Assembly: GCA_963813135.1 (NCBI GenBank)
Contig: CAWEXY010000010.1
Location: 89,905 to 153,904, forward strand
From: an uncultured Verrucomicrobiae bacterium
GTDB lineage: Bacteria; Chlamydiota; Chlamydiia; Chlamydiales; Rhabdochlamydiaceae
Length of the DNA: 64,000 nt
Reading direction: 5' to 3'
The notes under the pieces were generated by a model. The model was not told the DNA's origin. It did no database searches and was given only the letters and a program-made list of their open reading frames with translations. The translations under genes were made by a program, and so were the position numbers. Positions 1 through 64,000 of this stretch are shown here, piece after piece; position 1 is the first letter of the stretch, and each line of letters starts with the position of its first letter.

Positions 1-1957
<1,957 letters not shown>

Positions 1958-2050
1958 TCCCCCTAAATGATTAAATCGGGGATGACTAAAAAAACTCTTT
2001 TCAGGTATGAGCCATTTTGTAACACATAACCTTGCAAGGAGTGTTTTTTT

Positions 2051-2602
2051 ATGAATCATAAGTTGTTAAAATGCGCCATAGCTGGCGGAGTTGTCTTGTT
2101 TATTTGGGGAATGGTCTCTTGGGCCGTACTTCCCTGGCATAAGATGTATATGCACAAATTCCAAAATGAATCGCGGGTTGCATCTGCCATTCGTGATAAT
2201 GCCCCAGAAAGCGGCATGTATGTCCTTCCCAATATGCTCAATCTGAAAAAAAATTCAGAGGAAATGCAAGAAGCCCAGGAGCATATGCGCCAAGGCCCCT
2301 TTGTTTTCGCTGCTGTTTCTCTCGAAGGGAAAAATCCTTCTAGAGTTACGCCTATGGTTCAAGGGCTTGTGCTGAACATAGTCGCTGCTTTCATCGTGAG
2401 CTGGCTGCTGATGCACACAAGGCTGAATTTCAACAAAAGCGTCGGATTTGTGACAGTCGTAGGATTGGTCATCGCGCTCATGTCAACAATTCCTCATTGG
2501 ATATGGTTCCATTTCCATGTTGGATTTGTTGCAGCATGTATATTTGAAACGGTCTTGGGCTGGTTCTTTGCCGGTCTGGCTATCGCAAAAATTGCTCGCT
2601 AA
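2051..2602 (+). CDS. Hypothetical integral membrane protein (~4 TM)
   Basis: 183-aa ORF with an AAGGAG RBS and several hydrophobic segments. Confidence 0.8.
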   Translation: MNHKLLKCAIAGGVVLFIWGMVSWAVLPWHKMYMHKFQNESRVASAIRDNAPESGMYVLPNMLNLKKNSEEMQEAQEHMRQGPFVFAAVSLEGKNPSRVTPMVQGLVLNIVAAFIVSWLLMHTRLNFNKSVGFVTVVGLVIALMSTIPHWIWFHFHVGFVAACIFETVLGWFFAGLAIAKIAR

Positions 2603-3949
2603 TTCGCGATCAATTTCAAGTTGGAGGGGGCATTCCCCTCCAGCTCACCAATCAAAGTCTGATGACTATATCCGCTGACTTTCACCTTTTGAAGCGTACC
2701 AATCAACTCATCGCCGCCTGAGAAAATCACATTTTTCCAGCAGCGTGTTCTGCCCTTGAGATGGGTTTCTTCGCGCGTGCGTTTTTCGACCAATACTTCG
2801 ACTTCTTGGCCCAGCATGTTCTGACGGTCTTCGGCTGCGATTTCTTGTTGGAGCGCAAGAAGACGCTGAAGGCGGTCTTGCTTTACTTCTTCAGGGATAT
2901 CATCTTTCCAGCGGAAAGCCGGCGTCCCTTTGCGGGCGCTATAGGCAAAAAGAAAGGCGACGGAGAATCCTACTTCTTTGAACCGGTCGTAGGTCTCTTG
3001 GAACTCTTCTTCCGTTTCTGTGGGAAATCCTACGATGATATCGGTCCCCAAGGCGACATCGGGGACGATGGAGCGCAGTAGTGCGACTTTTTCCAGGTAG
3101 GTCTCGATCGTGTAAATCCGGTGCATTTTCCTGAGCACTCGATTGGAGCCGGCCTGCATAGGAAAATGGACAAATTCGCAAACGGAGGGCAGATCTCGGA
3201 TGGCCTCCATCAACTGCAGGGTAATGTCGACAGGATGCGACGTCATGAACCTTACGCGCTCAAGCCCCTCGATCTTGTCCAACCGATAGAGGAGGTCATG
3301 GAAAAGGCAGTTCCATTCGGGTTTGTCTTTTCCGTAGCTATTCACATTTTGGCCCAGCAGGGTGATTTCCTTATATCCCGCCTGAACAAGGCGCCGGCAT
3401 TCTTCTTCGATGCTCTCGGGCGGACGTGAGACTTCTTGGCCTCGCGTATAAGGAACGACGCAGTAGGTGCAGAATTTATCGCAGCCGCGGATGATAGAGA
3501 CATAAGCTTTGATGGGATCGTCTCTTTTGGCAACTAAATAGTTTAAATTTTCTTCAAATTGGTCGTCGGTCCGGATCGTTTGTTTTCCTGTCTCCAATAC
3601 CTCATCTAAGACAGTATTGAGGTCCGAAATATTATTTGTCCCTAGGACGAAGTCGATATGGGGGAGTTTGCGAAAGAGCGTCTCTTTTTTGGCCATCGCC
3701 ATGCATCCCGTCACGCCGATGAGCGCCCACTTCTTTTTAACGGCCATCTGGCCGAATCTTTCCCATGACCTTTCGTTCTGCCAGGTCGCGGATGGAGCAG
3801 GTATTAAATAATAGAAGGTCGGCGGCGTTCTCGTCGGCGATGCGCGTCATGCCCCGTTTTTCCAGGAGGCCGACCATGATCTCGGAGTCGAGCTCGTTCA
3901 TCTGGCAGCCGTAGGTGCGAACAAAAAAAGTCTTAGGATCTTTTATCAT
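2599..3949 (-). CDS. miaB: tRNA-i6A37 methylthiotransferase MiaB (one frameshift near 3745, probably a sequencing indel)
   Basis: N-terminal TYGCQMNELDSE and NTCSIR (ORF 3737-3949) continue in another frame into GVTGCMA, the radical-SAM motif CDKFCTYC and a TRAM domain. Confidence 0.95.
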
Positions 3950-4029
3950 AAGGTCAAGATTCTACCTCTATAAGGGGATCTTTGGCAAGACCTTGCATTT
4001 CCTAAGCCTGCAATGATATCGTCAAACGT

Positions 4030-4468
4030 ATGTCAAAATTTCACCATGAACGATCGCCATGCCGCAGCCTACCCATTCATGGGTAGGTTAGGCAGGCACT
4101 GATTGGTCAATTCCTTGAATCCTCGAAGAATCTCGTTGCTTCAGCGACGAGTTCTTCAATCGTTAGCTGCCGGTCGGTGGTTCACTTTCACCCTAGCTGA
4201 GCAGCTTGGAAATGTCGGCAGTGAAATCAGCCGTATGATCAAAGCTCGCGGAGATAAAGAGCGCTATCATAATGCCGCCATGCGGGCTAGCGAACTATTA
4301 GACCTTACTATTAGCGATCCTCGTTGGAAAAAGCGATTGAAAGAGCTGTGCCGGGTGAGGGCCCTTTTCCTCGATACCGTCTGGGGGATCAATGAGTTCA
4401 AAACTTCTCTTGAAGACCTAGATAGATATTTTTATCACTTTGCCTACGCGTCGCGTATTCATAAGTAG
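4030..4468 (+). CDS. Conserved hypothetical protein (LAAGRW..LAEQLGNVGSE family), interrupted near its 5' end by a ~109-nt structured insertion
   Basis: ATG 4030 gives MSKFHH. Coding resumes in another frame at 4157 (QSLAAGRWFTFTLAEQLGNVGSEISR..). The intervening DNA folds into two hairpins. Confidence 0.6.
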
Positions 4469-4601
4469 CTAATAGTCAATTTGTTCCAAATTTACACTTT
4501 CATATCTATTTGTAAATTAACGTGTTAAATAAATGTAATAAAAGTATATCAATTAATTTAAATATAATATATAATATTTTAAATACAATAAAGGAGTATA
4601 T

Positions 4602-5186
4602 ATGAGTAGTCAAGTAACTTTATCTGGTTTGCCGAGAGATTTGATCATAGGCATTTTTTCTAATTTAGACGCCAAGGATCGTGCCCGATGCGCGATAGTC
4701 TGTAAGACTTTCAATGAATGTGTAAAAGCTGCAACTTCTAATCAGAAAATCCAAGAGGATCTAAGAAAGTTTTTAACATCCATTCCGAACAATGGTTACG
4801 GAACGATAAAATTTAATTTTTCACACCATCCTTCAATCCAATTTTCAATTTCATTTCACTATGGAAATGAAGAAGGAAAAAGCTTGCCAACACAAGCTAG
4901 CGTAATTCAATTCCAAATGCCAAAGCCAATAGTGGTTCCTCCTAAAGATGCGGAGAGTATAAAACTGAATCCTTTTCCTTGGAACGAGGGCAATGCTCAC
5001 CTTAAGGAAATGATTTCCGATACGGTAATTAGCGGTCATATTACTCGTCCGTCTAATGGGACACTACCATTCGTCCGTTGCGTTATTCTAATTAAAAATA
5101 CTTCGAGCATGTTTGCTGATGTTTTTGAAAATAGTTTTAATGAGTCAATAAAATACGAGATACAAAGGCGTGACAAATTAGCATAA
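4602..5186 (+). CDS. F-box domain protein (eukaryote-like putative effector)
   Basis: N-terminal LSGLPRDLIIGIFSNLDAKDRARCAIVCKTFN matches the F-box consensus (LP.E++..IF..L...D+..+..VCK.W/F). The gene is AT-rich and has an AAGGAG RBS. Confidence 0.85.
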   Translation: MSSQVTLSGLPRDLIIGIFSNLDAKDRARCAIVCKTFNECVKAATSNQKIQEDLRKFLTSIPNNGYGTIKFNFSHHPSIQFSISFHYGNEEGKSLPTQASVIQFQMPKPIVVPPKDAESIKLNPFPWNEGNAHLKEMISDTVISGHITRPSNGTLPFVRCVILIKNTSSMFADVFENSFNESIKYEIQRRDKLA

Positions 5187-5215
5187 TTAGTCATAGCAAT
5201 ATCGTCTTTATCGTT

Positions 5216-5251
5216 TGCCGCCATTCAGTTCGGATGGCGGCATTTTTTTTT
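5216..5251 (+). terminator. Rho-independent terminator after the F-box gene
   Basis: TGCCGCCAT-loop-ATGGCGGCA followed by a T run. Confidence 0.8.
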
Positions 5252-5310
5252 GACTCTTGGCAAAAAAGCCCTCCTCCTTTATGCTGTAAACTTAACATTG
5301 GATATTCCCT

Positions 5311-5754
5311 ATGAAAAAGAATCAGACTAGTCAATTAACGAAAGAGCAGGCGATCAAAGAACGCAAGTGGCTCCTTCTCGATGCCACAGGAAAAACGCTC
5401 GGCCGTTTTGCTACCGAGGTAGCCCAAATCCTCCGTGGAAAGCATAAAACAAATTTTACTCCCCATGTCGACTGTGGCGATGGCGTCATTATCATCAACG
5501 CCGACAAGATCAAAGTCACAGGGGCTAAAGAAGCTCAAAAAGTTTATTACTATCACACAGGCGCCATGAGCGGTCTGCGCGAAGTTCCTTACCGCGTCAT
5601 GAAAGCCCGTAAGCCCACCTATATCCTCGAGCATGCGATTGCAGGAATGATGCCCCAAAGCCGCCTTGCGAAACAGCAGCTAAGGAAACTGCGCATTTTT
5701 GCAGGCGCTGAGCATGATATGACAGCCCAACAACCCATCCCTTTAAACATTTAA
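5311..5754 (+). CDS. rplM: 50S ribosomal protein L13
   Basis: WLLLDATGKTLGRFAT..LRGKHK..FTPHVDCGD. Confidence 0.98.
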   Translation: MKKNQTSQLTKEQAIKERKWLLLDATGKTLGRFATEVAQILRGKHKTNFTPHVDCGDGVIIINADKIKVTGAKEAQKVYYYHTGAMSGLREVPYRVMKARKPTYILEHAIAGMMPQSRLAKQQLRKLRIFAGAEHDMTAQQPIPLNI

Positions 5755-5769
5755 TACGGAAAGATTAAC

Positions 5770-6159
5770 ATGGCACAAGAAAAAATAGGTACCGGACGCC
5801 GCAAAACATCTGTTGCTTCCGTACGAGTCAGATCAGGGTCTGGCGTTATTACTGTCAATGGACGCAAGTTTGAAGATTATTTTCCTCTTCCCCTCCAACG
5901 GGACACCGTTCTGTCTCCTTTGAAAAAATTTTCCAACCCTGAAAAATTCGACCTCATCGTTCGCCTGAAAGGCGGCGGAGTAGAAGCGCAAGTGATTGCG
6001 GCCCGTCTGGGGCTTGCCCGCGCTCTTCTTCAAGACGATGCTTCGCTCAAGAGCGGTCTGAAAGCCGTAGGGTTTTTAACTCGCGATTCGCGCAAGAAAG
6101 AGCGTAAGAAATACGGTCTGCGCGGCGCTCGTAAACGCTGCCAGTTCTCTAAACGTTAA
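5770..6159 (+). CDS. rpsI: 30S ribosomal protein S9
   Basis: [37 protein letters not shown]. Confidence 0.98.
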
Positions 6160-6184
6160 GCAAACTTCCTCCTTGTTGATATGG

Positions 6185-6217
6185 GTCCTCAGGTTAATTC
6201 CTGGGGACTTTTTTTTT
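6185..6217 (+). terminator. Rho-independent terminator of rplM-rpsI
   Basis: GTCCTCAGG-TTAATT-CCTGGGGAC followed by T9. Confidence 0.8.
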
Positions 6218-6243
6218 ATCATTCGATCCACTATGAGGAGGAT

Positions 6244-6705
6244 ATGAAAGGAAAAAAAGTATCAGAATCCGCTGTTCATGATCAGACGGCGGTTGTATTC
6301 CCTAACGATCTAAATGCCTATGGAACCCTCTTTGGAGGCCGCGTCCTCGACCTTTGCGATCGGCTGGCCGGTGTCGTGGCCAAACGGCATTCGGGACAGG
6401 TCTGCGTCACTTTGGCCATCGATTCCGTCCGTTTTTTAGCTCCTGCGAAGCATGGCGATATTTTGGTCATGCGCGCTTCTGTGAACCGCGTGTGGAATAC
6501 CTCCATGGAAATCGGCATCAAGGTCTTCAAAGAAGACTTCCGCACGCTGGAGAAGACCCATATTTTGTCGGCCTACTTCACGTTTGTTGCGCTAGATGAT
6601 GCGTTAAAACCCACGAAAATCCCGCCGATCATTCCGGAAACGGATGATGAAAAACGACGCTTCCAAGCAGCCGAAGAAAGACATCGGCTGCGTCTAAGAA
6701 AGTGA
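6244..6705 (+). CDS. Acyl-CoA thioesterase (hotdog fold, YciA family)
   Basis: VFPNDLNAYGTLFGG..TSMEIG..AYFTFVALD. The start was chosen at MKGKK, which follows a GAGGAG RBS. Confidence 0.9.
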   Translation: MKGKKVSESAVHDQTAVVFPNDLNAYGTLFGGRVLDLCDRLAGVVAKRHSGQVCVTLAIDSVRFLAPAKHGDILVMRASVNRVWNTSMEIGIKVFKEDFRTLEKTHILSAYFTFVALDDALKPTKIPPIIPETDDEKRRFQAAEERHRLRLRK

Positions 6706-8274
6706 TCGATATTTTTTAGTGAGATAAGCGATGAAAGGCTCCTCTGATAGGGGGCTTCCGGTCACTTTTTTTACGAGTTCGGGCGGTGTATACGTGCGGC
6801 CCCATCGATGGATGTTTTCTTTTTGCCATTGGCGCAGGGGGGCCAGCTCTCCTTTTCTTATTTCTTCTTCCCAATTGGGGCGCTCTTTAGCGAAAGCGGC
6901 CATGAACTGCGAGGCGTAGAGGTTGCCAAGGGCATAGGTAGGAAAGTACCCAAATCCTCCGGAAGACCAATGGATGTCCTGAAGGCATCCGAGATCGTCT
7001 GAGGGCGGGGCGATCCCAAGGAGCCTTTGCATTTCGGCATTCCACATTTCGGGGATTTCTTTCACTTTTAAAGAGCCTTCGATGAGCTTCCGTTCCAGGT
7101 TATACCGCAAAATGATGTGGAGGTTGTAAGTGGCCTCATCGGACTCCGTGCGAATGAGAGTGGGTTTGACGGTATTGATGGCCTTATAAAAATCGCGCAA
7201 GGGCAGCTTTTCAAAAGGCTCGGGAAAAACCTTTTGGAGCTGCGGATAAAAATATTCCCAAAAGGGAAGGCTGAGGCCGACGAGCGTTTCCCACCAGCGC
7301 GACTGGCTTTCATCGATGCCCAGGGACACCGACTCGCAAACAGGCGATCCAAAGTCTTTTTCTGGAAGGCCTGCATTATAGAGCGCATGACCTCCTTCGT
7401 GCATCACTGAGAACAAACTATAGGTAATGTCCTCGGGATCGATCCGCGTGGTCATCCGCGTGTCGAGGGGATGAAGCCCGCTGCAAAAAGGATGCACGGC
7501 GGTATCGAGCCGGCATGCTTGAGGATCGAGGCCCATTTTGTAGAGAAGGTCTTTTCCCATTTGAAGCTGTTTTTCAGCGGAAAAGCGTCCTTTGATGCAA
7601 TCGGTATCAAATGCCGTTTTTTCGACGAGTTCTTTTACGAGAGGATGTAGCGCGGTTTCGAGCCGCGATAGCAAAGGAGTGAGTTCGGCGGTCTTCAGCT
7701 CAGGCTCATAAAGATCGAGCAGCGCATCGTAAGGATGTCCTGAATATCCGAGCAAATCGGTTTCTTTGCGGCAAAGAGAAATAATTTTATCTAATTGCGG
7801 CGCAAAGAGGGAAAATTTCTTCTCTTTTCGCGCTTTCACCCAAGCGTGGTAGCCGGCTGCGCAGGTGTGCGCAAAGGTTTTCACAAAGGAGGGGGGCAGT
7901 TTGATGGCTCGAAGATGATCGCGTCTGAGTTCTCTCAAGACAGCCTTTTGGCTATGGTCCATTTCATGGGACAAAACTTCACCAGAATCGAGGTCGATGA
8001 GTTGGCTGAGGAGGTGGGTGAACTTGAGCCCTGTTTTGAGTTTGTGAATATGGCTGGCGGTGGCTGCAAAGGCCTCAGCGCGGATGCTTTCGCCCATAGG
8101 GGGCATCATCGTCTCTTGGTCCCATTCGAGCAGTCCGCGGATGCTGCCAAAGACCTGGATAGCTTTAGAAAGGTCTAAGAGCTTATCGTAGGCGGTTTTT
8201 TTTGCGAGCCTGCGGCGGATGCCGTTCGTTAGAGAAGTTTGCGGGGAAGCGGGATCTTGTTTCTTGGTGGGCAT
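6694..8274 (-). CDS. Carboxypeptidase, M32 (Taq) family
   Basis: LLEWDQET, YDALLDLYEP, HPF, HEGGH zinc motif, ESQSR, IRTESDE, GCLQDIHWS and YFPTYALG. Confidence 0.95.
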   Translation of the reverse strand: MPTKKQDPASPQTSLTNGIRRRLAKKTAYDKLLDLSKAIQVFGSIRGLLEWDQETMMPPMGESIRAEAFAATASHIHKLKTGLKFTHLLSQLIDLDSGEVLSHEMDHSQKAVLRELRRDHLRAIKLPPSFVKTFAHTCAAGYHAWVKARKEKKFSLFAPQLDKIISLCRKETDLLGYSGHPYDALLDLYEPELKTAELTPLLSRLETALHPLVKELVEKTAFDTDCIKGRFSAEKQLQMGKDLLYKMGLDPQACRLDTAVHPFCSGLHPLDTRMTTRIDPEDITYSLFSVMHEGGHALYNAGLPEKDFGSPVCESVSLGIDESQSRWWETLVGLSLPFWEYFYPQLQKVFPEPFEKLPLRDFYKAINTVKPTLIRTESDEATYNLHIILRYNLERKLIEGSLKVKEIPEMWNAEMQRLLGIAPPSDDLGCLQDIHWSSGGFGYFPTYALGNLYASQFMAAFAKERPNWEEEIRKGELAPLRQWQKENIHRWGRTYTPPELVKKVTGSPLSEEPFIAYLTKKYRSLS

Positions 8275-8316
8275 AATACCGGTACTTACAAAAAAATACC
8301 TTTACATGCAATAGCG

Positions 8317-8414
8317 GATAGTCAGCCAAATCCCTGTTTTTGGACGACATTCGGCTGAGTATCTATCGATAACCAGCCAAATCTATGATTTTTGCCCACA
8401 TTTGGCTGGTTATC
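8317..8414. repeat. Two tandem 47-bp units (51-bp period), each an inverted repeat with 15-bp arms and a 17-bp spacer; probable operator array
   Basis: GATAGTCAGCCAAAT (8317)..ATTCGGCTGAGTATC (8349) and GATAACCAGCCAAAT (8368)..ATTTGGCTGGTTATC (8400). Confidence 0.85.
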
Positions 8415-8459
8415 TGTGTTTTTCTTGCAGAAATTACGTCTCACATTTAATCTGTATTT

Positions 8460-9977
8460 ATGATCATCGGCAGAGAGAAGCAGCAGGCCATATTGTCTAA
8501 GCTCTTTCGTTCAAAACGGGCTGAGTTCCTTGCGATCTATGGAAGAAGGCGCATTGGGAAAACATTCCTCATTCATGAGTTTTTCAAAAATAAAGGCGCC
8601 TATTTAGAAGTTACGGGAAGTAATAAGGCATCGAAAAAAACTCAGATAAAGCATTTTTATACTGAATTCACAGCCCTATTTCCCAATGAAAAGTCCAAGG
8701 AATTTCCAAAAAACTGGTCCGATGCTTTTACTCTTCTTAAAAATGCGATTGCCGAGATGGATCCATCGATAAAGTTTATCTTTTTTATCGATGAACTACC
8801 CTGGTTAGCATCGCCTAAGTCGGGATTTTTAGCGGCTTTGGACTACTGTTGGAATCGCCATCTGTCGCGCATGCCAAATGTCCTCGTCATTATTTGTGGT
8901 TCCGCTGCCCATTGGATGATTAAAAAAGTGATCAACGATAAAGGCGGGCTCCATGGCCGTTTAAGCGCTCAAATGCGACTGCAGCCCTTTACATTGGGAG
9001 AAGCAGAGAATTTCTTGTACCATCTCGACGTTCGTCTCAAGCGCAAGCAGATCGTGGAACTCTATATGGCGATCGGCGGCGTTGCGAAATATCTTATCAA
9101 TGCCTCTTCGGGAATGTCTCCCGCGCAAATTATCACCGAACTTTGTTTTTCTCTTAGCGGCTTTTTATTTTCGGAATTTTCCAAGCTTTATAAGTCTCTT
9201 TTTGACTCTTCTGAAAAGCATATCGCCATCGTCCGGGCGTTGGCGAAAAAACGGCAGGGCATGCTCCAAAGCGACTTATTAAAGGAAGCGAAAATACTTC
9301 AGGGAGGTACTGCAACTGAAGTTTTACAAGAGCTTGAAGAGGCTGGCTTTATTATGAGCATCGCTTCTTTTGGAAAGCGCACGAAAGAGCGGCAATGGCG
9401 GCTGATGGATGAATATTCCCTTTTCTATTTGACATGGATTGAAGAAATGCAAGGAAATGTCCTGAGAAGCGTCGATCCTGAATATTGGAATAAATTGCAT
9501 GGGACTGCGTTATGGCATGCCTGGGCTGGCCATGCTTTTGAAAACGTCTGCCTCAAACACTGTGGAAAAATTAAAGAGGCTTTAGGCCTCGGCGGCGTGA
9601 CAACGAAAGAAAGCCATTGGCAATATGTTCCTCCTAAGAGAAGCAAAGTCGATGGCGCTGAAATCGACCTTGTTATCGACCGTGCGGATAATTGCATCAA
9701 CCTTTGCGAGATCAAGTTCTGCGATAAAGAATTTGTGATCACAAAAGCTTATGCCAAGGATCTAGAACGTAAAAAGCAAGTCTTTCAAAGAGAAACCGGT
9801 ACGCGTAAGACGATTTTTCTCACGATGATCACGCCGTTTGGCGTTGTAGAAAATGAGCACTATTTAGGCCTTGTCGATCAGCAGCTGACTCTGGATGCCC
9901 TCTTCGATCAGAAGATGGGACCCTTAAAAAGCCTCAAACGATTACTTTCTTTCCGCAAGCAACCCATTGATTATTAA
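8460..9977 (+). CDS. AAA+/archaeal-type ATPase with wHTH and a C-terminal PD-(D/E)xK-like domain (ATPase_2/DUF234-type)
   Basis: IIGREKQ, Walker A GRRRIGKT, Walker B FFIDE, IICGS and C-terminal EIDLVID..LCEIK. Confidence 0.88.
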   Translation: MIIGREKQQAILSKLFRSKRAEFLAIYGRRRIGKTFLIHEFFKNKGAYLEVTGSNKASKKTQIKHFYTEFTALFPNEKSKEFPKNWSDAFTLLKNAIAEMDPSIKFIFFIDELPWLASPKSGFLAALDYCWNRHLSRMPNVLVIICGSAAHWMIKKVINDKGGLHGRLSAQMRLQPFTLGEAENFLYHLDVRLKRKQIVELYMAIGGVAKYLINASSGMSPAQIITELCFSLSGFLFSEFSKLYKSLFDSSEKHIAIVRALAKKRQGMLQSDLLKEAKILQGGTATEVLQELEEAGFIMSIASFGKRTKERQWRLMDEYSLFYLTWIEEMQGNVLRSVDPEYWNKLHGTALWHAWAGHAFENVCLKHCGKIKEALGLGGVTTKESHWQYVPPKRSKVDGAEIDLVIDRADNCINLCEIKFCDKEFVITKAYAKDLERKKQVFQRETGTRKTIFLTMITPFGVVENEHYLGLVDQQLTLDALFDQKMGPLKSLKRLLSFRKQPIDY

Positions 9978-10012
9978 CACTCTGCGTAATCTTTCCTTCC
10001 AGGAAGGAAAGA

Positions 10013-11578
10013 TCACGCTTTTGGATTAGCTGTTTCCAAAAGACCCTGCCAATAGGGTTGATTTTCTTCGGACAGATATTTCGTGGCTTTTTTTAAGGTC
10101 AGTTTTCTATCGGGATATTCGGTATCTGTAAAGGAAAAGGTTCCATTTTTGGTGTAAGGAATATTGTTCGGAAGAAAGGCGCTTCCACAGTTCTCTTTAA
10201 GAATCGAGTATAGCTCATCGAGATGGGCTTTTGTAATGTGGGTTTTCCATGCAAGAGATGACATCGATTCGTTTTCAAGCTGCATATCTGTTTCAACTAA
10301 AATCACAGGTTCTAAAGCAGGATTATGGGAAGAGGGCACAGGAAGAACATAAAGCCACTTGTCCGGCACGGCAAAATAACGCAAATGCTTTTTTTTAATG
10401 ATATTTCGTATCTTTTCAGCTCCGATGCAACGTCTTGTCAGCCATTCGCAATGGGGTACATGTTTTTTTGTCCTCTTTTCAGAATCCAGGTAAAGCTTAA
10501 ATACATAGCCTGGAATATCGGGATGCCTGGCCACTGTGATAAAACTCGACTCTTTAGAGGCGATGATTTCAAAACCAGCTGAAAGAAGAGTTTGTTTACT
10601 GGAGATGACTCGGTGCGAAAATAGAGTATCGAGTTTTGGTTTCACAGCATGGTCCAAGGGGAGAAGATAGGGAGACATCAATTTTTTTGTCTTTTTATCG
10701 AGATAGGGGTTGTTTTGAAAATAGGGATAGGGATTTTGATTTAGTTGCTCAAGCGCAAAGGGAGCTGCATAGGCCAGCCCTAGCCCTAAAACAATCAACA
10801 GCCCAACTTTCATACTTAAAAATCCTTTCGCCCAGTTTACGCTGCGTTGGTGGGGGTTTTTTGTTCGTTTTATCGTAAACAGTCTCAAGAAACTCTCAAT
10901 GGCTGAGGTCATCCAGATGTGCAGAGGGGTGAGGTAGCCCCAGGCGAGGAAGAAGAGGGTGATGGATAGGCTGCCGACGGCGATGTCGGTGAACCAGTGG
11001 GCGCCGGCGATGAGACGGGGAAGGGCGCGGAAAAGGGCGTAGAGGCAGGCATAGCGGCCGAGACGCCAGCCGGCGATCAGGGTGTAGCCTCCGGCAAAGA
11101 GGAGGAGGGTGGTGGCGTGGTCGCCGGGGAAGCTAGAGGTCGAGTCGTCTTTGACTTTGAGCCAGAAGATCTCGTCAGAGATGCGGGTGCAGTGGGAGAC
11201 GACGAGTGTGGGGCTGTTGCGGGGGATGTCGAAGGACTCACGGAAGAGCATGCGGTTGACGAAGAAGATGATGCAGGCGGCGTAGAGGAGGAGGAAGATG
11301 CACTGCGCGGTGCGGCGGAGTTTTTCTCCACGGGGAGCGGCGCGGATGGCTATGACGAAGAAGGCGATGAAGACGAGATCTTCGACCCAATCGGTGAGCT
11401 GGTGGTTGATGAGGGCCCAAAAGACTTGGGCGTAGTGATGGCCTTTCAGGGTTCCGTTGAGGGTTTTAAAGACGGAGAGGTCGAGGGCATCCCAGAGGGG
11501 ACGGGTAACGGGCCAAAAAAATGTTCCGGCTAAAATAAGAATGGCGAGATGGACGAAGAGGAGAGGTTTAATTTTCAT
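10013..11578 (-). CDS. PAP2-family (LpxT/YeiU-like) membrane phosphotransferase fused to a C-terminal soluble, possibly kinase-like domain
   Basis: R.SPTL, SFPGDHA and PRLIAGAHWFTDIAVGS are PAP2 motifs. The C-terminal ~265 aa starts with a signal-like MKVGLLIVLGLGLAYA and is more AT-rich. Confidence 0.75.
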   Translation of the reverse strand: MKIKPLLFVHLAILILAGTFFWPVTRPLWDALDLSVFKTLNGTLKGHHYAQVFWALINHQLTDWVEDLVFIAFFVIAIRAAPRGEKLRRTAQCIFLLLYAACIIFFVNRMLFRESFDIPRNSPTLVVSHCTRISDEIFWLKVKDDSTSSFPGDHATTLLLFAGGYTLIAGWRLGRYACLYALFRALPRLIAGAHWFTDIAVGSLSITLFFLAWGYLTPLHIWMTSAIESFLRLFTIKRTKNPHQRSVNWAKGFLSMKVGLLIVLGLGLAYAAPFALEQLNQNPYPYFQNNPYLDKKTKKLMSPYLLPLDHAVKPKLDTLFSHRVISSKQTLLSAGFEIIASKESSFITVARHPDIPGYVFKLYLDSEKRTKKHVPHCEWLTRRCIGAEKIRNIIKKKHLRYFAVPDKWLYVLPVPSSHNPALEPVILVETDMQLENESMSSLAWKTHITKAHLDELYSILKENCGSAFLPNNIPYTKNGTFSFTDTEYPDRKLTLKKATKYLSEENQPYWQGLLETANPKA

Positions 11579-12648
11579 GTTGTTTTTCTGAAATATTGGA
11601 GGGTGAATAGGGAGGCGAGAAATGCGAGGGGCCCAAAAAGGGCGGCAAGGGGAGAGAGGACAGAATGTTCTCCGAGGATGACGGAAGTATCGAGGATGGT
11701 GTAGACGGCAAAGAGGCCAAAGAGGCCTAGGGCATAGAGATAAAAGGGGTTCTGCTGCCGCGAGAAAACGATGCAGTAGGGAGCAGCTCCAAGGATGACG
11801 AGGAAGGAGAGGAGGGGGATGGCGAGTTTAAAATAGAGATTGGATTGGATTTTGGGGACTTCAAAGGGCGTGGTCTTATCGTTATGAAGTAGATTGTAGA
11901 GCGCTTTAAGGGAGTAATTTTCAAAGGGAATGAAGACGCGCCCTTTCATGCGGGGGTGCCATTTGAGATCGGGGAAGGTTTGGGCGTCGAAGGACTCAAC
12001 TTTTTCTAAAAAACCATCTTTATTGAGGGCGAGATGATCGACGTATTGTGCTTGAGGGTTAGCAGGGTTGGCATTTAAATATTTCATGCGCCAGACGTCG
12101 GCAGGGGAGCGTACCCAGAGGACATCGAAGAGGGCGTCTTTTTCGGCGTCGTAGGATTGATAGAGGAGTTTAGAGTTATCGCGCAAGTGAAGGATTTGCA
12201 TGAGTTCTTTTTGTTTCGCGCGGTGGGAGTGCTTAAAATGCTCGGCGTCGAAGGACTCGATGGAGGAAAGGGCTGTGGGAAGGAAATATTGGAAGTTCGC
12301 GTAGTTAAAGAGGGCGCACAAGAGGGCGAGAAAGAAGAAGGGCTTGAGGAGGGTGCGGGTGCGAAGGCCGGCGGCTTGAAGCGCCATCCATTGGCGGGAT
12401 GTATTGAACTGGGTCAGCACTTTGATGCAGGCCACGAGTGCGGCAAGGGGCAGGAGAAAGTCTGCGCGCTTGAGGAAATGGTGGAGATAGTAGCGAAGGA
12501 GCTGTCCCATCTGGAAGTCTTTTTCTTTGAAAAAATCATTCATGTGCGTCGAGTAGTCGAGAACGGCGTAAAGAAAAAAGAAAGCGCAGAGAAAAAAAGC
12601 AAATATTTTGAAGAGCTCTTTAAGAAAATACCTTTGCCAGATTTTCAT
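11575..12648 (-). CDS. LptF/LptG family LPS export permease
   Basis: MKIWQRYFLKE, multiple TM segments and QWMALQAAGL. It is paired with a second LptF/G gene, as in Chlamydia. Confidence 0.88.
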   Translation of the reverse strand: MKIWQRYFLKELFKIFAFFLCAFFFLYAVLDYSTHMNDFFKEKDFQMGQLLRYYLHHFLKRADFLLPLAALVACIKVLTQFNTSRQWMALQAAGLRTRTLLKPFFFLALLCALFNYANFQYFLPTALSSIESFDAEHFKHSHRAKQKELMQILHLRDNSKLLYQSYDAEKDALFDVLWVRSPADVWRMKYLNANPANPQAQYVDHLALNKDGFLEKVESFDAQTFPDLKWHPRMKGRVFIPFENYSLKALYNLLHNDKTTPFEVPKIQSNLYFKLAIPLLSFLVILGAAPYCIVFSRQQNPFYLYALGLFGLFAVYTILDTSVILGEHSVLSPLAALFGPLAFLASLFTLQYFRKTT

Positions 12649-13730
12649 TCGATTCCCCGTTCGACTTTTTTAATGGCGCGGAGCGAAAGGACAATAATGA
12701 CCGGAAACGGAGCAAAGTAGGTAATCCAGGTCAGCAGGGGAGCTTGTTTCAAGGACTTGGCGCCGACGAAGCAGCAGAGGAAAAGCGCGCAAAGCGCTGC
12801 GGCGGTAAGTATGCCTTGCTTGGTTTGGCGGCGGCCGAGCTGAATACCAAAAGCGGCGCCGAGGAGGGTAAAGGCCAGCGGCGCGAGGGCGATCGAGAGG
12901 CGGCGTGCAAACTCGATGCTGAAGCCTACAGACCATTTGCCTTTAATGGCGGCCTTGGCAAGCAGCATGCGGAGAGGGAGAAATTCGGTGTCCGTGTGCC
13001 AATCGGCCTCTTGGAGCATAGCTGATAGGTTGGCCGATTTGGTCGCCATGGCGCTTTGATTTTCAATGATGAGGTGGTCGAAACTTTCTTTGTTTTTGGA
13101 ATCTACGCTCGAAATCCATGTCACATCTTTGCCCAGGAGGTCGTCGCCTTGGACAAAAAGTTCTTTAGCGGTCATGATGCCGAGCCGGCCGTTTGCATGG
13201 TTATTGAGGACGAGGAGGACGTCTTTAGCGCGTTTGCCGCCGCGGAGCGTCCGCATGTCGACATAGGCATTTTTCATCTTGCCTTCAGAGATAGAATTGA
13301 AGACAAAAAACGGATTAGAGGACGTCATCTTCATTGTTAACTCTTTCGTGAGATATCGGCACTGGGGGGCAAGTTCGGAGATAATCGAAAAATTGACGAT
13401 GCTGAGAAGCGTTCCCGTAATGAGAAGGGGGAAAAGGAGGGTTCTGAGGCTGAAACCTGATGCACGTAATGTGGTCAGCTCGCCATGGCGGCTCATTTTT
13501 TGAAGCAGGAGCATGGCGGAGATGACGCAGGCAACGGGTATGGCCATAGGCAGAACATAGGGGATTTGATAGAGGGTAAATAAAAAAATAGAAAACGAAT
13601 CGCTATGGAGCGTGGCAAACTCAGCAATAGTTTTAAAACGCATTACGAGGAGGACTCCAATGAAGCCCGCCACACATAAAACGAAAACCTGCAAATAACT
13701 GCGAAGTAAGTATCGCCAAACCCTAGGCAT
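12645..13730 (-). CDS. LptF/LptG family LPS export permease
   Basis: WRYLLR, IPYVLPMAIP, GELTTLRASGFS and ELAPQC. Confidence 0.9.
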   Translation of the reverse strand: MPRVWRYLLRSYLQVFVLCVAGFIGVLLVMRFKTIAEFATLHSDSFSIFLFTLYQIPYVLPMAIPVACVISAMLLLQKMSRHGELTTLRASGFSLRTLLFPLLITGTLLSIVNFSIISELAPQCRYLTKELTMKMTSSNPFFVFNSISEGKMKNAYVDMRTLRGGKRAKDVLLVLNNHANGRLGIMTAKELFVQGDDLLGKDVTWISSVDSKNKESFDHLIIENQSAMATKSANLSAMLQEADWHTDTEFLPLRMLLAKAAIKGKWSVGFSIEFARRLSIALAPLAFTLLGAAFGIQLGRRQTKQGILTAAALCALFLCCFVGAKSLKQAPLLTWITYFAPFPVIIVLSLRAIKKVERGIE

Positions 13731-13750
13731 AGTATACTATATACTATAGC

Positions 13751-14692
13751 ATGAAAGAGCGCATTCTTCAAAGAGTGAAAGAGTTCCTGGGGGCACATTT
13801 CAAGCCAGGAAAGCCGTTGCTGGTTGGTTTTTCTGGAGGGCCTGATTCGACAGCGCTTCTCCATCTTCTTATCGAATGCCGTCGATTTTTTTCTTTAGAT
13901 CTTCATGTTTGCCATATCGATCATGGATGGCGCGAGGAAAGCCGTGATGAGGCAGAGCTTCTACAGAGCCAAGTAAAACTTCCATTTCATCGATTTCGAC
14001 TGGAGGGGGCCGCTAGGACGGAAGACGCGGCCCGGGAGGCCCGTTTAGAGATTTTTGAGCAGCTCTATAGAGAATTGGGGTGCCAAGCGGTGATTTTGGG
14101 CCATCAAGGGGACGACCAGTCAGAAACTGTATTGAAAAGAATTTTGGAAGGGGCGCATTTGACATCGCTCGGGGGGATTGCGCCAGTGAGCATTCGGAAA
14201 GGGATGCCGATTTGGCGGCCCCTGTTGCAGGTCCCGAAGCAGCAGATCTTGCAATGGCTCGAGCATAAAAATTTGACCTACCTCGAAGATAGCACCAATG
14301 AGGACCCCGCCTACTTAAGGGGGCGGATGCGCAAAAATATTTTTCCTTGGCTGTCGGCTGAGTTCGGCAAAGAAGTTTCTGAAAATCTGCGATATTTAGG
14401 GCTTTCTGTCCAAGAGCTGAAGAAATATTTGGAATCGAAGACCGCACCGCTGCATCAAGCCGTCCGGCGATCTGAAGAAGAAGAATCGATCGATTTGAAT
14501 CCCTTTTTTCCCTGGGAGGCCGTTGAGATCAAGAATTTTTTGAAGTCATGGCTCAAACTTTCTCGAACGGAACTAGAGACCCTCTATTCGTTGCTGGAAG
14601 AAGACGCCAGCCGCCGCAAAATTGGGGAATGCATCACCGTTCATCGAAGAATGGTTGCAATTAAAAAAATTAATGGATATGACGGCGTTTAA
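13751..14692 (+). CDS. tilS: tRNA(Ile)-lysidine synthase
   Basis: PP-loop SGGPDS, HIDHGWR, GHQGDDQSET, RPLL and DSTN. Confidence 0.95.
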   Translation: MKERILQRVKEFLGAHFKPGKPLLVGFSGGPDSTALLHLLIECRRFFSLDLHVCHIDHGWREESRDEAELLQSQVKLPFHRFRLEGAARTEDAAREARLEIFEQLYRELGCQAVILGHQGDDQSETVLKRILEGAHLTSLGGIAPVSIRKGMPIWRPLLQVPKQQILQWLEHKNLTYLEDSTNEDPAYLRGRMRKNIFPWLSAEFGKEVSENLRYLGLSVQELKKYLESKTAPLHQAVRRSEEEESIDLNPFFPWEAVEIKNFLKSWLKLSRTELETLYSLLEEDASRRKIGECITVHRRMVAIKKINGYDGV

Positions 14693-14745
14693 GAGGGCCT
14701 TTACATTTAGGTCTCCAAGTGGTTTAATTTTTAGGAAGTACTCAT

Positions 14746-17419
14746 ATGTCAGATAACAAGCCGAAGCCAGAGCCTCGTAAGGGGATCCCGGGGGGATTTT
14801 TAATTTTTATCCTCGCCATTATTTTGATCGTCCTAACGGTCCAAAATCTATCGACCGAGCAGTCGCAGCGTGTTGCATTTAGTTATCAGACAGAACATTT
14901 GGTGAACCTCGACCTCATCCAGCCAGAGGACAGCCGCAAAATTGCCCTCAATGATAATTTAGTGTCCTTCAGCGGTAAATTCCGCGACAACCTCCCTGAT
15001 GATGCAAAAGCAAGATATCAATTCTTGTCGCTCATGCACCGCCATCAGGAACTTTCCAGCGATCGCGAGCGTATGTGGGGCCAGCTCGATGTTCTCCAGA
15101 AAAATGTTGAACAGTCGGCCGATTGGTTTCTTCATGTGAGCGGGCTTTCAATTCCCTCCAGCGGCTATTGGGTTGTGGGGCCGTCTTATGATGCATTGGG
15201 ACGCAGCAACGCTATTGTCATCAAGTCTCTTTCCGACAAACCCCTGATCTCGCTGGCGAATGTCGAAAAAAGATATCCGCCTTCTTCTGAGAACTTAAGC
15301 AGCTATGGCAAAGATCTTTTAACAGTTATTCGGGAGCTCCGTTCTCCGAACCTCGGGATCGGCAATGAGCCGATGAAACAGCAGCTCAAGACCCTTGAGC
15401 AAAACGTCACGGACAATCCTCAGCTCCCCGCTTTTAAAGAGGCGCTGGTCGCTCTCCGTGGAATTGTCGATGAGCTCAATCAAGAAACAGATGGCGCACG
15501 GCTGACCCAGCTCAGAGCTGTCCGCAGCTTTATCTCCCAAATCGGCGAATACCAAAAAACCTCGGAAGAACTCGTCAAAAACGATATCCAGCTTGACAAA
15601 GCCCGCGACGCTGTCGCCAATGTCATTTGGTATTTCAACAACCAAGAGATTTCGACCAGAGCATTGGAAAAGCAAGATCCGGAAGTTTTCAACCACTGGT
15701 ATGCTCAAGCCAAAGCTGAGTGGGATGCCTTTCCTCAGAACAAAGGGACCTTTTTCAGAGCTCCCGACCAGCCGCGCAATCTCGTTTTGGAAAGAACGTT
15801 CAAGAGCGAAGAGCCAGCTCCCAATTATTTAAGCTATATTTTTACTTTCCTGCCCGTCCTTCTCATCGTAGGACTCCTTTACTTCGTGTTCGCCCGGCAG
15901 ATGAAAGGCGTCGGCGGAAGCGCCATGAATTTTGGCAAATCGCCTGCTAGACTCCTCACAAAAGAGCGCAACAAGGTGACGTTCAAAGATGTCGCCGGCG
16001 GCGACGAGGCCAAAGAAGAACTGCAAGAGATCGTTGAGTTCTTGAAAGATCCCGGAAAATTTACCGCCCTTGGGGCCCGCATTCCCAAAGGCGTGCTCTG
16101 CATCGGCGCTCCCGGTACAGGAAAAACGCTCATTGCCAAAGCGGTGGCCGGCGAAGCCGATCGTCCGTTCTTCTTTATTTCCGGCTCGGATTTCGTTGAG
16201 ATGTTCGTCGGCGTGGGCGCAAGCCGCATCCGCGATATGTTCAACAGAGCGCGAAAAAACGCTCCCTGCATCATCTTCATGGATGAAATCGATGCGGTCG
16301 GCCGCACCCGCGGCGCCGGCATCGGCGGCGGCCATGATGAGCGCGAGCAAACTTTAAACCAACTTCTCGTTGAAATGGACGGTTTTGATCACGAACGAAG
16401 GGATTATTCTCATCGCCGCGACCAACCGCCCTGACGTCCTCGATAAGGCCCTCCTGCGTCCCGGCCGTTTTGACCGCCGCATCGTGGTCGATCTTCCTGA
16501 TATTAAAGGCCGGTTTGAGATCCTTAAAGTCCATGCCCGCAAAATCAAACTCGATACTTCCGTCGATCTCATGGAAATTGCCCGCAATACCCCAGGCGCC
16601 TCTGGAGCTGATCTCGCGAATGTTCTCAACGAAGCCGCCCTCCTCGCCGCCCGCCGCGGCAGATCGGCCGTCACCGCTAACGAAGCCAAGAAGCGTGCGA
16701 CAAGGTCCGCTATGGAAAAGAGCGCCGCAGCCTCGAGATGGACGAAAAAGAGAAAAAAACGACCGCTTTCCATGAGTCGGGCATGCGATCGTCGGCCTCG
16801 TCGTCAAGAACACCGATCCTGTCGATAAAGTGACGATCATCCCGCGCGGCATGTCGCTCGGGGCTACCCATTTCATGCCAAAAAAAACCGTCTCAGCTAC
16901 TGGAGGAAAGAGCTTCTCGACCAACTCACCGTCCTCATGGGCGGACGTGCGGCCGAAGAGATTTTTGTCGGCGACATGTCAGCGGCGCGCAGATGGACAT
17001 CACGCAGGCAACGCAATTGGCCCGCAGCATGGTCTGCGAATGGGGCATGAGCGACGCTCGGGACCGTCGCCTACGACGAAAAATCTGAAAGCGGGCAATA
17101 CCTCGGGTGCAAGGCACATATAAGACGTATTCCGAAGAGACGTCCAAGCAGATCGATGCAGAAGTGCGCAAGCTCATCGACGAGGGCCAAAAAAGCCGAC
17201 GAAATCGTCCTAGCGAATCGAGAGAAGGTCCAGCTCATGACAGACATGCTCATGGAGTTCGAAACGCTCGATCGCGAAGATGTGCAAGAGATCATCAATG
17301 GAACATGGAACACCGAGAAGAAGCACGCGCGTCTAAAAATCGCTGAAGATCTGCAGAAAAAGGTCCCTGCTCCTGCGGCCCCGAAGCTATCGCCCGAGAC
17401 GCCTCCTCAGCCAGCTTGA
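14746..17419 (+). CDS. ftsH: ATP-dependent zinc metalloprotease FtsH, chlamydial long form (several indel frameshifts after ~16390)
   Basis: [49 protein letters not shown], then ATNRPDVLD and HESGH in shifted frames. Confidence 0.95.
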
Positions 17420-17434
17420 AGAGAGGGAAAGATT

Positions 17435-17486
17435 TTTAACGCAAAGACGCAGAGGCGCTAAGGTTTTTAGCGCCTTTGAGTTAAAT
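17435..17486. terminator. Hairpin between convergent genes (probable bidirectional terminator)
   Basis: AGGCGCTAA-GGTTT-TTAGCGCCT core hairpin. Confidence 0.55.
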
Positions 17487-17491
17487 TCTCT

Positions 17492-17896
17492 TTATTTTGA
17501 CAGAATCTTGCCTAGCTGTTCTTTGAGCCATGGGCTTAAATAGAATATTCCCCAGCCTTTCATGTTAGGAATTGGGGTGTTGGTAGGTTCGAGCGACTTA
17601 ATAAAATCCTCAGGCCTTTCATAAAATTTCGGATTCATTGAACGCTCGACTACCATCCGACCTAAAAGAGCTCCGCCATTGAAGACAATCGATACCAGAG
17701 TGAAGGGAATACTCCCTCGGAAAAAACTTGCCACGGCCGTGATGACCAGAATAGCAGTGCAGACGTTGAGCGTCTGCACCTTGATCTCATTGACGATGTA
17801 ATCTTCCATACGAGGATTGATTACGCGCGCTGCCATCACGGCCGCGTTATGGAAACTTCTGGAGAGACTGTCGATGTCGATATAGCTTTGGCTCAT
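17492..17896 (-). CDS. Hypothetical membrane protein with a long bilobed hydrophobic segment
   Basis: 134-aa ORF directly after pnp, with a ~37-aa hydrophobic stretch LNVCTAILVITAV..FTLVSIVFNGGALLG. Confidence 0.65.
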   Translation of the reverse strand: MSQSYIDIDSLSRSFHNAAVMAARVINPRMEDYIVNEIKVQTLNVCTAILVITAVASFFRGSIPFTLVSIVFNGGALLGRMVVERSMNPKFYERPEDFIKSLEPTNTPIPNMKGWGIFYLSPWLKEQLGKILSK

Positions 17897-17899
17897 AAT

Positions 17900-20060
17900 T
17901 TAGTGCGCTGATACAGGGGGTTTTAATACTCGGGGCGGAGTCGCTGCGCGCTGCGGAGGAGGAAGGAGCGCTTTGCGGCTGAGCGATATCTTGCCGCGAT
18001 CGGTGACGTCCCGAACCATGACTTCGACCATGTCGCCTACTTTGCAGACATCGTCCATATGTTCTACGCGGCGATGATCCCATTCAGAGATGTGGCAGAG
18101 GCCTTCTTTGTCGAAGATCTTGATGAAGCATCCAAAATCGACGATCGAGACGATCTCGCCGGTGTAGGTCTTGCCGATTTCGACATCGGATACCAGATTG
18201 ATCACCATAGCGATCGCTTTCTCGAGAGCTTCGCCGTTATTGGCGGAGATGCTAACAAGTCCGTTATCGTCGATGTTGATCTCAGCGCCGGTCGCCTCTG
18301 TGATGGCGCGGATTTGTTTACCGCCAGGACCGATGAGGGTGCCGATCTTGCTCGGCTTAATTTGCATCGTCTCAATGCGCGGAGCGTATTGAGAAACGCT
18401 CTCTTTGGCTTTGGGGCATGCCTCGATCATCTTGTTGAGGATATGGAGCCGTCCCTGACGCGCTTGGGCAAGGGCCACATGCATGATGTGGGGGGTGATC
18501 CCTTCGACTTTGATGTCGAGTTGGAAGGCCGAGATCCCGTGGCTGTTTCCCGCGACTTTAAAGTCCATATCTCCTAGAGCGTCTTCATCGCCGAGGATAT
18601 CGGAGAGGATCGCAAAGCGGTCGCCTTCTAAAATAAGTCCCATCGCAATGCCTGAAAACAGGATGGCGCATGGGAACGCCGGCGTCCATCAGGGCCAAAG
18701 ATCCGCCGCAGATAGAGGCCATCGAAGAGGAACCGTTAGATTCCGTGATGTTGGACTCGAGGCGGATGACGTAAGGGAATTGTTCTTGGGTAGGCAGGGC
18801 TGCTGATAATGCGCGCTCAGCGAGCTTGCCGTGTCCGATTTCCCGGCGGCCGGGAGATCCCATGCGTCCGACTTCACCGACAGAATAGGGCGGGAAGAAG
18901 TACTGGAGATAGAATCGGGTGGCTCTGCTTCGCCGTGGAGCGTCTTCATAACGCTGGGCCATAATCTTCGCTGCCTAATGTGCAAACGGCGATCGCCTGC
19001 GTCTCGCCGCGGGTAAAGAGGGCGCTTCCATGCGTACGGGGTAAGGAGGCCTGGTCTCGATATCGATGGGGCGGACTTGGTCCAGGTGCGGCCGTCGACA
19101 CGGGCGGTTTTCATTTAGAATGACTTCGCGCATGAGTTTGGCGTTGACATTATTTGAAAGCTGTCAGAGGACGTGCGTCTTGGTGGATATTTGGGTTTTT
19201 ACATCAAGCGGGGAGGAAGTGCGCGACCTACTTTTGCTTTCGCTGTCGCTAATCGCTCGCCGCGTTTTTGCTTTTCACGGATATGGAGAGCAGCCTTGAT
19301 ATCGCTGCCGACGAGCTTTTCAACCTCTTCAATGGAGACTTCAGGGGAGACGATGCGCAGGTCTTCGCGGAATTTGGGCCTGCCGATCTCTTTTTGCCAG
19401 TCGGATAAGTCCTTGGCAAATGATCTTAATGGCGGCGTGCCCTTCAGCGACAGCGGCAAGAATTTGTTCTTCGGAGAGGAAGTCGGCATACCCTTCGATC
19501 ATCAATATGGCATCTTCGGTGCCGGCTAGCATGAGGTCGAGGCGCGACTTGGCCATCTCTTGGACGGTCGGGTTCACGACGAAACGGTCTTCGATCATGG
19601 CGACGCGGACACCGCCGATGGGTTTTACGAGGGGGATATCGGAGATGACGAGAGCGGCCGATACTGCTGTGATAGCAAGGGCGTCTGGGGCATGGATGCC
19701 GTCGTAAGAATAAACATAGGCTAAGAGCTGGGTATCATTATAGTAGCCATCTTCAAACATGGGACGGATGGGGCGGTCGATGAGGCGGCTAGTGAGAACT
19801 TCGCGCTCGGTCGGCCTTCCTTCTCTTTTAATGAATCCGCCGAGGGTCTTTCCCGTGGAGGAGAATTTTTCTTGGTAATCGACGCGCAAGGGGATGAAGT
19901 CTGTCTCTTCAGAGGGGACTGAGCCGCGGCAAGCTGTGGCCAATAATATGGTGTCGCCTGAACGGAGGGTGACGGCGCCGCCGGCTTGGCGTGCAATTTT
20001 ACCGGTTTCGAGAATGAGATCTCTTCCGCCGACGGAGATGGTACGGGTATGACGTGTCAT
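17900..20060 (-). CDS. pnp: Polyribonucleotide nucleotidyltransferase (PNPase), multiple indel frameshifts at ~18640-19400
   Basis: [60 protein letters not shown] domain (IGPGGK) and S1 domain. Confidence 0.95.
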
Positions 20061-20132
20061 GGATAATCCTTAAGTGTTACAATTTTTTAACGAACTGAAT
20101 ATATCAGGAATGGGAAATACGAAGCAAATTAA

Positions 20133-20159
20133 TCCTATCCCTCTATGCGAGGGATAGGA
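20133..20159 (-). terminator. Hairpin/terminator between rpsO and pnp
   Basis: TCCTATCCCTC-TATGC-GAGGGATAGGA. Confidence 0.65.
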
Positions 20160-20169
20160 AATATAGGTG

Positions 20170-20439
20170 TTATTTACGGAGGTTGAGACGGCCGATCAAG
20201 CTTTGGTAACGCTTGGTATCGGTGGAATTGAGATAATCTAGCAGTTTGCGGCGTTGGCCTACCAATTTAAGGAGGGCCAGACGTGAAGCATGATCTTTGG
20301 GGGCAAGTTTCAGATGTTCAGTGAGTTCGGCAATGCGCTCTGTCAGGATCGCAATCTGAACGTCAGCTGAGCCCGTGTCTTTCTCATGCAGCTGGAATTT
20401 CTTGGTGATTTCTTCTTTCGTACCTTTATCTAAAGACAT
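20170..20439 (-). CDS. rpsO: 30S ribosomal protein S15
   Basis: [31 protein letters not shown]. Confidence 0.98.
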
Positions 20440-20539
20440 AGTTTCTCCTAAGCGGGTCCAAAAAGTAAATTTATAAATCTAGCCACCATTGTACTCGAAA
20501 CGAGGTATTGAATCAATCTCAACTTTTTCTTAAACTGTT

Positions 20540-20706
20540 CGCCGTCCCTGATTTAATGCTTTGCCATGGGGACAATTTTGATTTTTAATAATATTTTGGA
20601 GTCCTCGGCAAAGGCCTTACGCGAAGCTGCATAGGGCCAAAAAGGGGAATGCAAAAGATTACAAAAAGCGAAAACGGCGCCTGCAAATGCTAAATTAGGG
20701 ACGACG
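20540..20706. repeat. ~167-bp element bounded by imperfect inverted repeats (MITE-like or palindromic element)
   Basis: CGCCGTCCCTGATTTA (20540) pairs with TAAATTAGGGACGACG (20691-20706). There is further inner pairing (TTTGC/GCAAA, TTTTGG/CCAAAA). Confidence 0.5.
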
Positions 20707-20710
20707 GCAG

Positions 20711-21172
20711 ATGGATGAGTTTTACATGAGAGAAGCGATGGAAGAAGCTAAAAAAGCTTTTGCCTCCGGCGAGGTCCCCGTCGGGGCTATTTTGGTGATT
20801 CAAAATAAGATTATCAGTCGAGGGCATAATGCCGTCGAAATGCTCCAAGATGCGACCGCGCACGCTGAAATGCGGTGTTTGCAAGAGGCCGCTGAAAATA
20901 TCGGTAATTGGCGTCTCTTGGGCGCTACCCTTTATTGTACCCTGGAGCCCTGCGCTATGTGCGCAGGGGCCATGCTCCTCTCGCGTATAGACACCCTTGT
21001 TTGGGGAGCGCCTGATCTTCGGCATGGGGCCGATGGCTCTCTTTATTCCCTTCTCGAGGGCCAGCATCCAATCCATAATATCCATGTTCGCAAGGGCGTT
21101 CTAGCTGAAGAATGCGCTCAGTTAATGAAAGATTTTTTTTTAGCCCGGAGGGCGTGTGGAAAAACTATTTGA
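20711..21172 (+). CDS. tadA: tRNA adenosine(34) deaminase
   Basis: GEVPVGA, DATAHAE and TLEPCAMC deaminase motifs. Confidence 0.95.
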   Translation: MDEFYMREAMEEAKKAFASGEVPVGAILVIQNKIISRGHNAVEMLQDATAHAEMRCLQEAAENIGNWRLLGATLYCTLEPCAMCAGAMLLSRIDTLVWGAPDLRHGADGSLYSLLEGQHPIHNIHVRKGVLAEECAQLMKDFFLARRACGKTI

Positions 21173-21368
21173 CGAACTGGTCGATTTTCAAAGAAAAAAG
21201 TTGCTTTCCTTGGCTCAAAAAATTATTCCCGCTCTAACTGAGGACGATATCCTTCAGCCGAATGACTTCCCGGCCCTCGAGGGGAACCCTCTTTTTCGCT
21301 ACGAAGAAGGGGTTTTAGAGGGGCTTTTGACGGCCCGTATGGCTTATCTGGCTGCAATTAAAAATTAA
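21156..21368 (+). CDS. Conserved chlamydial hypothetical protein
   Basis: LTEDDILQPNDFPALEGNPLFRYEEG. It overlaps tadA, as in the chlamydial gene order. Confidence 0.8.
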   Translation: MEKLFDELVDFQRKKLLSLAQKIIPALTEDDILQPNDFPALEGNPLFRYEEGVLEGLLTARMAYLAAIKN

Positions 21369-21469
21369 ACAATCTTGTTTTTAAATCTAATCTGCATTGA
21401 TATTATAGCGATGATTTTGTTAAATTCATTGCCGCACAAAGATCCAACGAAAAAAGATTAACAATTTAA

Positions 21470-21808
21470 TTGGAGTTTTATAAGCATATGACAAGAGATA
21501 TTATTAATAATACCAACTTAAGATCCGCTGGAAGCGTTGGCGGAATGATGGTTTCGGGATTTGCCATCGGATACTATTCCGGGAAGGTTGGACAGGTGGC
21601 TGGTCGGGCATTATACCATACAAAGGCAGCCGAAACTTTGGGTTCTAGAATAGCGTCAGGATTGGCAGTCACTGTCCTAGGATCAGTGGGGTTTTATAAA
21701 CTTATCCCATCGGTATCGCGAATTGAAGGTTTTTTATTTATCGCGCTAGCGGTTTATGCCGTGCTTGGAGCTCTTTGGTTTGAGAAAAAAAGAGTTGATG
21801 CTGTTTGA
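21470..21808 (+). CDS. Hypothetical small membrane protein
   Basis: 112-aa ORF with 3 hydrophobic segments; start uncertain. Confidence 0.6.
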   Translation: MEFYKHMTRDIINNTNLRSAGSVGGMMVSGFAIGYYSGKVGQVAGRALYHTKAAETLGSRIASGLAVTVLGSVGFYKLIPSVSRIEGFLFIALAVYAVLGALWFEKKRVDAV

Positions 21809-21862
21809 CTCTTGCGCGGAACTGCCAAAACCTGTTAAATTGTCCTCTTTACAAGAGGTTAT

Positions 21863-22183
21863 ATGAAAAAAGAAGGACACCCTCCTTATCAAGACGTTCT
21901 ATTTATCGATTCCGCTACAGGACATAAGTTCGTATGCGGCAGCACTCTCCAACCGAAGGAAAAAGAGGTTTTTGAGGGCAAGGAATATCCCGTCTACCGC
22001 GCTCCCATTTCTTCGGCATCCCACCCCTTCTTTACGGGTGCGAAGTCGCTGATCGACTCGGAAGGCCGCGTCGATAAATTCACCAAAAAATACGCACAGA
22101 AGAAGAAGCAGGCCGAAGAAAGCGCCGCTAAAGCTGCTGTCGTAGAACCGGTGAAGAAAAAGAAAAAAACTAAGTCCTCGTAA
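21863..22183 (+). CDS. rpmE2: 50S ribosomal protein L31 type B
   Basis: [27 protein letters not shown]; it lacks the CxxC pairs. Confidence 0.93.
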
Positions 22184-23262
22184 TGCAAGCAAGGGTCTCG
22201 AAGCTTCTTCGGCGCTTCCACGAAGTGGAAGAGATGCTTGGCAGGCCGGAGACTCTTGCCGATAAATCAAAATACCGTGCTCTCACTCAAGAGCACGCTT
22301 ATCTTTCCGAAATCAAAGAGACTTCCCAATCGATCGAAAAAATCCAGCAGCAGATCGCTGGAGATCAAGACCTGCTCAAAACAGAGACGGATCCTGAGCT
22401 CGTCGGCCTTCTCAAAGAAGAAATAGCCGCTTTGCAACTCTCTCTTGAACAAAAAACACGCCAACTCGAGACGCTGCTTGTTCCGCCCGATCCGCGCGAT
22501 AGCCGCAATGTCATTATGGAATTAAGGGCAGGGACCGGGGGCGACGAGGCTGCGATTTTCGTCGGGGACTGCGTACGGATGTATAAATGCTACGCCGATA
22601 GAAAGGGATGGAAGTACGAGATGCTCTCCTGCGCTCCTTCGGAGCGGGGCGGATTCAAGGAATATGTCATGGTTCTATCGGGCCATAATGTCTTCCGATT
22701 TCTGCAGCATGAAGCGGGAACGCATCGTGTGCAAAGGGTTCCTGATACCGAGGCGCAAGGGCGGATCCATACGTCGGCGATCACGGTGGCAGTGCTCCCT
22801 GAGCCCGGTGAAGAAGAAAAAATCGTTTTAGATGAGCGGGACTTGAAGATCGATACGTTCCGTTCTTCAGGCGCTGGCGGCCAGCACGTCAACGTGACGG
22901 ACTCTGCGGTGCGGATCACGCACATTCCGACAGGCGTTGTCGTCGCCTGCCAAGAAGAGCGGAGCCAGCATAAAAACAAAGATAAAGCGATGCGCATCCT
23001 GGTTGCCAAAATCGCAGAAGAAAGGGACCGCAAAGCTCATGCCGAACGATCGGAGCTGCGCTCGACGCAAGTAGGCAGCGGCGACAGATCGGAACGCATC
23101 CGCACTTATAATTTTCCTCAAAATCGGGTGACAGACCACCGGATCGAGCTTACGTTGTATAAATTAAACTTGGTCATGGAAGGCGATCTCGATGATTTGA
23201 CCGTGCCCCTCGTGGCATTCTTTTACCAACAACAACTGGCCGGCGATGAAAACGATCGGTGA
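22183..23262 (+). CDS. prfA: Peptide chain release factor 1
   Basis: [21 protein letters not shown] (PxT), GGQ and RIRTYNFPQ. Confidence 0.97.
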
Positions 23263-24073
23263 ACTTCTTCAGCTTTCAGCTGATTTTTTAGGCCAAAAGG
23301 GGATCGAGCGCTCCCGACGAGAAGCGGAGGACCTCCTGTCGGCGGTCTTGCAAATTCCGCGCCTCGACCTCTATATGCAATTCGACCGCCCGCTGGTGGA
23401 ACAAGAAATTAATCAATATCGGGCTTATATCCAGCGCCGCGCCCAAGGCGCTCCCTACGAGTACATCACGGGCCAGGTTCGTTTTTTAGACGCCGAGCTT
23501 ATCGTAACGCCCGATGTCCTCATCCCTAGGCCCGAGACAGAGATCTTAGCGGCAAAGATCTTAGAGCAGCTTCCCGACGCGCCGATGGAGGTGTGGGATA
23601 TCTGCTGCGGATCGGGGTGCATTGCCATCAGCCTCAAGAAAGCCCGGCCCAGTTGGACCGTTTTCGCCTCGGATATTTCCCCAAAAGCGCTGGCCCTCGC
23701 GAAAGAAAATGCGGCGAAAAATGGGGTGGAAGCGACCTTTTTGGAAGGCGATCTCTTCAAACCCTTCCAAGGGCGCAAGGCCGATGTCATTATCTCCAAT
23801 CCTCCCTATGTCTCTGTCAAAGAATATGCGGCTATGGACAAGTCCGAGCCTCAAATCGCCCTCGTGGCCGGACCTACAGGGTACGAATTTTATGAACGCC
23901 TCGCTCAAGAAATTCCTAACCATCTACGCCCAGGAGGCAAGGTCTTTTTTGAACTCGGCACAGGCATGGGCGCCAAAGTCGCTTCTTTCTTTTCTTTTGG
24001 TAAGAAAAAAATTGAAAATGATTTTGCAGGGCATGATCGTTTCTTTTTCCTTGAAAACGACCCCTTGTGTTAG
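23246..24073 (+). CDS. prmC: Release factor glutamine methyltransferase
   Basis: [16 protein letters not shown] and NPPY. Confidence 0.96.
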
Positions 24074-24088
24074 AATGTCTTAACACTT

Positions 24089-25393
24089 ATGTTTGGCGCG
24101 CTCACAGAAAAATTTAAAGATCTCTTTTCCGGTTTAACGGGCAAGAAAACGCTCTCGGAGAGTAACATCGCCGATGCGGTTTCCCAAGTCCGTTTGGCCT
24201 TGCTGGATGCTGACGTCAGTTTTGCAGTCGCAAGCGCGTTTGTTAAAAGAATTAAAGAAAAAGCCGTGGGCGAGCAAGTCGTCAAATCGGTGACGCCCGG
24301 CCAGCAGTTCATTAAAATCGTTCATGAAGAGCTGATCGCTCTCATGGGGGCCGAAGAGACCCCCCTCAACTTAACCGCTAAGCCCTCCCACATTTTGCTC
24401 TGCGGGCTCCAAGGGTCAGGGAAAACGACCCAGTGCGCGAAGCTCGCCGCTTATTTACAGAAGAAAGGTAAAAAGCCCCTTGTCGTCGCGTGCGATTTGC
24501 AAAGGCCCGCGGCCATAGAGCAGATCAAAACGCTGTGCGGACAGATCAATGTGCCCGTCTTTACGGTCGAGGGTGAAAAAGATCCCGTACGCGTTGCAAA
24601 ATTAAGTCTTAGCGCACAAGGCGATCACGATGTGGTCCTCTTTGACACGGCCGGCCGTCTGCACATCGACGAAGAGCTGATGGGCCAGCTCGAAGAGATC
24701 AAGAAGGTTGTACGTCCCCAAGACATTATTTTCGTGGCGAGCAGCAACACTGGCCAAGATGCGGTGAAGACCGCCGCGGAGTTTGATCGCCGCTTAAACA
24801 TCACGGGAACTATTTTGACGATGCTCGATGGCTCTTCTAGGGCCGGAGCTGCAATTTCGATCCGCGAAGTGACAGGAAAACCGCTCTTGTTTGAGGGGAT
24901 AGGCGAAAAGATCAGCGATCTGCAGCTGTTCAACCCCCGCTCTATGGCTGATCGGATCCTCGGCATGGGCGATGTCGTTAACTTGGTTCGCAAAGCCGAA
25001 GAACATTATGACGAGGCGCAGGCCGAAGCCCTGGAAAAAAAGATGCGCAAGGCCGCCTTCACCTACAGCGATTACTTAAGCCAGATGGGCATGATGAAGA
25101 AGATGGGATCATTTAAAAGCCTCCTCCAAATGCTTCCTGGGGGGATTCAGATCCCCGATATTGAGAAATCCGAAGGCGAATTTAAGAGAATGGAAGCGAT
25201 GATCCATTCGATGACCCTAGACGAGCGTGAAGAGCTTGTAGAAATCATCCCGCCGCGCCGATGGCGCATTGCAAAAGGCAGCGGGACCAAGATCGATGAT
25301 GTGAACCGCCTCATCAAAAACTTTAAAAGAATGAAAGATATGTGCAAAAATTTACCAAATAAGAAACAGATGGAGAAAATGTCATGGTTTTAA
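24089..25393 (+). CDS. ffh: Signal recognition particle protein
   Basis: GLQGSGKTT, DLQRPAA, DTAGR, RILGMGD and a Met-rich M domain. Confidence 0.97.
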   Translation: MFGALTEKFKDLFSGLTGKKTLSESNIADAVSQVRLALLDADVSFAVASAFVKRIKEKAVGEQVVKSVTPGQQFIKIVHEELIALMGAEETPLNLTAKPSHILLCGLQGSGKTTQCAKLAAYLQKKGKKPLVVACDLQRPAAIEQIKTLCGQINVPVFTVEGEKDPVRVAKLSLSAQGDHDVVLFDTAGRLHIDEELMGQLEEIKKVVRPQDIIFVASSNTGQDAVKTAAEFDRRLNITGTILTMLDGSSRAGAAISIREVTGKPLLFEGIGEKISDLQLFNPRSMADRILGMGDVVNLVRKAEEHYDEAQAEALEKKMRKAAFTYSDYLSQMGMMKKMGSFKSLLQMLPGGIQIPDIEKSEGEFKRMEAMIHSMTLDEREELVEIIPPRRWRIAKGSGTKIDDVNRLIKNFKRMKDMCKNLPNKKQMEKMSWF

Positions 25394-25824
25394 TGATACG
25401 CATGCGTCAGCATGGACGCAAAAATCGTCAGACCTTTCGCTTGGTATTGACGGACAGCCGCAGACCTCGCGATGGAAAGTATATCGAGACGCTCGGATCT
25501 TATAATCCGATGCAAGCAGAGAATAACTTCACGGCCAATACCGACCGTATCCAGTCATGGCTTGAGAAGGGCGCTCAGCTGTCCGACAACGCTCGCAACC
25601 TTTTAGCAAAAGCAGCTCCTGCTTTTATCAAGACATACCAAGCGAAGCTCGAAGCCGCGAAAGTGAAAAAAACGGCGAAGCGCCGCGCTTTGAAGAAAGC
25701 CAAAAAAGGCGCAGCTCCTGTTAAAAAAACAGTGAAAGCCGCCGCTAAAACAGAAGAGAAAGCGGCCGCTCCCGCTCCGAAAAAACGGGCTGCGCCGAAG
25801 AAGAAGAAAGAGGATGCAAGTTGA
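25384..25824 (+). CDS. rpsP: 30S ribosomal protein S16 with a Lys/Ala/Pro-rich C-terminal extension
   Basis: [35 protein letters not shown]. Confidence 0.96.
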
Positions 25825-26479
25825 TATCCTCTCCCTCTTCCCGGAGTATTTCGAGGGGCCGCTCAAGCTTTCCATTTTAGGAAGAGCAAGAGAAAACGGC
25901 CTTCTCGATGTGCGGCTGGTCGATATCCGTCAGTTCACCACTGATAAGCACGGACGGGTGGACGACAGGCCGTTTGGAGGAGGGCCTGGCATGCTTATGA
26001 TGCCAGAGCCCGTATGTGCGGCGATACGCGCCGTGCGAAGAGAAAAGACCCGCGTGATTTATCTCACGCCCCAAGGCAAGCCCCTCACGGCCAAAAGATG
26101 CGAGGAGTTAGCCGGCGAAGAGCACTTGGTGCTCCTCTGCGGGCACTACGAAGGAATCGACGAGCGCGCGATCGAGGCGGAAGTCGATGAAGAGATCAGC
26201 ATCGGGGACTATGTCCTCACAAGCGGATGCCCCGCAGCGCTGGTCCTTCTCGATGCCACAGCCCGGTTTATTCCGGGGATCCTTGGCCACGAAGAGGCCG
26301 CGGCGAGCGATTCGTTCCAAGGGGAAGGATTATTAGAGGGACCGCAGTATACACGTCCCCGCGAGTTTGAAGGAAAATCGGTTCCCTCCGTTTTATGGGA
26401 AGGGAACCATGCAGAAATTGCAAAATGGCGCCGCGAAGCAGCGCTGCAAAAGACTAAATTAGTTAAGGAGATCGTATGA
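25814..26479 (+). CDS. trmD: tRNA (guanine-N1)-methyltransferase
   Basis: [29 protein letters not shown] and YTRP. Confidence 0.97.
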
Positions 26480-26886
26480 AACAAAATACTGTCATTCAAG
26501 AGTTGGAAAAAGGCCATCTGAAAAAAGATGTTCCTCCTTTTAACGTTGGAGACACGCTCACCGTTCACACCCGCATCATCGAGGGAGAAAAAGAGCGTAT
26601 CCAAATGTTCACAGGAACCGTCATTGCCCGCCGCGGCAGCGGCCTGTCCGAGACATTTGCTCTCTATCGCGTTGCTTACGGCGCCGGCATGGAGCGTGTT
26701 TTTATGCTCCACAGCCCCCGCATTGCGAAGATCGAAGTTTCTCGCCATGGGAAAACACGTCGTGGTAAACTCTATCATATCCGCGGCGCTTCTGGTAAAG
26801 CTGCGAAAATTAAAGAGCAAATCGGAGGAGTTTCTATCCATGTCGAAGAGCACGAAGAAGCCCCTTCCGCAGAGCCAGCGACTTAA
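26476..26886 (+). CDS. rplS: 50S ribosomal protein L19
   Basis: [37 protein letters not shown]. Confidence 0.97.
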
Positions 26887-27487
26887 GATTTTTGAGATAC
26901 AGGCCCGCGAAAGCGGGTTTGTGTCCATTGCCGGCATCGACGAAGCAGGACGCGGCCCTCTTGCCGGCCCTGTCGTCGCTGCCGCTTGTATTTTGCCCCC
27001 TGATATCCGTCTTAAGGGCATCAAGGATAGCAAACAACTAACTCCTGAAGAGCGCGAAGCCCTCTTTGCCCGTATCCAAGACAACCCTGCCATCCTCTCA
27101 GGCGTCGGCATCATCGACGTCATCATGATCGATCAGATCAATATCCTGCGCGCCACGCTTCAAGCGATGATGGGCGCCATTGCCGCTCTACCCAAACAGC
27201 CCGATTTTATCCTTGTTGACGGCCCGCATCTTCCACCCACCGACATCCCTGGCAAGGCGATCATCGACGGCGACACCCTTTCCCAATCGATTATGGCCGC
27301 AGCCATCATCGCCAAATGCACCCGCGATCTTCTCATGATCAAGCTCCACGAACAATATCCCCAATACGGCTTTAAATCGCACAAAGGGTATGGAACCCCG
27401 GAGCATCTCAAAGCTCTGAAAGAGCACGGCCCCTGCGAGATCCATCGAAAAAGTTTTGCTCCTGTACGGGAGGCCCTCCATGCGTAG
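26840..27487 (+). CDS. rnhB: Ribonuclease HII
   Basis: [34 protein letters not shown] and HRKSF. The start at MSKST follows GGAGG. Confidence 0.96.
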
Positions 27488-28313
27488 CATGACAGGCTTT
27501 GGCCAAGGCCGCTCTTCTCACATCACCGCGGAAATCCACAGCGTCAACCGCAAAAACCTCGATATCACGCTCTATCTTCCCAAAGAACTCCTCTTCCTCG
27601 ACATCGATATCCGCCGTTTTCTCTCCCAGGAAATCCAGCGCGGCCAAATCACCGTCCGCGTGAGCGCCGATCTCCTCGAGCACAAAGAGACCCTCTCTCA
27701 TCTCAAAACCCTGCAGAAAAAATGGAACCAGATCAGCGATGCCTTAAAGCTGAAGGACCAAATCACTTTGCCCTTCCTCCTTGAAAAAATGGAAGACGAA
27801 CCCCTCCGCGCGTCTTCACAGCTCAAAAAAGACCTCTTTCTCGTTCTGCAGCAAGCGCTCAAGGCTTTCCTCGCCATGCGCGCCAAAGAAGGCGCTCATC
27901 TCGCCAAAATCCTCAAAGGGTATACGCAAGAGATCTCGTCCCTGGTGAAAAAAATCGAAGTCAAAGCGCCCCTCATCAAAGACCGCTACCGCAAGACGCT
28001 CCAAGGGCGCCTCGCCGAACTATCTCTTCCTATCGAGGAAGAGCGGCTTTTCAAAGAAGTCATGCTCTACGCCGAGCGCAGCGACATCTCCGAGGAGATC
28101 ACGCGTCTTCATTCCCACCTCTCGCAGATGAAAAAACTTCTCTCCTCCCAAGGTGAAAGCGTCGGCCGCGCGCTCGATTTCCTCACGCAAGAAATGGGCC
28201 GTGAATCGAACACGCTCCTTGCCAAGGCAGGGGACAGCGACATCTCGAATCTCGGCCTTCAGATCAAATCGCTCATCGAGAAGATCCGCGAGCAAGTCCA
28301 GAATATTGAATAA
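27480..28313 (+). CDS. YicC/YloC family endoribonuclease
   Basis: [34 protein letters not shown] and KIREQVQNIE. Confidence 0.93.
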   Translation: MRSMTGFGQGRSSHITAEIHSVNRKNLDITLYLPKELLFLDIDIRRFLSQEIQRGQITVRVSADLLEHKETLSHLKTLQKKWNQISDALKLKDQITLPFLLEKMEDEPLRASSQLKKDLFLVLQQALKAFLAMRAKEGAHLAKILKGYTQEISSLVKKIEVKAPLIKDRYRKTLQGRLAELSLPIEEERLFKEVMLYAERSDISEEITRLHSHLSQMKKLLSSQGESVGRALDFLTQEMGRESNTLLAKAGDSDISNLGLQIKSLIEKIREQVQNIE

Positions 28314-28481
28314 ATAGGCTCTAAAACGACAGTTTAAAACTTTTATTGAATTGCGGAAACGCGAAGAAGACTTCCGAACCTGCACCCATTCAGACCCAAC
28401 AGCAGCAACAAAATCAAGCAGGCATGAAAGAAGAGAGCTCCCAGCTTTAAAAGCCCCTCTGAGCAAGCATAATTTTTAAAA

Positions 28482-28510
28482 TTGCACTTTGCCCCCCTTA
28501 TAGGTATACT
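28482..28510 (+). promoter_or_regulatory. Sigma66/70-type promoter for gmk
   Basis: TTGCAC-17 bp-TATACT. Confidence 0.6.
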
Positions 28511-28521
28511 GAGGGACAACT

Positions 28522-29121
28522 GTGTATAAGATTTTAGGAAATCTCAAAAAAGGTTTGATCTTTGTCATCAGCGCTCCTGCAGGGACAGGCAAGACCACCC
28601 TCGCGCAGATGCTCTGTAAAGAGTTTTCTTGCGTCGTCGAAAGCATCTCTTATACGACAAGGAAGATGCGCGAAGGAGAGAAAGAGGGCGAGCATTACCA
28701 TTTCATCTCGGAAAAAGAGTTTGTGAAACGCAAAGCGGCAGGCGATTTTTTAGAGAGCGCCTCGTTTTTGGGAAACCACTACGGCACGTCGCGTTCTTTA
28801 GTTGAAGAGAGTTTGAAAAAGGGGAAGCATGTCCTCCTTGTGATCGATACGCAGGGCGCCGAGCAGCTGAAGGGAAAGGTCGATGCTACGTCGATTTTCA
28901 TCAGCCCGCCTTCTCTTGATGAGCTCAAATCAAGACTTTTGCGCAGACGGACAGAGACCCCCGAAGCCATCGCCAAGCGTTTGGAATGGGCGACAGAAGA
29001 GATGAAGAAAAAATCGGCCTATGACTACCACATTGTGAATGACAATTTAGAAGTGGCCTACGCCGTCCTCCGCAGCATTTTGGTTGCGGAAGAGCATAAA
29101 ACTACCATGGAGAAAAGATGA
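28522..29121 (+). CDS. gmk: Guanylate kinase
   Basis: SAPAGTGKTT, SYTTR, YHF, YGT and FISPPS. Confidence 0.97.
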   Translation: MYKILGNLKKGLIFVISAPAGTGKTTLAQMLCKEFSCVVESISYTTRKMREGEKEGEHYHFISEKEFVKRKAAGDFLESASFLGNHYGTSRSLVEESLKKGKHVLLVIDTQGAEQLKGKVDATSIFISPPSLDELKSRLLRRRTETPEAIAKRLEWATEEMKKKSAYDYHIVNDNLEVAYAVLRSILVAEEHKTTMEKR

Positions 29122-29360
29122 AAGACCAACTGACCAACGAAGCATTGAAGAAGCACTTTAAGGATAATTTCGATTTAGCGCACTATGCCATCGCAGCTGC
29201 GCGCTACCTCATTAAGTCAGGGCACGAAGTCAACGTTGCCGACTTGCTCGATGATATCCAAAGAACTCCCAAAATGTATGAAGTGAAAGAGCTCGAAGCG
29301 ATGGATGCCGCAGACCGTGCGGAGCGAGCAGAAGAGGCGAAAGAAGAAGCGGGTGCCTAA
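29118..29360 (+). CDS. Chlamydial RNA polymerase omega-like protein
   Basis: [18 protein letters not shown]. It lies between gmk and metG, the position of the omega-like gene in Chlamydia. Confidence 0.7.
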
Positions 29361-31009
29361 ACGTCTCATTACGTCGGCGCTTCCCTATGCCAATGGAGCT
29401 CTCCATTTCGGGCATATCGCCGGTGCTTTTCTTCCCGCAGATTGCTACGCCAGATTTTGCCGCCTGCGCGGCGATGATGTGCTCTATATCTGCGGATCAG
29501 ATGAGTATGGCATTCCGATTACGATCAGCGCCGAGATTGCTGGCAGAACGCCCCGAAGAGCACGTCGATATCTTCCACCAGATCAATAAAGACCTCTTTG
29601 CCAAGCTGAACATTTCGTTTGATCACTACTCAAGAACGTCGTGGAAAGGCCATATCCCCACGGTGCAAGAGTTTTTCACGGATCTTTTGAACAATGGCTA
29701 CATCGAAGCGCGCACGACGAACCAACTCTACTCCGAAAAAGACGGCCGCTTCCTGGCTGATCGCTATGTGACGGGAACATGCCCGAAATGCGGCTTTGAT
29801 GGCGCCCGCGGCGACGAGTGCCCCCATTGCGCGGCCAGCTATGAAGCGACAGATCTTAAAAACCCTAAATCGAAAATCAGCGGCGGGCCCTTGGTCCCTA
29901 AACCGACCAAGCACTGGTTCCTCCGGTTTGACCTCTTCGCTGACAAACTACGCGAGTGGATCGCGACCAAAAACTGGAAGCCGAGCGTCACCCATTTTGC
30001 GATGGGCTACGTCGACGACTTAAAAGCCCGGGCGATCACGCGCGATGGAGAGTGGGGCGTGCCGATTCCTCTACCTGATACCGAAGGAAAGGTCCTCTAC
30101 GTATGGTTTGATGCTCCCATCGGCTATATCTCTGCCACTAAGCAAGGTTTCCCCGATCAATGGGAAGATTATTGGCTGGGAAAAGATGTCCACTATACAC
30201 AGTTCATCGGCAAAGATAACATTCCGTTCCATGCCGTCTTCTTTCCCGCGATGGTCATGGGGCAAAACAAGCCTTACAAACAAGTCGATGAAATTCCTGC
30301 GAATGAGTTCCTCAATTTAGAGGGACGGCAATTTAGCAAGTCCGACGGATGGACGATCGACCTCGACCGGTTCTTTACACATTTCACGGCCGATCAGATC
30401 CGCTATGTCCTCGCGGCGAATGCCCCCGAGACGCAAGACTCCGAATTTACCTGGAAAGATTTTCAACTGCGGTGCAATTCGGAACTGCTCGGCAAATATG
30501 GCAACTTGGCCAATCGCCTCCTCGTCTTCTTGGCGAATAAATGCGGCGGGCATATTCCCGACGCAGAGCCCGATAGCGATTTCCTACGTAAACTACTAGA
30601 TCTTGCCCATGAAGCGGCGGAGGCTTACGGTTCTTACCACTTACGCCGTGCGACGCAGATCGTCATGGAGATCGCTGCCGCTGGGAATGTCTATTTTGAT
30701 GCGGAAAAGCCCTGGAAAATTGAAGATCCTATGCAGCGGGCAAAAGTCCTGCGCACCTGTTTAGAATGCCTTAAAATCCTCGCGATCGTCTCTTCGCCGG
30801 TCATTCCCGATAGCGCCCAGAAACTCTGGCAGATGCTAGGGAAAACGACGACGCTGGCAAGCGAAAATTGGGACCGCGCGCTCCAAGCACCTCTTACCTC
30901 GGGACAACTTCTTCCGAAACCCGAAGTCCTCTTCAAACGCGTTGAAGATGAGATCATTCAAGAAGAGATCGATAAATTGGCGATTCTCACGAAGCAGAAG
31001 CCGGGATAG
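29353..31009 (+). CDS. metG: Methionine--tRNA ligase (one indel frameshift near 29555)
   Basis: [22 protein letters not shown], zinc-knuckle [22 protein letters not shown] and FSKS. Confidence 0.96.
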
Positions 31010-31880
31010 CCGTTTTTCTCGATAACTCTAATCTTGCCAAAAAGAAAGTCGAAGCCGCAATCACGGTGGCCCCCGCAAGGACATTGATGTGGGGGATTTC
31101 TTGAAAAAACAGATAGCCGATGAATGATGCAAAAATCAGGCGTGTGTACTCAAATGGGGCCACGAAAGAAGCTTTACCATACTTGAGCGCTTCGACTGTG
31201 CCGAAATTCGATAAGAGGCCGCATAGGGCAACGCCCATCAAAAGAAAAATATCCCTTAAGGGAGGGAGTTGCCACACGCCTATGACCGCTATGCTCGAGA
31301 GCAGGAGGGTAGCTCCGGTTGCATAGAGAAGGAGGGTCGTCGACGATTCGGTGGTGAGGAGCTTTTTCCCCACAATGCTCGATCCGCTGGCCAAAATATT
31401 GGCAAGCAGGGCAACGGCGATGGGAAGCCCGAAGCTGAACGAAAAGCCTTGAAATATCGTCAAAACGCCGACATATCCCAAACCGACCAGCAGCCATTTT
31501 TTATAGGTTAATTTTTCTCTGAGGAAGAAAAAGGCGAATAGGGTCGTGAAAAGGGGCCCTGTGAAGCCGATGGCCGAGGAGGACGCCAAAGGCAGATTTC
31601 GGTAAGCGAAATAGGTAGAGAAGAGGGCGACCGATATGAAAAGAACCCGCGTCAGGTGGAGCGGGAGGCGCGTTGTTTTAAAGTTTTTTATACCCTGCCG
31701 AAGGACGAAGGGGAGCAAGAAGATAAAGGCGAATAGGCAGCGGAAGAAGAGGATCATGAGGCTGGGAACAGAGGGGGTGATCAGTTTTACGAGGGAAATG
31801 CCGCCCGAAAAGCAAAAACTAGAAAATAGCACAAAGAACATGCTGAGGAGAGTTTGTCTTCTTGTGTCATCAAATGTCAT
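30987..31880 (-). CDS. DMT/EamA family transporter
   Basis: Ten TM segments, with FTGPLF..LREK and APFEY..LFFQE. Confidence 0.9.
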   Translation of the reverse strand: MTFDDTRRQTLLSMFFVLFSSFCFSGGISLVKLITPSVPSLMILFFRCLFAFIFLLPFVLRQGIKNFKTTRLPLHLTRVLFISVALFSTYFAYRNLPLASSSAIGFTGPLFTTLFAFFFLREKLTYKKWLLVGLGYVGVLTIFQGFSFSFGLPIAVALLANILASGSSIVGKKLLTTESSTTLLLYATGATLLLSSIAVIGVWQLPPLRDIFLLMGVALCGLLSNFGTVEALKYGKASFVAPFEYTRLIFASFIGYLFFQEIPHINVLAGATVIAASTFFLARLELSRKTAIPASAS

Positions 31881-32048
31881 AAGCGAATTTTATCTATGTT
31901 TATAACAAATATCAATATATAAATATTTTTTATATTATTAGATAATGTGTGATTCGGTATTTAAAAATTTCCATGCAACCCGACAAATTATTATGAATTA
32001 ATGTTAGAGAGGATTAGCCTTTGCTGAAGTTAAAATTCGAGAAAAGAT

Positions 32049-32507
32049 ATGGATGAGAGATACGCCCCTCAGTTAAATCAACTTGAAGCCTTTCTTACGG
32101 TCTACGGGTGGCATTTTCAGCGAGAAACTTCTCCCGACGGGACCGAGCGTCTCATCGCGCCTTTTCCCTTGAATCAAGAGAAGGGAGTTCTGATTCTTTT
32201 TAATATTGTAGGCGAATTTGTATGTGCGAATACAGCTGGTTTGCTAAAGGATATTCCGACGCAATTTGCTGTAAATTTGCTCGCCTTAAACGACTCTGTG
32301 AAACTGGTTAAAATTTTTGCCTTTCCACCCGAAAGAGGTTCCAATTTTTTTGATGCCGATCTCGCCTTTGAGCTCTGGGCTGAAAGCTTTAATCAGGGAA
32401 CCTTCTTTGCTTTCATGGAAATGCTGTGTTTAGGTGTTGAAAAAACTCTAGACGTGATCGCTCAGCAAAATATTCCCCACCAAACCAGCTTTGTTTCTTT
32501 CCAATGA
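32049..32507 (+). CDS. Hypothetical protein (possible YbjN/CesT-like chaperone fold)
   Basis: 152-aa acidic ORF with LLALN..VK and a C-terminal amphipathic helix. The fold assignment is inference only. Confidence 0.6.
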   Translation: MDERYAPQLNQLEAFLTVYGWHFQRETSPDGTERLIAPFPLNQEKGVLILFNIVGEFVCANTAGLLKDIPTQFAVNLLALNDSVKLVKIFAFPPERGSNFFDADLAFELWAESFNQGTFFAFMEMLCLGVEKTLDVIAQQNIPHQTSFVSFQ

Positions 32508-32531
32508 AATCCTAATTTTCTGAGGTGGGTT

Positions 32532-33038
32532 TTATTCGATGGCAATCTCTAAATGCTCTAAAAGCGCCATGACTTCGGGCTTAGAAAATTTTGCCTTCTG
32601 CAGCTTGTTCGTCAGAGCGTTGATAGAATAATTGATCGCTCCTCGGAAATCGGCTCCTCTCAAATCGGTATTATGAAAGACGCTTCCCTCCAGGTCCGAT
32701 TTGGCAAAGTTGGCCCCGGAGAGATTGGAATTGGTGAAGTGGGCCTCACGGACCTTGCATTCGAGGAAGAGGGTATTTTTGAGATTGAGGTCAGAGAAGT
32801 TGCAGGTGGCGATCAGGCAATTCTTGAACGACATTTTCAAAAACGTCGGGTCGCATCTCCCAAAATTAACGCCCATGAATTTGCAGTGGATAAACTGGGC
32901 ATTTTGGAACCGGCATCCCTCGAGTTTTGTGAGGCTGAAATTACACTGCTCGAACGTGCAATCGACAAACCTCCCTTTCATGAGTTCTTTTTCACCCCAG
33001 ACTTTTTTTTGGAACGTTTCCTTCTCAAAGAACATCAT
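32532..33038 (-). CDS. Pentapeptide repeat protein
   Basis: Repeats such as CNFSD/LNLKN/AHFTN/SNLSG/ANFAK/SDLEG/TDLRG/ADFRG. Confidence 0.92.
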   Translation of the reverse strand: MMFFEKETFQKKVWGEKELMKGRFVDCTFEQCNFSLTKLEGCRFQNAQFIHCKFMGVNFGRCDPTFLKMSFKNCLIATCNFSDLNLKNTLFLECKVREAHFTNSNLSGANFAKSDLEGSVFHNTDLRGADFRGAINYSINALTNKLQKAKFSKPEVMALLEHLEIAIE

Positions 33039-35157
33039 GGAGCGCCTTCTCAAGCCCTGTGAACCGCTTTTGCGCATCGTGGCTCGTTACGGCAATCGAG
33101 AGGGCTTTCTTAGTTCCTACGAGCACGACGAGCTTTTTACCGCGGGTGACGGCGGTATAGAGGAGGTTGCGGTAGAGCATCTTGTAGTGGGTAGTATGGA
33201 CCGGGATGATCACGCACGGGGATTCGCTTCCTTGGTATTTGTGGATCGAGACGGCGTAGGCCAGGATGAGCTCGTCGAGCTCGCCAAAGTCGTAGCTGAC
33301 GAGGCGGTCGTAGAAGGAGACGGCCACTGTCTGTTCGATGAGATCGATCGTGGTGATGCGGCCGACATCGCCATTGAAAACGAGTTTTTGGTAATTGTTG
33401 CGGGTTTGCATGACCTTATCGCCTACGTGGAACGTCCGGCCCATGCGGGTGAGGGGAGTGGGGCTAGGGTTGAGGTGGCTTTGGAGGACGACGTTGAGGT
33501 TTTCCGTGCCGATCACGCCGCGCTTCATGGGCGCGAGCACTTGGATGTCTTGGAACCGATGGAAATGGTGCTTTTTGGGAAGTTCGGTGGTCACGAGCTT
33601 GACGATCGTGCTGAGGATCTCTTCGGGCGTTTCCTGATAGAGAAACTGAAAATCGCCTTTAGGGTGATAGGAGATGTCGGGAAACTCGCCATGGTTGATT
33701 TTGTGGGCATTGGTCACGATGAGCGAGCCGGCGGCCTGGCGGAAGATCTCGGTGAGGCGCGTCATGCCGGTTTTACCGGCAGCGAGGAGGTCTTTGAGGA
33801 CATTGCCAGCGCCGACGCTGGGGAGCTGATCGCTATCGCCGATGAGGATGAGGCGGCACGAAGAGGGGAGGGCTTTGAGCAGCGCATGGAAGAGCATCGT
33901 ATCGACCATGCTCATCTCATCGATGATGACCAGGTCGGCGACGAGGGGGTTTTCGCGGTTTCTTTTAAAGCCGCCTGAAGCGAAGTCCATCTCGAGCAAG
34001 CTATGGATGGTGGAGGCCTTCCGTCCCGTGATCTCGCTCATGCGTTTTCCGGCCCTTCCCGTCGGGGCCGCGCAAATGATGTTTTCGGTGAGCTTTTCTG
34101 AGATCGTCAGGATCGCCTTCGTGATCGTGCTCTTTCCGGTACCAGGTCCGCCGGTGATGATATGGACTTTTTCTTGGACGGCTTGGGCGATCGCTTCTTT
34201 TTGCTGATCGGCAAGTTCGATGTGCATTTGGCTTTGAACCCATCCCAAGGCCTTGGAGACATCGATGGAGCGAAGGGGGGACACGCCAGCTTGGAGGCGC
34301 GCGAGCTCTTTCGCAATGCCCAGTTCTGAAAAATAGAGAATGCGCACCCAGACTTTGCCTTCGTCCTGCATGATCTTCTCTTCTTGGACAAGCTTTTCCA
34401 GGCGTTCTTTCACACGTGCAGTGGGAACATTGAGGGCTTCGGCCGCCGCTTGAATGAGGTCTTCTTGAGGATAGCAGGTATGGCCTTCATTCGAGAGCTC
34501 CCAGAGGACATGCTCGATGCCTGCGTCGATGCGCGTGGGATAATCGGGGGGCATTCCTAGGCTTTGAGCGATCCTATCGGCGATTTTGAACCCGATTCCC
34601 TGGATTTCTTTGGCCAGCGCATAGGGATCGCTTTTGAGCTTTTCAATGCTCTCGTCGCCGTACGCCCGGTAGATTTTTTGCGCAAAGCTGGGGCTGACCC
34701 CGACGCCTCGGAGGAAAATCATCACCGTGCGGATTTTTTTCTGATCTTTCCAGCAGCTTTGGATGGCCTCGATTCTTTTCTTTCCCAGGCCCTCGACTTC
34801 AAAAAGCTGCTCTGAGTCTTCCTCGAGAATTTTGAGAGTATCTGTTCCAAATTTCTTGACGATCCGCTGAGCATAGACAGGCCCGATCCCTTTGATCATG
34901 CCCGATTCTAAATAGCGTTGGATGCCCACGAGGTCGCTTGGGGCCTGCGCCTCGAAATTCTCTACTTCAAATTGTCTTCCGTGCTGGGGATGATGCTTCC
35001 AGGAGCCTGTGCATTTGACGGTCTCGCCGACCTGGAGCATAGGCAGCGTCCCCACGATGCACGTGAGGTCGCCCTTTCTCGGTTCTTTAATTTTGGCCAC
35101 TGTGAAATCATCGCTCGCAAAAACGATGGTCTCGACAAAACCGTACAATTCTTCCAT
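33025..35157 (-). CDS. recD2: ATP-dependent RecD2-like DNA helicase
   Basis: IKGIGP HhH, GGPGTGKS, APTG, IIDEMSM, GDSDQLPSVG and YAVSIHKYQGSE. Confidence 0.96.
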   Translation of the reverse strand: MEELYGFVETIVFASDDFTVAKIKEPRKGDLTCIVGTLPMLQVGETVKCTGSWKHHPQHGRQFEVENFEAQAPSDLVGIQRYLESGMIKGIGPVYAQRIVKKFGTDTLKILEEDSEQLFEVEGLGKKRIEAIQSCWKDQKKIRTVMIFLRGVGVSPSFAQKIYRAYGDESIEKLKSDPYALAKEIQGIGFKIADRIAQSLGMPPDYPTRIDAGIEHVLWELSNEGHTCYPQEDLIQAAAEALNVPTARVKERLEKLVQEEKIMQDEGKVWVRILYFSELGIAKELARLQAGVSPLRSIDVSKALGWVQSQMHIELADQQKEAIAQAVQEKVHIITGGPGTGKSTITKAILTISEKLTENIICAAPTGRAGKRMSEITGRKASTIHSLLEMDFASGGFKRNRENPLVADLVIIDEMSMVDTMLFHALLKALPSSCRLILIGDSDQLPSVGAGNVLKDLLAAGKTGMTRLTEIFRQAAGSLIVTNAHKINHGEFPDISYHPKGDFQFLYQETPEEILSTIVKLVTTELPKKHHFHRFQDIQVLAPMKRGVIGTENLNVVLQSHLNPSPTPLTRMGRTFHVGDKVMQTRNNYQKLVFNGDVGRITTIDLIEQTVAVSFYDRLVSYDFGELDELILAYAVSIHKYQGSESPCVIIPVHTTHYKMLYRNLLYTAVTRGKKLVVLVGTKKALSIAVTSHDAQKRFTGLEKALHDVL

Positions 35158-35195
35158 AGTTGCAATTTATTGAATCTAACTGATACAGGGAAATA

Positions 35196-35606
35196 ATGCC
35201 AGACTTCCATCCCATGTTGGTCCATTTCCCCATCGTCCTCTTTTGGACGGGTCTTGTCTTTGACCTTATCGGATGGGCCTGGAAGAAGCAGACCTATCCG
35301 GCCGGCCATTGGATCATCATCGCCGCCGCCCTCATGAGCCTTCCTACGGCCCTCACGGGCCTCCTAGCTTCGATGCAGTATGCTCCCAGCGTCGAAATCG
35401 ACCACCATCGCAATATGGCCATCGCCACCGTCTCCTTTGGTCTGCTCCATGCCGCTTTTCGCCTCTACATCCTCAAGAAAAATAAAGTTTTTAGTGGAGG
35501 CCTTCTTGTCCTGCTTTCCCTCATCAACGTAGCGCTTGTCAGTATGACCGCTGCCTATGGCGGTATCGTAGAAGAAAAAGCGTGTTCCGAAAGATCTGAT
35601 CATTGA
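35196..35606 (+). CDS. DUF2231-like membrane protein
   Basis: FHPMLVHFPI, four TM segments and a conserved His. Confidence 0.8.
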   Translation: MPDFHPMLVHFPIVLFWTGLVFDLIGWAWKKQTYPAGHWIIIAAALMSLPTALTGLLASMQYAPSVEIDHHRNMAIATVSFGLLHAAFRLYILKKNKVFSGGLLVLLSLINVALVSMTAAYGGIVEEKACSERSDH

Positions 35607-35644
35607 TTTTAAACTCTGCCTCTGGCTAAAATGCATTTTCCCAT

Positions 35645-35716
35645 TCCGGGTTAGCTCAGTGGTAGAGCAGTGCACTGTTAATGCATTGGTCGCAGGTTCG
35701 AATCCTGCACCCGGAG
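35645..35716 (+). tRNA. tRNA-Asn(GTT)
   Basis: Acceptor TCCGGGT/ACCCGGA, D arm TAGCTCAGTGGTAGAGC, anticodon loop CTGTTAA and T loop GGTTCGAATCC; CCA is not encoded. Confidence 0.97.
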
Positions 35717-35735
35717 ATCTTTTATCCAAGGCCAC

Positions 35736-36272
35736 ATGCACCTTTTAAAATATTATTTTATAGCAATAATGGGCATTATGAATATTGCAAGCGGCCAAAT
35801 GGTATTTCAGCAGCCTCCCGACAATTTTAATCCTAAGGTTGAGATCGTCGCCTGTTTCATGACGGTGAACGAAAATGTTCTATTCCTGAAGCGCCAGCCG
35901 CATAAATCCGAAGGGAGCAAGTGGGGGATTCCTGGGGGAAAAGTCGACAAGGGTGAAACCACTGAGCAGGCTGTTCTGCGTGAAGTCCTAGAAGAAACCA
36001 GCATTGATTTGGCTGGCAAGCCTTTGATGTATTTCGGCAAAGTCTATATCCGCTATCCCGAAGTCGATTTTCTATACCACATGTATGGCTATGATTTTGA
36101 CGAGTTGCAAAAGGATGTCGTTATTAATCCTGACGAGCATACCGAGCATCGCTGGATCACTCTTGCAGAAGCTTTAAAGCTGCCGCTCATTCGTGGGGAA
36201 GATGAGTGCATCTATCTCGTCTATGGAAAGGATTTAGCCAAGCGCATCCAGAGTTTAAATACCTCATATTAA
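35736..36272 (+). CDS. NUDIX hydrolase
   Basis: Nudix box GGKVDKGETTEQAVLREVLEETS; start uncertain. Confidence 0.92.
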   Translation: MHLLKYYFIAIMGIMNIASGQMVFQQPPDNFNPKVEIVACFMTVNENVLFLKRQPHKSEGSKWGIPGGKVDKGETTEQAVLREVLEETSIDLAGKPLMYFGKVYIRYPEVDFLYHMYGYDFDELQKDVVINPDEHTEHRWITLAEALKLPLIRGEDECIYLVYGKDLAKRIQSLNTSY

Positions 36273-36364
36273 TCAAAACAACCTAGTTTTGACTAAGCGA
36301 AAAATTGCTTAACCTTTTAGTTCCTTTGCCATATTGTTTACTGTGAGTGGAAGGTGTTTATTGT

Positions 36365-37387
36365 ATGGATCAAGGTCAAATCTTACTCTACCAAACTGAG
36401 GATGGGCGCCAGCGGATTGAGGTTCGCTTGCATGATGGCTCTGTGTGGCTGAATCAAAAGCTGCTCGCCGAGCTTTTTGGCGTAGGTGTCAACACCATAA
36501 ATTATCATATTAAAGAGATTTACAAAGAGGTAGAACTCCGCCCTGAGGCAACTATTCGAAAATATCGAATAGTTCAAATGGAAGGGAAACGCCGAATTTT
36601 CCGTGAAGTCGATTTTTATGATTTAAAGATGATTCTTGCCGTTGGCTATCGAGTTCGTTCGCATCGAGGCGTTCAGTTTCGCCAGTGGGCCACCGAAAGA
36701 TTGCAGGAGTTTGTTATTAAGGGATTCACTCTAGATGACGATCGTTTAAGTAACCCTGGAGGGCTTGCTTACTTCGATGAGCTTTTGGATCGTATTCGAG
36801 CCATTCGTGCATCGGAGAAGCATTTCTATCAGAAAATTCGGGATATCTACACGCTGAGCGCCGACTATGATCCTCAGCACTCCATGACCCAGGAGTTTTT
36901 TAAGACGGTGCAAAATAAGCTTCTCTATGCGGTCACAGGACTTACAGCGGCAGAAATTATCCATAAAAGGGCAAATGCTGCACAGCCTAACTTAGGGCTG
37001 ATGACCTGGGATGGAGCACGTCGAGGAAAAAAATTGACTAAGCGGGATGTCGAGATCGCCAAAAACTATCTAAATCATGACGAAATCAAAAATTTGGAGC
37101 AGTTGGTGAGCCAATATTTAGATTTTGCTGAACGGCAAGCGCGTCATCGAAAAGTCATGTACATGGCTGATTGGAAAACCAAGCTCGATGCTTTTCTCCA
37201 GCTCAACGACGAGAAAATCTTGACTCATGCAGGATCGATTTCTGCGGAAATTGCTAAAGAGCTCGTTTTAGCCGAATACGAGAAATTCGAAGAGCTTTGT
37301 AGAAGGGAAGAAGCAATTCAAAGCGAAGAAGAACTGCGCGAAGCCATCCAAAAAGTGATCACGAACCGAGAAGCATCTGCCACATAG
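36365..37387 (+). CDS. Virulence RhuM family protein
   Basis: ILLYQTEDG, VWLNQ, ILAVGYRVRS.RG.QFRQWAT, YFDELLDRIRAIRASE and AKNYL. Confidence 0.93.
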   Translation: MDQGQILLYQTEDGRQRIEVRLHDGSVWLNQKLLAELFGVGVNTINYHIKEIYKEVELRPEATIRKYRIVQMEGKRRIFREVDFYDLKMILAVGYRVRSHRGVQFRQWATERLQEFVIKGFTLDDDRLSNPGGLAYFDELLDRIRAIRASEKHFYQKIRDIYTLSADYDPQHSMTQEFFKTVQNKLLYAVTGLTAAEIIHKRANAAQPNLGLMTWDGARRGKKLTKRDVEIAKNYLNHDEIKNLEQLVSQYLDFAERQARHRKVMYMADWKTKLDAFLQLNDEKILTHAGSISAEIAKELVLAEYEKFEELCRREEAIQSEEELREAIQKVITNREASAT

Positions 37388-37425
37388 ATTGAACCTCCTT
37401 CGCCTAAAGGCGAAGGAGGTTCAAT
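37388..37425. terminator. Perfect palindrome with 17-bp arms between convergent genes (bidirectional terminator or REP-like)
   Basis: ATTGAACCTCCTTCGCC-TAAA-GGCGAAGGAGGTTCAAT. Confidence 0.7.
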
Positions 37426-37427
37426 GT

Positions 37428-37805
37428 TTAGCAGCCCGTGCCAGCCATGAGGACGAGGGGAACCAGGTGATCTGCTTGCAGCGTGTAGGTCTTATTCGGG
37501 ACGACGTCGACCCAGTTTGTGAGCAAATCGGGGTCTTCCTGATCTTTGGACCAGGCCAGCACGCGAAAGTACTCGGCATTTTTAGGAATTGATACGTTCA
37601 CTTTTCCTGTTTTAGTCAGAAGCTGCAGGGTGGAGGGGTTGGGCTTGTCGCCATTGAGAATGGCTTTATTGTCATCGTCCACTTCTTTGGCCGTGGAGGC
37701 CCATTGCACCATGATCTTGGACTTTGAGGTCTGATTTTCGAGGACGATATTATCCGCAAACCCTGCGGCGATGAGGGTGAGAAAAAATAGGATTTTCTTT
37801 TTCAT
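37428..37805 (-). CDS. Small secreted hypothetical protein
   Basis: Signal peptide MKKKILFFLTLIAAGFA; ends in MAGTGC; the start overlaps the upstream stop (ATGA). Confidence 0.75.
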   Translation of the reverse strand: MKKKILFFLTLIAAGFADNIVLENQTSKSKIMVQWASTAKEVDDDNKAILNGDKPNPSTLQLLTKTGKVNVSIPKNAEYFRVLAWSKDQEDPDLLTNWVDVVPNKTYTLQADHLVPLVLMAGTGC

Positions 37806-38989
37806 TCTATCGTTATTCCTTCTTGAGGAGTGCAGGGAGCATCCATGTATAGTTTGGGAGCTTTGAGGGGAAACGTATCTTCTGAGCAAAGGGTCAATTT
37901 TTTGCCCGTTCCTTTGAAAGGCTCTTTGGGAATGTGAACGGTGACGTTTTTGATGACGTTGACAGCTTCGGCAATTTCAAAATCGCCGACCATGCTCAAG
38001 AATTGATAGCTCTCTTCGGGCGAGAGGCCTTGCGTGCGCACCAAAAAGTCGATGGCATTTTTGGACGCGAGCTTCATGGCCTCAAAAAGATCCACGTTGA
38101 GCCCCACGATCATCCAATGCGTGGCGTTTTCAATGATGGGCCAAGTAAAGGCGCTTCCGCCTTTTCTCTTTGTTTTATCGTGCACTCCCTCGGCTCTCAG
38201 GTCTTTTCTGACGATAAATTGGAAGGTGATCGATTCATAGGCCGTCTCTAAGGCTGTTATGTCAATCTCGCCGTTGCTCTGCATCGCATGGGAGTCTCCG
38301 GTCCAGACAAGCCCTCCTTTTTGGAAGACAGGAAGAAAAATGACCGAGCCGGCTTGGAGCTCAGGCTGATCTAAGTTGCCGCCAAATGGTCCTGGAGGAA
38401 CGGAGTTGAACTGGCCTTTGACCGGCTGCGCCGCTTTTTCATCGATGTTAACGGGCCATCCTTTGGGCCAGTCGAGAGGAGGGGCGACGGCTAATACGCC
38501 AGGGAAAGGCTTGAGCTGAAGGCAAACACCTTTTGTAAACTCCGTTGTATTGTTCTTTTTGTCGAATTTAAAGTACTTGATCCTTGGTTTGGTGAATTCC
38601 GATAAAATCCCTTGCGTAGGGCTTAAGAAATTGTATCCCCAATCGGTGAGTTTAATATCGAGAACGCGGATTTCTAGCACATCTCCCGGCTCGGCGCCTT
38701 CGATATAGACCGGCCCTGTCACCGAATGCATGCCGCGTCTTTTCTGGATGTTGTCTTCGAGGTAAAATTCTGCGACATCGGCAGGAGTGGTTTTGTTGAA
38801 TTTCATGACATGGAGACAGCTGTTCCACGTTTCCATGGAGACCGTGTCGCCCGATTTGATTTTGACGACGGGCTTTTGATCGAGCGTAAAAAGTCCGAGG
38901 GTGACCGTTTCATTGGTTGCCGGAACTCGGTAAGTTTCGGCTAAGAGGGAAGAAGCAGCGAGCAAGGAAAATGCAAGTTTTTTCATCAT
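37802..38989 (-). CDS. Acetamidase/formamidase family protein with a signal peptide
   Basis: HSVTGPVYIEGAEPGDVLEIR, PFPG, GGNLD and GDSHAMQSNGEI; N-terminal MKKLAFSLLAASSLLA. Confidence 0.9.
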   Translation of the reverse strand: MMKKLAFSLLAASSLLAETYRVPATNETVTLGLFTLDQKPVVKIKSGDTVSMETWNSCLHVMKFNKTTPADVAEFYLEDNIQKRRGMHSVTGPVYIEGAEPGDVLEIRVLDIKLTDWGYNFLSPTQGILSEFTKPRIKYFKFDKKNNTTEFTKGVCLQLKPFPGVLAVAPPLDWPKGWPVNIDEKAAQPVKGQFNSVPPGPFGGNLDQPELQAGSVIFLPVFQKGGLVWTGDSHAMQSNGEIDITALETAYESITFQFIVRKDLRAEGVHDKTKRKGGSAFTWPIIENATHWMIVGLNVDLFEAMKLASKNAIDFLVRTQGLSPEESYQFLSMVGDFEIAEAVNVIKNVTVHIPKEPFKGTGKKLTLCSEDTFPLKAPKLYMDAPCTPQEGITIE

Positions 38990-39025
38990 GATTTTGTATT
39001 TACTTATTGGTGAAAAGAAATGCAA

Positions 39026-39850
39026 TTAGAAAAGAATCGTCATGCGGCCTGTGAAGGCCCAAACATTGGATTGATGGGGATGCGCTCCAGGGTTGGGAAT
39101 ATAGCTTAGCACAGGTTGAAGGTAGATAGACTTATGAACCTGTGCTTGATAATAGCCTTGGAGCATCAATTCTGAGCGCCTGGGGAAGGTATGGCGGTTT
39201 AGGCGCGACCAGGCAAGGCCGACGCCGAAAGAGTCGTTGGGACGTTTTTCAATCAGCGCGAATGCGGTCAGTCCCGCTCCTACAAAGCGATTCATGGGAA
39301 GCGTTTTAGAGTTATTCCAGCCCAGTTGAAAAAAACTGGAGATATTTCCTTTGTTCATCGTTTGGGAATCTTTGATCCAAAGGGCTTGTGAGCCGAACGC
39401 ATAGACGCCCCCAGTGCCTTTTTCTTTTTGATTGATAGACTCTAATTTTCCACTTTGATTCCATCCCCCGATGGCGACGATGCCCGGTTTGGGAGCTGTC
39501 CAGCCATAACCTCCTTCGATGATGGAAAAGTAGTAGCCATTGAAATGAGGTCCTGTGAGCCCTGTTTGCACTCCGCGCGCTAAGTTGCCATCAAAGGCGC
39601 CGATGTTAATGTAGGCTTGTTTAACGGGGGCAATGGTGGCCACAATGCCGTATACGGAGTTGTAATAGCCGCCGATAGCCCCCAGAAGCGTTGTATTGAC
39701 GAAGATCGGCGTATAGATCAAGCCCGTCACGGAGGGGATATAGACAGCAGGATCGGTGGTAGGCACAGGTTTGGATACGTTGTTGAAGTGATAGATAGGA
39801 GCTGTTTTTCCTATACGGATGCTGAGTTTTTTATCTAAAAATTCTTGGCG
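39026..39850 (-). CDS. Carbohydrate-selective porin (OprB family), 5' part missing at the junction
   Basis: RQEFLDKKLSIRIGK, RPNDSFGVG, ELMLQGYYQAQV..LQPVLSYIPNPG and a C-terminal Phe. Confidence 0.8.
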   Translation of the reverse strand, partial: RQEFLDKKLSIRIGKTAPIYHFNNVSKPVPTTDPAVYIPSVTGLIYTPIFVNTTLLGAIGGYYNSVYGIVATIAPVKQAYINIGAFDGNLARGVQTGLTGPHFNGYYFSIIEGGYGWTAPKPGIVAIGGWNQSGKLESINQKEKGTGGVYAFGSQALWIKDSQTMNKGNISSFFQLGWNNSKTLPMNRFVGAGLTAFALIEKRPNDSFGVGLAWSRLNRHTFPRRSELMLQGYYQAQVHKSIYLQPVLSYIPNPGAHPHQSNVWAFTGRMTILF

Positions 39851-41432
39851 TATCAGGAAAATCGCTGGCTGTTGATACGCCGGTTCCGGTCGTTCCCGCT
39901 GGAACGAAAAAGCCAACCACTCCTGGGCTCAGCGACACCCGTGACTCGGTCGACGGCGGTGCTTCACACGTCATTTGAAAGTCGCGCTCGTTGTCAGCCG
40001 CAGCGGTCGCAAATAGAGGGCAAGCCTGTCCCTCCGTGCAGCCAACACATGTCGAGGTCTGACTGCCGCGTATGAGCTTATCGGACGGACCGATCGCTGC
40101 CGCAGTCGTCAGATCTTCTCCGGTCGGATAAACAGATAGCCCGCCTCCGCCAATCGCAACGTAGTTCGCGGCGCACATCCAGCCCAGCGGCGCGACCAAT
40201 TTCATTTCTCCCTGTTGGTCGCTATAGACGGCGAGCTGGCTCGACAAGACCTTCGGCACTACCACCTGTATCAAGTGGGGTAGTGATGCAGGTGTTGGAG
40301 AAGGGTAAAACGCATAGGCGGTAGGACAAATCTTGAGGGGAAGATCTGCTGTGGTTGACGCTGTCGGATTCGGTGCCGCATCGGTCGATGGGGAGGCTGC
40401 CCCGGTCGCCGAGCGGTCAGGCGGCTGCGATTGATCGCCCTGCACACGATAGAGGACGCCAGCGGCCACTGCCGCGATCAGTATCACGGCGGCGGCAACC
40501 CAGGCCAAAAGGCGACCAGGGTGTCGTTGTACTTCTGGAACCCGTGCGGTATGTCGCCATGTCTTGTCTAATACCAGCGTTGTCATCTCGACAGAACCAC
40601 CGGGGGAACGACGACCGCCCATCGCTGTCTTCACCACATCCCTAAAGAGCCGATCAGCAGACGGGCGCGTTCTCGGATCCTTATTGAGTGCATTCGCTAC
40701 GTGCCTGCGAAGACGCCGGTCGACACCGGCCAGATCCGGTTCTTCGTGAACCACGCGGTATAGGACAGCCTCTGGCCTCCCTTCTCCGAATGGCGAGCGG
40801 CCCGTTGCAGCGAAGGCAACGGTTGCACCCCACGAGAAGATGTCGACCGCTGGAGTCGCCTCCCGTCCTTGCGCCTGCTCCGGTGCCATCCAGGAGGGAG
40901 TGCCGATCACGACGCCGGTCTGGGTAAGCGCGGTGCTTTCTGGCGCATGAGAGATCCCGAAGTCGACGACTTTAGGACTGGACGCCCCCATCAGCACATT
41001 GGTTGGCTTTAGGTCGCGGTGAATGATGCCAGAGGCATGGATCGCAACAACGGCTTCCGCCAAACCTACAGCCAGTCCAATCAGCTGATTTTCGGCAAGG
41101 CGCCCGTGCTCGGAGACGTAATCCGCCAGGTTGCCTCCTTCGACGTACTCGGTGACGAGGTAGGGCCGGTCTGACTCCACGTCCGCATCGACATAGCGTG
41201 TCGTGCAAATTCCGCCAACCCGCCGGGCAGTTTGCACTTCTCGGCGGAATCGAGATCGGAACGCCGGATCGTCAGCGAGCTCCGAACGGACCAGTTTCAA
41301 TGCCACCTGACGCCGTTTGGAATCCTCAGCCAGGTAAACAACTCCCATCCCGCCCCCGCCGATTCTGCTGACAAGGCGGTACGGACCAATGCTCCTGGGG
41401 TCGTCAGAGCGGAGATCCTGCATTGGAGGCAA
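39831..41432 (-). CDS. Actinobacterial Ser/Thr protein kinase with a TM segment and extracellular domain (3' end truncated or fused at the junction)
   Basis: DPRSIGPYRL, IGGGGMGVVY, VALK, HRDLKPTN, DFG, GTPSWMAPE and DIFSWG. Confidence 0.93.
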   Translation of the reverse strand: MPPMQDLRSDDPRSIGPYRLVSRIGGGGMGVVYLAEDSKRRQVALKLVRSELADDPAFRSRFRREVQTARRVGGICTTRYVDADVESDRPYLVTEYVEGGNLADYVSEHGRLAENQLIGLAVGLAEAVVAIHASGIIHRDLKPTNVLMGASSPKVVDFGISHAPESTALTQTGVVIGTPSWMAPEQAQGREATPAVDIFSWGATVAFAATGRSPFGEGRPEAVLYRVVHEEPDLAGVDRRLRRHVANALNKDPRTRPSADRLFRDVVKTAMGGRRSPGGSVEMTTLVLDKTWRHTARVPEVQRHPGRLLAWVAAAVILIAAVAAGVLYRVQGDQSQPPDRSATGAASPSTDAAPNPTASTTADLPLKICPTAYAFYPSPTPASLPHLIQVVVPKVLSSQLAVYSDQQGEMKLVAPLGWMCAANYVAIGGGGLSVYPTGEDLTTAAAIGPSDKLIRGSQTSTCVGCTEGQACPLFATAAADNERDFQMTCEAPPSTESRVSLSPGVVGFFVPAGTTGTGVSTASDFPDTPRIFR

Positions 41433-41519
41433 TTCTACGACTTCGGGATCCGGGCTCCGTTTGGGTCCTAATCCGGAAGGCAGGTCGCACCGCTAGCGAC
41501 CAGTGCATTCCGTCATGGT

Positions 41520-41734
41520 CCGAACGTGCAGTGCGAATCGACAGCGGAGTGGCATCGAAGATGGGCGAAACGATTCCAAAGGGAAGCGCTGGAATAATCA
41601 TCCTGGTAAACCACCCTGACGGGGAAGCCGTCAAGGGAGTGCTTGGCAACTCACTCAAGGTCAACTGTGTCTCCGTCGAGGGCGACGGGATAAGTGAGCT
41701 CAAAGAAGGGCTCGCGTTGGCCAACGTTGGATGA
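41520..41734 (+). pseudogene. Possible C-terminal fragment of a DUF1269-like protein
   Basis: IDSGVASKMGETIPKGSAGIII..ELKEGLA resembles DUF1269 C-termini; no N-terminal half is visible. Confidence 0.35.
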
Positions 41735-41859
41735 AAAGGAACTGGTCGCAAGTAGATCTTCCGTTCGGATCCGACCAGCGGCTCTCGAGACAACCCCATC
41801 TCACGAGCTCCGGCGGACGAGTCCGCCTTAAGGACGGCCAGCCCGTTAGCCTCCGCTCC

Positions 41860-42939
41860 GTGAAGTTGTTCGCCTCCACCGCGAGCGTGCTGTCCCGCAG
41901 CGACGTCCTCTTCTTTTCAGGTGGCCTGATGATGACCGTTGCCAGCGGGGTAACGGCCCATGTGGACGTTGGACCGGTCGCGCCATTCGTGGTGTCTGCG
42001 GCCGCTCTGGCCGTGCTCGCTGCGGTGGTCGGCCGCTGCGTAGACCACCTTTCGGATCGCTTTGGACCCGGCGCCACCGGCCTTCTCCAGGCGGCTTTGG
42101 GCAACTTGCCCGAGTTGTTCTTTGCCATCTTCGCCCTTCGCGCCGGACTGGTCGTCGTTGTCCAAAGCGCCCTTGTGGGATCCATCCTGGCCAATGTGCT
42201 CCTGATCCTCGGCCTGGCCTTCGTCACGGGCGGTCTTCGACACGGCACCCAGCGATTCGCAGCGGAGAGCGCGCGCAGCGTCGCCCTTCTCCTGCTGCTG
42301 GCCGTGACCATTCTCTGCGTTCCCGGCATCACTGCCCACTTACACGTGGCTGCTACCCACCACGAGGCGACCCTGTCCACGGTGGCCTCGGTAGTGCTGT
42401 TAACCGTATTCGTCCTCTCGATCCCCTCGGCGATGAGCCATCAGGCTCCGGCACTGGACGAGGAAATCGACGGTACAGCCTGGCCCCTCGCACTCGTGCT
42501 CGGCGCCCTGATCGGGTCGAGTGTTGCGGCGGCATTCGTCTCAGACTGGTTCGTGACGGCATTGACCCCCGCGCTCTCGGCGCTCCACATGTCCGAGGCC
42601 TTCGCCGGACTGGTGGTCGTGGCGATTGCGGGCAATGCCGTGGAGAACGTCGTCGGTGTGCAACTGGCCGCCAAGAACAAGCCTGACTACGCGTTGGCCG
42701 TCATCCTGCGGAGTCCGATCGTGATCGCCTTCGCGCTGCTCCCGCTCCTCGTGCTCGTCTCGCCTGTGCTGGGAGGTGCCCGGCTGACTTTGGTCCTTCC
42801 GGCTGAGTTGCTGGTCGTACTGATTATCTCTGCCGTGATCACGGCGGTGGTGGTTTTCGATGGGGAGTCGACGTGGCTAGAAGGCTGTTGCCTCATCGGT
42901 CTCTATATCGTGATCGCCGCGGCGTTCTGGTGGGGTTGA
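41860..42939 (+). CDS. Calcium/proton exchanger (CAX/ChaA family)
   Basis: Alpha repeats GNLPELF..GSILANVLL and AIAGNAVEN, plus DGESTWLEG. Confidence 0.92.
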   Translation: MKLFASTASVLSRSDVLFFSGGLMMTVASGVTAHVDVGPVAPFVVSAAALAVLAAVVGRCVDHLSDRFGPGATGLLQAALGNLPELFFAIFALRAGLVVVVQSALVGSILANVLLILGLAFVTGGLRHGTQRFAAESARSVALLLLLAVTILCVPGITAHLHVAATHHEATLSTVASVVLLTVFVLSIPSAMSHQAPALDEEIDGTAWPLALVLGALIGSSVAAAFVSDWFVTALTPALSALHMSEAFAGLVVVAIAGNAVENVVGVQLAAKNKPDYALAVILRSPIVIAFALLPLLVLVSPVLGGARLTLVLPAELLVVLIISAVITAVVVFDGESTWLEGCCLIGLYIVIAAAFWWG

Positions 42940-43174
42940 CCTTCGCCGCAACAGCTACTTCAGGATATTTGACGCTCGGGCAATCACGAGAATGGCGAGC
43001 GATCCTGCGGCCTGAACCGCCATGGCCAACGTGGCCCAACGAGGCCTCGGTATCGCGTCGGTCGGCTGAACGCCGCGGGGTTGGCAGAGCCCAGATAGGC
43101 GTAGTCGAGAACTAGGATCCGCCTCGGGACCTCCCCCAAGTCAGAGCGAGAATATGCGCTCCTGGCGTGACGGT

Positions 43175-43897
43175 TCAGCAAATTCGCCGGGCGCTCAGCA
43201 CCATCAATCGGGGGATGAGGTCGGCGTTCACGAAGCCGCCCGTCTCGAGAAGAACGGCTGGGGGTGGCGAGGGCTCGACCATGTCCTCGAGGAGCAGTCC
43301 GACCTCGCCCATCGCGTGGACGTATCTGCTGAGGGGCCGGTGATGGAACGGTAGGGAGACCCCCGGTTCGACCTCGTCGATGACGAAATGGTCAGGCAAG
43401 TAGGAGCCGACTCGCCAATATTGCTCGTTCGATCCCGGGTCATCGACCCATCCACTACCGGGTGCTTGGAGGATCGGGTGAACCAACAACAAGAGAAATT
43501 GCCCATCCGGCACGAGGACCCGGGCGATCTCCTGGATCGCCGGCTCAAAGGGATCTATGTGCTCGAGAGCGAGGCACAGGACCACCGCTTCAAACGCGCC
43601 GTCACGAAAAGGGAGTTGCTCCCCTCCCGCTTGTACGTAGCACGGTAGTCCGCCACGAACGTGGGCTTCACGAATCTGCGATGGTGTCGGGTCGAGACCT
43701 ACGACGTGCGCGCCGCTCCGGGCGATGTACCGAGCGACCTGACCTTCTCCACACCCCACATCGAGCACACGACGTCCGCGTCGTAGATGCTTCTGGACCA
43801 GGGGAAGGATCTGTTCCTCATATTCGGGATCGGCACCTTCGGTGAACTTCCGCTGCCACCACCTCGAATGTTGCTCCCAGAGAGAACTGCTGTTCAC
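43175..43897 (-). CDS. Class I SAM-dependent methyltransferase
   Basis: VLDVGCGEG, LPFRDGAFE and ARVLVPDG. Confidence 0.9.
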   Translation of the reverse strand: MNSSSLWEQHSRWWQRKFTEGADPEYEEQILPLVQKHLRRGRRVLDVGCGEGQVARYIARSGAHVVGLDPTPSQIREAHVRGGLPCYVQAGGEQLPFRDGAFEAVVLCLALEHIDPFEPAIQEIARVLVPDGQFLLLLVHPILQAPGSGWVDDPGSNEQYWRVGSYLPDHFVIDEVEPGVSLPFHHRPLSRYVHAMGEVGLLLEDMVEPSPPPAVLLETGGFVNADLIPRLMVLSARRIC

Positions 43898-44300
43898 GGC
43901 CGCGAGGCTAGCTATCTTCCCCGGTCGTGCCAGGAGCTGTGTACCCCGGGAACCCGGGTCCCCCCGACGTGAACGGCGGACCAGGTCGCTGAGACCTGAT
44001 TTCCCAGACTTTTTGGAGAGGGTGCTCCTGGCCAGGTATTTTGTCGATCCGCCGGAGCAAAGTTTTTCGGGAGCCCTTGGTTGGTGGCTGGGGGGGGTGG
44101 GTTCCCGACAAAACTCTCTGACCTGGGACGAATGTCCTACCGCTCAACCCACTTCCCACGCTATTCACCTCGATTTCCCACCACCCCGACCAGGGCCTAC
44201 TCGCCAGTCGGATAGAAACGAAGGCATTCCATCGGAGATTTCGGACCACCTTGCCGCCCGCTCGGGCCACCCGGATTGGACCGAGCAGAAGCGGCGCGGG

Positions 44301-45368
44301 TCACGCGGGGAAGGACCCGGTGGTGCCCTGCACGGGATCGACGGAGGGAGCCGAAGGTGATCCAGGCTCGGGCCGCGGCGAGCCGCCGGTGATCCTCTTT
44401 CGGAAGACCCACAGACTCCACCCCTGGTACACGAGCACTACGGGGAAGAGGACAACGGCCACCACGGTCATCACCTTCAGCGTGTACGAGGGGCTGGCGG
44501 CGTTGGAGATCGTCAGGTTGTAGGTGGTGTTGGTGCTGGACACCATGACCCGTGGAAACAGCTCGAAGAAGATGGAGGCGACCACGCTCCCGATGGCCAC
44601 GGCGGCCGAGATGAAGGCCCAGCCTTCTGAGCGCGCCTCAGCCATCCAGGCTGCGGCGATCACTGCTGCCAGGGCCAGGGCTTCGATGGGCTTGGGAACG
44701 AAGCCCTGGCCGAGGCCCACGTGGATCCATGTCAGCCATCCGAAGGTGAGAAGGGTGGCGATCCATCCGAATCGGCCCGAGAGCATAGCCACCCGTTCGT
44801 GGAGCGGCCCGTCGGTCTTCAGGCTGAGGTACGCGGCGCCGAGGAAGAGGCAGAGGAACACCAGGGTCACCCCGGTGTACAGGCCGAAGGGGACCAGCAG
44901 GCCCCAGAATGATCCGGTGTAGTTGTGGGCCGAGTCGATAGGCAGCCCGTGGAGCATGTCGCCCCAGGCCGTGCCGAGTAGCAGGGGGATGAGGGCGCTG
45001 CCGATGGTCAGGGACCACCGCCACAGCGACCGCCACCTTGGATTGTCGATCTTCCGTTGGTACTCAAAGGAGACCCCCCGCATGATGAGAGCGAACAGGA
45101 CGATCACCAAGGCCAGGTAGAAGGTGGAGAACATGGTGGCGTACCACGAGGGGAAGGCAGCGAAGATGGCTGCCCCGCCCACGATCAACCACACTTCGTT
45201 GCCGTCCCAGATGGGGCCGATGCTGTTGACGGCGATGCGCCGCTCGGTTTCGTCGTGCCCCACGAAGGAGTGGAGCATGCCCACCCCGAAGTCGAAGCCT
45301 TCGAGCACGAAGAAACCCACCCAGAAGACGGCGACGATCACGAACCAGATGTCGTTCAGGTGCACCAT
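44301..45368 (-). CDS. cydB: Cytochrome bd ubiquinol oxidase subunit II
   Basis: LEGFDFGVG, IGPIWDGNEVWL, FAAFPSWY and RGVSFEY. Confidence 0.96.
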   Translation of the reverse strand: MVHLNDIWFVIVAVFWVGFFVLEGFDFGVGMLHSFVGHDETERRIAVNSIGPIWDGNEVWLIVGGAAIFAAFPSWYATMFSTFYLALVIVLFALIMRGVSFEYQRKIDNPRWRSLWRWSLTIGSALIPLLLGTAWGDMLHGLPIDSAHNYTGSFWGLLVPFGLYTGVTLVFLCLFLGAAYLSLKTDGPLHERVAMLSGRFGWIATLLTFGWLTWIHVGLGQGFVPKPIEALALAAVIAAAWMAEARSEGWAFISAAVAIGSVVASIFFELFPRVMVSSTNTTYNLTISNAASPSYTLKVMTVVAVVLFPVVLVYQGWSLWVFRKRITGGSPRPEPGSPSAPSVDPVQGTTGSFPA

Positions 45369-45377
45369 TGTGGTCTC

Positions 45378-46821
45378 CTAGTAAATAAGGGCCGGGACCC
45401 GGTCCTCATCGGGCTCGGCCGAGGAGGCGGGCGGGGAGTGATCGGAGTCAGTGTCGTGGCCGCTGGGGCCCTCGTGTGCGCCCGGTTCTAATTCCTGGCG
45501 GCCGTAGTGGATCATCAGATAGACGTCGGCCACCCCCAGAGAGAGGTACAAGAGCACAAAGGCAATAAGGCTGATCCACAGGTCGGTCGACGTCACCGAG
45601 GGCGAGGCGGCCTGGGACGTTTTCATCAGGCCCTGGACGATCCAGGGTTGGCGGCCACTCTCGGTCAGCAGCCAGCCAGCCGTGTTCATCAGAAACGGGG
45701 CGATGGCGAACCACGGAGCAATCAGGAGGAACCACTTCGCTTTGCCCAAGGTCTTGCGGCGGATGAGCCAGAGCCCCCACAGCGCGAACAGAGCAATGAG
45801 CGCGGCCAGATAGGCCATGACCCGCATCCCCCAGTACTGAATGAAGACGTTAGGAATGTAATTCCCTGGCCCGTACTCCTTCACATACTGCGCCTGCAGG
45901 TTGTTGAGGCCCTGGACCTCGCCGTCGGGGTGATTGGTGGCGAGGATCGAGAGAAGATCGGGTACCTCCCAGATCTGGGTGGGAGTCTCGTCGTTGTTCC
46001 CGCCACCGATCTGGAAAATGGAAAAGGCGCAGTGTGACGGGCAGGTGGTCCACAGAGCCTCGGCGGCAGCGATCTTCATCGGCTGGTATTTGCCCTCGAC
46101 CACCCCCCAACTCGCTCCCGATGAACATGTTGAGGAACACGGCCGGGGCGAGTACGGCCAACGAGATGATGGCGGTCCGGCGGAAGGCGCCGACGGAGCT
46201 CTTGCGCCTGAGGTGCCAGGCAGAGAAGGCCAGCATGATGATGGCCCCGGTGACCAGCGATGCCAAGATCACGTGCGGGTAGGCCCACAGGAACACCGGA
46301 TTGGTGAACAGCGCCCAGATGTCGGTAAGCACGGGCTGGTGTTGGGAGTTCATCACGTAGCCCACGGGGTGTTGCATCCACGAGTTCGCCGCCATGATGA
46401 ACAGGGCCGACAGCATGGTGGCACCCGCCACCAGCCAGATACAGGTCAGGTGCAGTTTCTTCGAGAGTCGGTCCCACCCGAAGATCCAAATGCCCAAGAA
46501 GGTGGATTCGAGGAAGAAGGCCGCGAGACCCTCCATGGCCAAGGGACCTCCGAAGATGTTGCCCACGAAGCGGGAGTAGTTCGACCAGTTCATTCCGAAC
46601 TCGAACTCTTGGACCAGCCCGGTTACGACGCCGATGGCCACGTTGATCAGCAGCAGGGTCCCGAAGAACTTCGTCAACCTCTTGAACGTGGGATTGTCGT
46701 TGCGATACCAGCTGGTCTGGAGCAGCGCGACCAGGAACGCCAGTCCGATGGTCACCGGCACGAAGAGGAAGTGGTAGATGCTGGTGGTGGCGAACTGCCA
46801 TCGGGCGAGGTCGGTGCTCAT
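45378..46821 (-). CDS. cydA: Cytochrome bd ubiquinol oxidase subunit I (frameshift near 46105)
   Basis: LARWQFA..HFLFVP, GVVTG..EFEFGMNW, FFLESTF, NSWMQHP, QPMKIAAAE and GWLLTESGRQPW. Confidence 0.96.
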
Positions 46822-47374
46822 GGGGTGGGTCTCCCGTCGGGGTCCGGTGCGGTCATGGTCTAGTACCGGGTTCCTCGTGCGTAGTAGAGATGTCGCGGGC
46901 CTAGATGGTCAGGGTGATGGCACAGACCCTCAGTGCAGTCGGTGTCACGCGGCGCTCCACGGGATTTTGTCTCGGATTGAATCGGTGGCGCGATGGGCTG
47001 GGGTTCCCGACCACTCGGCACCCAGGCGCACCGCCGCCCTATCACCGGCACAGTGTGGTGACGGCCCTTTACATTGCCCCGTTCTACGTCCAGGACGCAT
47101 AGCAGCTGACTCTAACTGTTGAGGCGGGCGGCTGGGAAGATTGGCCTGCTCCCATTTGTGTGGAGTACTGACCCCGTTGACACGGCGAGCAGGCTTGGAG
47201 AGTGCCACTGGCAATCGATGTTTGCCGCGCGTACGCTGATGACGCAGGCGGTTTGGGTGCCGTGATCCCGACCCGTCAGGGACCCGAGTAGGAATGATCC
47301 GCAATCCGATCGGCCCAATAACAGTTCGCTCTGACATGCAGTCCTGGTGGAATGACTCAGCAAAGGAGACCCAA

Positions 47375-48757
47375 ATGAGCACGCCCGATTTCTCTCAGTT
47401 GGTCGCCGACCAGAGGGCCTATTTCATTTCGGGAGCCACCCGATCGGTGGATTGGCGCGTCGCTCAGCTCACTGCCATTAAGACGATGATCTCTGAGAAT
47501 CGCGAGGCCCTCTATGACGCGCTGTGGCACGACCTTCGCCGGAACCGCTACGACGCTGATCTCATGGACGTCGAATACAACATCAAAGAAGCGCAGTACG
47601 CGCTCGACCACCTCCACGAGTGGATGAAGCCCAAGCACGTGCACACGCCTCTGGTCATGGAGCCAGGTCACATCCGGGTGCGACGTGATCCGTTGGGCGT
47701 CACACTCATCATCGGAGCGTGGAACGAACCCCTGATGTTGACCCTCGCCCCCTTGGTGGCAGCTATTGCCGCCGGCAACACGGCGGTGATCAAGCCGTCG
47801 GAGGTCTCCGAGGCGACTTCGGCCGTCCAGGCTCAAATCATTCCGAAGTACTTAGATACCCAGGCGATCGCCGTAGCCGAAGGCGGAGTACCCGAAACCA
47901 CCGCGTTGTTGGATCAAAAGTGGGACATGATCTTCTTCACTGGGAGCCCGCAGATCGGCAAGATTGTTCACCAGGCCGCGGCGAAGAACCTCACACCGGC
48001 CGTGCTCGAACTGGGCGGCAAGAACCCGACCATCGTTCACTCCTCTGCCAATATCCGCTCGGCGGCACGCCGTATTGCCTTCAGCCGTTTCATCAACTCG
48101 GGCCATATATGCACCGCCCCGGACCACGTACTGGTCTGGCCGGAAGTGAAGGACGAGTTCGTTGATGAGATGAAAAGGGCCATCACCGACTTTTACGGGG
48201 AAGATCCCAAGCAGAGCCCCGACTACGGGCGAGTGATCAACGACCGATCTTATGAGCGCCTCATGGGCTATATGGACAGCGGGACGGTGGCCATCGGCGG
48301 CATCGGCGGACCCCACCGAGCGCTACATCGCCCCCACTGTCTTAGTGGACGTGGCGGTCGACTCGCCGATCATGCAAGACGAGGTCTTCGGGCCGATCAT
48401 TCCGGTGCTCGAGATCGAGTCGGTCGAGGCGGTCATCGACTGGGTCAACAGCCATCCCCGCCCGCTCGGGCTGTACGTCTTCGCTGAGGATGAGGCTGTC
48501 GCCGAACACATCCTCGAACGCACCGGGTCCGGGGACGCCGCGTCAACGACTGCTCGATCCACCCCTGATGCCCGAGCTTCCCTTCGGCGGGGTGGGAACT
48601 CGGGGATGGGCAAATACCACGGGCACTGGGGCTTCGAGGCCTTCACCAATGCCCGTGGTGTGCTGTACCACGGCGCCAAACTCGACCCGGCGTGAAGTAC
48701 CCGCCCTATTCGGAGCACGAGCGACTCCATGGGATCATCGCCAAACTGATGCCGTAA
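47375..48757 (+). CDS. Aldehyde dehydrogenase (ALDH3-like), frameshifted
   Basis: PLGVTLIIGAWN, AAGN..IKPSE, FFTGS, LELGGKNP, NSGHICTAPD, EVFGP and PFGGVG.SGMG.YHG. Confidence 0.92.
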
Positions 48758-48802
48758 CTCGACGATTCGTAGAACGCACCACATCGGAGAGCGAGGAGCC
48801 TG

Positions 48803-50200
48803 TTGAGCAAAGACGTGCAGGCCCACCGCGTTGTCGTTGTCGGTGGAGGTTTCGGGGGCCTGCCGGCGTGCCGGATCCTCGGTGGCGAGAAAGGGGTCGA
48901 CGTCACCCTGCTCGACCGCCGCAACCATCACCTCTTCCAGCCACTCTTGTATCACGTCGCGACCGGCATTCTGTCCGAAGGCGAGATCGCCATTCCCTTC
49001 CGGCACGTGGTCCTGCGGCGTTCCCCAAACGTGAAGGTCGAGCTGGCCGAGGTGACCGGCTTCGATCTCGAGCGCGGATCGTCACGCCAAGAGCCCCTTC
49101 CACGATCCGGTCGAGGTCCCCTACGACAGCCTGATCGTCGCTGCCGGTGTCAACCAGTCCTACTTCGGTCACGACGACCTCGCGTTCTTCGCGCCGGCAT
49201 GAAGACGCTCGACGACGCGCTCGAGCTCCGGCGCCGCATCTTTGGGGCCTTTGAAATGGCCGAGGTGACGACCGACGCAGCGGAGAAGAAGGCCTGGCTG
49301 ACATTCGTGGTAGTGGGAGCCGGACCCACCGGGGTCGAGCTGGCCGGGCAGATACGAGAGCTGGCCGTGCGGAGTCTCAAGCAACTTCCGCACCTTCGAA
49401 GCCTCATCGGTCCGGGTGCTCCTTCTCGACGGGGCAAGGAGCCACTGGCCACCTTCGGCGACAAGCTCTCGGGCGAGGCGACAAAGATGTTGGAGCACCT
49501 AGGCGTCGAGCTGAAGATGGGTCTCGGGTAACTCACATCGACGCCCACGGCGTCGTCGTCGAAACCGAGAAGGGCAACGAACACATTGAGGCGCGCGTCG
49601 GTTGTGTGGGCCGCCGGTGTCCAGGCCTCACCGCTGGCGGGCATGCTGGCCCAGGCGAGCGGGGCCGAGGGACCGGCGGCAGGATCGCGACGCTTCCCGA
49701 CCTGACCTCCCGGCCATCCCGAGGTGTTCGCCGTCGGCGACATGGTCGCGCTCAACGGCCTCCCCGGTGTGGCCGAGGTGGCACTGCAGGGCAGCCTCCA
49801 CGCGCGAACACGATCAAGCGGCGGCTCAAGGGCAAGGACACCAAGCCCTACAAGTACCGGGATCTCGGCAGCATCGCCGCCATAGGCCGATTTAAGGCCA
49901 TCTGTCAGCGTCAAGGGCCTCCGCCTGAGAGGGTTCCCGGCCTGGGTGGTGTGGCTCTTCGTGCATATAGCCTTCACCAACGGTTTCGGTAATCGACTCT
50001 CGGATCTGTGGACTGGTTTTGGGCCATGGTCGGCCGGACCGGCCAGAACAGCATCTTCAGCGTTGCCCATACCGGAGGCGATCTGAGCACGCCCGAGACT
50101 GTGCGCTCGATCATCCAGCCGACGCCCTTCCCGGCGGTCGGCGCTGAGCCTGCGGCGCCCCCGGAAGCGCCTGAGCGCCCCGGCCTCTCCGAGTCGAGAG
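48803..50200 (+). CDS. ndh: Type II NADH dehydrogenase (NAD(P)/FAD oxidoreductase), several frameshifts; end approximate
   Basis: VVVVGGGFGG, NHHLFQPLLY, VVVGAGPTGVELAG, WAAGV and YKYRDLGS.A.IGR. Confidence 0.88.
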
Positions 50201-50206
50201 TCATCC

Positions 50207-52185
50207 GTGTACCGCCAGATTCGCCCGGTTCGTGGTGCTGCTCGTCCTCCTCGTGGGCGCTCTCCAAACCGGCACGATGGTCGCGGAGGCGACACCGGAC
50301 CTGGAGAGATCCCGCTGATCGGTACGGTCACCGCTGGTGGTCAGCCACTGAGCGGCGCAACGGTGACGCTTTATGCCGGTAATAGTCAAGGGGTATCGCC
50401 TCTGGGGAGAACCACGACCGGGTCGAATGGCGGATTCTCCATCACCTACGCCCCGCCGACCCTGGGCGTGCTCTATGTGGACACCCAGGGTGGGACGCCC
50501 GCCAAGGGCACGATCCCAGTGTCGAGCGCACTGAGGCTCCTTTCGATTGTCGGCGTGCGTGGCGACGCCGGGGTATCAGCGCAGACGCTGTCCACGGTGA
50601 CCGTCAACGAGCTGACCACCGTTGCCACGACGTATGCGTTGCCCAGTTCCTGTCACCGGTCGGCATCTCGGGCCCGAGCCCCGGGCTTGAGAACGCCGCC
50701 GCCACAACCTTCAACCTGGTCAATCCCGCTAGCGGCCAGGCCGGAGCCGTCATCACCGACGCCGACAACGGATGTCAGAACGACACCTTGGCTACCCTCA
50801 ACTCCGTTGCCAATCTGGTGGCGCTGTGTACCAGCCCGTCGGGTCGCGGCGGGTGTAGCCAGCTGCTTCGTTCGGCCACCCCGCCTGGCGCGACAACTCC
50901 GACCAACACCGTGATCGCGGTGCAAAACCTCGTAAAGAATCCCACCTTGTCGACGGGCAAACTCTTCGCGTTAGCCAGAAGGTCGAGCGTCTACAGCCCC
51001 GCCCTGAGAACTCCTCCGGGAGCGTGGATTCTGGCGTTGCTCTACACCGCAAACGCCCTCTACGCTCCCGGTCGCACCGTCATCGATGCCGCTGGCAATG
51101 CCTGGTCCGGCAACAACTGGGTGCCTGGGACGACGACGCCCTCGACGCAGGCAACGGCACTCAACCCCCTAGGCAGCCCCCTCTCGATCAGTCCCGTCAG
51201 CGGAGGCGGTCTTGAGGGGCCCGCGTGGGGAACGGCTGTAGCCCCGAACGGGTCGCTTTGGTTCACCAGCTTCGGAGGCAATGCGGTTGCCGAGTTCGCC
51301 TCCAATGGGATTCCCCTGTCGCCGAGCTCGGGCTGGAGCAACGGGGGCATCAATCATCCTCAGGGTGTCGCCGTCGACCAGAAGGGCAACATCTGGATCG
51401 CCAACAGCTTCGGACCGACGAGCGCACCCGGTCAGGGCGACGTCGTCGTCTACCCGGACGGCAACCCGGCGAAGGCCATCACCATCACCGGAGGGGGACT
51501 CAATCACCCATTTGCCATCCAGATCGACAGCGACGGACGGGCGTGGGTTGACAACGCCGGCCTCGGGGGCGCAAAGCTCGTCGGGACCAAGGCGGCGGTC
51601 CTGATCGGAAAGGCCAGCGGTAGTGTGACCGTCATCGGGTCGAACTTCAAACCCACGTCGTTCTCACCCATCCAGAGCAGTTCCTTCAAGTTTCCTCTCG
51701 GCCTCGCCCTCGACTCGGCGGGGAACTCATGGGTTGTGAGTTTCGACAACAGTTCCGTTATCGAAATTCACCCCAGTGGAACGGTCGCCCGGACGGTACA
51801 TCTCCCCGGCCCCGTGTTGCCATGGGCGGATGCCGTCGACGGCTCCAACCGGGTATGGGTGACCGGCTTCACCCGGCCGGGGGTCTGGCTCCTCTGCGGC
51901 GTGAACACCGCGGCCTGCGGTCCGGGTTCGTCGACCGGTAGTCTCCTTTCGCCCAAGTTGGGATTCCGAAGCAAAGCGATGCAACATCTCACATCGGTGC
52001 AGATCGACCAGTCCGGCGATGTTTGGCTGAGCAACAACTGGTCCAAGATTGTGCCACCGACTGGTGGTAATGGTGTTGTCGAGATGATCGGCATGGCGAC
52101 ACCGGTGTGCACACCGTTGATTGGTGCTCCCGTCCGGCCGACCACGACGGCTTCTTGCGCAGGTAGGGCAACCGGATCAGGCTGA
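50207..52185 (+). CDS. Secreted NHL/Vgb-like beta-propeller protein, frameshifted near the 5' end
   Basis: Repeats P.G+A+D..GN.W+.N and VNELTTVA; N-terminal hydrophobic segment. Confidence 0.75.
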
Positions 52186-52281
52186 ATCTCCCTAGTCGGG
52201 GATTGTCAATCCAGCGCAAGATGATGGTTTGGTTCGGGCGACGAGAAGCATCGGGCGAAGGTGAAGCGCCGGTCGCTGTAC

Positions 52282-52551
52282 TGAAGGGCACCAGTAATAC
52301 GATCGGGCAATTGACCTGGACGTTCGCCAGCGGACTGAGACATCATCAGGTGTGCTCTTCTCGCTCCTCTATCTCGGCTTGTGTCGCATGTTCGGTTTCG
52401 TTGCCACGTCTCGACGGACCGAGTCCGAGCGGGACGTGGAAATCATGGTGCTCCGGCACCAGGTCCGTGTTCTCACACGCCAGCTTCACGGTCGTGCTAC
52501 GTATCGGCGAGCGGATCGCGCAATCTGCGATCGGGATTTTGGTGCCCTTCA
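52282..52551 (+). mobile_element. Internally deleted IS (rve/integrase-core, IS481/IS3-like) remnant with both terminal inverted repeats
   Basis: TGAAGGGCACCAGTAATACGATCG at the left end and CGATCGGGATTTTGGTGCCCTTCA at the right end. They enclose the N-terminus MLFSLLYL..RDVEIMVLRHQVRVL.RQ..DRA, typical of actinobacterial integrase-core transposases. Confidence 0.7.
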
Positions 52552-52590
52552 CCCAGGCTCTAGAGGTTGTCTGGCTTGGGGCCGCTCAGC

Positions 52591-53932
52591 TCACGACATC
52601 GTGTAGCGATCGATCCCTTGAGCGTCGCCCATGCCGCTGGCGGGAGCACATACGGCGCAACCTTCAGATCGCTCTACGTTTTGCACCACGATGCGATTCG
52701 CCAGGAGGTCATAACGGAAGAAAGGAACCACGGCCCGAACCCCAGTTACATAGGCGAGTACTTCAGTCATCGCCAGGCCAACCAGAACAGTGTTCAATGG
52801 CATTAAAGCTGGCTCGATCGTTCTATCCCGCGCATAACCTCGCTCCATCCGAATCGCGCGGTGCCGCGTCGGTCTCGAGATCTTCTGCCGCTTCGGCGAA
52901 GTCGATTTCGTCGGCGCATGCAAGGCACGGACCTCCAGCAGTGTAGAACGCAACTCGCCCGCCTATCTCAGGTCGATCATCCTCCTTATCAATTCCAACC
53001 CCAATATCGATGTAGGGAATGAGGTGCGCGGCAGCAAGTTCCGTAAGGACAAGTCGAGCTCCGTCGTTATCGACGCACCCGACTATGAGATCAACACTCG
53101 CGAGGGACTTCAGCGCATCCGAAGCTCGCAGATTGCCGACCGTCTGCAGTCGAAGATCTCGCCGCAAGCGACGGGCTTGCCGCAGAGCGACAGCAGTCTT
53201 CTTTCTGTGAAGAAGCGCGTCCCACCAAGTCGCTCCTGACAGACGTGGAAGGTTTGACCATTCAACGGTATCGTCATCGAGAAGTACTAGTTCCGCCACG
53301 CCGAGATGAGCAAGCTGCTGTGCAACTTGGCTGCCAGTCCCACCCAAACCCACAACAGCTACCTTCAAGGTCGATAGGCCCCTTTGGCCCTCCGCCCCAA
53401 GTGCTCGTATTTGTCGATCGTAGATGGTGGCAGCGGAGGTATTCGGCGCCTGGACGCTCCGCGCCCAGGGCGGAATTTTCACCCTCTCGCCGATGGGTCG
53501 AAGCTCAAGATCATCAAAGGAATCGCCATTCCAGGCTCGGCCGGCGTAGCCAGCGGTTCCGATCACAAGTGACCCAAAAGTTCGGCCCGGCAGCTTGTTG
53601 CAGAAGTATCGAGCGAATATTGGAAGTTGTAACTCGTCAAATTCCGAGAATCGCACGTCACCACGCGAGAAGGGATGTGTGTGCACCTCGACGAGACCGC
53701 AGCCGCTCCTCTTGATGTCGGCAAGACCATCAAGTTGTGCCGACTCTGTCAGCGTGAGTTCGCCGAACTCTCCGGCTGCCAGTTCCGACCTTTGGAATAT
53801 TCGTTGAGCTCGGAGCACCCAATTGCTGCCCGATTCGTGAACTGAAAGAAAGGCGGCCCCTTCTTCGGGCGACGACGCAAGAAGCTCTCTGGTAAGGGTC
53901 TCCAAGCTTTCTGCCGGAACTAGGAGTTGCAT
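52591..53932 (-). CDS. JAB/JAMM peptidase - ThiF/E1 adenylyltransferase fusion (BubCD-like), frameshift near 52860
   Basis: N-terminal EEG..EVHTHP..FSEFD (JAMM). Then YDRQ, VVGLGGTGS, DDDTVEWSNLPR, GCVDN and PCLAC. The shifted frame gives RGY..PLNTV..CAVC. The ATG overlaps the E2 stop (TAATG). Confidence 0.88.
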
Positions 53933-54336
53933 TAATTGCACCCCCGAGCCAAGAAAGACTCGACCGATGACACGTAGCCCACAAAGTTGTCGCCGCGCTG
54001 AGGATCCGAGGTGGCGCGCCAGGTCGACTGCCCGACAGCATCAATTAGGTGGAAAGAGACCAACAACCAACCGGGCATTCCCAGTGGAGCACCGTCACTG
54101 GCTGGCAATGGCGAGGCAGTCATCTGTAGGCCAACGGGCACAAGAAACCCATCGGGACCAATTGCTCGATAACCTGGCGGCACAATGACGGCGAGTGGCG
54201 TTCGAGCCAGGTTGTACAGTCCGGGCAGTAGATCTACTGACAGCTCAACTCGCTCCGGAATCCCGAGGCTCTGAGCATCGGGATAGACACAGACAATGTC
54301 CTGCCATTCCTCGGCTAGGCGTGGGTGCATGGTCAT
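53932..54336 (-). CDS. Prokaryotic E2/UBC-like protein (Prok-E2 family E, BubB-like)
   Basis: LPGLYN..+AVIVPPGY...PDGF and W...SFH...W...D pattern; it lies between the Ubl and E1 genes with coupled stop/start codons. Confidence 0.75.
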   Translation of the reverse strand: MTMHPRLAEEWQDIVCVYPDAQSLGIPERVELSVDLLPGLYNLARTPLAVIVPPGYRAIGPDGFLVPVGLQMTASPLPASDGAPLGMPGWLLVSFHLIDAVGQSTWRATSDPQRGDNFVGYVSSVESFLARGCN

Positions 54337-54566
54337 CCTCGGCGGAAGCGGACCGAGACGAAGAAATTGTCTCCTTCGTGAGGCCGAACCTCCTTTGTTG
54401 GCGGAATCGCCGTCTCCGAACCATCCGGCTCCTCCCTCACGAGCTTGTCCTTCTCAGGAATTCCAGCGAACGAGCGAAGCTCAGTCCCTGTGTACTCACG
54501 ATTTTGGAGGTCGTATGGCTTTCCTTCAATGGTTACCTGAATCGTGGACGTTGCGGTGGTGGTCAT
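54333..54566 (-). CDS. Ubiquitin-like (multi-ubiquitin domain) protein, 77 aa, C-terminal RRG (BubA-like)
   Basis: IQVTIEGKPY..YTGTELRSFAGI..L..E...I....V....GDNF matches the Multi_ubiq pattern. It has a GGAGG RBS, and its TGA overlaps the E2 ATG. Confidence 0.82.
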   Translation of the reverse strand: MTTTATSTIQVTIEGKPYDLQNREYTGTELRSFAGIPEKDKLVREEPDGSETAIPPTKEVRPHEGDNFFVSVRFRRG

Positions 54567-54578
54567 TTCTGTTGCCTC

Positions 54579-54593
54579 CGAACATGTGTTCGA
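54579..54593. promoter_or_regulatory. LexA SOS box (Gram-positive/actinobacterial type)
   Basis: CGAAC-ATGT-GTTCG(A); the minus strand reads TCGAACACATGTTCGG and abuts the Ubl RBS. Confidence 0.8.
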
Positions 54594-54644
54594 TACAGTT
54601 TCATCATGTTCTGGATAATAGTGTATCATGAAAGGGTGCTCACG

Positions 54645-55823
54645 GTGACAGGCGGAGGAACGGACCTCGGTCAGAGGCTGGCAAAGGCTCGTGACCAGGT
54701 CGGACTCACCCAAGAGGAGGTTGCGCTGCTGGTTCGTCAGCCCCGCCCCGTTATCTCGAACTGGGAACAGGGTGAACGTCTGCCAAATGAGCAACAGCTC
54801 AGCAAGCTCGCTGTTATCTATCGAATGCCCCTCGAGCATCTACTGGGCTCGATTGAACACCCTCGTGCTGAGTTTGAGCAGTTGTTCTTTCGAGATGCCG
54901 GCAACCGCCTCAATGGTGAGGCGAAGTATCAGATTCAGCGATTTCTAGGATTCTTGGATGATTATGGAGCGTTTCTAGCGGCGCTTGGTGAGCAACCAGG
55001 CCTGATGGAACCCCCCCTTGCATTGCGAGAGGGTCGTTATACAAAAGACGATGTCCGGCGAAAGGCTGAGGAGGCCCGCTCCTTCTTTCGGCTTGGAAAT
55101 GGTCCGGTTGGCGACCTCACTGCGTTGGCCGACATTTTTGGTATCTCCGTTTACCTTGCTCCATTGGGTCGCTCGCTCACGGACACCGTTTCCGGAGCTC
55201 ACTGATCCATCCAGAGGTCGGCTTCTCAGTGCTGATCAATGGTCAAACCACTCCGGGGAGGCGTCAATTCACCCTCGCCCATGAACTGGGACACGCGCTG
55301 TTCCACCGTGGTTCCGTGGAAGTCAGCTTCCCTGGGCGACGCGAGGCTAACGAGCGGTTTGCCGATGAGTTCGCGGGTGAATTTCCAGTACCCGCAGACA
55401 GTCTTCAGACGACGGTCGAGCACTTGAGGCTTGAAAGAGTCGCGGATCCCGAGACGGTCATCCACTTGCAGAGGTATTTCAACGTCTCATACGAGATGAT
55501 CCTTAATCGGCTCCGTTTTGCTGGACTCATGTCTAACAAGGAGTTTGAACAGTGTCGGAGCGTCCACCCGTCTACTTGGCCGAGCAGTTGGGATGCCGGA
55601 CTCACATTGATGAATGGATGCAGGACCCGGAACGATGGGGCCTGGGACGATACCCAAGACGGTTTCTTCGTCTTCTCAGACGAGCGTTTTCGGAGGAACT
55701 CATAACCGTCTCGGGTGCGGCAACGATGACGGCCTCGCGGTGGAGGACATTGAGGAACTTCTCCGAGATGTATCGATTACCTCCAACGGGAACGAATATG
55801 ACGACTTCGACGCCACCTCCTGA
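54645..55823 (+). CDS. XRE-family HTH fused to an ImmA/IrrE zinc metallopeptidase (three frameshifts)
   Basis: LGQRLAKARDQVGLTQEEVA..ISNWEQGERLP, then SVLIN..RRQFTLAHELGH..ERFADEFAGE and YFNVS. Confidence 0.88.
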
Positions 55824-56411
55824 GACCTTTCTTTCAACACACACCAACGCGATACTTCGCGGTTACAGGACAAATGGATCTGCTTGCAACCATTTGCTCG
55901 CGGCACCATTCGAGTTCCACGATTGGTCTTTGACGATGAAGACGATTTAACGGGTCCGCCCGACCTCCTAAGCGAGATCGGCGCTTCGGAGCAGTACTGG
56001 GCGAAGCGAGCCAGAGAGCGGAGGCAGCAGAATACTGGCTGCGCCTCGGCAATCTTCGGAGCAGAACTGTGAGCATCCCTAGTTGACATGGAACTTACAG
56101 AACTCGAGAGATACGCCGAACTTGTGAGTCGCAATGTGCAACAGCGCTTTCGACTCGCTGCCAAACTCGGACGTGGGGAAGCTGCAGTTATAGCCATCGC
56201 AGAGGAGCGCGAATGGGTCGCCGTCATAGACGACTGGGAGGGTCGGATGGTTCTTCAGGAACTCAGCCCATCGACGAGATCCATAACCACCCGCGACTTC
56301 CTCAGGGCTGCCGTATTTGAGCAGGTTATCGACACTGGTGCCGCTGGTAGAATTTATCGAGCGATGCTCGAGGCGGGTTATCGAGGACCTTCGAATCTTT
56401 CGTTGGACTGA
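55798..56411 (+). CDS. PIN-domain protein (DUF3368-like), frameshifted
   Basis: N-terminal ..PTRYFAVTGQMDLL..IRVPRLVF in shifted frames; C-terminal LGRGEAAVIAIAE....VIDD..GR. Confidence 0.72.
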
Positions 56412-56607
56412 AAGGAGCCATGCCAACATCTCACCTTCAGTCCGCTCTTCACCGTTTGATCGTACGCCAGGCTGTATCGCACGGAATAGATCGATGGGCC
56501 AGTGCCTGGGTTTGGGCCCGGTCAATTCGCGAGGGCTTCTACTCGCGCGGCGACTGCCAGCGCATCGCCCTCCTGTGATCTCGTTGTCAAAGTCGGTGAA
56601 TCTGTCC

Positions 56608-57089
56608 ATGGTTGTGGTACCCAATGCCCCCGGTTCTGGCAATCCCCCCGCAGCCGGCGGCGCAGGGCTCCCATTCTGCGGGTTCAACCCGGCCTGGGCC
56701 AGCGAGCCGATCCTTTTGCAGGGGAAGGTTCAACAAGGACTACGGAGGGATCGTCCTCTTTGGGCCGTGTCCTCGATGTGGACATGGCGACGGATCAACC
56801 TGTTCATTCCGACCACCTGGGCGACGACGACGAGCATCGGTTCGCCCGGCGTTCACTTCGTCAGTGCGGCAGCTATGGGTATCCTCGGGCCCAGTCCACG
56901 AAGGGTCGTCCAGTGGCTTGGGCCTGACTAACGGAGCACGGACCTGAAGCGAGGGCGGGTGCGGTCGTCGAGATCGCCGTGTGCCGATGCGGCAAGGACC
57001 ACGAACACCAACCACCGTCGGGCAAGTCGGGCTGCGGTTTTTGGACCTATGTCCACTTGGAGAAGGGAACGATCCCCGGTGGCGAGTGA
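56608..57089 (+). CDS. Small Cys/His-rich putative metal-binding protein, frameshifted
   Basis: GPCPRCGH and VCRCGKDH..P.GKSGCG motifs across shifted frames; the stop overlaps the next start. Confidence 0.6.
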
Positions 57090-57693
57090 GCAGGACAAGG
57101 CCCTCTATTGGGCGGGGAAGGCCGCCGATGTGCACCACAACATGCTGGACACCGTCCAAGCCTCGGCCGGAAAGTGGCAAGCGGCGATCGCTGCGTTCCT
57201 CGGTGCCTATGCCACCGTCGGCTTCGTGGTGGGACGACCACGATCGCCTACCTTCCGCCGTCGGGATGGAAATACGTCATCTTGGCCGTGCTGGGATTGG
57301 CTGCCGCCATCGCCGTGGTCGCCGTGGTTACGCCAACCGGGCTGCCGAGGGGTTTCCCAAAGTGGAGCAGGACTTCCCCCTTACTGGACCCCAGATGGCA
57401 GCGAACGCGCTCGCCGGAGCCAAACAGTCACGCCGACTTCTCCGAAAGGCCGATCGTGGCTGCCGCAATTGCCGGTCGTCCTCGCCGTCTCGGGGTCCTT
57501 CGGCATATTGGCTTACGGACTTACCGCCTCTGCACCCGCACTGACTGCTCTCCTAACCACGCACTCCGCGTCGTACTGCGGAACACTGCAGACCAACAGT
57601 GATGGCACGGTGTCGCTACTGTTATCCAACGGGAAACAGGTTCGTGCCAAGGGTGGAACCATCACGATCGTCACCTCTTGCGGCGGATCGTGA
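57079..57693 (+). CDS. Hypothetical 3-TM membrane protein, frameshifted
   Basis: VQASAGKWQAAIAAFLG, further TM segments and a C-terminal YCGTL..VTSC domain. Confidence 0.6.
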   Translation: MASEQDKALYWAGKAADVHHNMLDTVQASAGKWQAAIAAFLGAYATVGFVVGRPRSPTFRRRDGNTSSWPCWDWLPPSPWSPWLRQPGCRGVSQSGAGLPPYWTPDGSERARRSQTVTPTSPKGRSWLPQLPVVLAVSGSFGILAYGLTASAPALTALLTTHSASYCGTLQTNSDGTVSLLLSNGKQVRAKGGTITIVTSCGGS

Positions 57694-57767
57694 CCGATAG
57701 GGTCCTCCGATCACTTGGCAAACCACGCGCCTACTCCGCGGTGAGCTTGGGGAACTCACAAATCCAG

Positions 57768-59056
57768 CTATTGGTAGGTCAAGAGCTCCATGCGGTCAAA
57801 GGACAAGAGATCGGTGACCAAATGCTCAGATAAGTTCGCTTCTGTTTCCGGGCGAATATAGGGAACAACGCTCACGGTGAATGTGGCGCCGGGCTCAACC
57901 AACTTTCGGAGCTTCTCGGTGACAATGACCGTTTCGCTTATCCGGGTTAACTGATGCTCTGGGGCGCAGATCGAACGGGCGACGCCGGGTAGGGACCTCG
58001 CAGTGTCCTTCGTTGCCGGCACCCCCCGTGACCGAAAACCCAAAACGATCCGACGTAGCGGTTCTCGTCATCGGTAGGAGTCGCTCTGGACCGACCTCGG
58101 GATCTGTTCACAAACGAGCCGACCCTCGAAGCTAGCCCGTGAATGATCCAATCCGAAAAGCACCAGATCCGCCCTCTTGTACTCCTCGACAGGGCACTGC
58201 AATGTAACCGTCAACGGCCTTGATGCAACTTCGACCAATTTCGATCCTCCCTACCCCCGGTGTTCCCGAACTGGAGAACGCCGCGTACTGATATCCAGAG
58301 TGTAGCGATGTCGGAGCGTCTGTCCAACGTCGAAAGTGTCGGAAATCGACCAAGAGGCGTATCCAATGGCACCACGCCGACCCCGGCTCCGGGATGTGCT
58401 TTTGCTGCCAGAGGTACCAGATGCGATCGAGGTCGTGGTGTGATCGGGCCCAAAAGATCGGATCGAAGCTGCCAGTCGGATCATGTCCATCGTGCCGCCC
58501 ACCCAGACGTGAATCTGATTGTGTACCGACTCCAGTTCAGTCGTGAAATCCACGAAAATCGGCAGAGATCGATGATTGACGACACCCGCTCGGGCTTCGG
58601 CAACGTAGAAGATCTCCCGGCGTCCGATATGTGGTGTCGACTTGGGGAAGGCCTTGTCCTGTCATTGAGTCGTTCCTGGTACGCCCGTGAATCGGTGTTC
58701 AGAGCAGGGGGTTGTAGTGCAGTCACTCGAAGTGGGTTCCGTGGTATTCTGTGGGAGAGCCGCTGTGCCGACCGAGTCCCACCACGGCAAACTGGACGCT
58801 CGGTTCTTGATCGAGAAGATCTGCTCGTTACGTAGTAGGGGTATGCCCGGTGCCACGGCAAGAACAATGGGCTTCGGTGCATGTATGAAATCAGGAGGGG
58901 AGAGCTCCATGCTCTGCCGGCCCAGTGCTCATGGCCCTGTCGTCCGAGAGAGCGAGCATCTTCGAAATACCAGACCGCAAAGCTCGCGGTTTCTGCTGCC
59001 GTGAGGGCAGTGACGCTCTTCCGTGTCCGCATCAAGGCGGGAGTCGTCTTGCTCAC
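57768..59056 (-). CDS. Tyrosinase-family (type-3 copper) protein, heavily frameshifted
   Basis: RKSVTALT, H..PLFLPWHRAY, LPWWD, ESVHNQIHVWVGGTM, and AAFDPIFW..H..DRIWYLWQ in a shifted frame. Confidence 0.8.
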
Positions 59057-59699
59057 CGCTCAGAGGAGCCCCAGTCGGTAGCGGAGACCCGTCGGATGCA
59101 GGCTCGTCGATAACCATGTCCACCGGAGTACGAGGCCAGCGTCGCCTCGGCAAGGGGACTCGCCGAACCGTAGTCGTGGGGATGGTCGAGGCAGAAATTG
59201 CCGTCCGCCGTAAGTCGATTTCCAGCGACAGGAACCGACTCGGACGTCGCGTCATCGTGGATCGTCATCATGAGATTGGAAGACCTGATCGCCTCTGTCG
59301 CAGCCGTCGTCGGCGTCTGCTGTACTGCTCGCTTTCTACGGCGTCCCCGGTGTAACAGCCGACGTTTTCGAAGGGATCGGGAAAGCCAGCGTGGCATTGG
59401 CACAATCGGCTGAAGTTGAGCCGGACGAGGTTGTCGCGACAACGTAGTAATACCGCTGGTTTCCGGGCGACTGCCACACCACCAGCTCCGGCGTCGTACT
59501 GATGGCCGAGGATGAAGCGAGTTCGGGTGACTGGTTCGCGGTTAGCGAGACAACTGAGGGCGTGATCGTTTTGCACCACCAACGCAGTCGATCAACCCGG
59601 CCACGGTTGCTCCCGGGAAACGGCGGCCTCCAGCCCCGTTGGTTCAGTCGTCGAGGTCGAGACGCTCGGCGGGGGGAGGCAAAGGCGCCGCACGGCCCT

Positions 59700-61217
59700 C
59701 CATTCGCACGGACGGTGTCGCTACCACGCAGAGCATGACGCTCTGGGTGCGCGGAGCTGGCGCAGACCCGGGCGCCGTGGTGCTTTCGATAGCGGCCGGG
59801 TCTCAGGCTCGACGCACCCGACGATGGACGGAGCCAATCGCAGAAGGAGAGGTCCCACTTCCGCTGTTCCTCCGGACACCCGTCGCTCCTGCGCCGAGAA
59901 CTCCGACGGGCGCGATGGTCGGTGGTCGTCGTAGTGGGCCGGGCACTCGACGCAAGGGGCCCGAACCATAACGTTCGTCGTCATCGAGGTGGTCGTCGTC
60001 GATGGAGCGGCGGGGGCGGCGTACTGGATGGCAGAGGGGCACCGTCCAAGGCGTTTACCATCCCGGGGTCGGTTCGCTCCATGCCGAGGGCCCAAAGACC
60101 CGGTCCACGTAGTCCGTGCCGCGGTCGGCGAGGTCGGCGATCAGGTACAGCGATGTGGGTCATCGAAGAGCGCCTCGTGCCACTGGGTGCCGACCTGGTA
60201 CGCCGTCCACACGGAGTTCGTCAGCCGGATCCCGGTCGAGCGGGTGCCCACCACCATGATTTGGCTATCGGTCTATGTCGAGTCGCAGGTCTCCCGAGGC
60301 CGTGGCGGTCAGTGTGTTTCCGGTGGTTGGCCAATCCTCCCCGTACAGGGGGGCACCCAAGATCACCTGTCGCCTGGCAAGGCGGCGGCGTACTGCTCGG
60401 CCGTGGTGAGATCGCTGAAGAGCGACGAGGTGAGCGGGAACTGGCCTGTGCTCGGGCGGCGACGTTCGGGGAGTACTCCGTGACGAAGAAGGCATCGACG
60501 GCACCCGCCCGGGCGGAGATATCGTAGAGGCCCCCGGGGTCGCCCGCCGAGGAGGCGTACGTGTCCATCGTCACCTGCCGATGCGCATTGACGCCATGGA
60601 GGGTGTCGAGACCGCCGTCACCCGGGCCATCAAGCCGGCCTGGTCGGCATGCCCGCTCCCTCGAGGTCGAGATTCACGCCGTCGAGGCTCTTCGCCTCGA
60701 TCGCCCCGACGAGCGCCTCCGACAATGTGACGGCGGCGGCTGGGTTCGAGGTCGACGCATCGAGCGAGCGCTGGTCGAGTCGTTCACGTCCAAACAACCC
60801 ACTTGCCCGCGGCGTGGACTCGGGAGATCAAGATGGAGAGCGCCTGGCTCTCGTACCCGTCCAGCCCGGACCGGACTCGTTCAAGGATCCGTCGGCGTTG
60901 ATTCCGACGGAGAAATAGGCGAGTGTCGTCAAGCCGGCCACATCGAATGCAGCGCTTTAGTCCCAGACTCCGATCGGGGGCGAACCCGAAGACCTCGTGT
61001 GGGGACAGGGGAGCAGCAGCGGCCGCCGACGCCGGAGCGGTACAGGAGGAGGCGGCGGATTCAAGGACGGGTGCCTTCCAAGTAACCCGGTCCCCGGAAT
61101 TGGGGCGATCAGGCATTGCCGACTTTGCCTGAGACTGGTGTATGCTTTCGAACTAGCAGCGGCAACAGTGAAGAGTGCGAGAGTGCGCGCCAGGGCGAGC
61201 ACTGAGACAGCGACCAT
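59700..61217 (-). CDS. Glycoside hydrolase family 18 protein, heavily frameshifted; 3' end approximate
   Basis: Signal-like N-terminus, HEVFGFAP, YFSVGINADGS, catalytic LDGVNLDLEG (~60660-60687), VDAFFV.EY and VILGAPLYG.DW. Confidence 0.7.
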
Positions 61218-62360
61218 GGTATTGCGCCATGTCGCGCTTTAAGATGATGGATCGGATACTTACTGCTCCAATGCGGCACCTAGGACGGACATGGTCAACT
61301 CCTCATAAAGAGAGCGGCAAGCGCCTGGCCCAGTTACCGAAGTGCCGGCGCTTTTGCAGGTCGTCGGCAAACAGTCAGCGAGCATTTCGAATCGATCCCG
61401 AGACTGTAAAAAATGGGGATCTCAGGAAGAATCGCCACTCGGTCCTGGATAGTCCGCACGCAGAACGTACGGAGGGATGAACCGTCTGAAGGATCGGCAA
61501 TCCACACACGTGCCGCTTCTTGCGAGAGCAGCTACGTGCACTTCGACGAGATGGTCACCGCTATGACGTGATCGTCCTCGCGTCTCCGACGCTCTTCGAG
61601 CAGCGTACGTTTCGAAACGACCTCCCCCGGACGCTTCACCAACGAAACCAGCAGTCGGAATTCGATCAGTATCAGCAAAGAGTTCGACTTCGCCGGACCA
61701 CGCCTAATGTCCACGAACATCAACGACCAGGTCCCCGGCTCGGAGATTCGACACTGCGACTGTAAGCCCGTCGCCGTATAGCCACCTGTAGGTGGACGGC
61801 CAATGCGTCCATGTTGTAGGTCCAAGGCCAACAGATTCGGGCCCGGCTTGGAGCACCTCGTGCATGAGGTGACGTCACCTTCAAAACCGGTGACGACGAT
61901 CATCATACGCTAATCGAAACTCGCGAAGAGGCCAAGAGATCGAGGCCACCGTGCGTTGCCCGCATCGGCCACATGCACACGACGCCGTCGGGGACATGCT
62001 CATGCATCCGGTGAAACACCTTCGTACTCGAGCTGGCCACAACCACGTTGAAATCCCAGGCCCCCATACGTTCAGGAGCACTGACACGACGAAGCATCAG
62101 ACCCGAAAATAAGCAAACGAGCGCTGGCGTTTCTTCTCGGTCGGCGCCATGATTGGCCATCGTTGACGGTCCCGACGCCGATTGCCGCGACTTGAACAAA
62201 TCTTGCAAGTTCCCCTCTTGTTCCTTGAAAGTCGTGGCCCTCACACTGCGAATAGTCGAGCTGCTCTCAGTGAGCACTTCTACGAAGGGCTGTGGAGGGA
62301 ACATGGGACGGAGCACGAAGCGGGCACACACAAACGTCAAGCGAATTCGTGGACTAGTCA

Positions 62361-62393
62361 CGTGAAGAAGTACTCGGAATCGTCAAGAAGTAG
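62361..62393 (+). CDS. groES: C-terminal remnant of co-chaperonin GroES at the junction
   Basis: REEVLGIVKK-stop directly upstream of groEL. Confidence 0.65.
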   Translation, partial: REEVLGIVKK

Positions 62394-62400
62394 GAGCGGC

Positions 62401-64000
<1,600 letters not shown>

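Follow-up and report, generated by a model that had tools for sequence, protein, structure and literature searches.

The closest described relatives of the locus analysed here are the Bub operons, and in particular Type I Bub (6E.1/DUF6527; class 6e, PMC1779556), for which the BubAB, BubCD and BubE proteins of Citrobacter sp. RHBSTW-00271 serve as the reference system (10.1101/2024.11.21.623953). The accessible part of that preprint describes Tyr and Ser residues that carry the ubiquitin-like protein (Ubl) as oxyesters and names Lys358 of BubB as the lysine that receives the Ubl in vitro; the Citrobacter JAB domain appears not to remove conjugates and did not stop conjugation. The same text states that bubE is present in all Bub operons, which follows from the published list having been seeded on DUF6527. 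In it, 31% of the catalogued operons are accompanied by CapH and CapP, and 31 Type I rows in the available portion of its Table S1 have separate Ubl and E2 genes. As far as the accessible text of this preprint and of PMC13373217 goes, no Bub operon has so far proved protective against phage. The chemistry of Bub is known, and its targets and biological role are the gap on which the variant described below bears.

A second point of reference is VapB52, which, according to the available portion of PMC13273310, cleaves itself on single-stranded DNA (ssDNA), with an FR motif as the probable site, and carries a cysteine switch at C229. Its PIN partner is described as cutting tRNA and, when overexpressed, as protecting Mycobacterium smegmatis from phage D29; no promoter binding by VapB52 was found in that portion of the text. 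In addition, HTH-DUF955 proteins combined with COG2405/DUF4411 PIN proteins have been predicted to form a three-component toxin-antitoxin (TA) type, as set out in the part of PMC5499597 at hand. A literature search from which subscription journals mostly fell out brought up no report of a Bub operon that lacks BubE and is coupled to a TA pair, nor of an extra E2 cysteine; the PDF supplement and the journal version of the Bub preprint may mention such variants.

The window, that is, the whole stretch of 64,000 nucleotides that was analysed, contains three minus-strand genes coupled by ATGA and TAATG overlaps, just as the original prediction had described them. Taken together, their sequences and modelled folds identify them as an operon for bacterial ubiquitin-like tagging that belongs, as a variant, to the Bub kind. 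The first gene (54333..54566) encodes a BubA-like Ubl of 77 aa, a single beta-grasp domain with a free C-terminal Gly (RFRRG-stop). Its model (pLDDT 81) found its best Foldseek matches in BubA structures (E 1e-3 to 3e-3, TM 0.70-0.74); the six top matches are all bacterial multi-ubiquitin (BubA-type) structures, none of them reaching E 0.001, and BubA is a better match than ThiS. The beta-grasp fold proposed for this protein is thus borne out by the model match. The RRG-stop ending recurs in 39 of 42 related Ubls, the exceptions being L034, which ends RRGY, L027, which ends TRG, and L032, which carries six extra residues. The Ubl therefore appears to be encoded in its mature form, as predicted, with the proviso that a few copies would still need trimming.

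Adding one base would fuse the Ubl and E2 genes, and the split could be taken for a sequencing slip. That reading was rejected, since none of the 42 related loci has the two genes fused as in BubAB, their junctions vary, and all 85 full-length E2 homologues measure 129-147 aa in a search that ranged over 73-235 aa; a weak search for a longer homologue returned none. Among distant E2s, 10 of 57 are fused to a Ubl, so that fused and split forms coexist. Nor is the split a novelty, given the separate genes in the Type I rows seen in Table S1.

The second gene (53932..54336, minus strand) overlaps the first by ATGA and encodes a BubB-like E2 of the Prok-E2_E lineage, with 132-134 aa; a second ATG at 54330 corresponds to the start of most relatives. 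A single-sequence search against the PDB gave no match. Its model (pLDDT 95) has the UBC fold, as had been foreseen for the 134-aa middle protein, and is closest to Citrobacter BubB (9eae_C; Z 13.5, rmsd 2.5 over 119 residues), the next match being at Z 9.9. In profile alignments, D62 falls on D299 of BubB and S94-x-H96 on S333-x-H335, and all three residues are kept in 86 of 86 E2s; as in Type I Bub, a Ser/His/Asp set stands in place of the catalytic Cys.

The third gene (52591..53932, minus strand), which starts at 53932 in a TAATG overlap with the E2 gene, encodes a BubCD-like JAB-E1 fusion. After one frame change near 52861 it comes to about 446 aa, in agreement with the predicted length of about 445 aa; the uncorrected frame stops at 369 aa, and the crossover Tyr codon (52836) and the second CxxC (52659) lie past the break. 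In L001, the closest relative, the gene is intact with 448 aa. The protein has the JAMM residues E24, H84, H86, S96 and D99, the GxGxxG motif and both CxxC motifs, and these do not vary across 23 of 23 distinct full-length relatives; the same holds for a crossover-loop Tyr, and a crossover Cys is absent. The JAB-E1 fusion with an intact JAMM site and the crossover Tyr are both features of Type I Bub. Among PDB structures, BubCD of Citrobacter matches best (E 2e-21 with the window fragment and 4e-24 with L001), ahead of ThiF/MoeB structures at E 1e-13, and the ERGY of the fusion aligns on the ERGY of BubCD, which is Y370 after the two-residue offset of the chain. In an E1 tree a modestly supported branch (91/75) separates the family from the rest, and the branches are long. 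A complex model of the L001 E1 with the window E2 scored 0.81 against 0.00 for the best control (the score mark used is reached by 116 of 157 solved pairs and 2 of 215 mismatched pairs); the runs agreed in at least 96% of contacts, the partner pLDDT was 91, and D62 lay in the interface. Since a like complex has already been solved, this model speaks for likeness only.

The profile searches proposed in the original prediction gave a strong match for ThiF alone (E 7e-31); Multi_ubiq (E 0.006), Prok-E2_E (E 0.07) and JAB (E 0.006) all remained under their curated cut-offs, and the identity of the Ubl and the E2 is settled by their folds. PADLOC, which had also been proposed, has no model for the E2 or the Ubl. 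Annotation pipelines would therefore miss the system.

All three proteins match Bub best, and the four named relatives are Actinomycetota metagenome-assembled genomes (MAGs), in keeping with the actinobacterial, Bub-like conjugation system that had been proposed. The E2 belongs to a tight group: against representatives clustered at 50%, four matches fell below 1e-30 and were followed by a gap to 6e-23. At E <=0.01 there were 91 E2 homologues, of which 85 were aligned and six partial ones left out. Four genome loci and 41 metagenome loci were fetched and, after one false locus (L045) had been dropped, the remaining 44 formed 28 clusters at 97% and 20 at 80% E2 identity; L077 is an additional member of the family. 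The gene order is identical wherever the contig has room, and with 44 other loci sharing the same E2 and order the operon is not a chance arrangement. The closest relative, L001, from an Acidimicrobiaceae MAG, has an E2 that is 84% identical, with 79% nucleotide identity over 3.8 kb. A search of viral contigs and plasmids produced no match.

The 83 scanned neighbours, out of 116 large ORFs, include some defence or mobility genes and many that are neither: type I and ISP restriction (L032, L003), BrxL-Schlafen (L031), SIR2 with RelA/SpoT (L028), integrases and IS elements were seen, the defence genes adjoining only a few loci. Neither a CD-NTase nor any gene for thiamine, molybdopterin or cysteine synthesis was found among the neighbours scanned, the latter as the original prediction had noted.

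BubE (PF20137/DUF6527) was not found in G000-G003 or G518, all incomplete MAGs, and the PF20137 copy in G004 belongs to a separate Type II operon. The domain was likewise missing from all 64 downstream ORFs of the family loci (67 ORFs at loci offering 500 bp or more of room, minus the E1 itself and two duplicates) and from all five window ORFs tested, in a search whose positive control matched. In two samples of 401 actinobacterial genomes, eight further BubE-less Ubl/E2/JAB-E1 operons were found, and the seven of these whose E1 tails were inspected have two Cys clusters as well as a Tyr in the crossover region. The BubE-less branch is broad.

About 70 bp upstream of the operon, on the opposite strand, starts a gene (54636..55823, plus strand) for an XRE-HTH fused to an M78 (ImmA/IrrE) peptidase of about 397 aa, VapB52/RmrA-like according to its models and its best PDB match (9vzy_A, VapB52; E 1e-7); it also matches the capH and capP models. 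The FR motif is at 54888 and HExxH at 55280, and the two occur in 20 and 21, respectively, of 21 such proteins. As in VapBC52, the fusion lies upstream of a PIN gene. The stretch after HExxH is free of Cys in 21 of 21 proteins; the cysteine switch of CapP and VapB52 is thus absent from the ImmA domain, and control by ssDNA may differ. The next gene (55798..56411, plus strand) overlaps the HTH-ImmA stop and encodes a PIN-like protein of about 200 aa (DUF3368/COG2405-like). Its assignment comes from the Atlas (0.96, with DUF3368 on 13-36% of the cluster members) and from weak PDC-S70 matches; Pfam gave no match, and a PIN profile gave none against the PDB. The two genes are predicted from their sequences to form a toxin-antitoxin pair. 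The HTH-ImmA gene accompanies the operon in 39 of 39 loci with room and the PIN gene in 31 of 31, covering 13 of 13 clusters at 80% E2 identity. As the E2 was the bait by which these related loci were picked up, the linkage may be one inherited event; a branch with support 87/89 has all 15 of the tested Bub-linked HTH-ImmA fusions on the same side, which is consistent with one capture.

The shared divergent promoter of about 70 bp holds two candidate control elements. An inverted repeat, TGnTACA-N24-nGTAnCR (54591..54628), recurs as TGnTACA, 24-25 bases and the complement in 28 of 28 distinct promoters, and a matrix trained on these also matched upstream of six of eight HTH-ImmA/PIN pairs that stand alone, with at most 1 of 200 shuffles matching in each case. 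The repeat follows the HTH-ImmA gene even where Bub genes are missing and is therefore likely to be the HTH-ImmA operator. Its arms covary in 19 of 28 promoters (shuffle mean 10.2), a count that ignores relatedness and offers only a hint. The arms also resemble what we take to be two face-to-face extended -10 elements, which could account for part of the conservation. The second element, a LexA/SOS-type GAAC-N4-GTTC palindrome (54578..54593) just upstream of the Ubl ribosome-binding site, is exact in the window, a match that is weak when taken alone (9 of 100 shuffles). At this fixed place the box is exact in four of 28 promoters, has at most one mismatch in 10 and at most two in 19, and is absent (6-7 mismatches) in the other nine; none of seven stand-alone pairs has an exact box upstream. 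The same box precedes lexA by 67-364 bp in four of four host genomes and fits the Streptomyces LexA consensus given in the accessible part of PMC9380542, so that the operon has the cognate SOS box expected of a putative LexA-regulon member.

We consider it probable that the five genes form one module, in which oxyester tagging of the Bub type, reversed by the JAB domain, is released by ssDNA or SOS together with the PIN nuclease. The invariant D62, S94 and H96 of the E2 and the crossover Tyr of the E1 make oxyesters likely, unlike in Bil or CBASS. By analogy with Citrobacter Bub, the E1 would adenylate the Gly of the Ubl, the crossover Tyr would take the Ubl over as an oxyester, and Ser94 of the E2 would receive it and pass it to target lysines with no need for an E3. 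The JAB domain would take the tag off again; the deconjugase role that had been proposed for it fits with there being no precursor to cut and no BubE, although the failure of the Citrobacter JAB to stop conjugation speaks against such a role in that system. Following the models of CapP/CapH and VapB52, HTH-ImmA would bind the inverted repeat and hold the PIN protein. Self-cleavage of HTH-ImmA at FR, triggered by ssDNA, would free both the PIN nuclease and the promoter; in most copies, a second block would be lifted by cleavage of LexA. The TA pair is thus likely to switch the tagging operon on after DNA damage, with tagging and growth arrest in phage infection or genotoxic stress as the probable outcome.

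It is possible, if on balance doubtful, that HTH-ImmA and PIN are instead a captured switch or addiction module, whose PIN protein has no functional link to tagging and may even be dead. The pair occurs without Bub genes in nine other genomes, its layout corresponds to the three-component TA type seen in the part of PMC5499597 at hand, and four of the eight other BubE-less operons use plain ImmA (with HTH) and no such PIN. Moreover, the first PIN catalytic acid is Asn in 11 and Asp in nine of 20 Bub-linked copies, as against Asp in seven of seven stand-alone copies. However, the PIN gene is kept at every one of the 31 loci, E56, E124 and D141 are invariant, and PIN identity to L001 is 37-53% at 31 of 31 loci, about the conservation of JAB-E1. 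No pair of the Bub clade without the operon was met in 401 plus 351 genomes, in which only two copies of the clade were encountered. In any event, such a capture would alter the outcome and not the chemistry.

The penultimate residue of the E2, Cys133, raises a different possibility. It is found in 85 of 85 full-length homologues and in none of 57 distant E2s, P0149 alone of these ending in Cys. Both TGC and TGT are used, and a Shine-Dalgarno core is often missing from the codons upstream; the constraint on Cys133 thus acts on the protein, and an origin as a by-product of the ribosome-binding site of the next gene is ruled out. A second Ubl-like Gly end was also considered for the E2 tail and rejected, residue 132 being Gly in only 50 of 86. 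The structural match to BubB ends at model residue 134, equivalent to BubB 361, and these range ends alone would place Cys133 about two residues from K358 of BubB. Its most likely position is the edge of the active site. The window E2 has no lysine, and 39 of the 86 E2s have none. Cys133 might therefore be a second acyl carrier, with the Ubl passing from the E1 Tyr to Ser94 and on to Cys133, or from the Tyr straight to Cys133, as a thioester. We regard this as unlikely: Ser94, His96 and Asp62 are equally invariant and, in the accessible account of the Citrobacter system, sufficient; apart from the distant E2s, one close fragment (P0092) lacks the Cys; Cys133 is not among the residues given for the modelled interface of E1 and E2, an interface rated uncertain by the tool; and a redox or metal-binding role fits equally well. 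A bolder version, improbable in our estimate, makes the five genes a DNA-damage defence circuit with a Tyr-Ser-Cys relay, in which the Ubl would be attached either to PIN or HTH-ImmA, or to phage proteins while PIN arrests the cell. If true, the circuit would for the first time reveal a target and a biological role of a Bub pathway, and the relay, which leads from an oxyester to a thioester, would be a third chemistry among E1/E2 cascades.

The copy in the window itself is damaged, and its source needs comment. Over the last 24 kb of its contig (C10) the GC content steps from 49% to 61% at about 40 kb, the tetranucleotides are outliers, and a fourth, divergent groEL and an AfsK-type kinase are encoded; LptF/LptG lipopolysaccharide-export genes lie on the first part. 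The E2 was not found in 40 relatives of G000, the assembly of the window. The contig end is probably a chimera of actinobacterial DNA joined to an unrelated genome, and the module is consequently not to be assigned to the organism of G000. Compared with L001, three of the five module genes have frame breaks: the E1 gene, in which the window carries one extra base near 52861, the HTH-ImmA gene (near 55199, 55563 and 55730) and the PIN gene (several between 55835 and 56079). These breaks, together with a transposase remnant adjoining the E1 end, could mark a decaying pseudo-operon in an otherwise functional family, and the E1 break is spanned by none of the contigs examined. Decay is nevertheless quite improbable. 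The catalytic residues are all intact, and unrelated genes of the same stretch (cydA, aldehyde dehydrogenase, NADH dehydrogenase and groEL, as labelled from the ORF lists) are likewise broken. At 55198 the missing base does appear in one short contig from a different run, though weakly (depth 2); the listing of sequencing runs shows five DNA runs with small shares and no RNA run. A sequencing error probably explains the frameshift in the E1 gene.

A sulfur-carrier or other non-conjugating ThiF/ThiS-like pathway, suggested by the ThiF/MoeB-type E1 with two CxxC motifs and by NCBIfam best matches to ThiF/MoeB models (all below cut-off), is highly improbable given a UBC-fold E2 with the BubB triad in the operon, a Ubl nearer to BubA than to ThiS, and the absence of a crossover Cys, of a rhodanese domain and, among the neighbours scanned, of biosynthetic partners.

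The core of the operon belongs to an already characterised family, and what would be new here is the coupling to a toxin pair and the extra E2 cysteine. The variant is small, with a single-domain Ubl and no BubE, and brings along candidates for a trigger (ssDNA, SOS), an operator and an effector; these properties together would permit a direct test of the purpose of Bub tagging. The variant also suggests that tests in Escherichia coli might fail for want of the right host, of the trigger or of the partner genes. Mutating the invariant extra Cys alone would in turn test for new E2 chemistry.

Compared with known systems, the locus has the same Ubl/E1/E2/JAB parts list as Type I/II Bil (10.1101/2023.09.26.559546, as far as accessible) and CBASS with Cap2/Cap3. 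Unlike the module here, both use cysteine thioesters and a separate JAB; the multidomain E1 of Bil, with its catalytic-Cys domain, and the E2 active-site Cys have no counterpart in the window, nor has the E2-E1 fusion with adjacent CD-NTase of Type II CBASS, the E2 standing alone. CapH and CapP, on the accessible evidence, are an HTH repressor and an M78 peptidase whose genes diverge from a ubiquitination-like operon and share a promoter with it, as here, whereas in our locus they correspond to one fused protein with a toxin-like partner. A fusion of about 400 aa of HTH and M78, with FR and HExxH and followed by a PIN-like gene, is also found in VapBC52 (Rv2514c-Rv2515c; PMC13273310) and in the TA type of PMC5499597, in the parts of these sources seen. 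Unlike in these, the pair here is fixed to a conjugation operon, and the likeness to VapBC52 is distant (E 1e-7): the cysteine switch is missing, and the PIN protein, which is DUF3368-like, has a greater length and in many copies Asn in place of the first Asp. From Type I Bub the module differs in having no BubE, a penultimate E2 Cys, a Ubl made mature, the fused HTH-ImmA with PIN, a LexA-type box and a zinc-type E1 with two CxxC, in place of the first of which Citrobacter BubCD has PGGSTL; the split Ubl and E2 genes are, on the part of Table S1 available, no difference. The missing bubE keeps the operon from being filed as a plain member of Type I Bub, yet it would work like Type I Bub, with which it shares a Multi_ubiq-type Ubl, a Ser/His/Asp E2, a JAB-E1 fusion with a crossover Tyr, the gene order and a divergent HTH/M78 control.

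At the end of the contig that carries the module (window positions ~39800-64000, the end of C10 of G000), the GC content jumps abruptly from 49% to 61%, frameshifts are dense and the genes are of actinobacterial type. The same stretch holds a fourth groEL, with just 50-63% identity to the other three of G000. This contig end is probably chimeric, and findings from it should not be attributed to the organism of G000. The groEL at 62774-63745 (plus strand) contains an insertion that may be acidobacterial; if so, the tail may be mixed in its own right.

The E1 stop is adjoined by a transposase remnant, an integrase-core N-terminus (52352-52606, plus strand; 59% over 58 aa to the rve_3 protein of L084). 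Past the PIN gene lies a frameshifted tyrosinase-like gene (58251-59056, minus strand; weak PF00264 matches), accompanied by small ORFs at 56612-57693. Neighbours at family loci include a SIR2 and RelA/SpoT pair (L028:3278-5648), a BrxL-Schlafen fusion (L031:1808-3793), an HsdR-Schlafen fusion (L032:8893-12702) and a dGTPase-like HD protein (L004:10199-11578).

In G004, the genome of L004, contig C61 bears another Bub operon, L046, which is of Type II, stands apart from L004 and includes BubE. A second BubE-less operon, more distantly related, is present in G001 (L085) and likewise in G518 (L078). L085 forms with L081 and L082 a sub-branch of BubE-less operons whose chemistry may be different: their E2s seemingly miss the S-x-H histidine, with SLR/SRR instead, and the C-terminal Gly of their Ubls is not clear, that of L082 ending in DDNS.

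In Acidimicrobiia, HTH-ImmA and DUF3368-like PIN pairs also stand alone (L087-L093). Upstream of these pairs lies a conserved repeat, TGTTAC-N23/25-GTAACA, a candidate operator present in two copies at L090. They constitute a putative, unstudied toxin-antitoxin family resembling VapBC52.

Follow-up and report, generated by a model that had tools for sequence, protein, structure and literature searches.

The leader of a small operon for ubiquitin-like conjugation raises the question of whether a palindrome directly before its first gene is an operator for the SOS repressor LexA and, if so, in whose cell this control would operate. A preliminary description of the window, by which we mean the whole analysed stretch of 64,000 nucleotides from the assembly G000, had claimed that the conjugation system is wired directly into the SOS regulon of its host. 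We consider it likely, with a probability of about 0.72, that the palindrome is a LexA operator, which would repress a Bub-type operon in an Acidimicrobiia-like host and would be one of two predicted DNA-damage locks on this operon.

The palindrome and the genes around it

The palindrome core, CGAACATGTGTTCG, has the form CGAAC-N4-GTTCG, and the 16-mer that includes it reads TCGAACACATGTTCGG on the minus strand (coordinates in Table 1). Its described position, overlapping the GGAGG of the Ubl gene and past a TACACT hexamer, was verified in the window sequence: the last G of the core is the first G of the ribosome binding site (RBS), 12 nt lie between the core and the Ubl ATG (54566), and the hexamer, with a TG upstream of it, occupies 54625-54620 on the minus strand. 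The box is predicted to lie at about +21 to +35 of the Ubl transcript, and in the box-bearing homologous leaders G is mostly kept at offsets 53-54. The bare palindrome match is only modestly rare: when the 64-kb window was shuffled 100 times, nine of the shuffles contained a perfect core (mean 0.09). In the 1.83-Mb assembly the window site is the one perfect copy and also the highest LexA-matrix score.

Table 1. Features of the control region, the module and the surrounding segment, in positions of the window.
Feature	Position	Strand	Basis or remark
LexA (SOS) box, actinobacterial type, predicted	54578..54593 (core 54579-54592)		matrix score and conservation in homologues
Inverted repeat, right arm GAnnnTGTAnCR, predicted HTH-M78 operator	54591..54602		GTA and C invariant in 23/23
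Inverted repeat, left arm TGnTACAnnnTC	54617..54628		holds extended -10 TG-A-TACACT of the Ubl promoter
Ubl RBS GGAGG	54575..54579	-	first G common to box core
Regulator -10 TATCAT, predicted	54624..54629	+	overlaps opposite -10; in-frame start codon 6 nt downstream
Ubl, BubA-like, 77 aa, single beta-grasp domain, ends RRG	54333..54566	-	Multi_ubiq, weak, E 0.006
E2, BubB-like, 134 aa	53932..54336	-	best PDB hit Citrobacter BubB, E 0.011
JAB-E1 fusion, BubCD-like	52591..53941	-	JAMM motif HTH..S..D, ERGY tyrosine; frame break near 52861
HTH(XRE)-M78 fusion, CapH-CapP/RmrA/VapB52-like	54636..55823	+	FR motif, HExxH; breaks near 55199, 55563, 55730
PIN-like (DUF3368-like) protein	55798..56411	+	PDC-S70; breaks between about 55835 and 56079
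Foreign high-GC (about 56-66%) segment, Acidimicrobiia-like, carries module	39850..62400 (approximate boundaries)		GC, Markov comparison, matches

The genes are those named in the preliminary description, with a weak Multi_ubiq match for the Ubl, a JAB and ThiF fusion, a fusion of HTH_3 and Peptidase_M78, and Prok-E2_E labels for the E2 family. Residues D62, S94 and H96 of the E2 are invariant in 35 sequences and by their spacing probably correspond to the Asp/Ser/His of Bub (D299/S333/H335), the PDB alignment spanning residues 37-82 only. The intact JAB-E1 protein of locus L004 has Citrobacter BubCD as its best PDB hit (E 4e-24), and the tyrosine of the crossover-loop ERGY aligns with the same motif in BubCD. 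Conjugation of the Ubl is predicted to proceed through Tyr and Ser oxyesters as in Bub. Besides the Bub Ser-His pair, the E2 alignment also has an invariant C-terminal cysteine (C133).

The operon resembles Type I Bub (BubAB-BubCD-BubE of Citrobacter), as described in extracts of PMC11601596, in the JAB-E1 fusion with its crossover-loop Tyr, in the Asp/Ser/His of the E2 and in a beta-grasp Ubl ending in Gly. Unlike Type I Bub, it has Ubl and E2 as separate genes, an already Gly-ended Ubl and a LexA box in the leader, and BubE/DUF6527 (PF20137) was found in 0 of the four genomes searched, which are incomplete MAGs. The Ubl ends with RRG-stop in the window and in 21/23 loci. In L034 and L037 this stop is missing by frameshift or by read-through towards E2, which may be an error or a BubAB-like fusion.

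The divergent HTH-M78 regulator is one frame of 397 aa in L004 and lies in pieces in the window; it gives RmrA hits in PADLOC and its best PDB hit is 9vzy (E 1e-7), which is taken to be VapB52 from length and chain count. The PIN-like protein is the probable bacterial toxin partner, as assigned from motifs and Atlas neighbours only; searches of Pfam and PDB with the intact L004 copy gave no hit. Relative to L004 the window module has several frame breaks, which fit low-coverage long reads and are probably sequencing errors, possibly decay. Right past the operon lies a short ORF (52352-52606) with no Pfam hit, which we liken to a fragment of an insertion sequence or integrase; the distant Bub-like locus L070 is flanked by a similar one.

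Origin of the segment and LexA of related hosts

The assembly G000 has a GC content of ~48%, and the eight source-named hits of its Ffh comprise four from Rhabdochlamydiaceae/Chlamydiales/Chlamydiae, three from Verrucomicrobia and one from Melainabacteria; we read it as a chlamydial MAG. No LexA DNA-binding domain was found in this assembly, and one was found in 1 of 36 genomes of the same family. A candidate for a LexA encoded by G000 itself has a UmuD-like S24 peptidase domain only, without the DNA-binding domain, and was rejected.

At 40 kb of the window the GC content changes from ~50% to ~60%, and the Markov comparison turns Acidimicrobiia-like there too. In 60 relatives the matches listed, which leave aside 71 weaker ones, end at ~39,855, bar one short weak hit, and to the right of this point the DNA is 70-79% identical to the Acidimicrobiaceae MAG G001 over cydAB, a dehydrogenase gene and the whole module. 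The housekeeping genes of the segment are syntenic with the Acidimicrobiaceae genome, and the final 1.6 kb of the window hold a groEL that is 96% identical to a Terracidiphilus protein, its sole taxon-named hit. The order at the contig end (window 39850-64000) is chlamydial DNA, ~22 kb of Acidimicrobiia-like DNA and an acidobacterial-like groEL fragment. The sequencing runs listed are four DNA runs of one study with small shares, and no RNA run is among them. Contigs from these four runs have short identical pieces in the high-GC part, none is listed across the 39.85-kb junction, and they neither bridge nor disprove it. The listed contamination of the MAG is 1.9%, and the Markov scan marks other contig ends (C20, C25, C12) as likewise foreign.

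The segment does sit on a contig of G000 (C10) and might be a true horizontal acquisition by a chlamydial genome, in which the box would be inert without LexA. But three phyla in succession at one contig end, housekeeping genes with Acidimicrobiaceae synteny followed by a Terracidiphilus-like groEL, and the common end of the matches listed in relatives speak against it, and we give this reading, even when pooled with that of a chance match of the motif, hardly any credence. The contig end is most likely a chimera with mis-joined Acidimicrobiia-like DNA, as judged from composition and matches. The claimed wiring is not supported for G000, in which no LexA DNA-binding domain was found; as the contig end is most likely chimeric, “host SOS regulon” must mean that of an unassembled Acidimicrobiia-like actinobacterium. 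With this, ~24 kb of foreign DNA are flagged in a GTDB chlamydial genome, which would else be read as a chlamydial ubiquitin system. A partial copy of the window E2, 99% identical, is recorded on another contig, of 106,645 bp, from which the genuine surroundings of the gene might be learnt.

The named hosts of the closest loci are G001, G002 and G003. All three have full lexA genes with CGAAC-N4-GTTCG boxes upstream of them, and in these hosts counts of the perfect motif and its reversed control were 18 vs 4, 15 vs 2 and 12 vs 5, with perfect boxes preceding recA, ruvC, a dinB-type polymerase gene, SRAP and nrdR. With G517 as a fourth host checked for lexA, a LexA using the CGAAC-type motif is encoded in 4/4 homologue hosts, whereas G000 is without one, and CAAAC, the commonest variant of the box, is present at the lexA promoters of the same four. 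The LexA matrix was built from 17 sites at SOS promoters of three actinobacterial hosts, seeded with perfect or one-mismatch sites at recognised SOS genes and not by motif discovery. With this matrix the window site scores 22.2 bits (training sites 18.0-24.3) and ranks first of 7984 positions.

This is in line with actinobacterial LexA regulons as described in extracts of two studies, which report the consensus TCGAAC-N4-GTTCGA with up to three mismatches tolerated in M. tuberculosis (PMC3381160), tCGAAC-N4-GNNCGa in S. venezuelae (PMC9380542), and boxes at or near start codons. The present case differs in its target, as there is no ubiquitin-like operon among the LexA targets described in these extracts. 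In Acidimicrobiaceae a LexA box overlaps the start codon of ruvC (L060, L082, L085; G001, G002), a parallel from these hosts for a box located where translation starts.

Conservation of the box among homologous leaders

The subfamily is carried by three GTDB loci and 36 metagenome loci; after removal of five loci without a leader and 12 duplicates, 23 distinct leaders remained, the window included. Many of these homologues are close kin from soil metagenomes, and the check for lexA covers four hosts. Samples of genomes contained the subfamily in 1/401 of the class (G001 itself) and 1/301 of the family, and a phylum sample of 401 genomes, searched with a different model, had G517 as one further carrier. 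Viral contigs gave no locus for the E2 alignment and none for the leader pattern, and plasmids gave no E2 match.

A scan of the leaders with the LexA matrix, the check suggested in the preliminary description, found the motif present rather than absent: at offset 36 from the anchor 16/23 leaders exceed 5 bits, a threshold that none passes at the other offsets between 20 and 49. The box is the best matrix site of the entire locus (1.3-11 kb) in 14 of the 16 box-bearing loci. Mismatches to the 14-mer number zero in three boxes, one in two, two in ten and three in one; the perfect 14-mer is carried by three lineages, and the weakest boxes (6-9.5 bits) are those of L005, L013 and L027. GTTC is invariant in 16/16 boxes and the 4-nt spacer occurs in ten forms. 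Among representatives of seven lineages, GTTC (identity 1.0) and the free left half (0.71) are better kept than the spacer (0.45) and the neighbouring DNA (0.32). When the box positions were refilled from each leader's own bases, at most one locus passed in 2000 trials, a null that ignores kinship. The box is at the identical offset also in L091, a locus that was found later and is closely related to one known lineage. The palindrome is beyond chance because of its position and its conservation in homologues; the perfect cores in the shuffled windows could be taken to favour a chance match, but the positional conservation rules it out.

Box-bearing loci lie on five deep branches and the seven box-less loci in two groups, with two changes on the tree, whose deep support is weak and in which gain and loss of the box are indistinguishable. 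As 7/23 leaders are without the box, it is not essential to the module. In L035 and L038 the leader is ~11 bp shorter, with the Ubl start at offset 51-52 vs about 62-66, which would fit a clean deletion of the box or leaders that never gained it. Seven distant Bub-like loci (L067-L070, L089, L090, L092) reach top matrix scores of 3.2-7.8, and only L089 has a weak site (6.1) in its leader; with scores this low, the box cannot be taken as a general feature of actinobacterial Bub operons. In L089, where a small HTH gene runs divergently from the Bub-like operon, the LexA-like site (L089:2098-2145, genome G431; 6.1 bits) has one perfect half and lies directly past an extended -10.

The main live rival is that LexA binds the box with little regulatory weight, so that HTH-M78 alone would set expression and the box would fine-tune it or decay. 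We hold this to be unlikely, though well ahead of the other alternatives. Two clades lost the box or never had it, and most copies are degenerate (11/16 with two or three mismatches); furthermore, in the extracts of published work compared here, CapH/CapP-type pairs suffice elsewhere for damage induction, and LexA binding without apparent regulation exists in M. tuberculosis (PMC3381160), e.g. at the LexA peak of Rv2517c. An invariant GTTC and exact spacing over five branches, amid flanks of ~0.3 identity, together with the perfect 14-mer in three lineages, argue against a box of little weight and for the LexA operator.

The palindrome could also act as an RNA hairpin that hides the RBS or protects the 5' end of the mRNA, its likeness to a LexA site being coincidental. 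Indeed, the window copy gives a fold of -6.9 kcal/mol, with a loop of 4 nt, immediately before AGG, and GC-rich hairpins (-5.9 to -12.7 kcal/mol) are found there or nearby in box-less L012, L034, L037 and L043. Against this, the second pair is an A-C mismatch without compensation in 12/16 boxes, a two-sided change is found at no pair, and 12/16 of the stretches from box-bearing leaders have folds of just -0.4 to -3.8 kcal/mol, which makes the hairpin quite improbable as compared with the LexA operator. The palindromes of box-less L012, L034, L037, L039 and L043 are unrelated, GC-rich and placed just before the RBS (-3.2 to -12.7 kcal/mol). Such leaders possibly switched from LexA control to an RNA hairpin, or belong to hosts with a different LexA motif.

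A predicted second operator and a possible two-repressor design

All 23 leaders contain, at fixed spacing, the inverted repeat TGnTACAnnnTC-N14-GAnnnTGTAnCR, which is more conserved than the LexA box (23/23 vs 16/23 leaders). Its left arm was used as the anchor and the right arm is the independent part; in the left arm TG, TACA and the last T of the hexamer are invariant in 23/23, TACA having belonged to the anchor. The arms are 31 bp apart within a divergent control region of 80 bp, and the right arm overlaps the box core by 2 bp. In each of five genomes the repeat stands at the module; elsewhere a genome has one match at most, which does not exceed the reversed control.

The preliminary description had named the neighbouring XRE (HTH-M78) protein as an alternative ligand of the palindrome. 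This protein is the obvious local repressor, encoded 43 bp away, and such proteins control adjacent operons according to extracts of the literature. However, its recognition helix is identical in L038 and almost identical in L035, both of which lack the palindrome and keep the repeat; a different sequence, the inverted repeat of 23/23 leaders, co-varies with the helix; and the palindrome fits the motif at the lexA, recA and ruvC promoters of the hosts. Loci with a Pro-to-Gln change in the helix have T/A arm bases in 4/4 cases vs 0/18 of the others, in two separate lineages, and strict co-variation of the variable base of the repeat was sought and not found, the base being complementary in 12/23. 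Because the inverted repeat tracks the HTH helix, it is the more likely XRE operator, and binding of the XRE protein to the palindrome appears very improbable.

The base common to box and repeat is A in 12/16 boxes and G in four, and G in 0/7 box-less leaders. An A fits the repeat and a G fits LexA, and we read CAAAC as a compromise between both. The conservation of the left C and of the purine of the box is thus in part also that of the repeat. The in-frame start of the regulator lies 6-9 nt past TAnCAT in 21/23 leaders, and its mRNA is probably leaderless because the start is so close to the -10. Transcription is predicted to begin near 54612-54613 on the minus strand and, for the regulator, at 54636 on the plus strand. 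A single 10-bp word, ATGnTACAnT, encodes the overlapping -10 elements for both directions. A generic sigma-70 scan gave a weak plus-strand site alone, which was not adopted as a promoter.

The claim of SOS wiring stands in part. The palindrome behaves as a functional LexA box, with fixed offset, free spacer and variants at the lexA promoters of the hosts, but it is optional, abuts a more conserved local operator and is probably half of a two-repressor design. By analogy with known systems, the HTH-M78 protein would bind the inverted repeat and cover both -10 elements, thereby repressing its own gene and the Ubl operon. As in CapP/CapH and VapB52, the protein would cleave itself at the FR motif in response to single-stranded DNA, and would thereby also release the PIN partner. 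LexA of the host, bound at the predicted position past the Ubl start of transcription, would block the Ubl transcript until RecA-stimulated cleavage, so that full expression of Ubl, E2 and JAB/E1 would need both repressors cut.

This design has published relatives in the extracts compared here. Controllers of CBASS, Bil and Bub operons of the CapH+CapP type (bioRxiv 2022.04.27.489752; PMC10557695; PMC13373217) likewise pair a divergent XRE-HTH and an M78 peptidase at a common promoter region; fusions of CapH and CapP are reported, one of them beside a vapC-like gene (bioRxiv 2022.04.27.489752; PMC10557695). Here, unlike there, the predicted local operator adjoins an operator for the LexA of the host. 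VapB52-VapC52 of M. tuberculosis (PMC13273310) and RmrA of RosmerTA share the HTH-M78 protein with FR and HExxH followed by a PIN-like gene, whereas the pair described here is divergent from a ubiquitin-like operon and predicted to control it. Self-cleavage on ssDNA is reported for VapB52 (PMC13273310) and for CapP/CapH (bioRxiv 2022.04.27.489752). At Caulobacter higBA (PMC13384398), LexA and a locally encoded repressor act together on a horizontally acquired module, but the LexA motif and the effector are different, and in place of a peptidase that senses ssDNA the local repressor there is a simple antitoxin.

The preliminary description had regarded the regulatory link as new. This applies to the LexA route alone, since damage control of Bub and Bil operons is already published via CapH+CapP, CapW and CapK+CapS: according to extracts, 168/544 Bub operons come with CapH+CapP, 43 with a CapW-type factor (PMC11601596) and 59 with CapK+CapS (PMC13373217). 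In the literature covered, with final journal versions, supplements and most subscription papers outside its scope, no LexA box was found on a Bub or Bil operon, and “LexA” has 0 occurrences in PMC11601596, PMC10557695, PMC11601603, PMC13373217 and the CapH/CapP preprint. The box would add a fourth route, via a global host regulator, to the three published local DNA-damage controllers. It also says when to look, as Ubl conjugates would be expected to appear in an actinobacterial host once RecA-dependent damage has occurred, and each operator can be mutated without the other.

As a tentative extension, to which we would give appreciably less than even odds, the BubE-less Bub subfamily of soil Actinomycetota may have a two-key AND gate within 80 bp, in which a self-cleaving ssDNA sensor-repressor, bound to the inverted repeat of three helical turns, and LexA, bound to the overlapping box, must both be cut. 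If true, ssDNA alone would release the PIN toxin and the ubiquitin-like machinery would appear only in a full RecA-dependent SOS response, which would place Bub conjugation in an SOS or prophage-induction programme and not in defence against lytic phages. Such a gate would account for the absent phage protection by Bub operons in E. coli; in extracts of the defining Bub paper (PMC11601596) no phage protection was seen.

The M. tuberculosis LexA ChIP peak at Rv2517c, for which extracts of the source report no known damage induction, lies two locus numbers upstream of the HTH-M78/PIN pair Rv2515c-Rv2514c and is perhaps a parallel link between LexA and such a pair.
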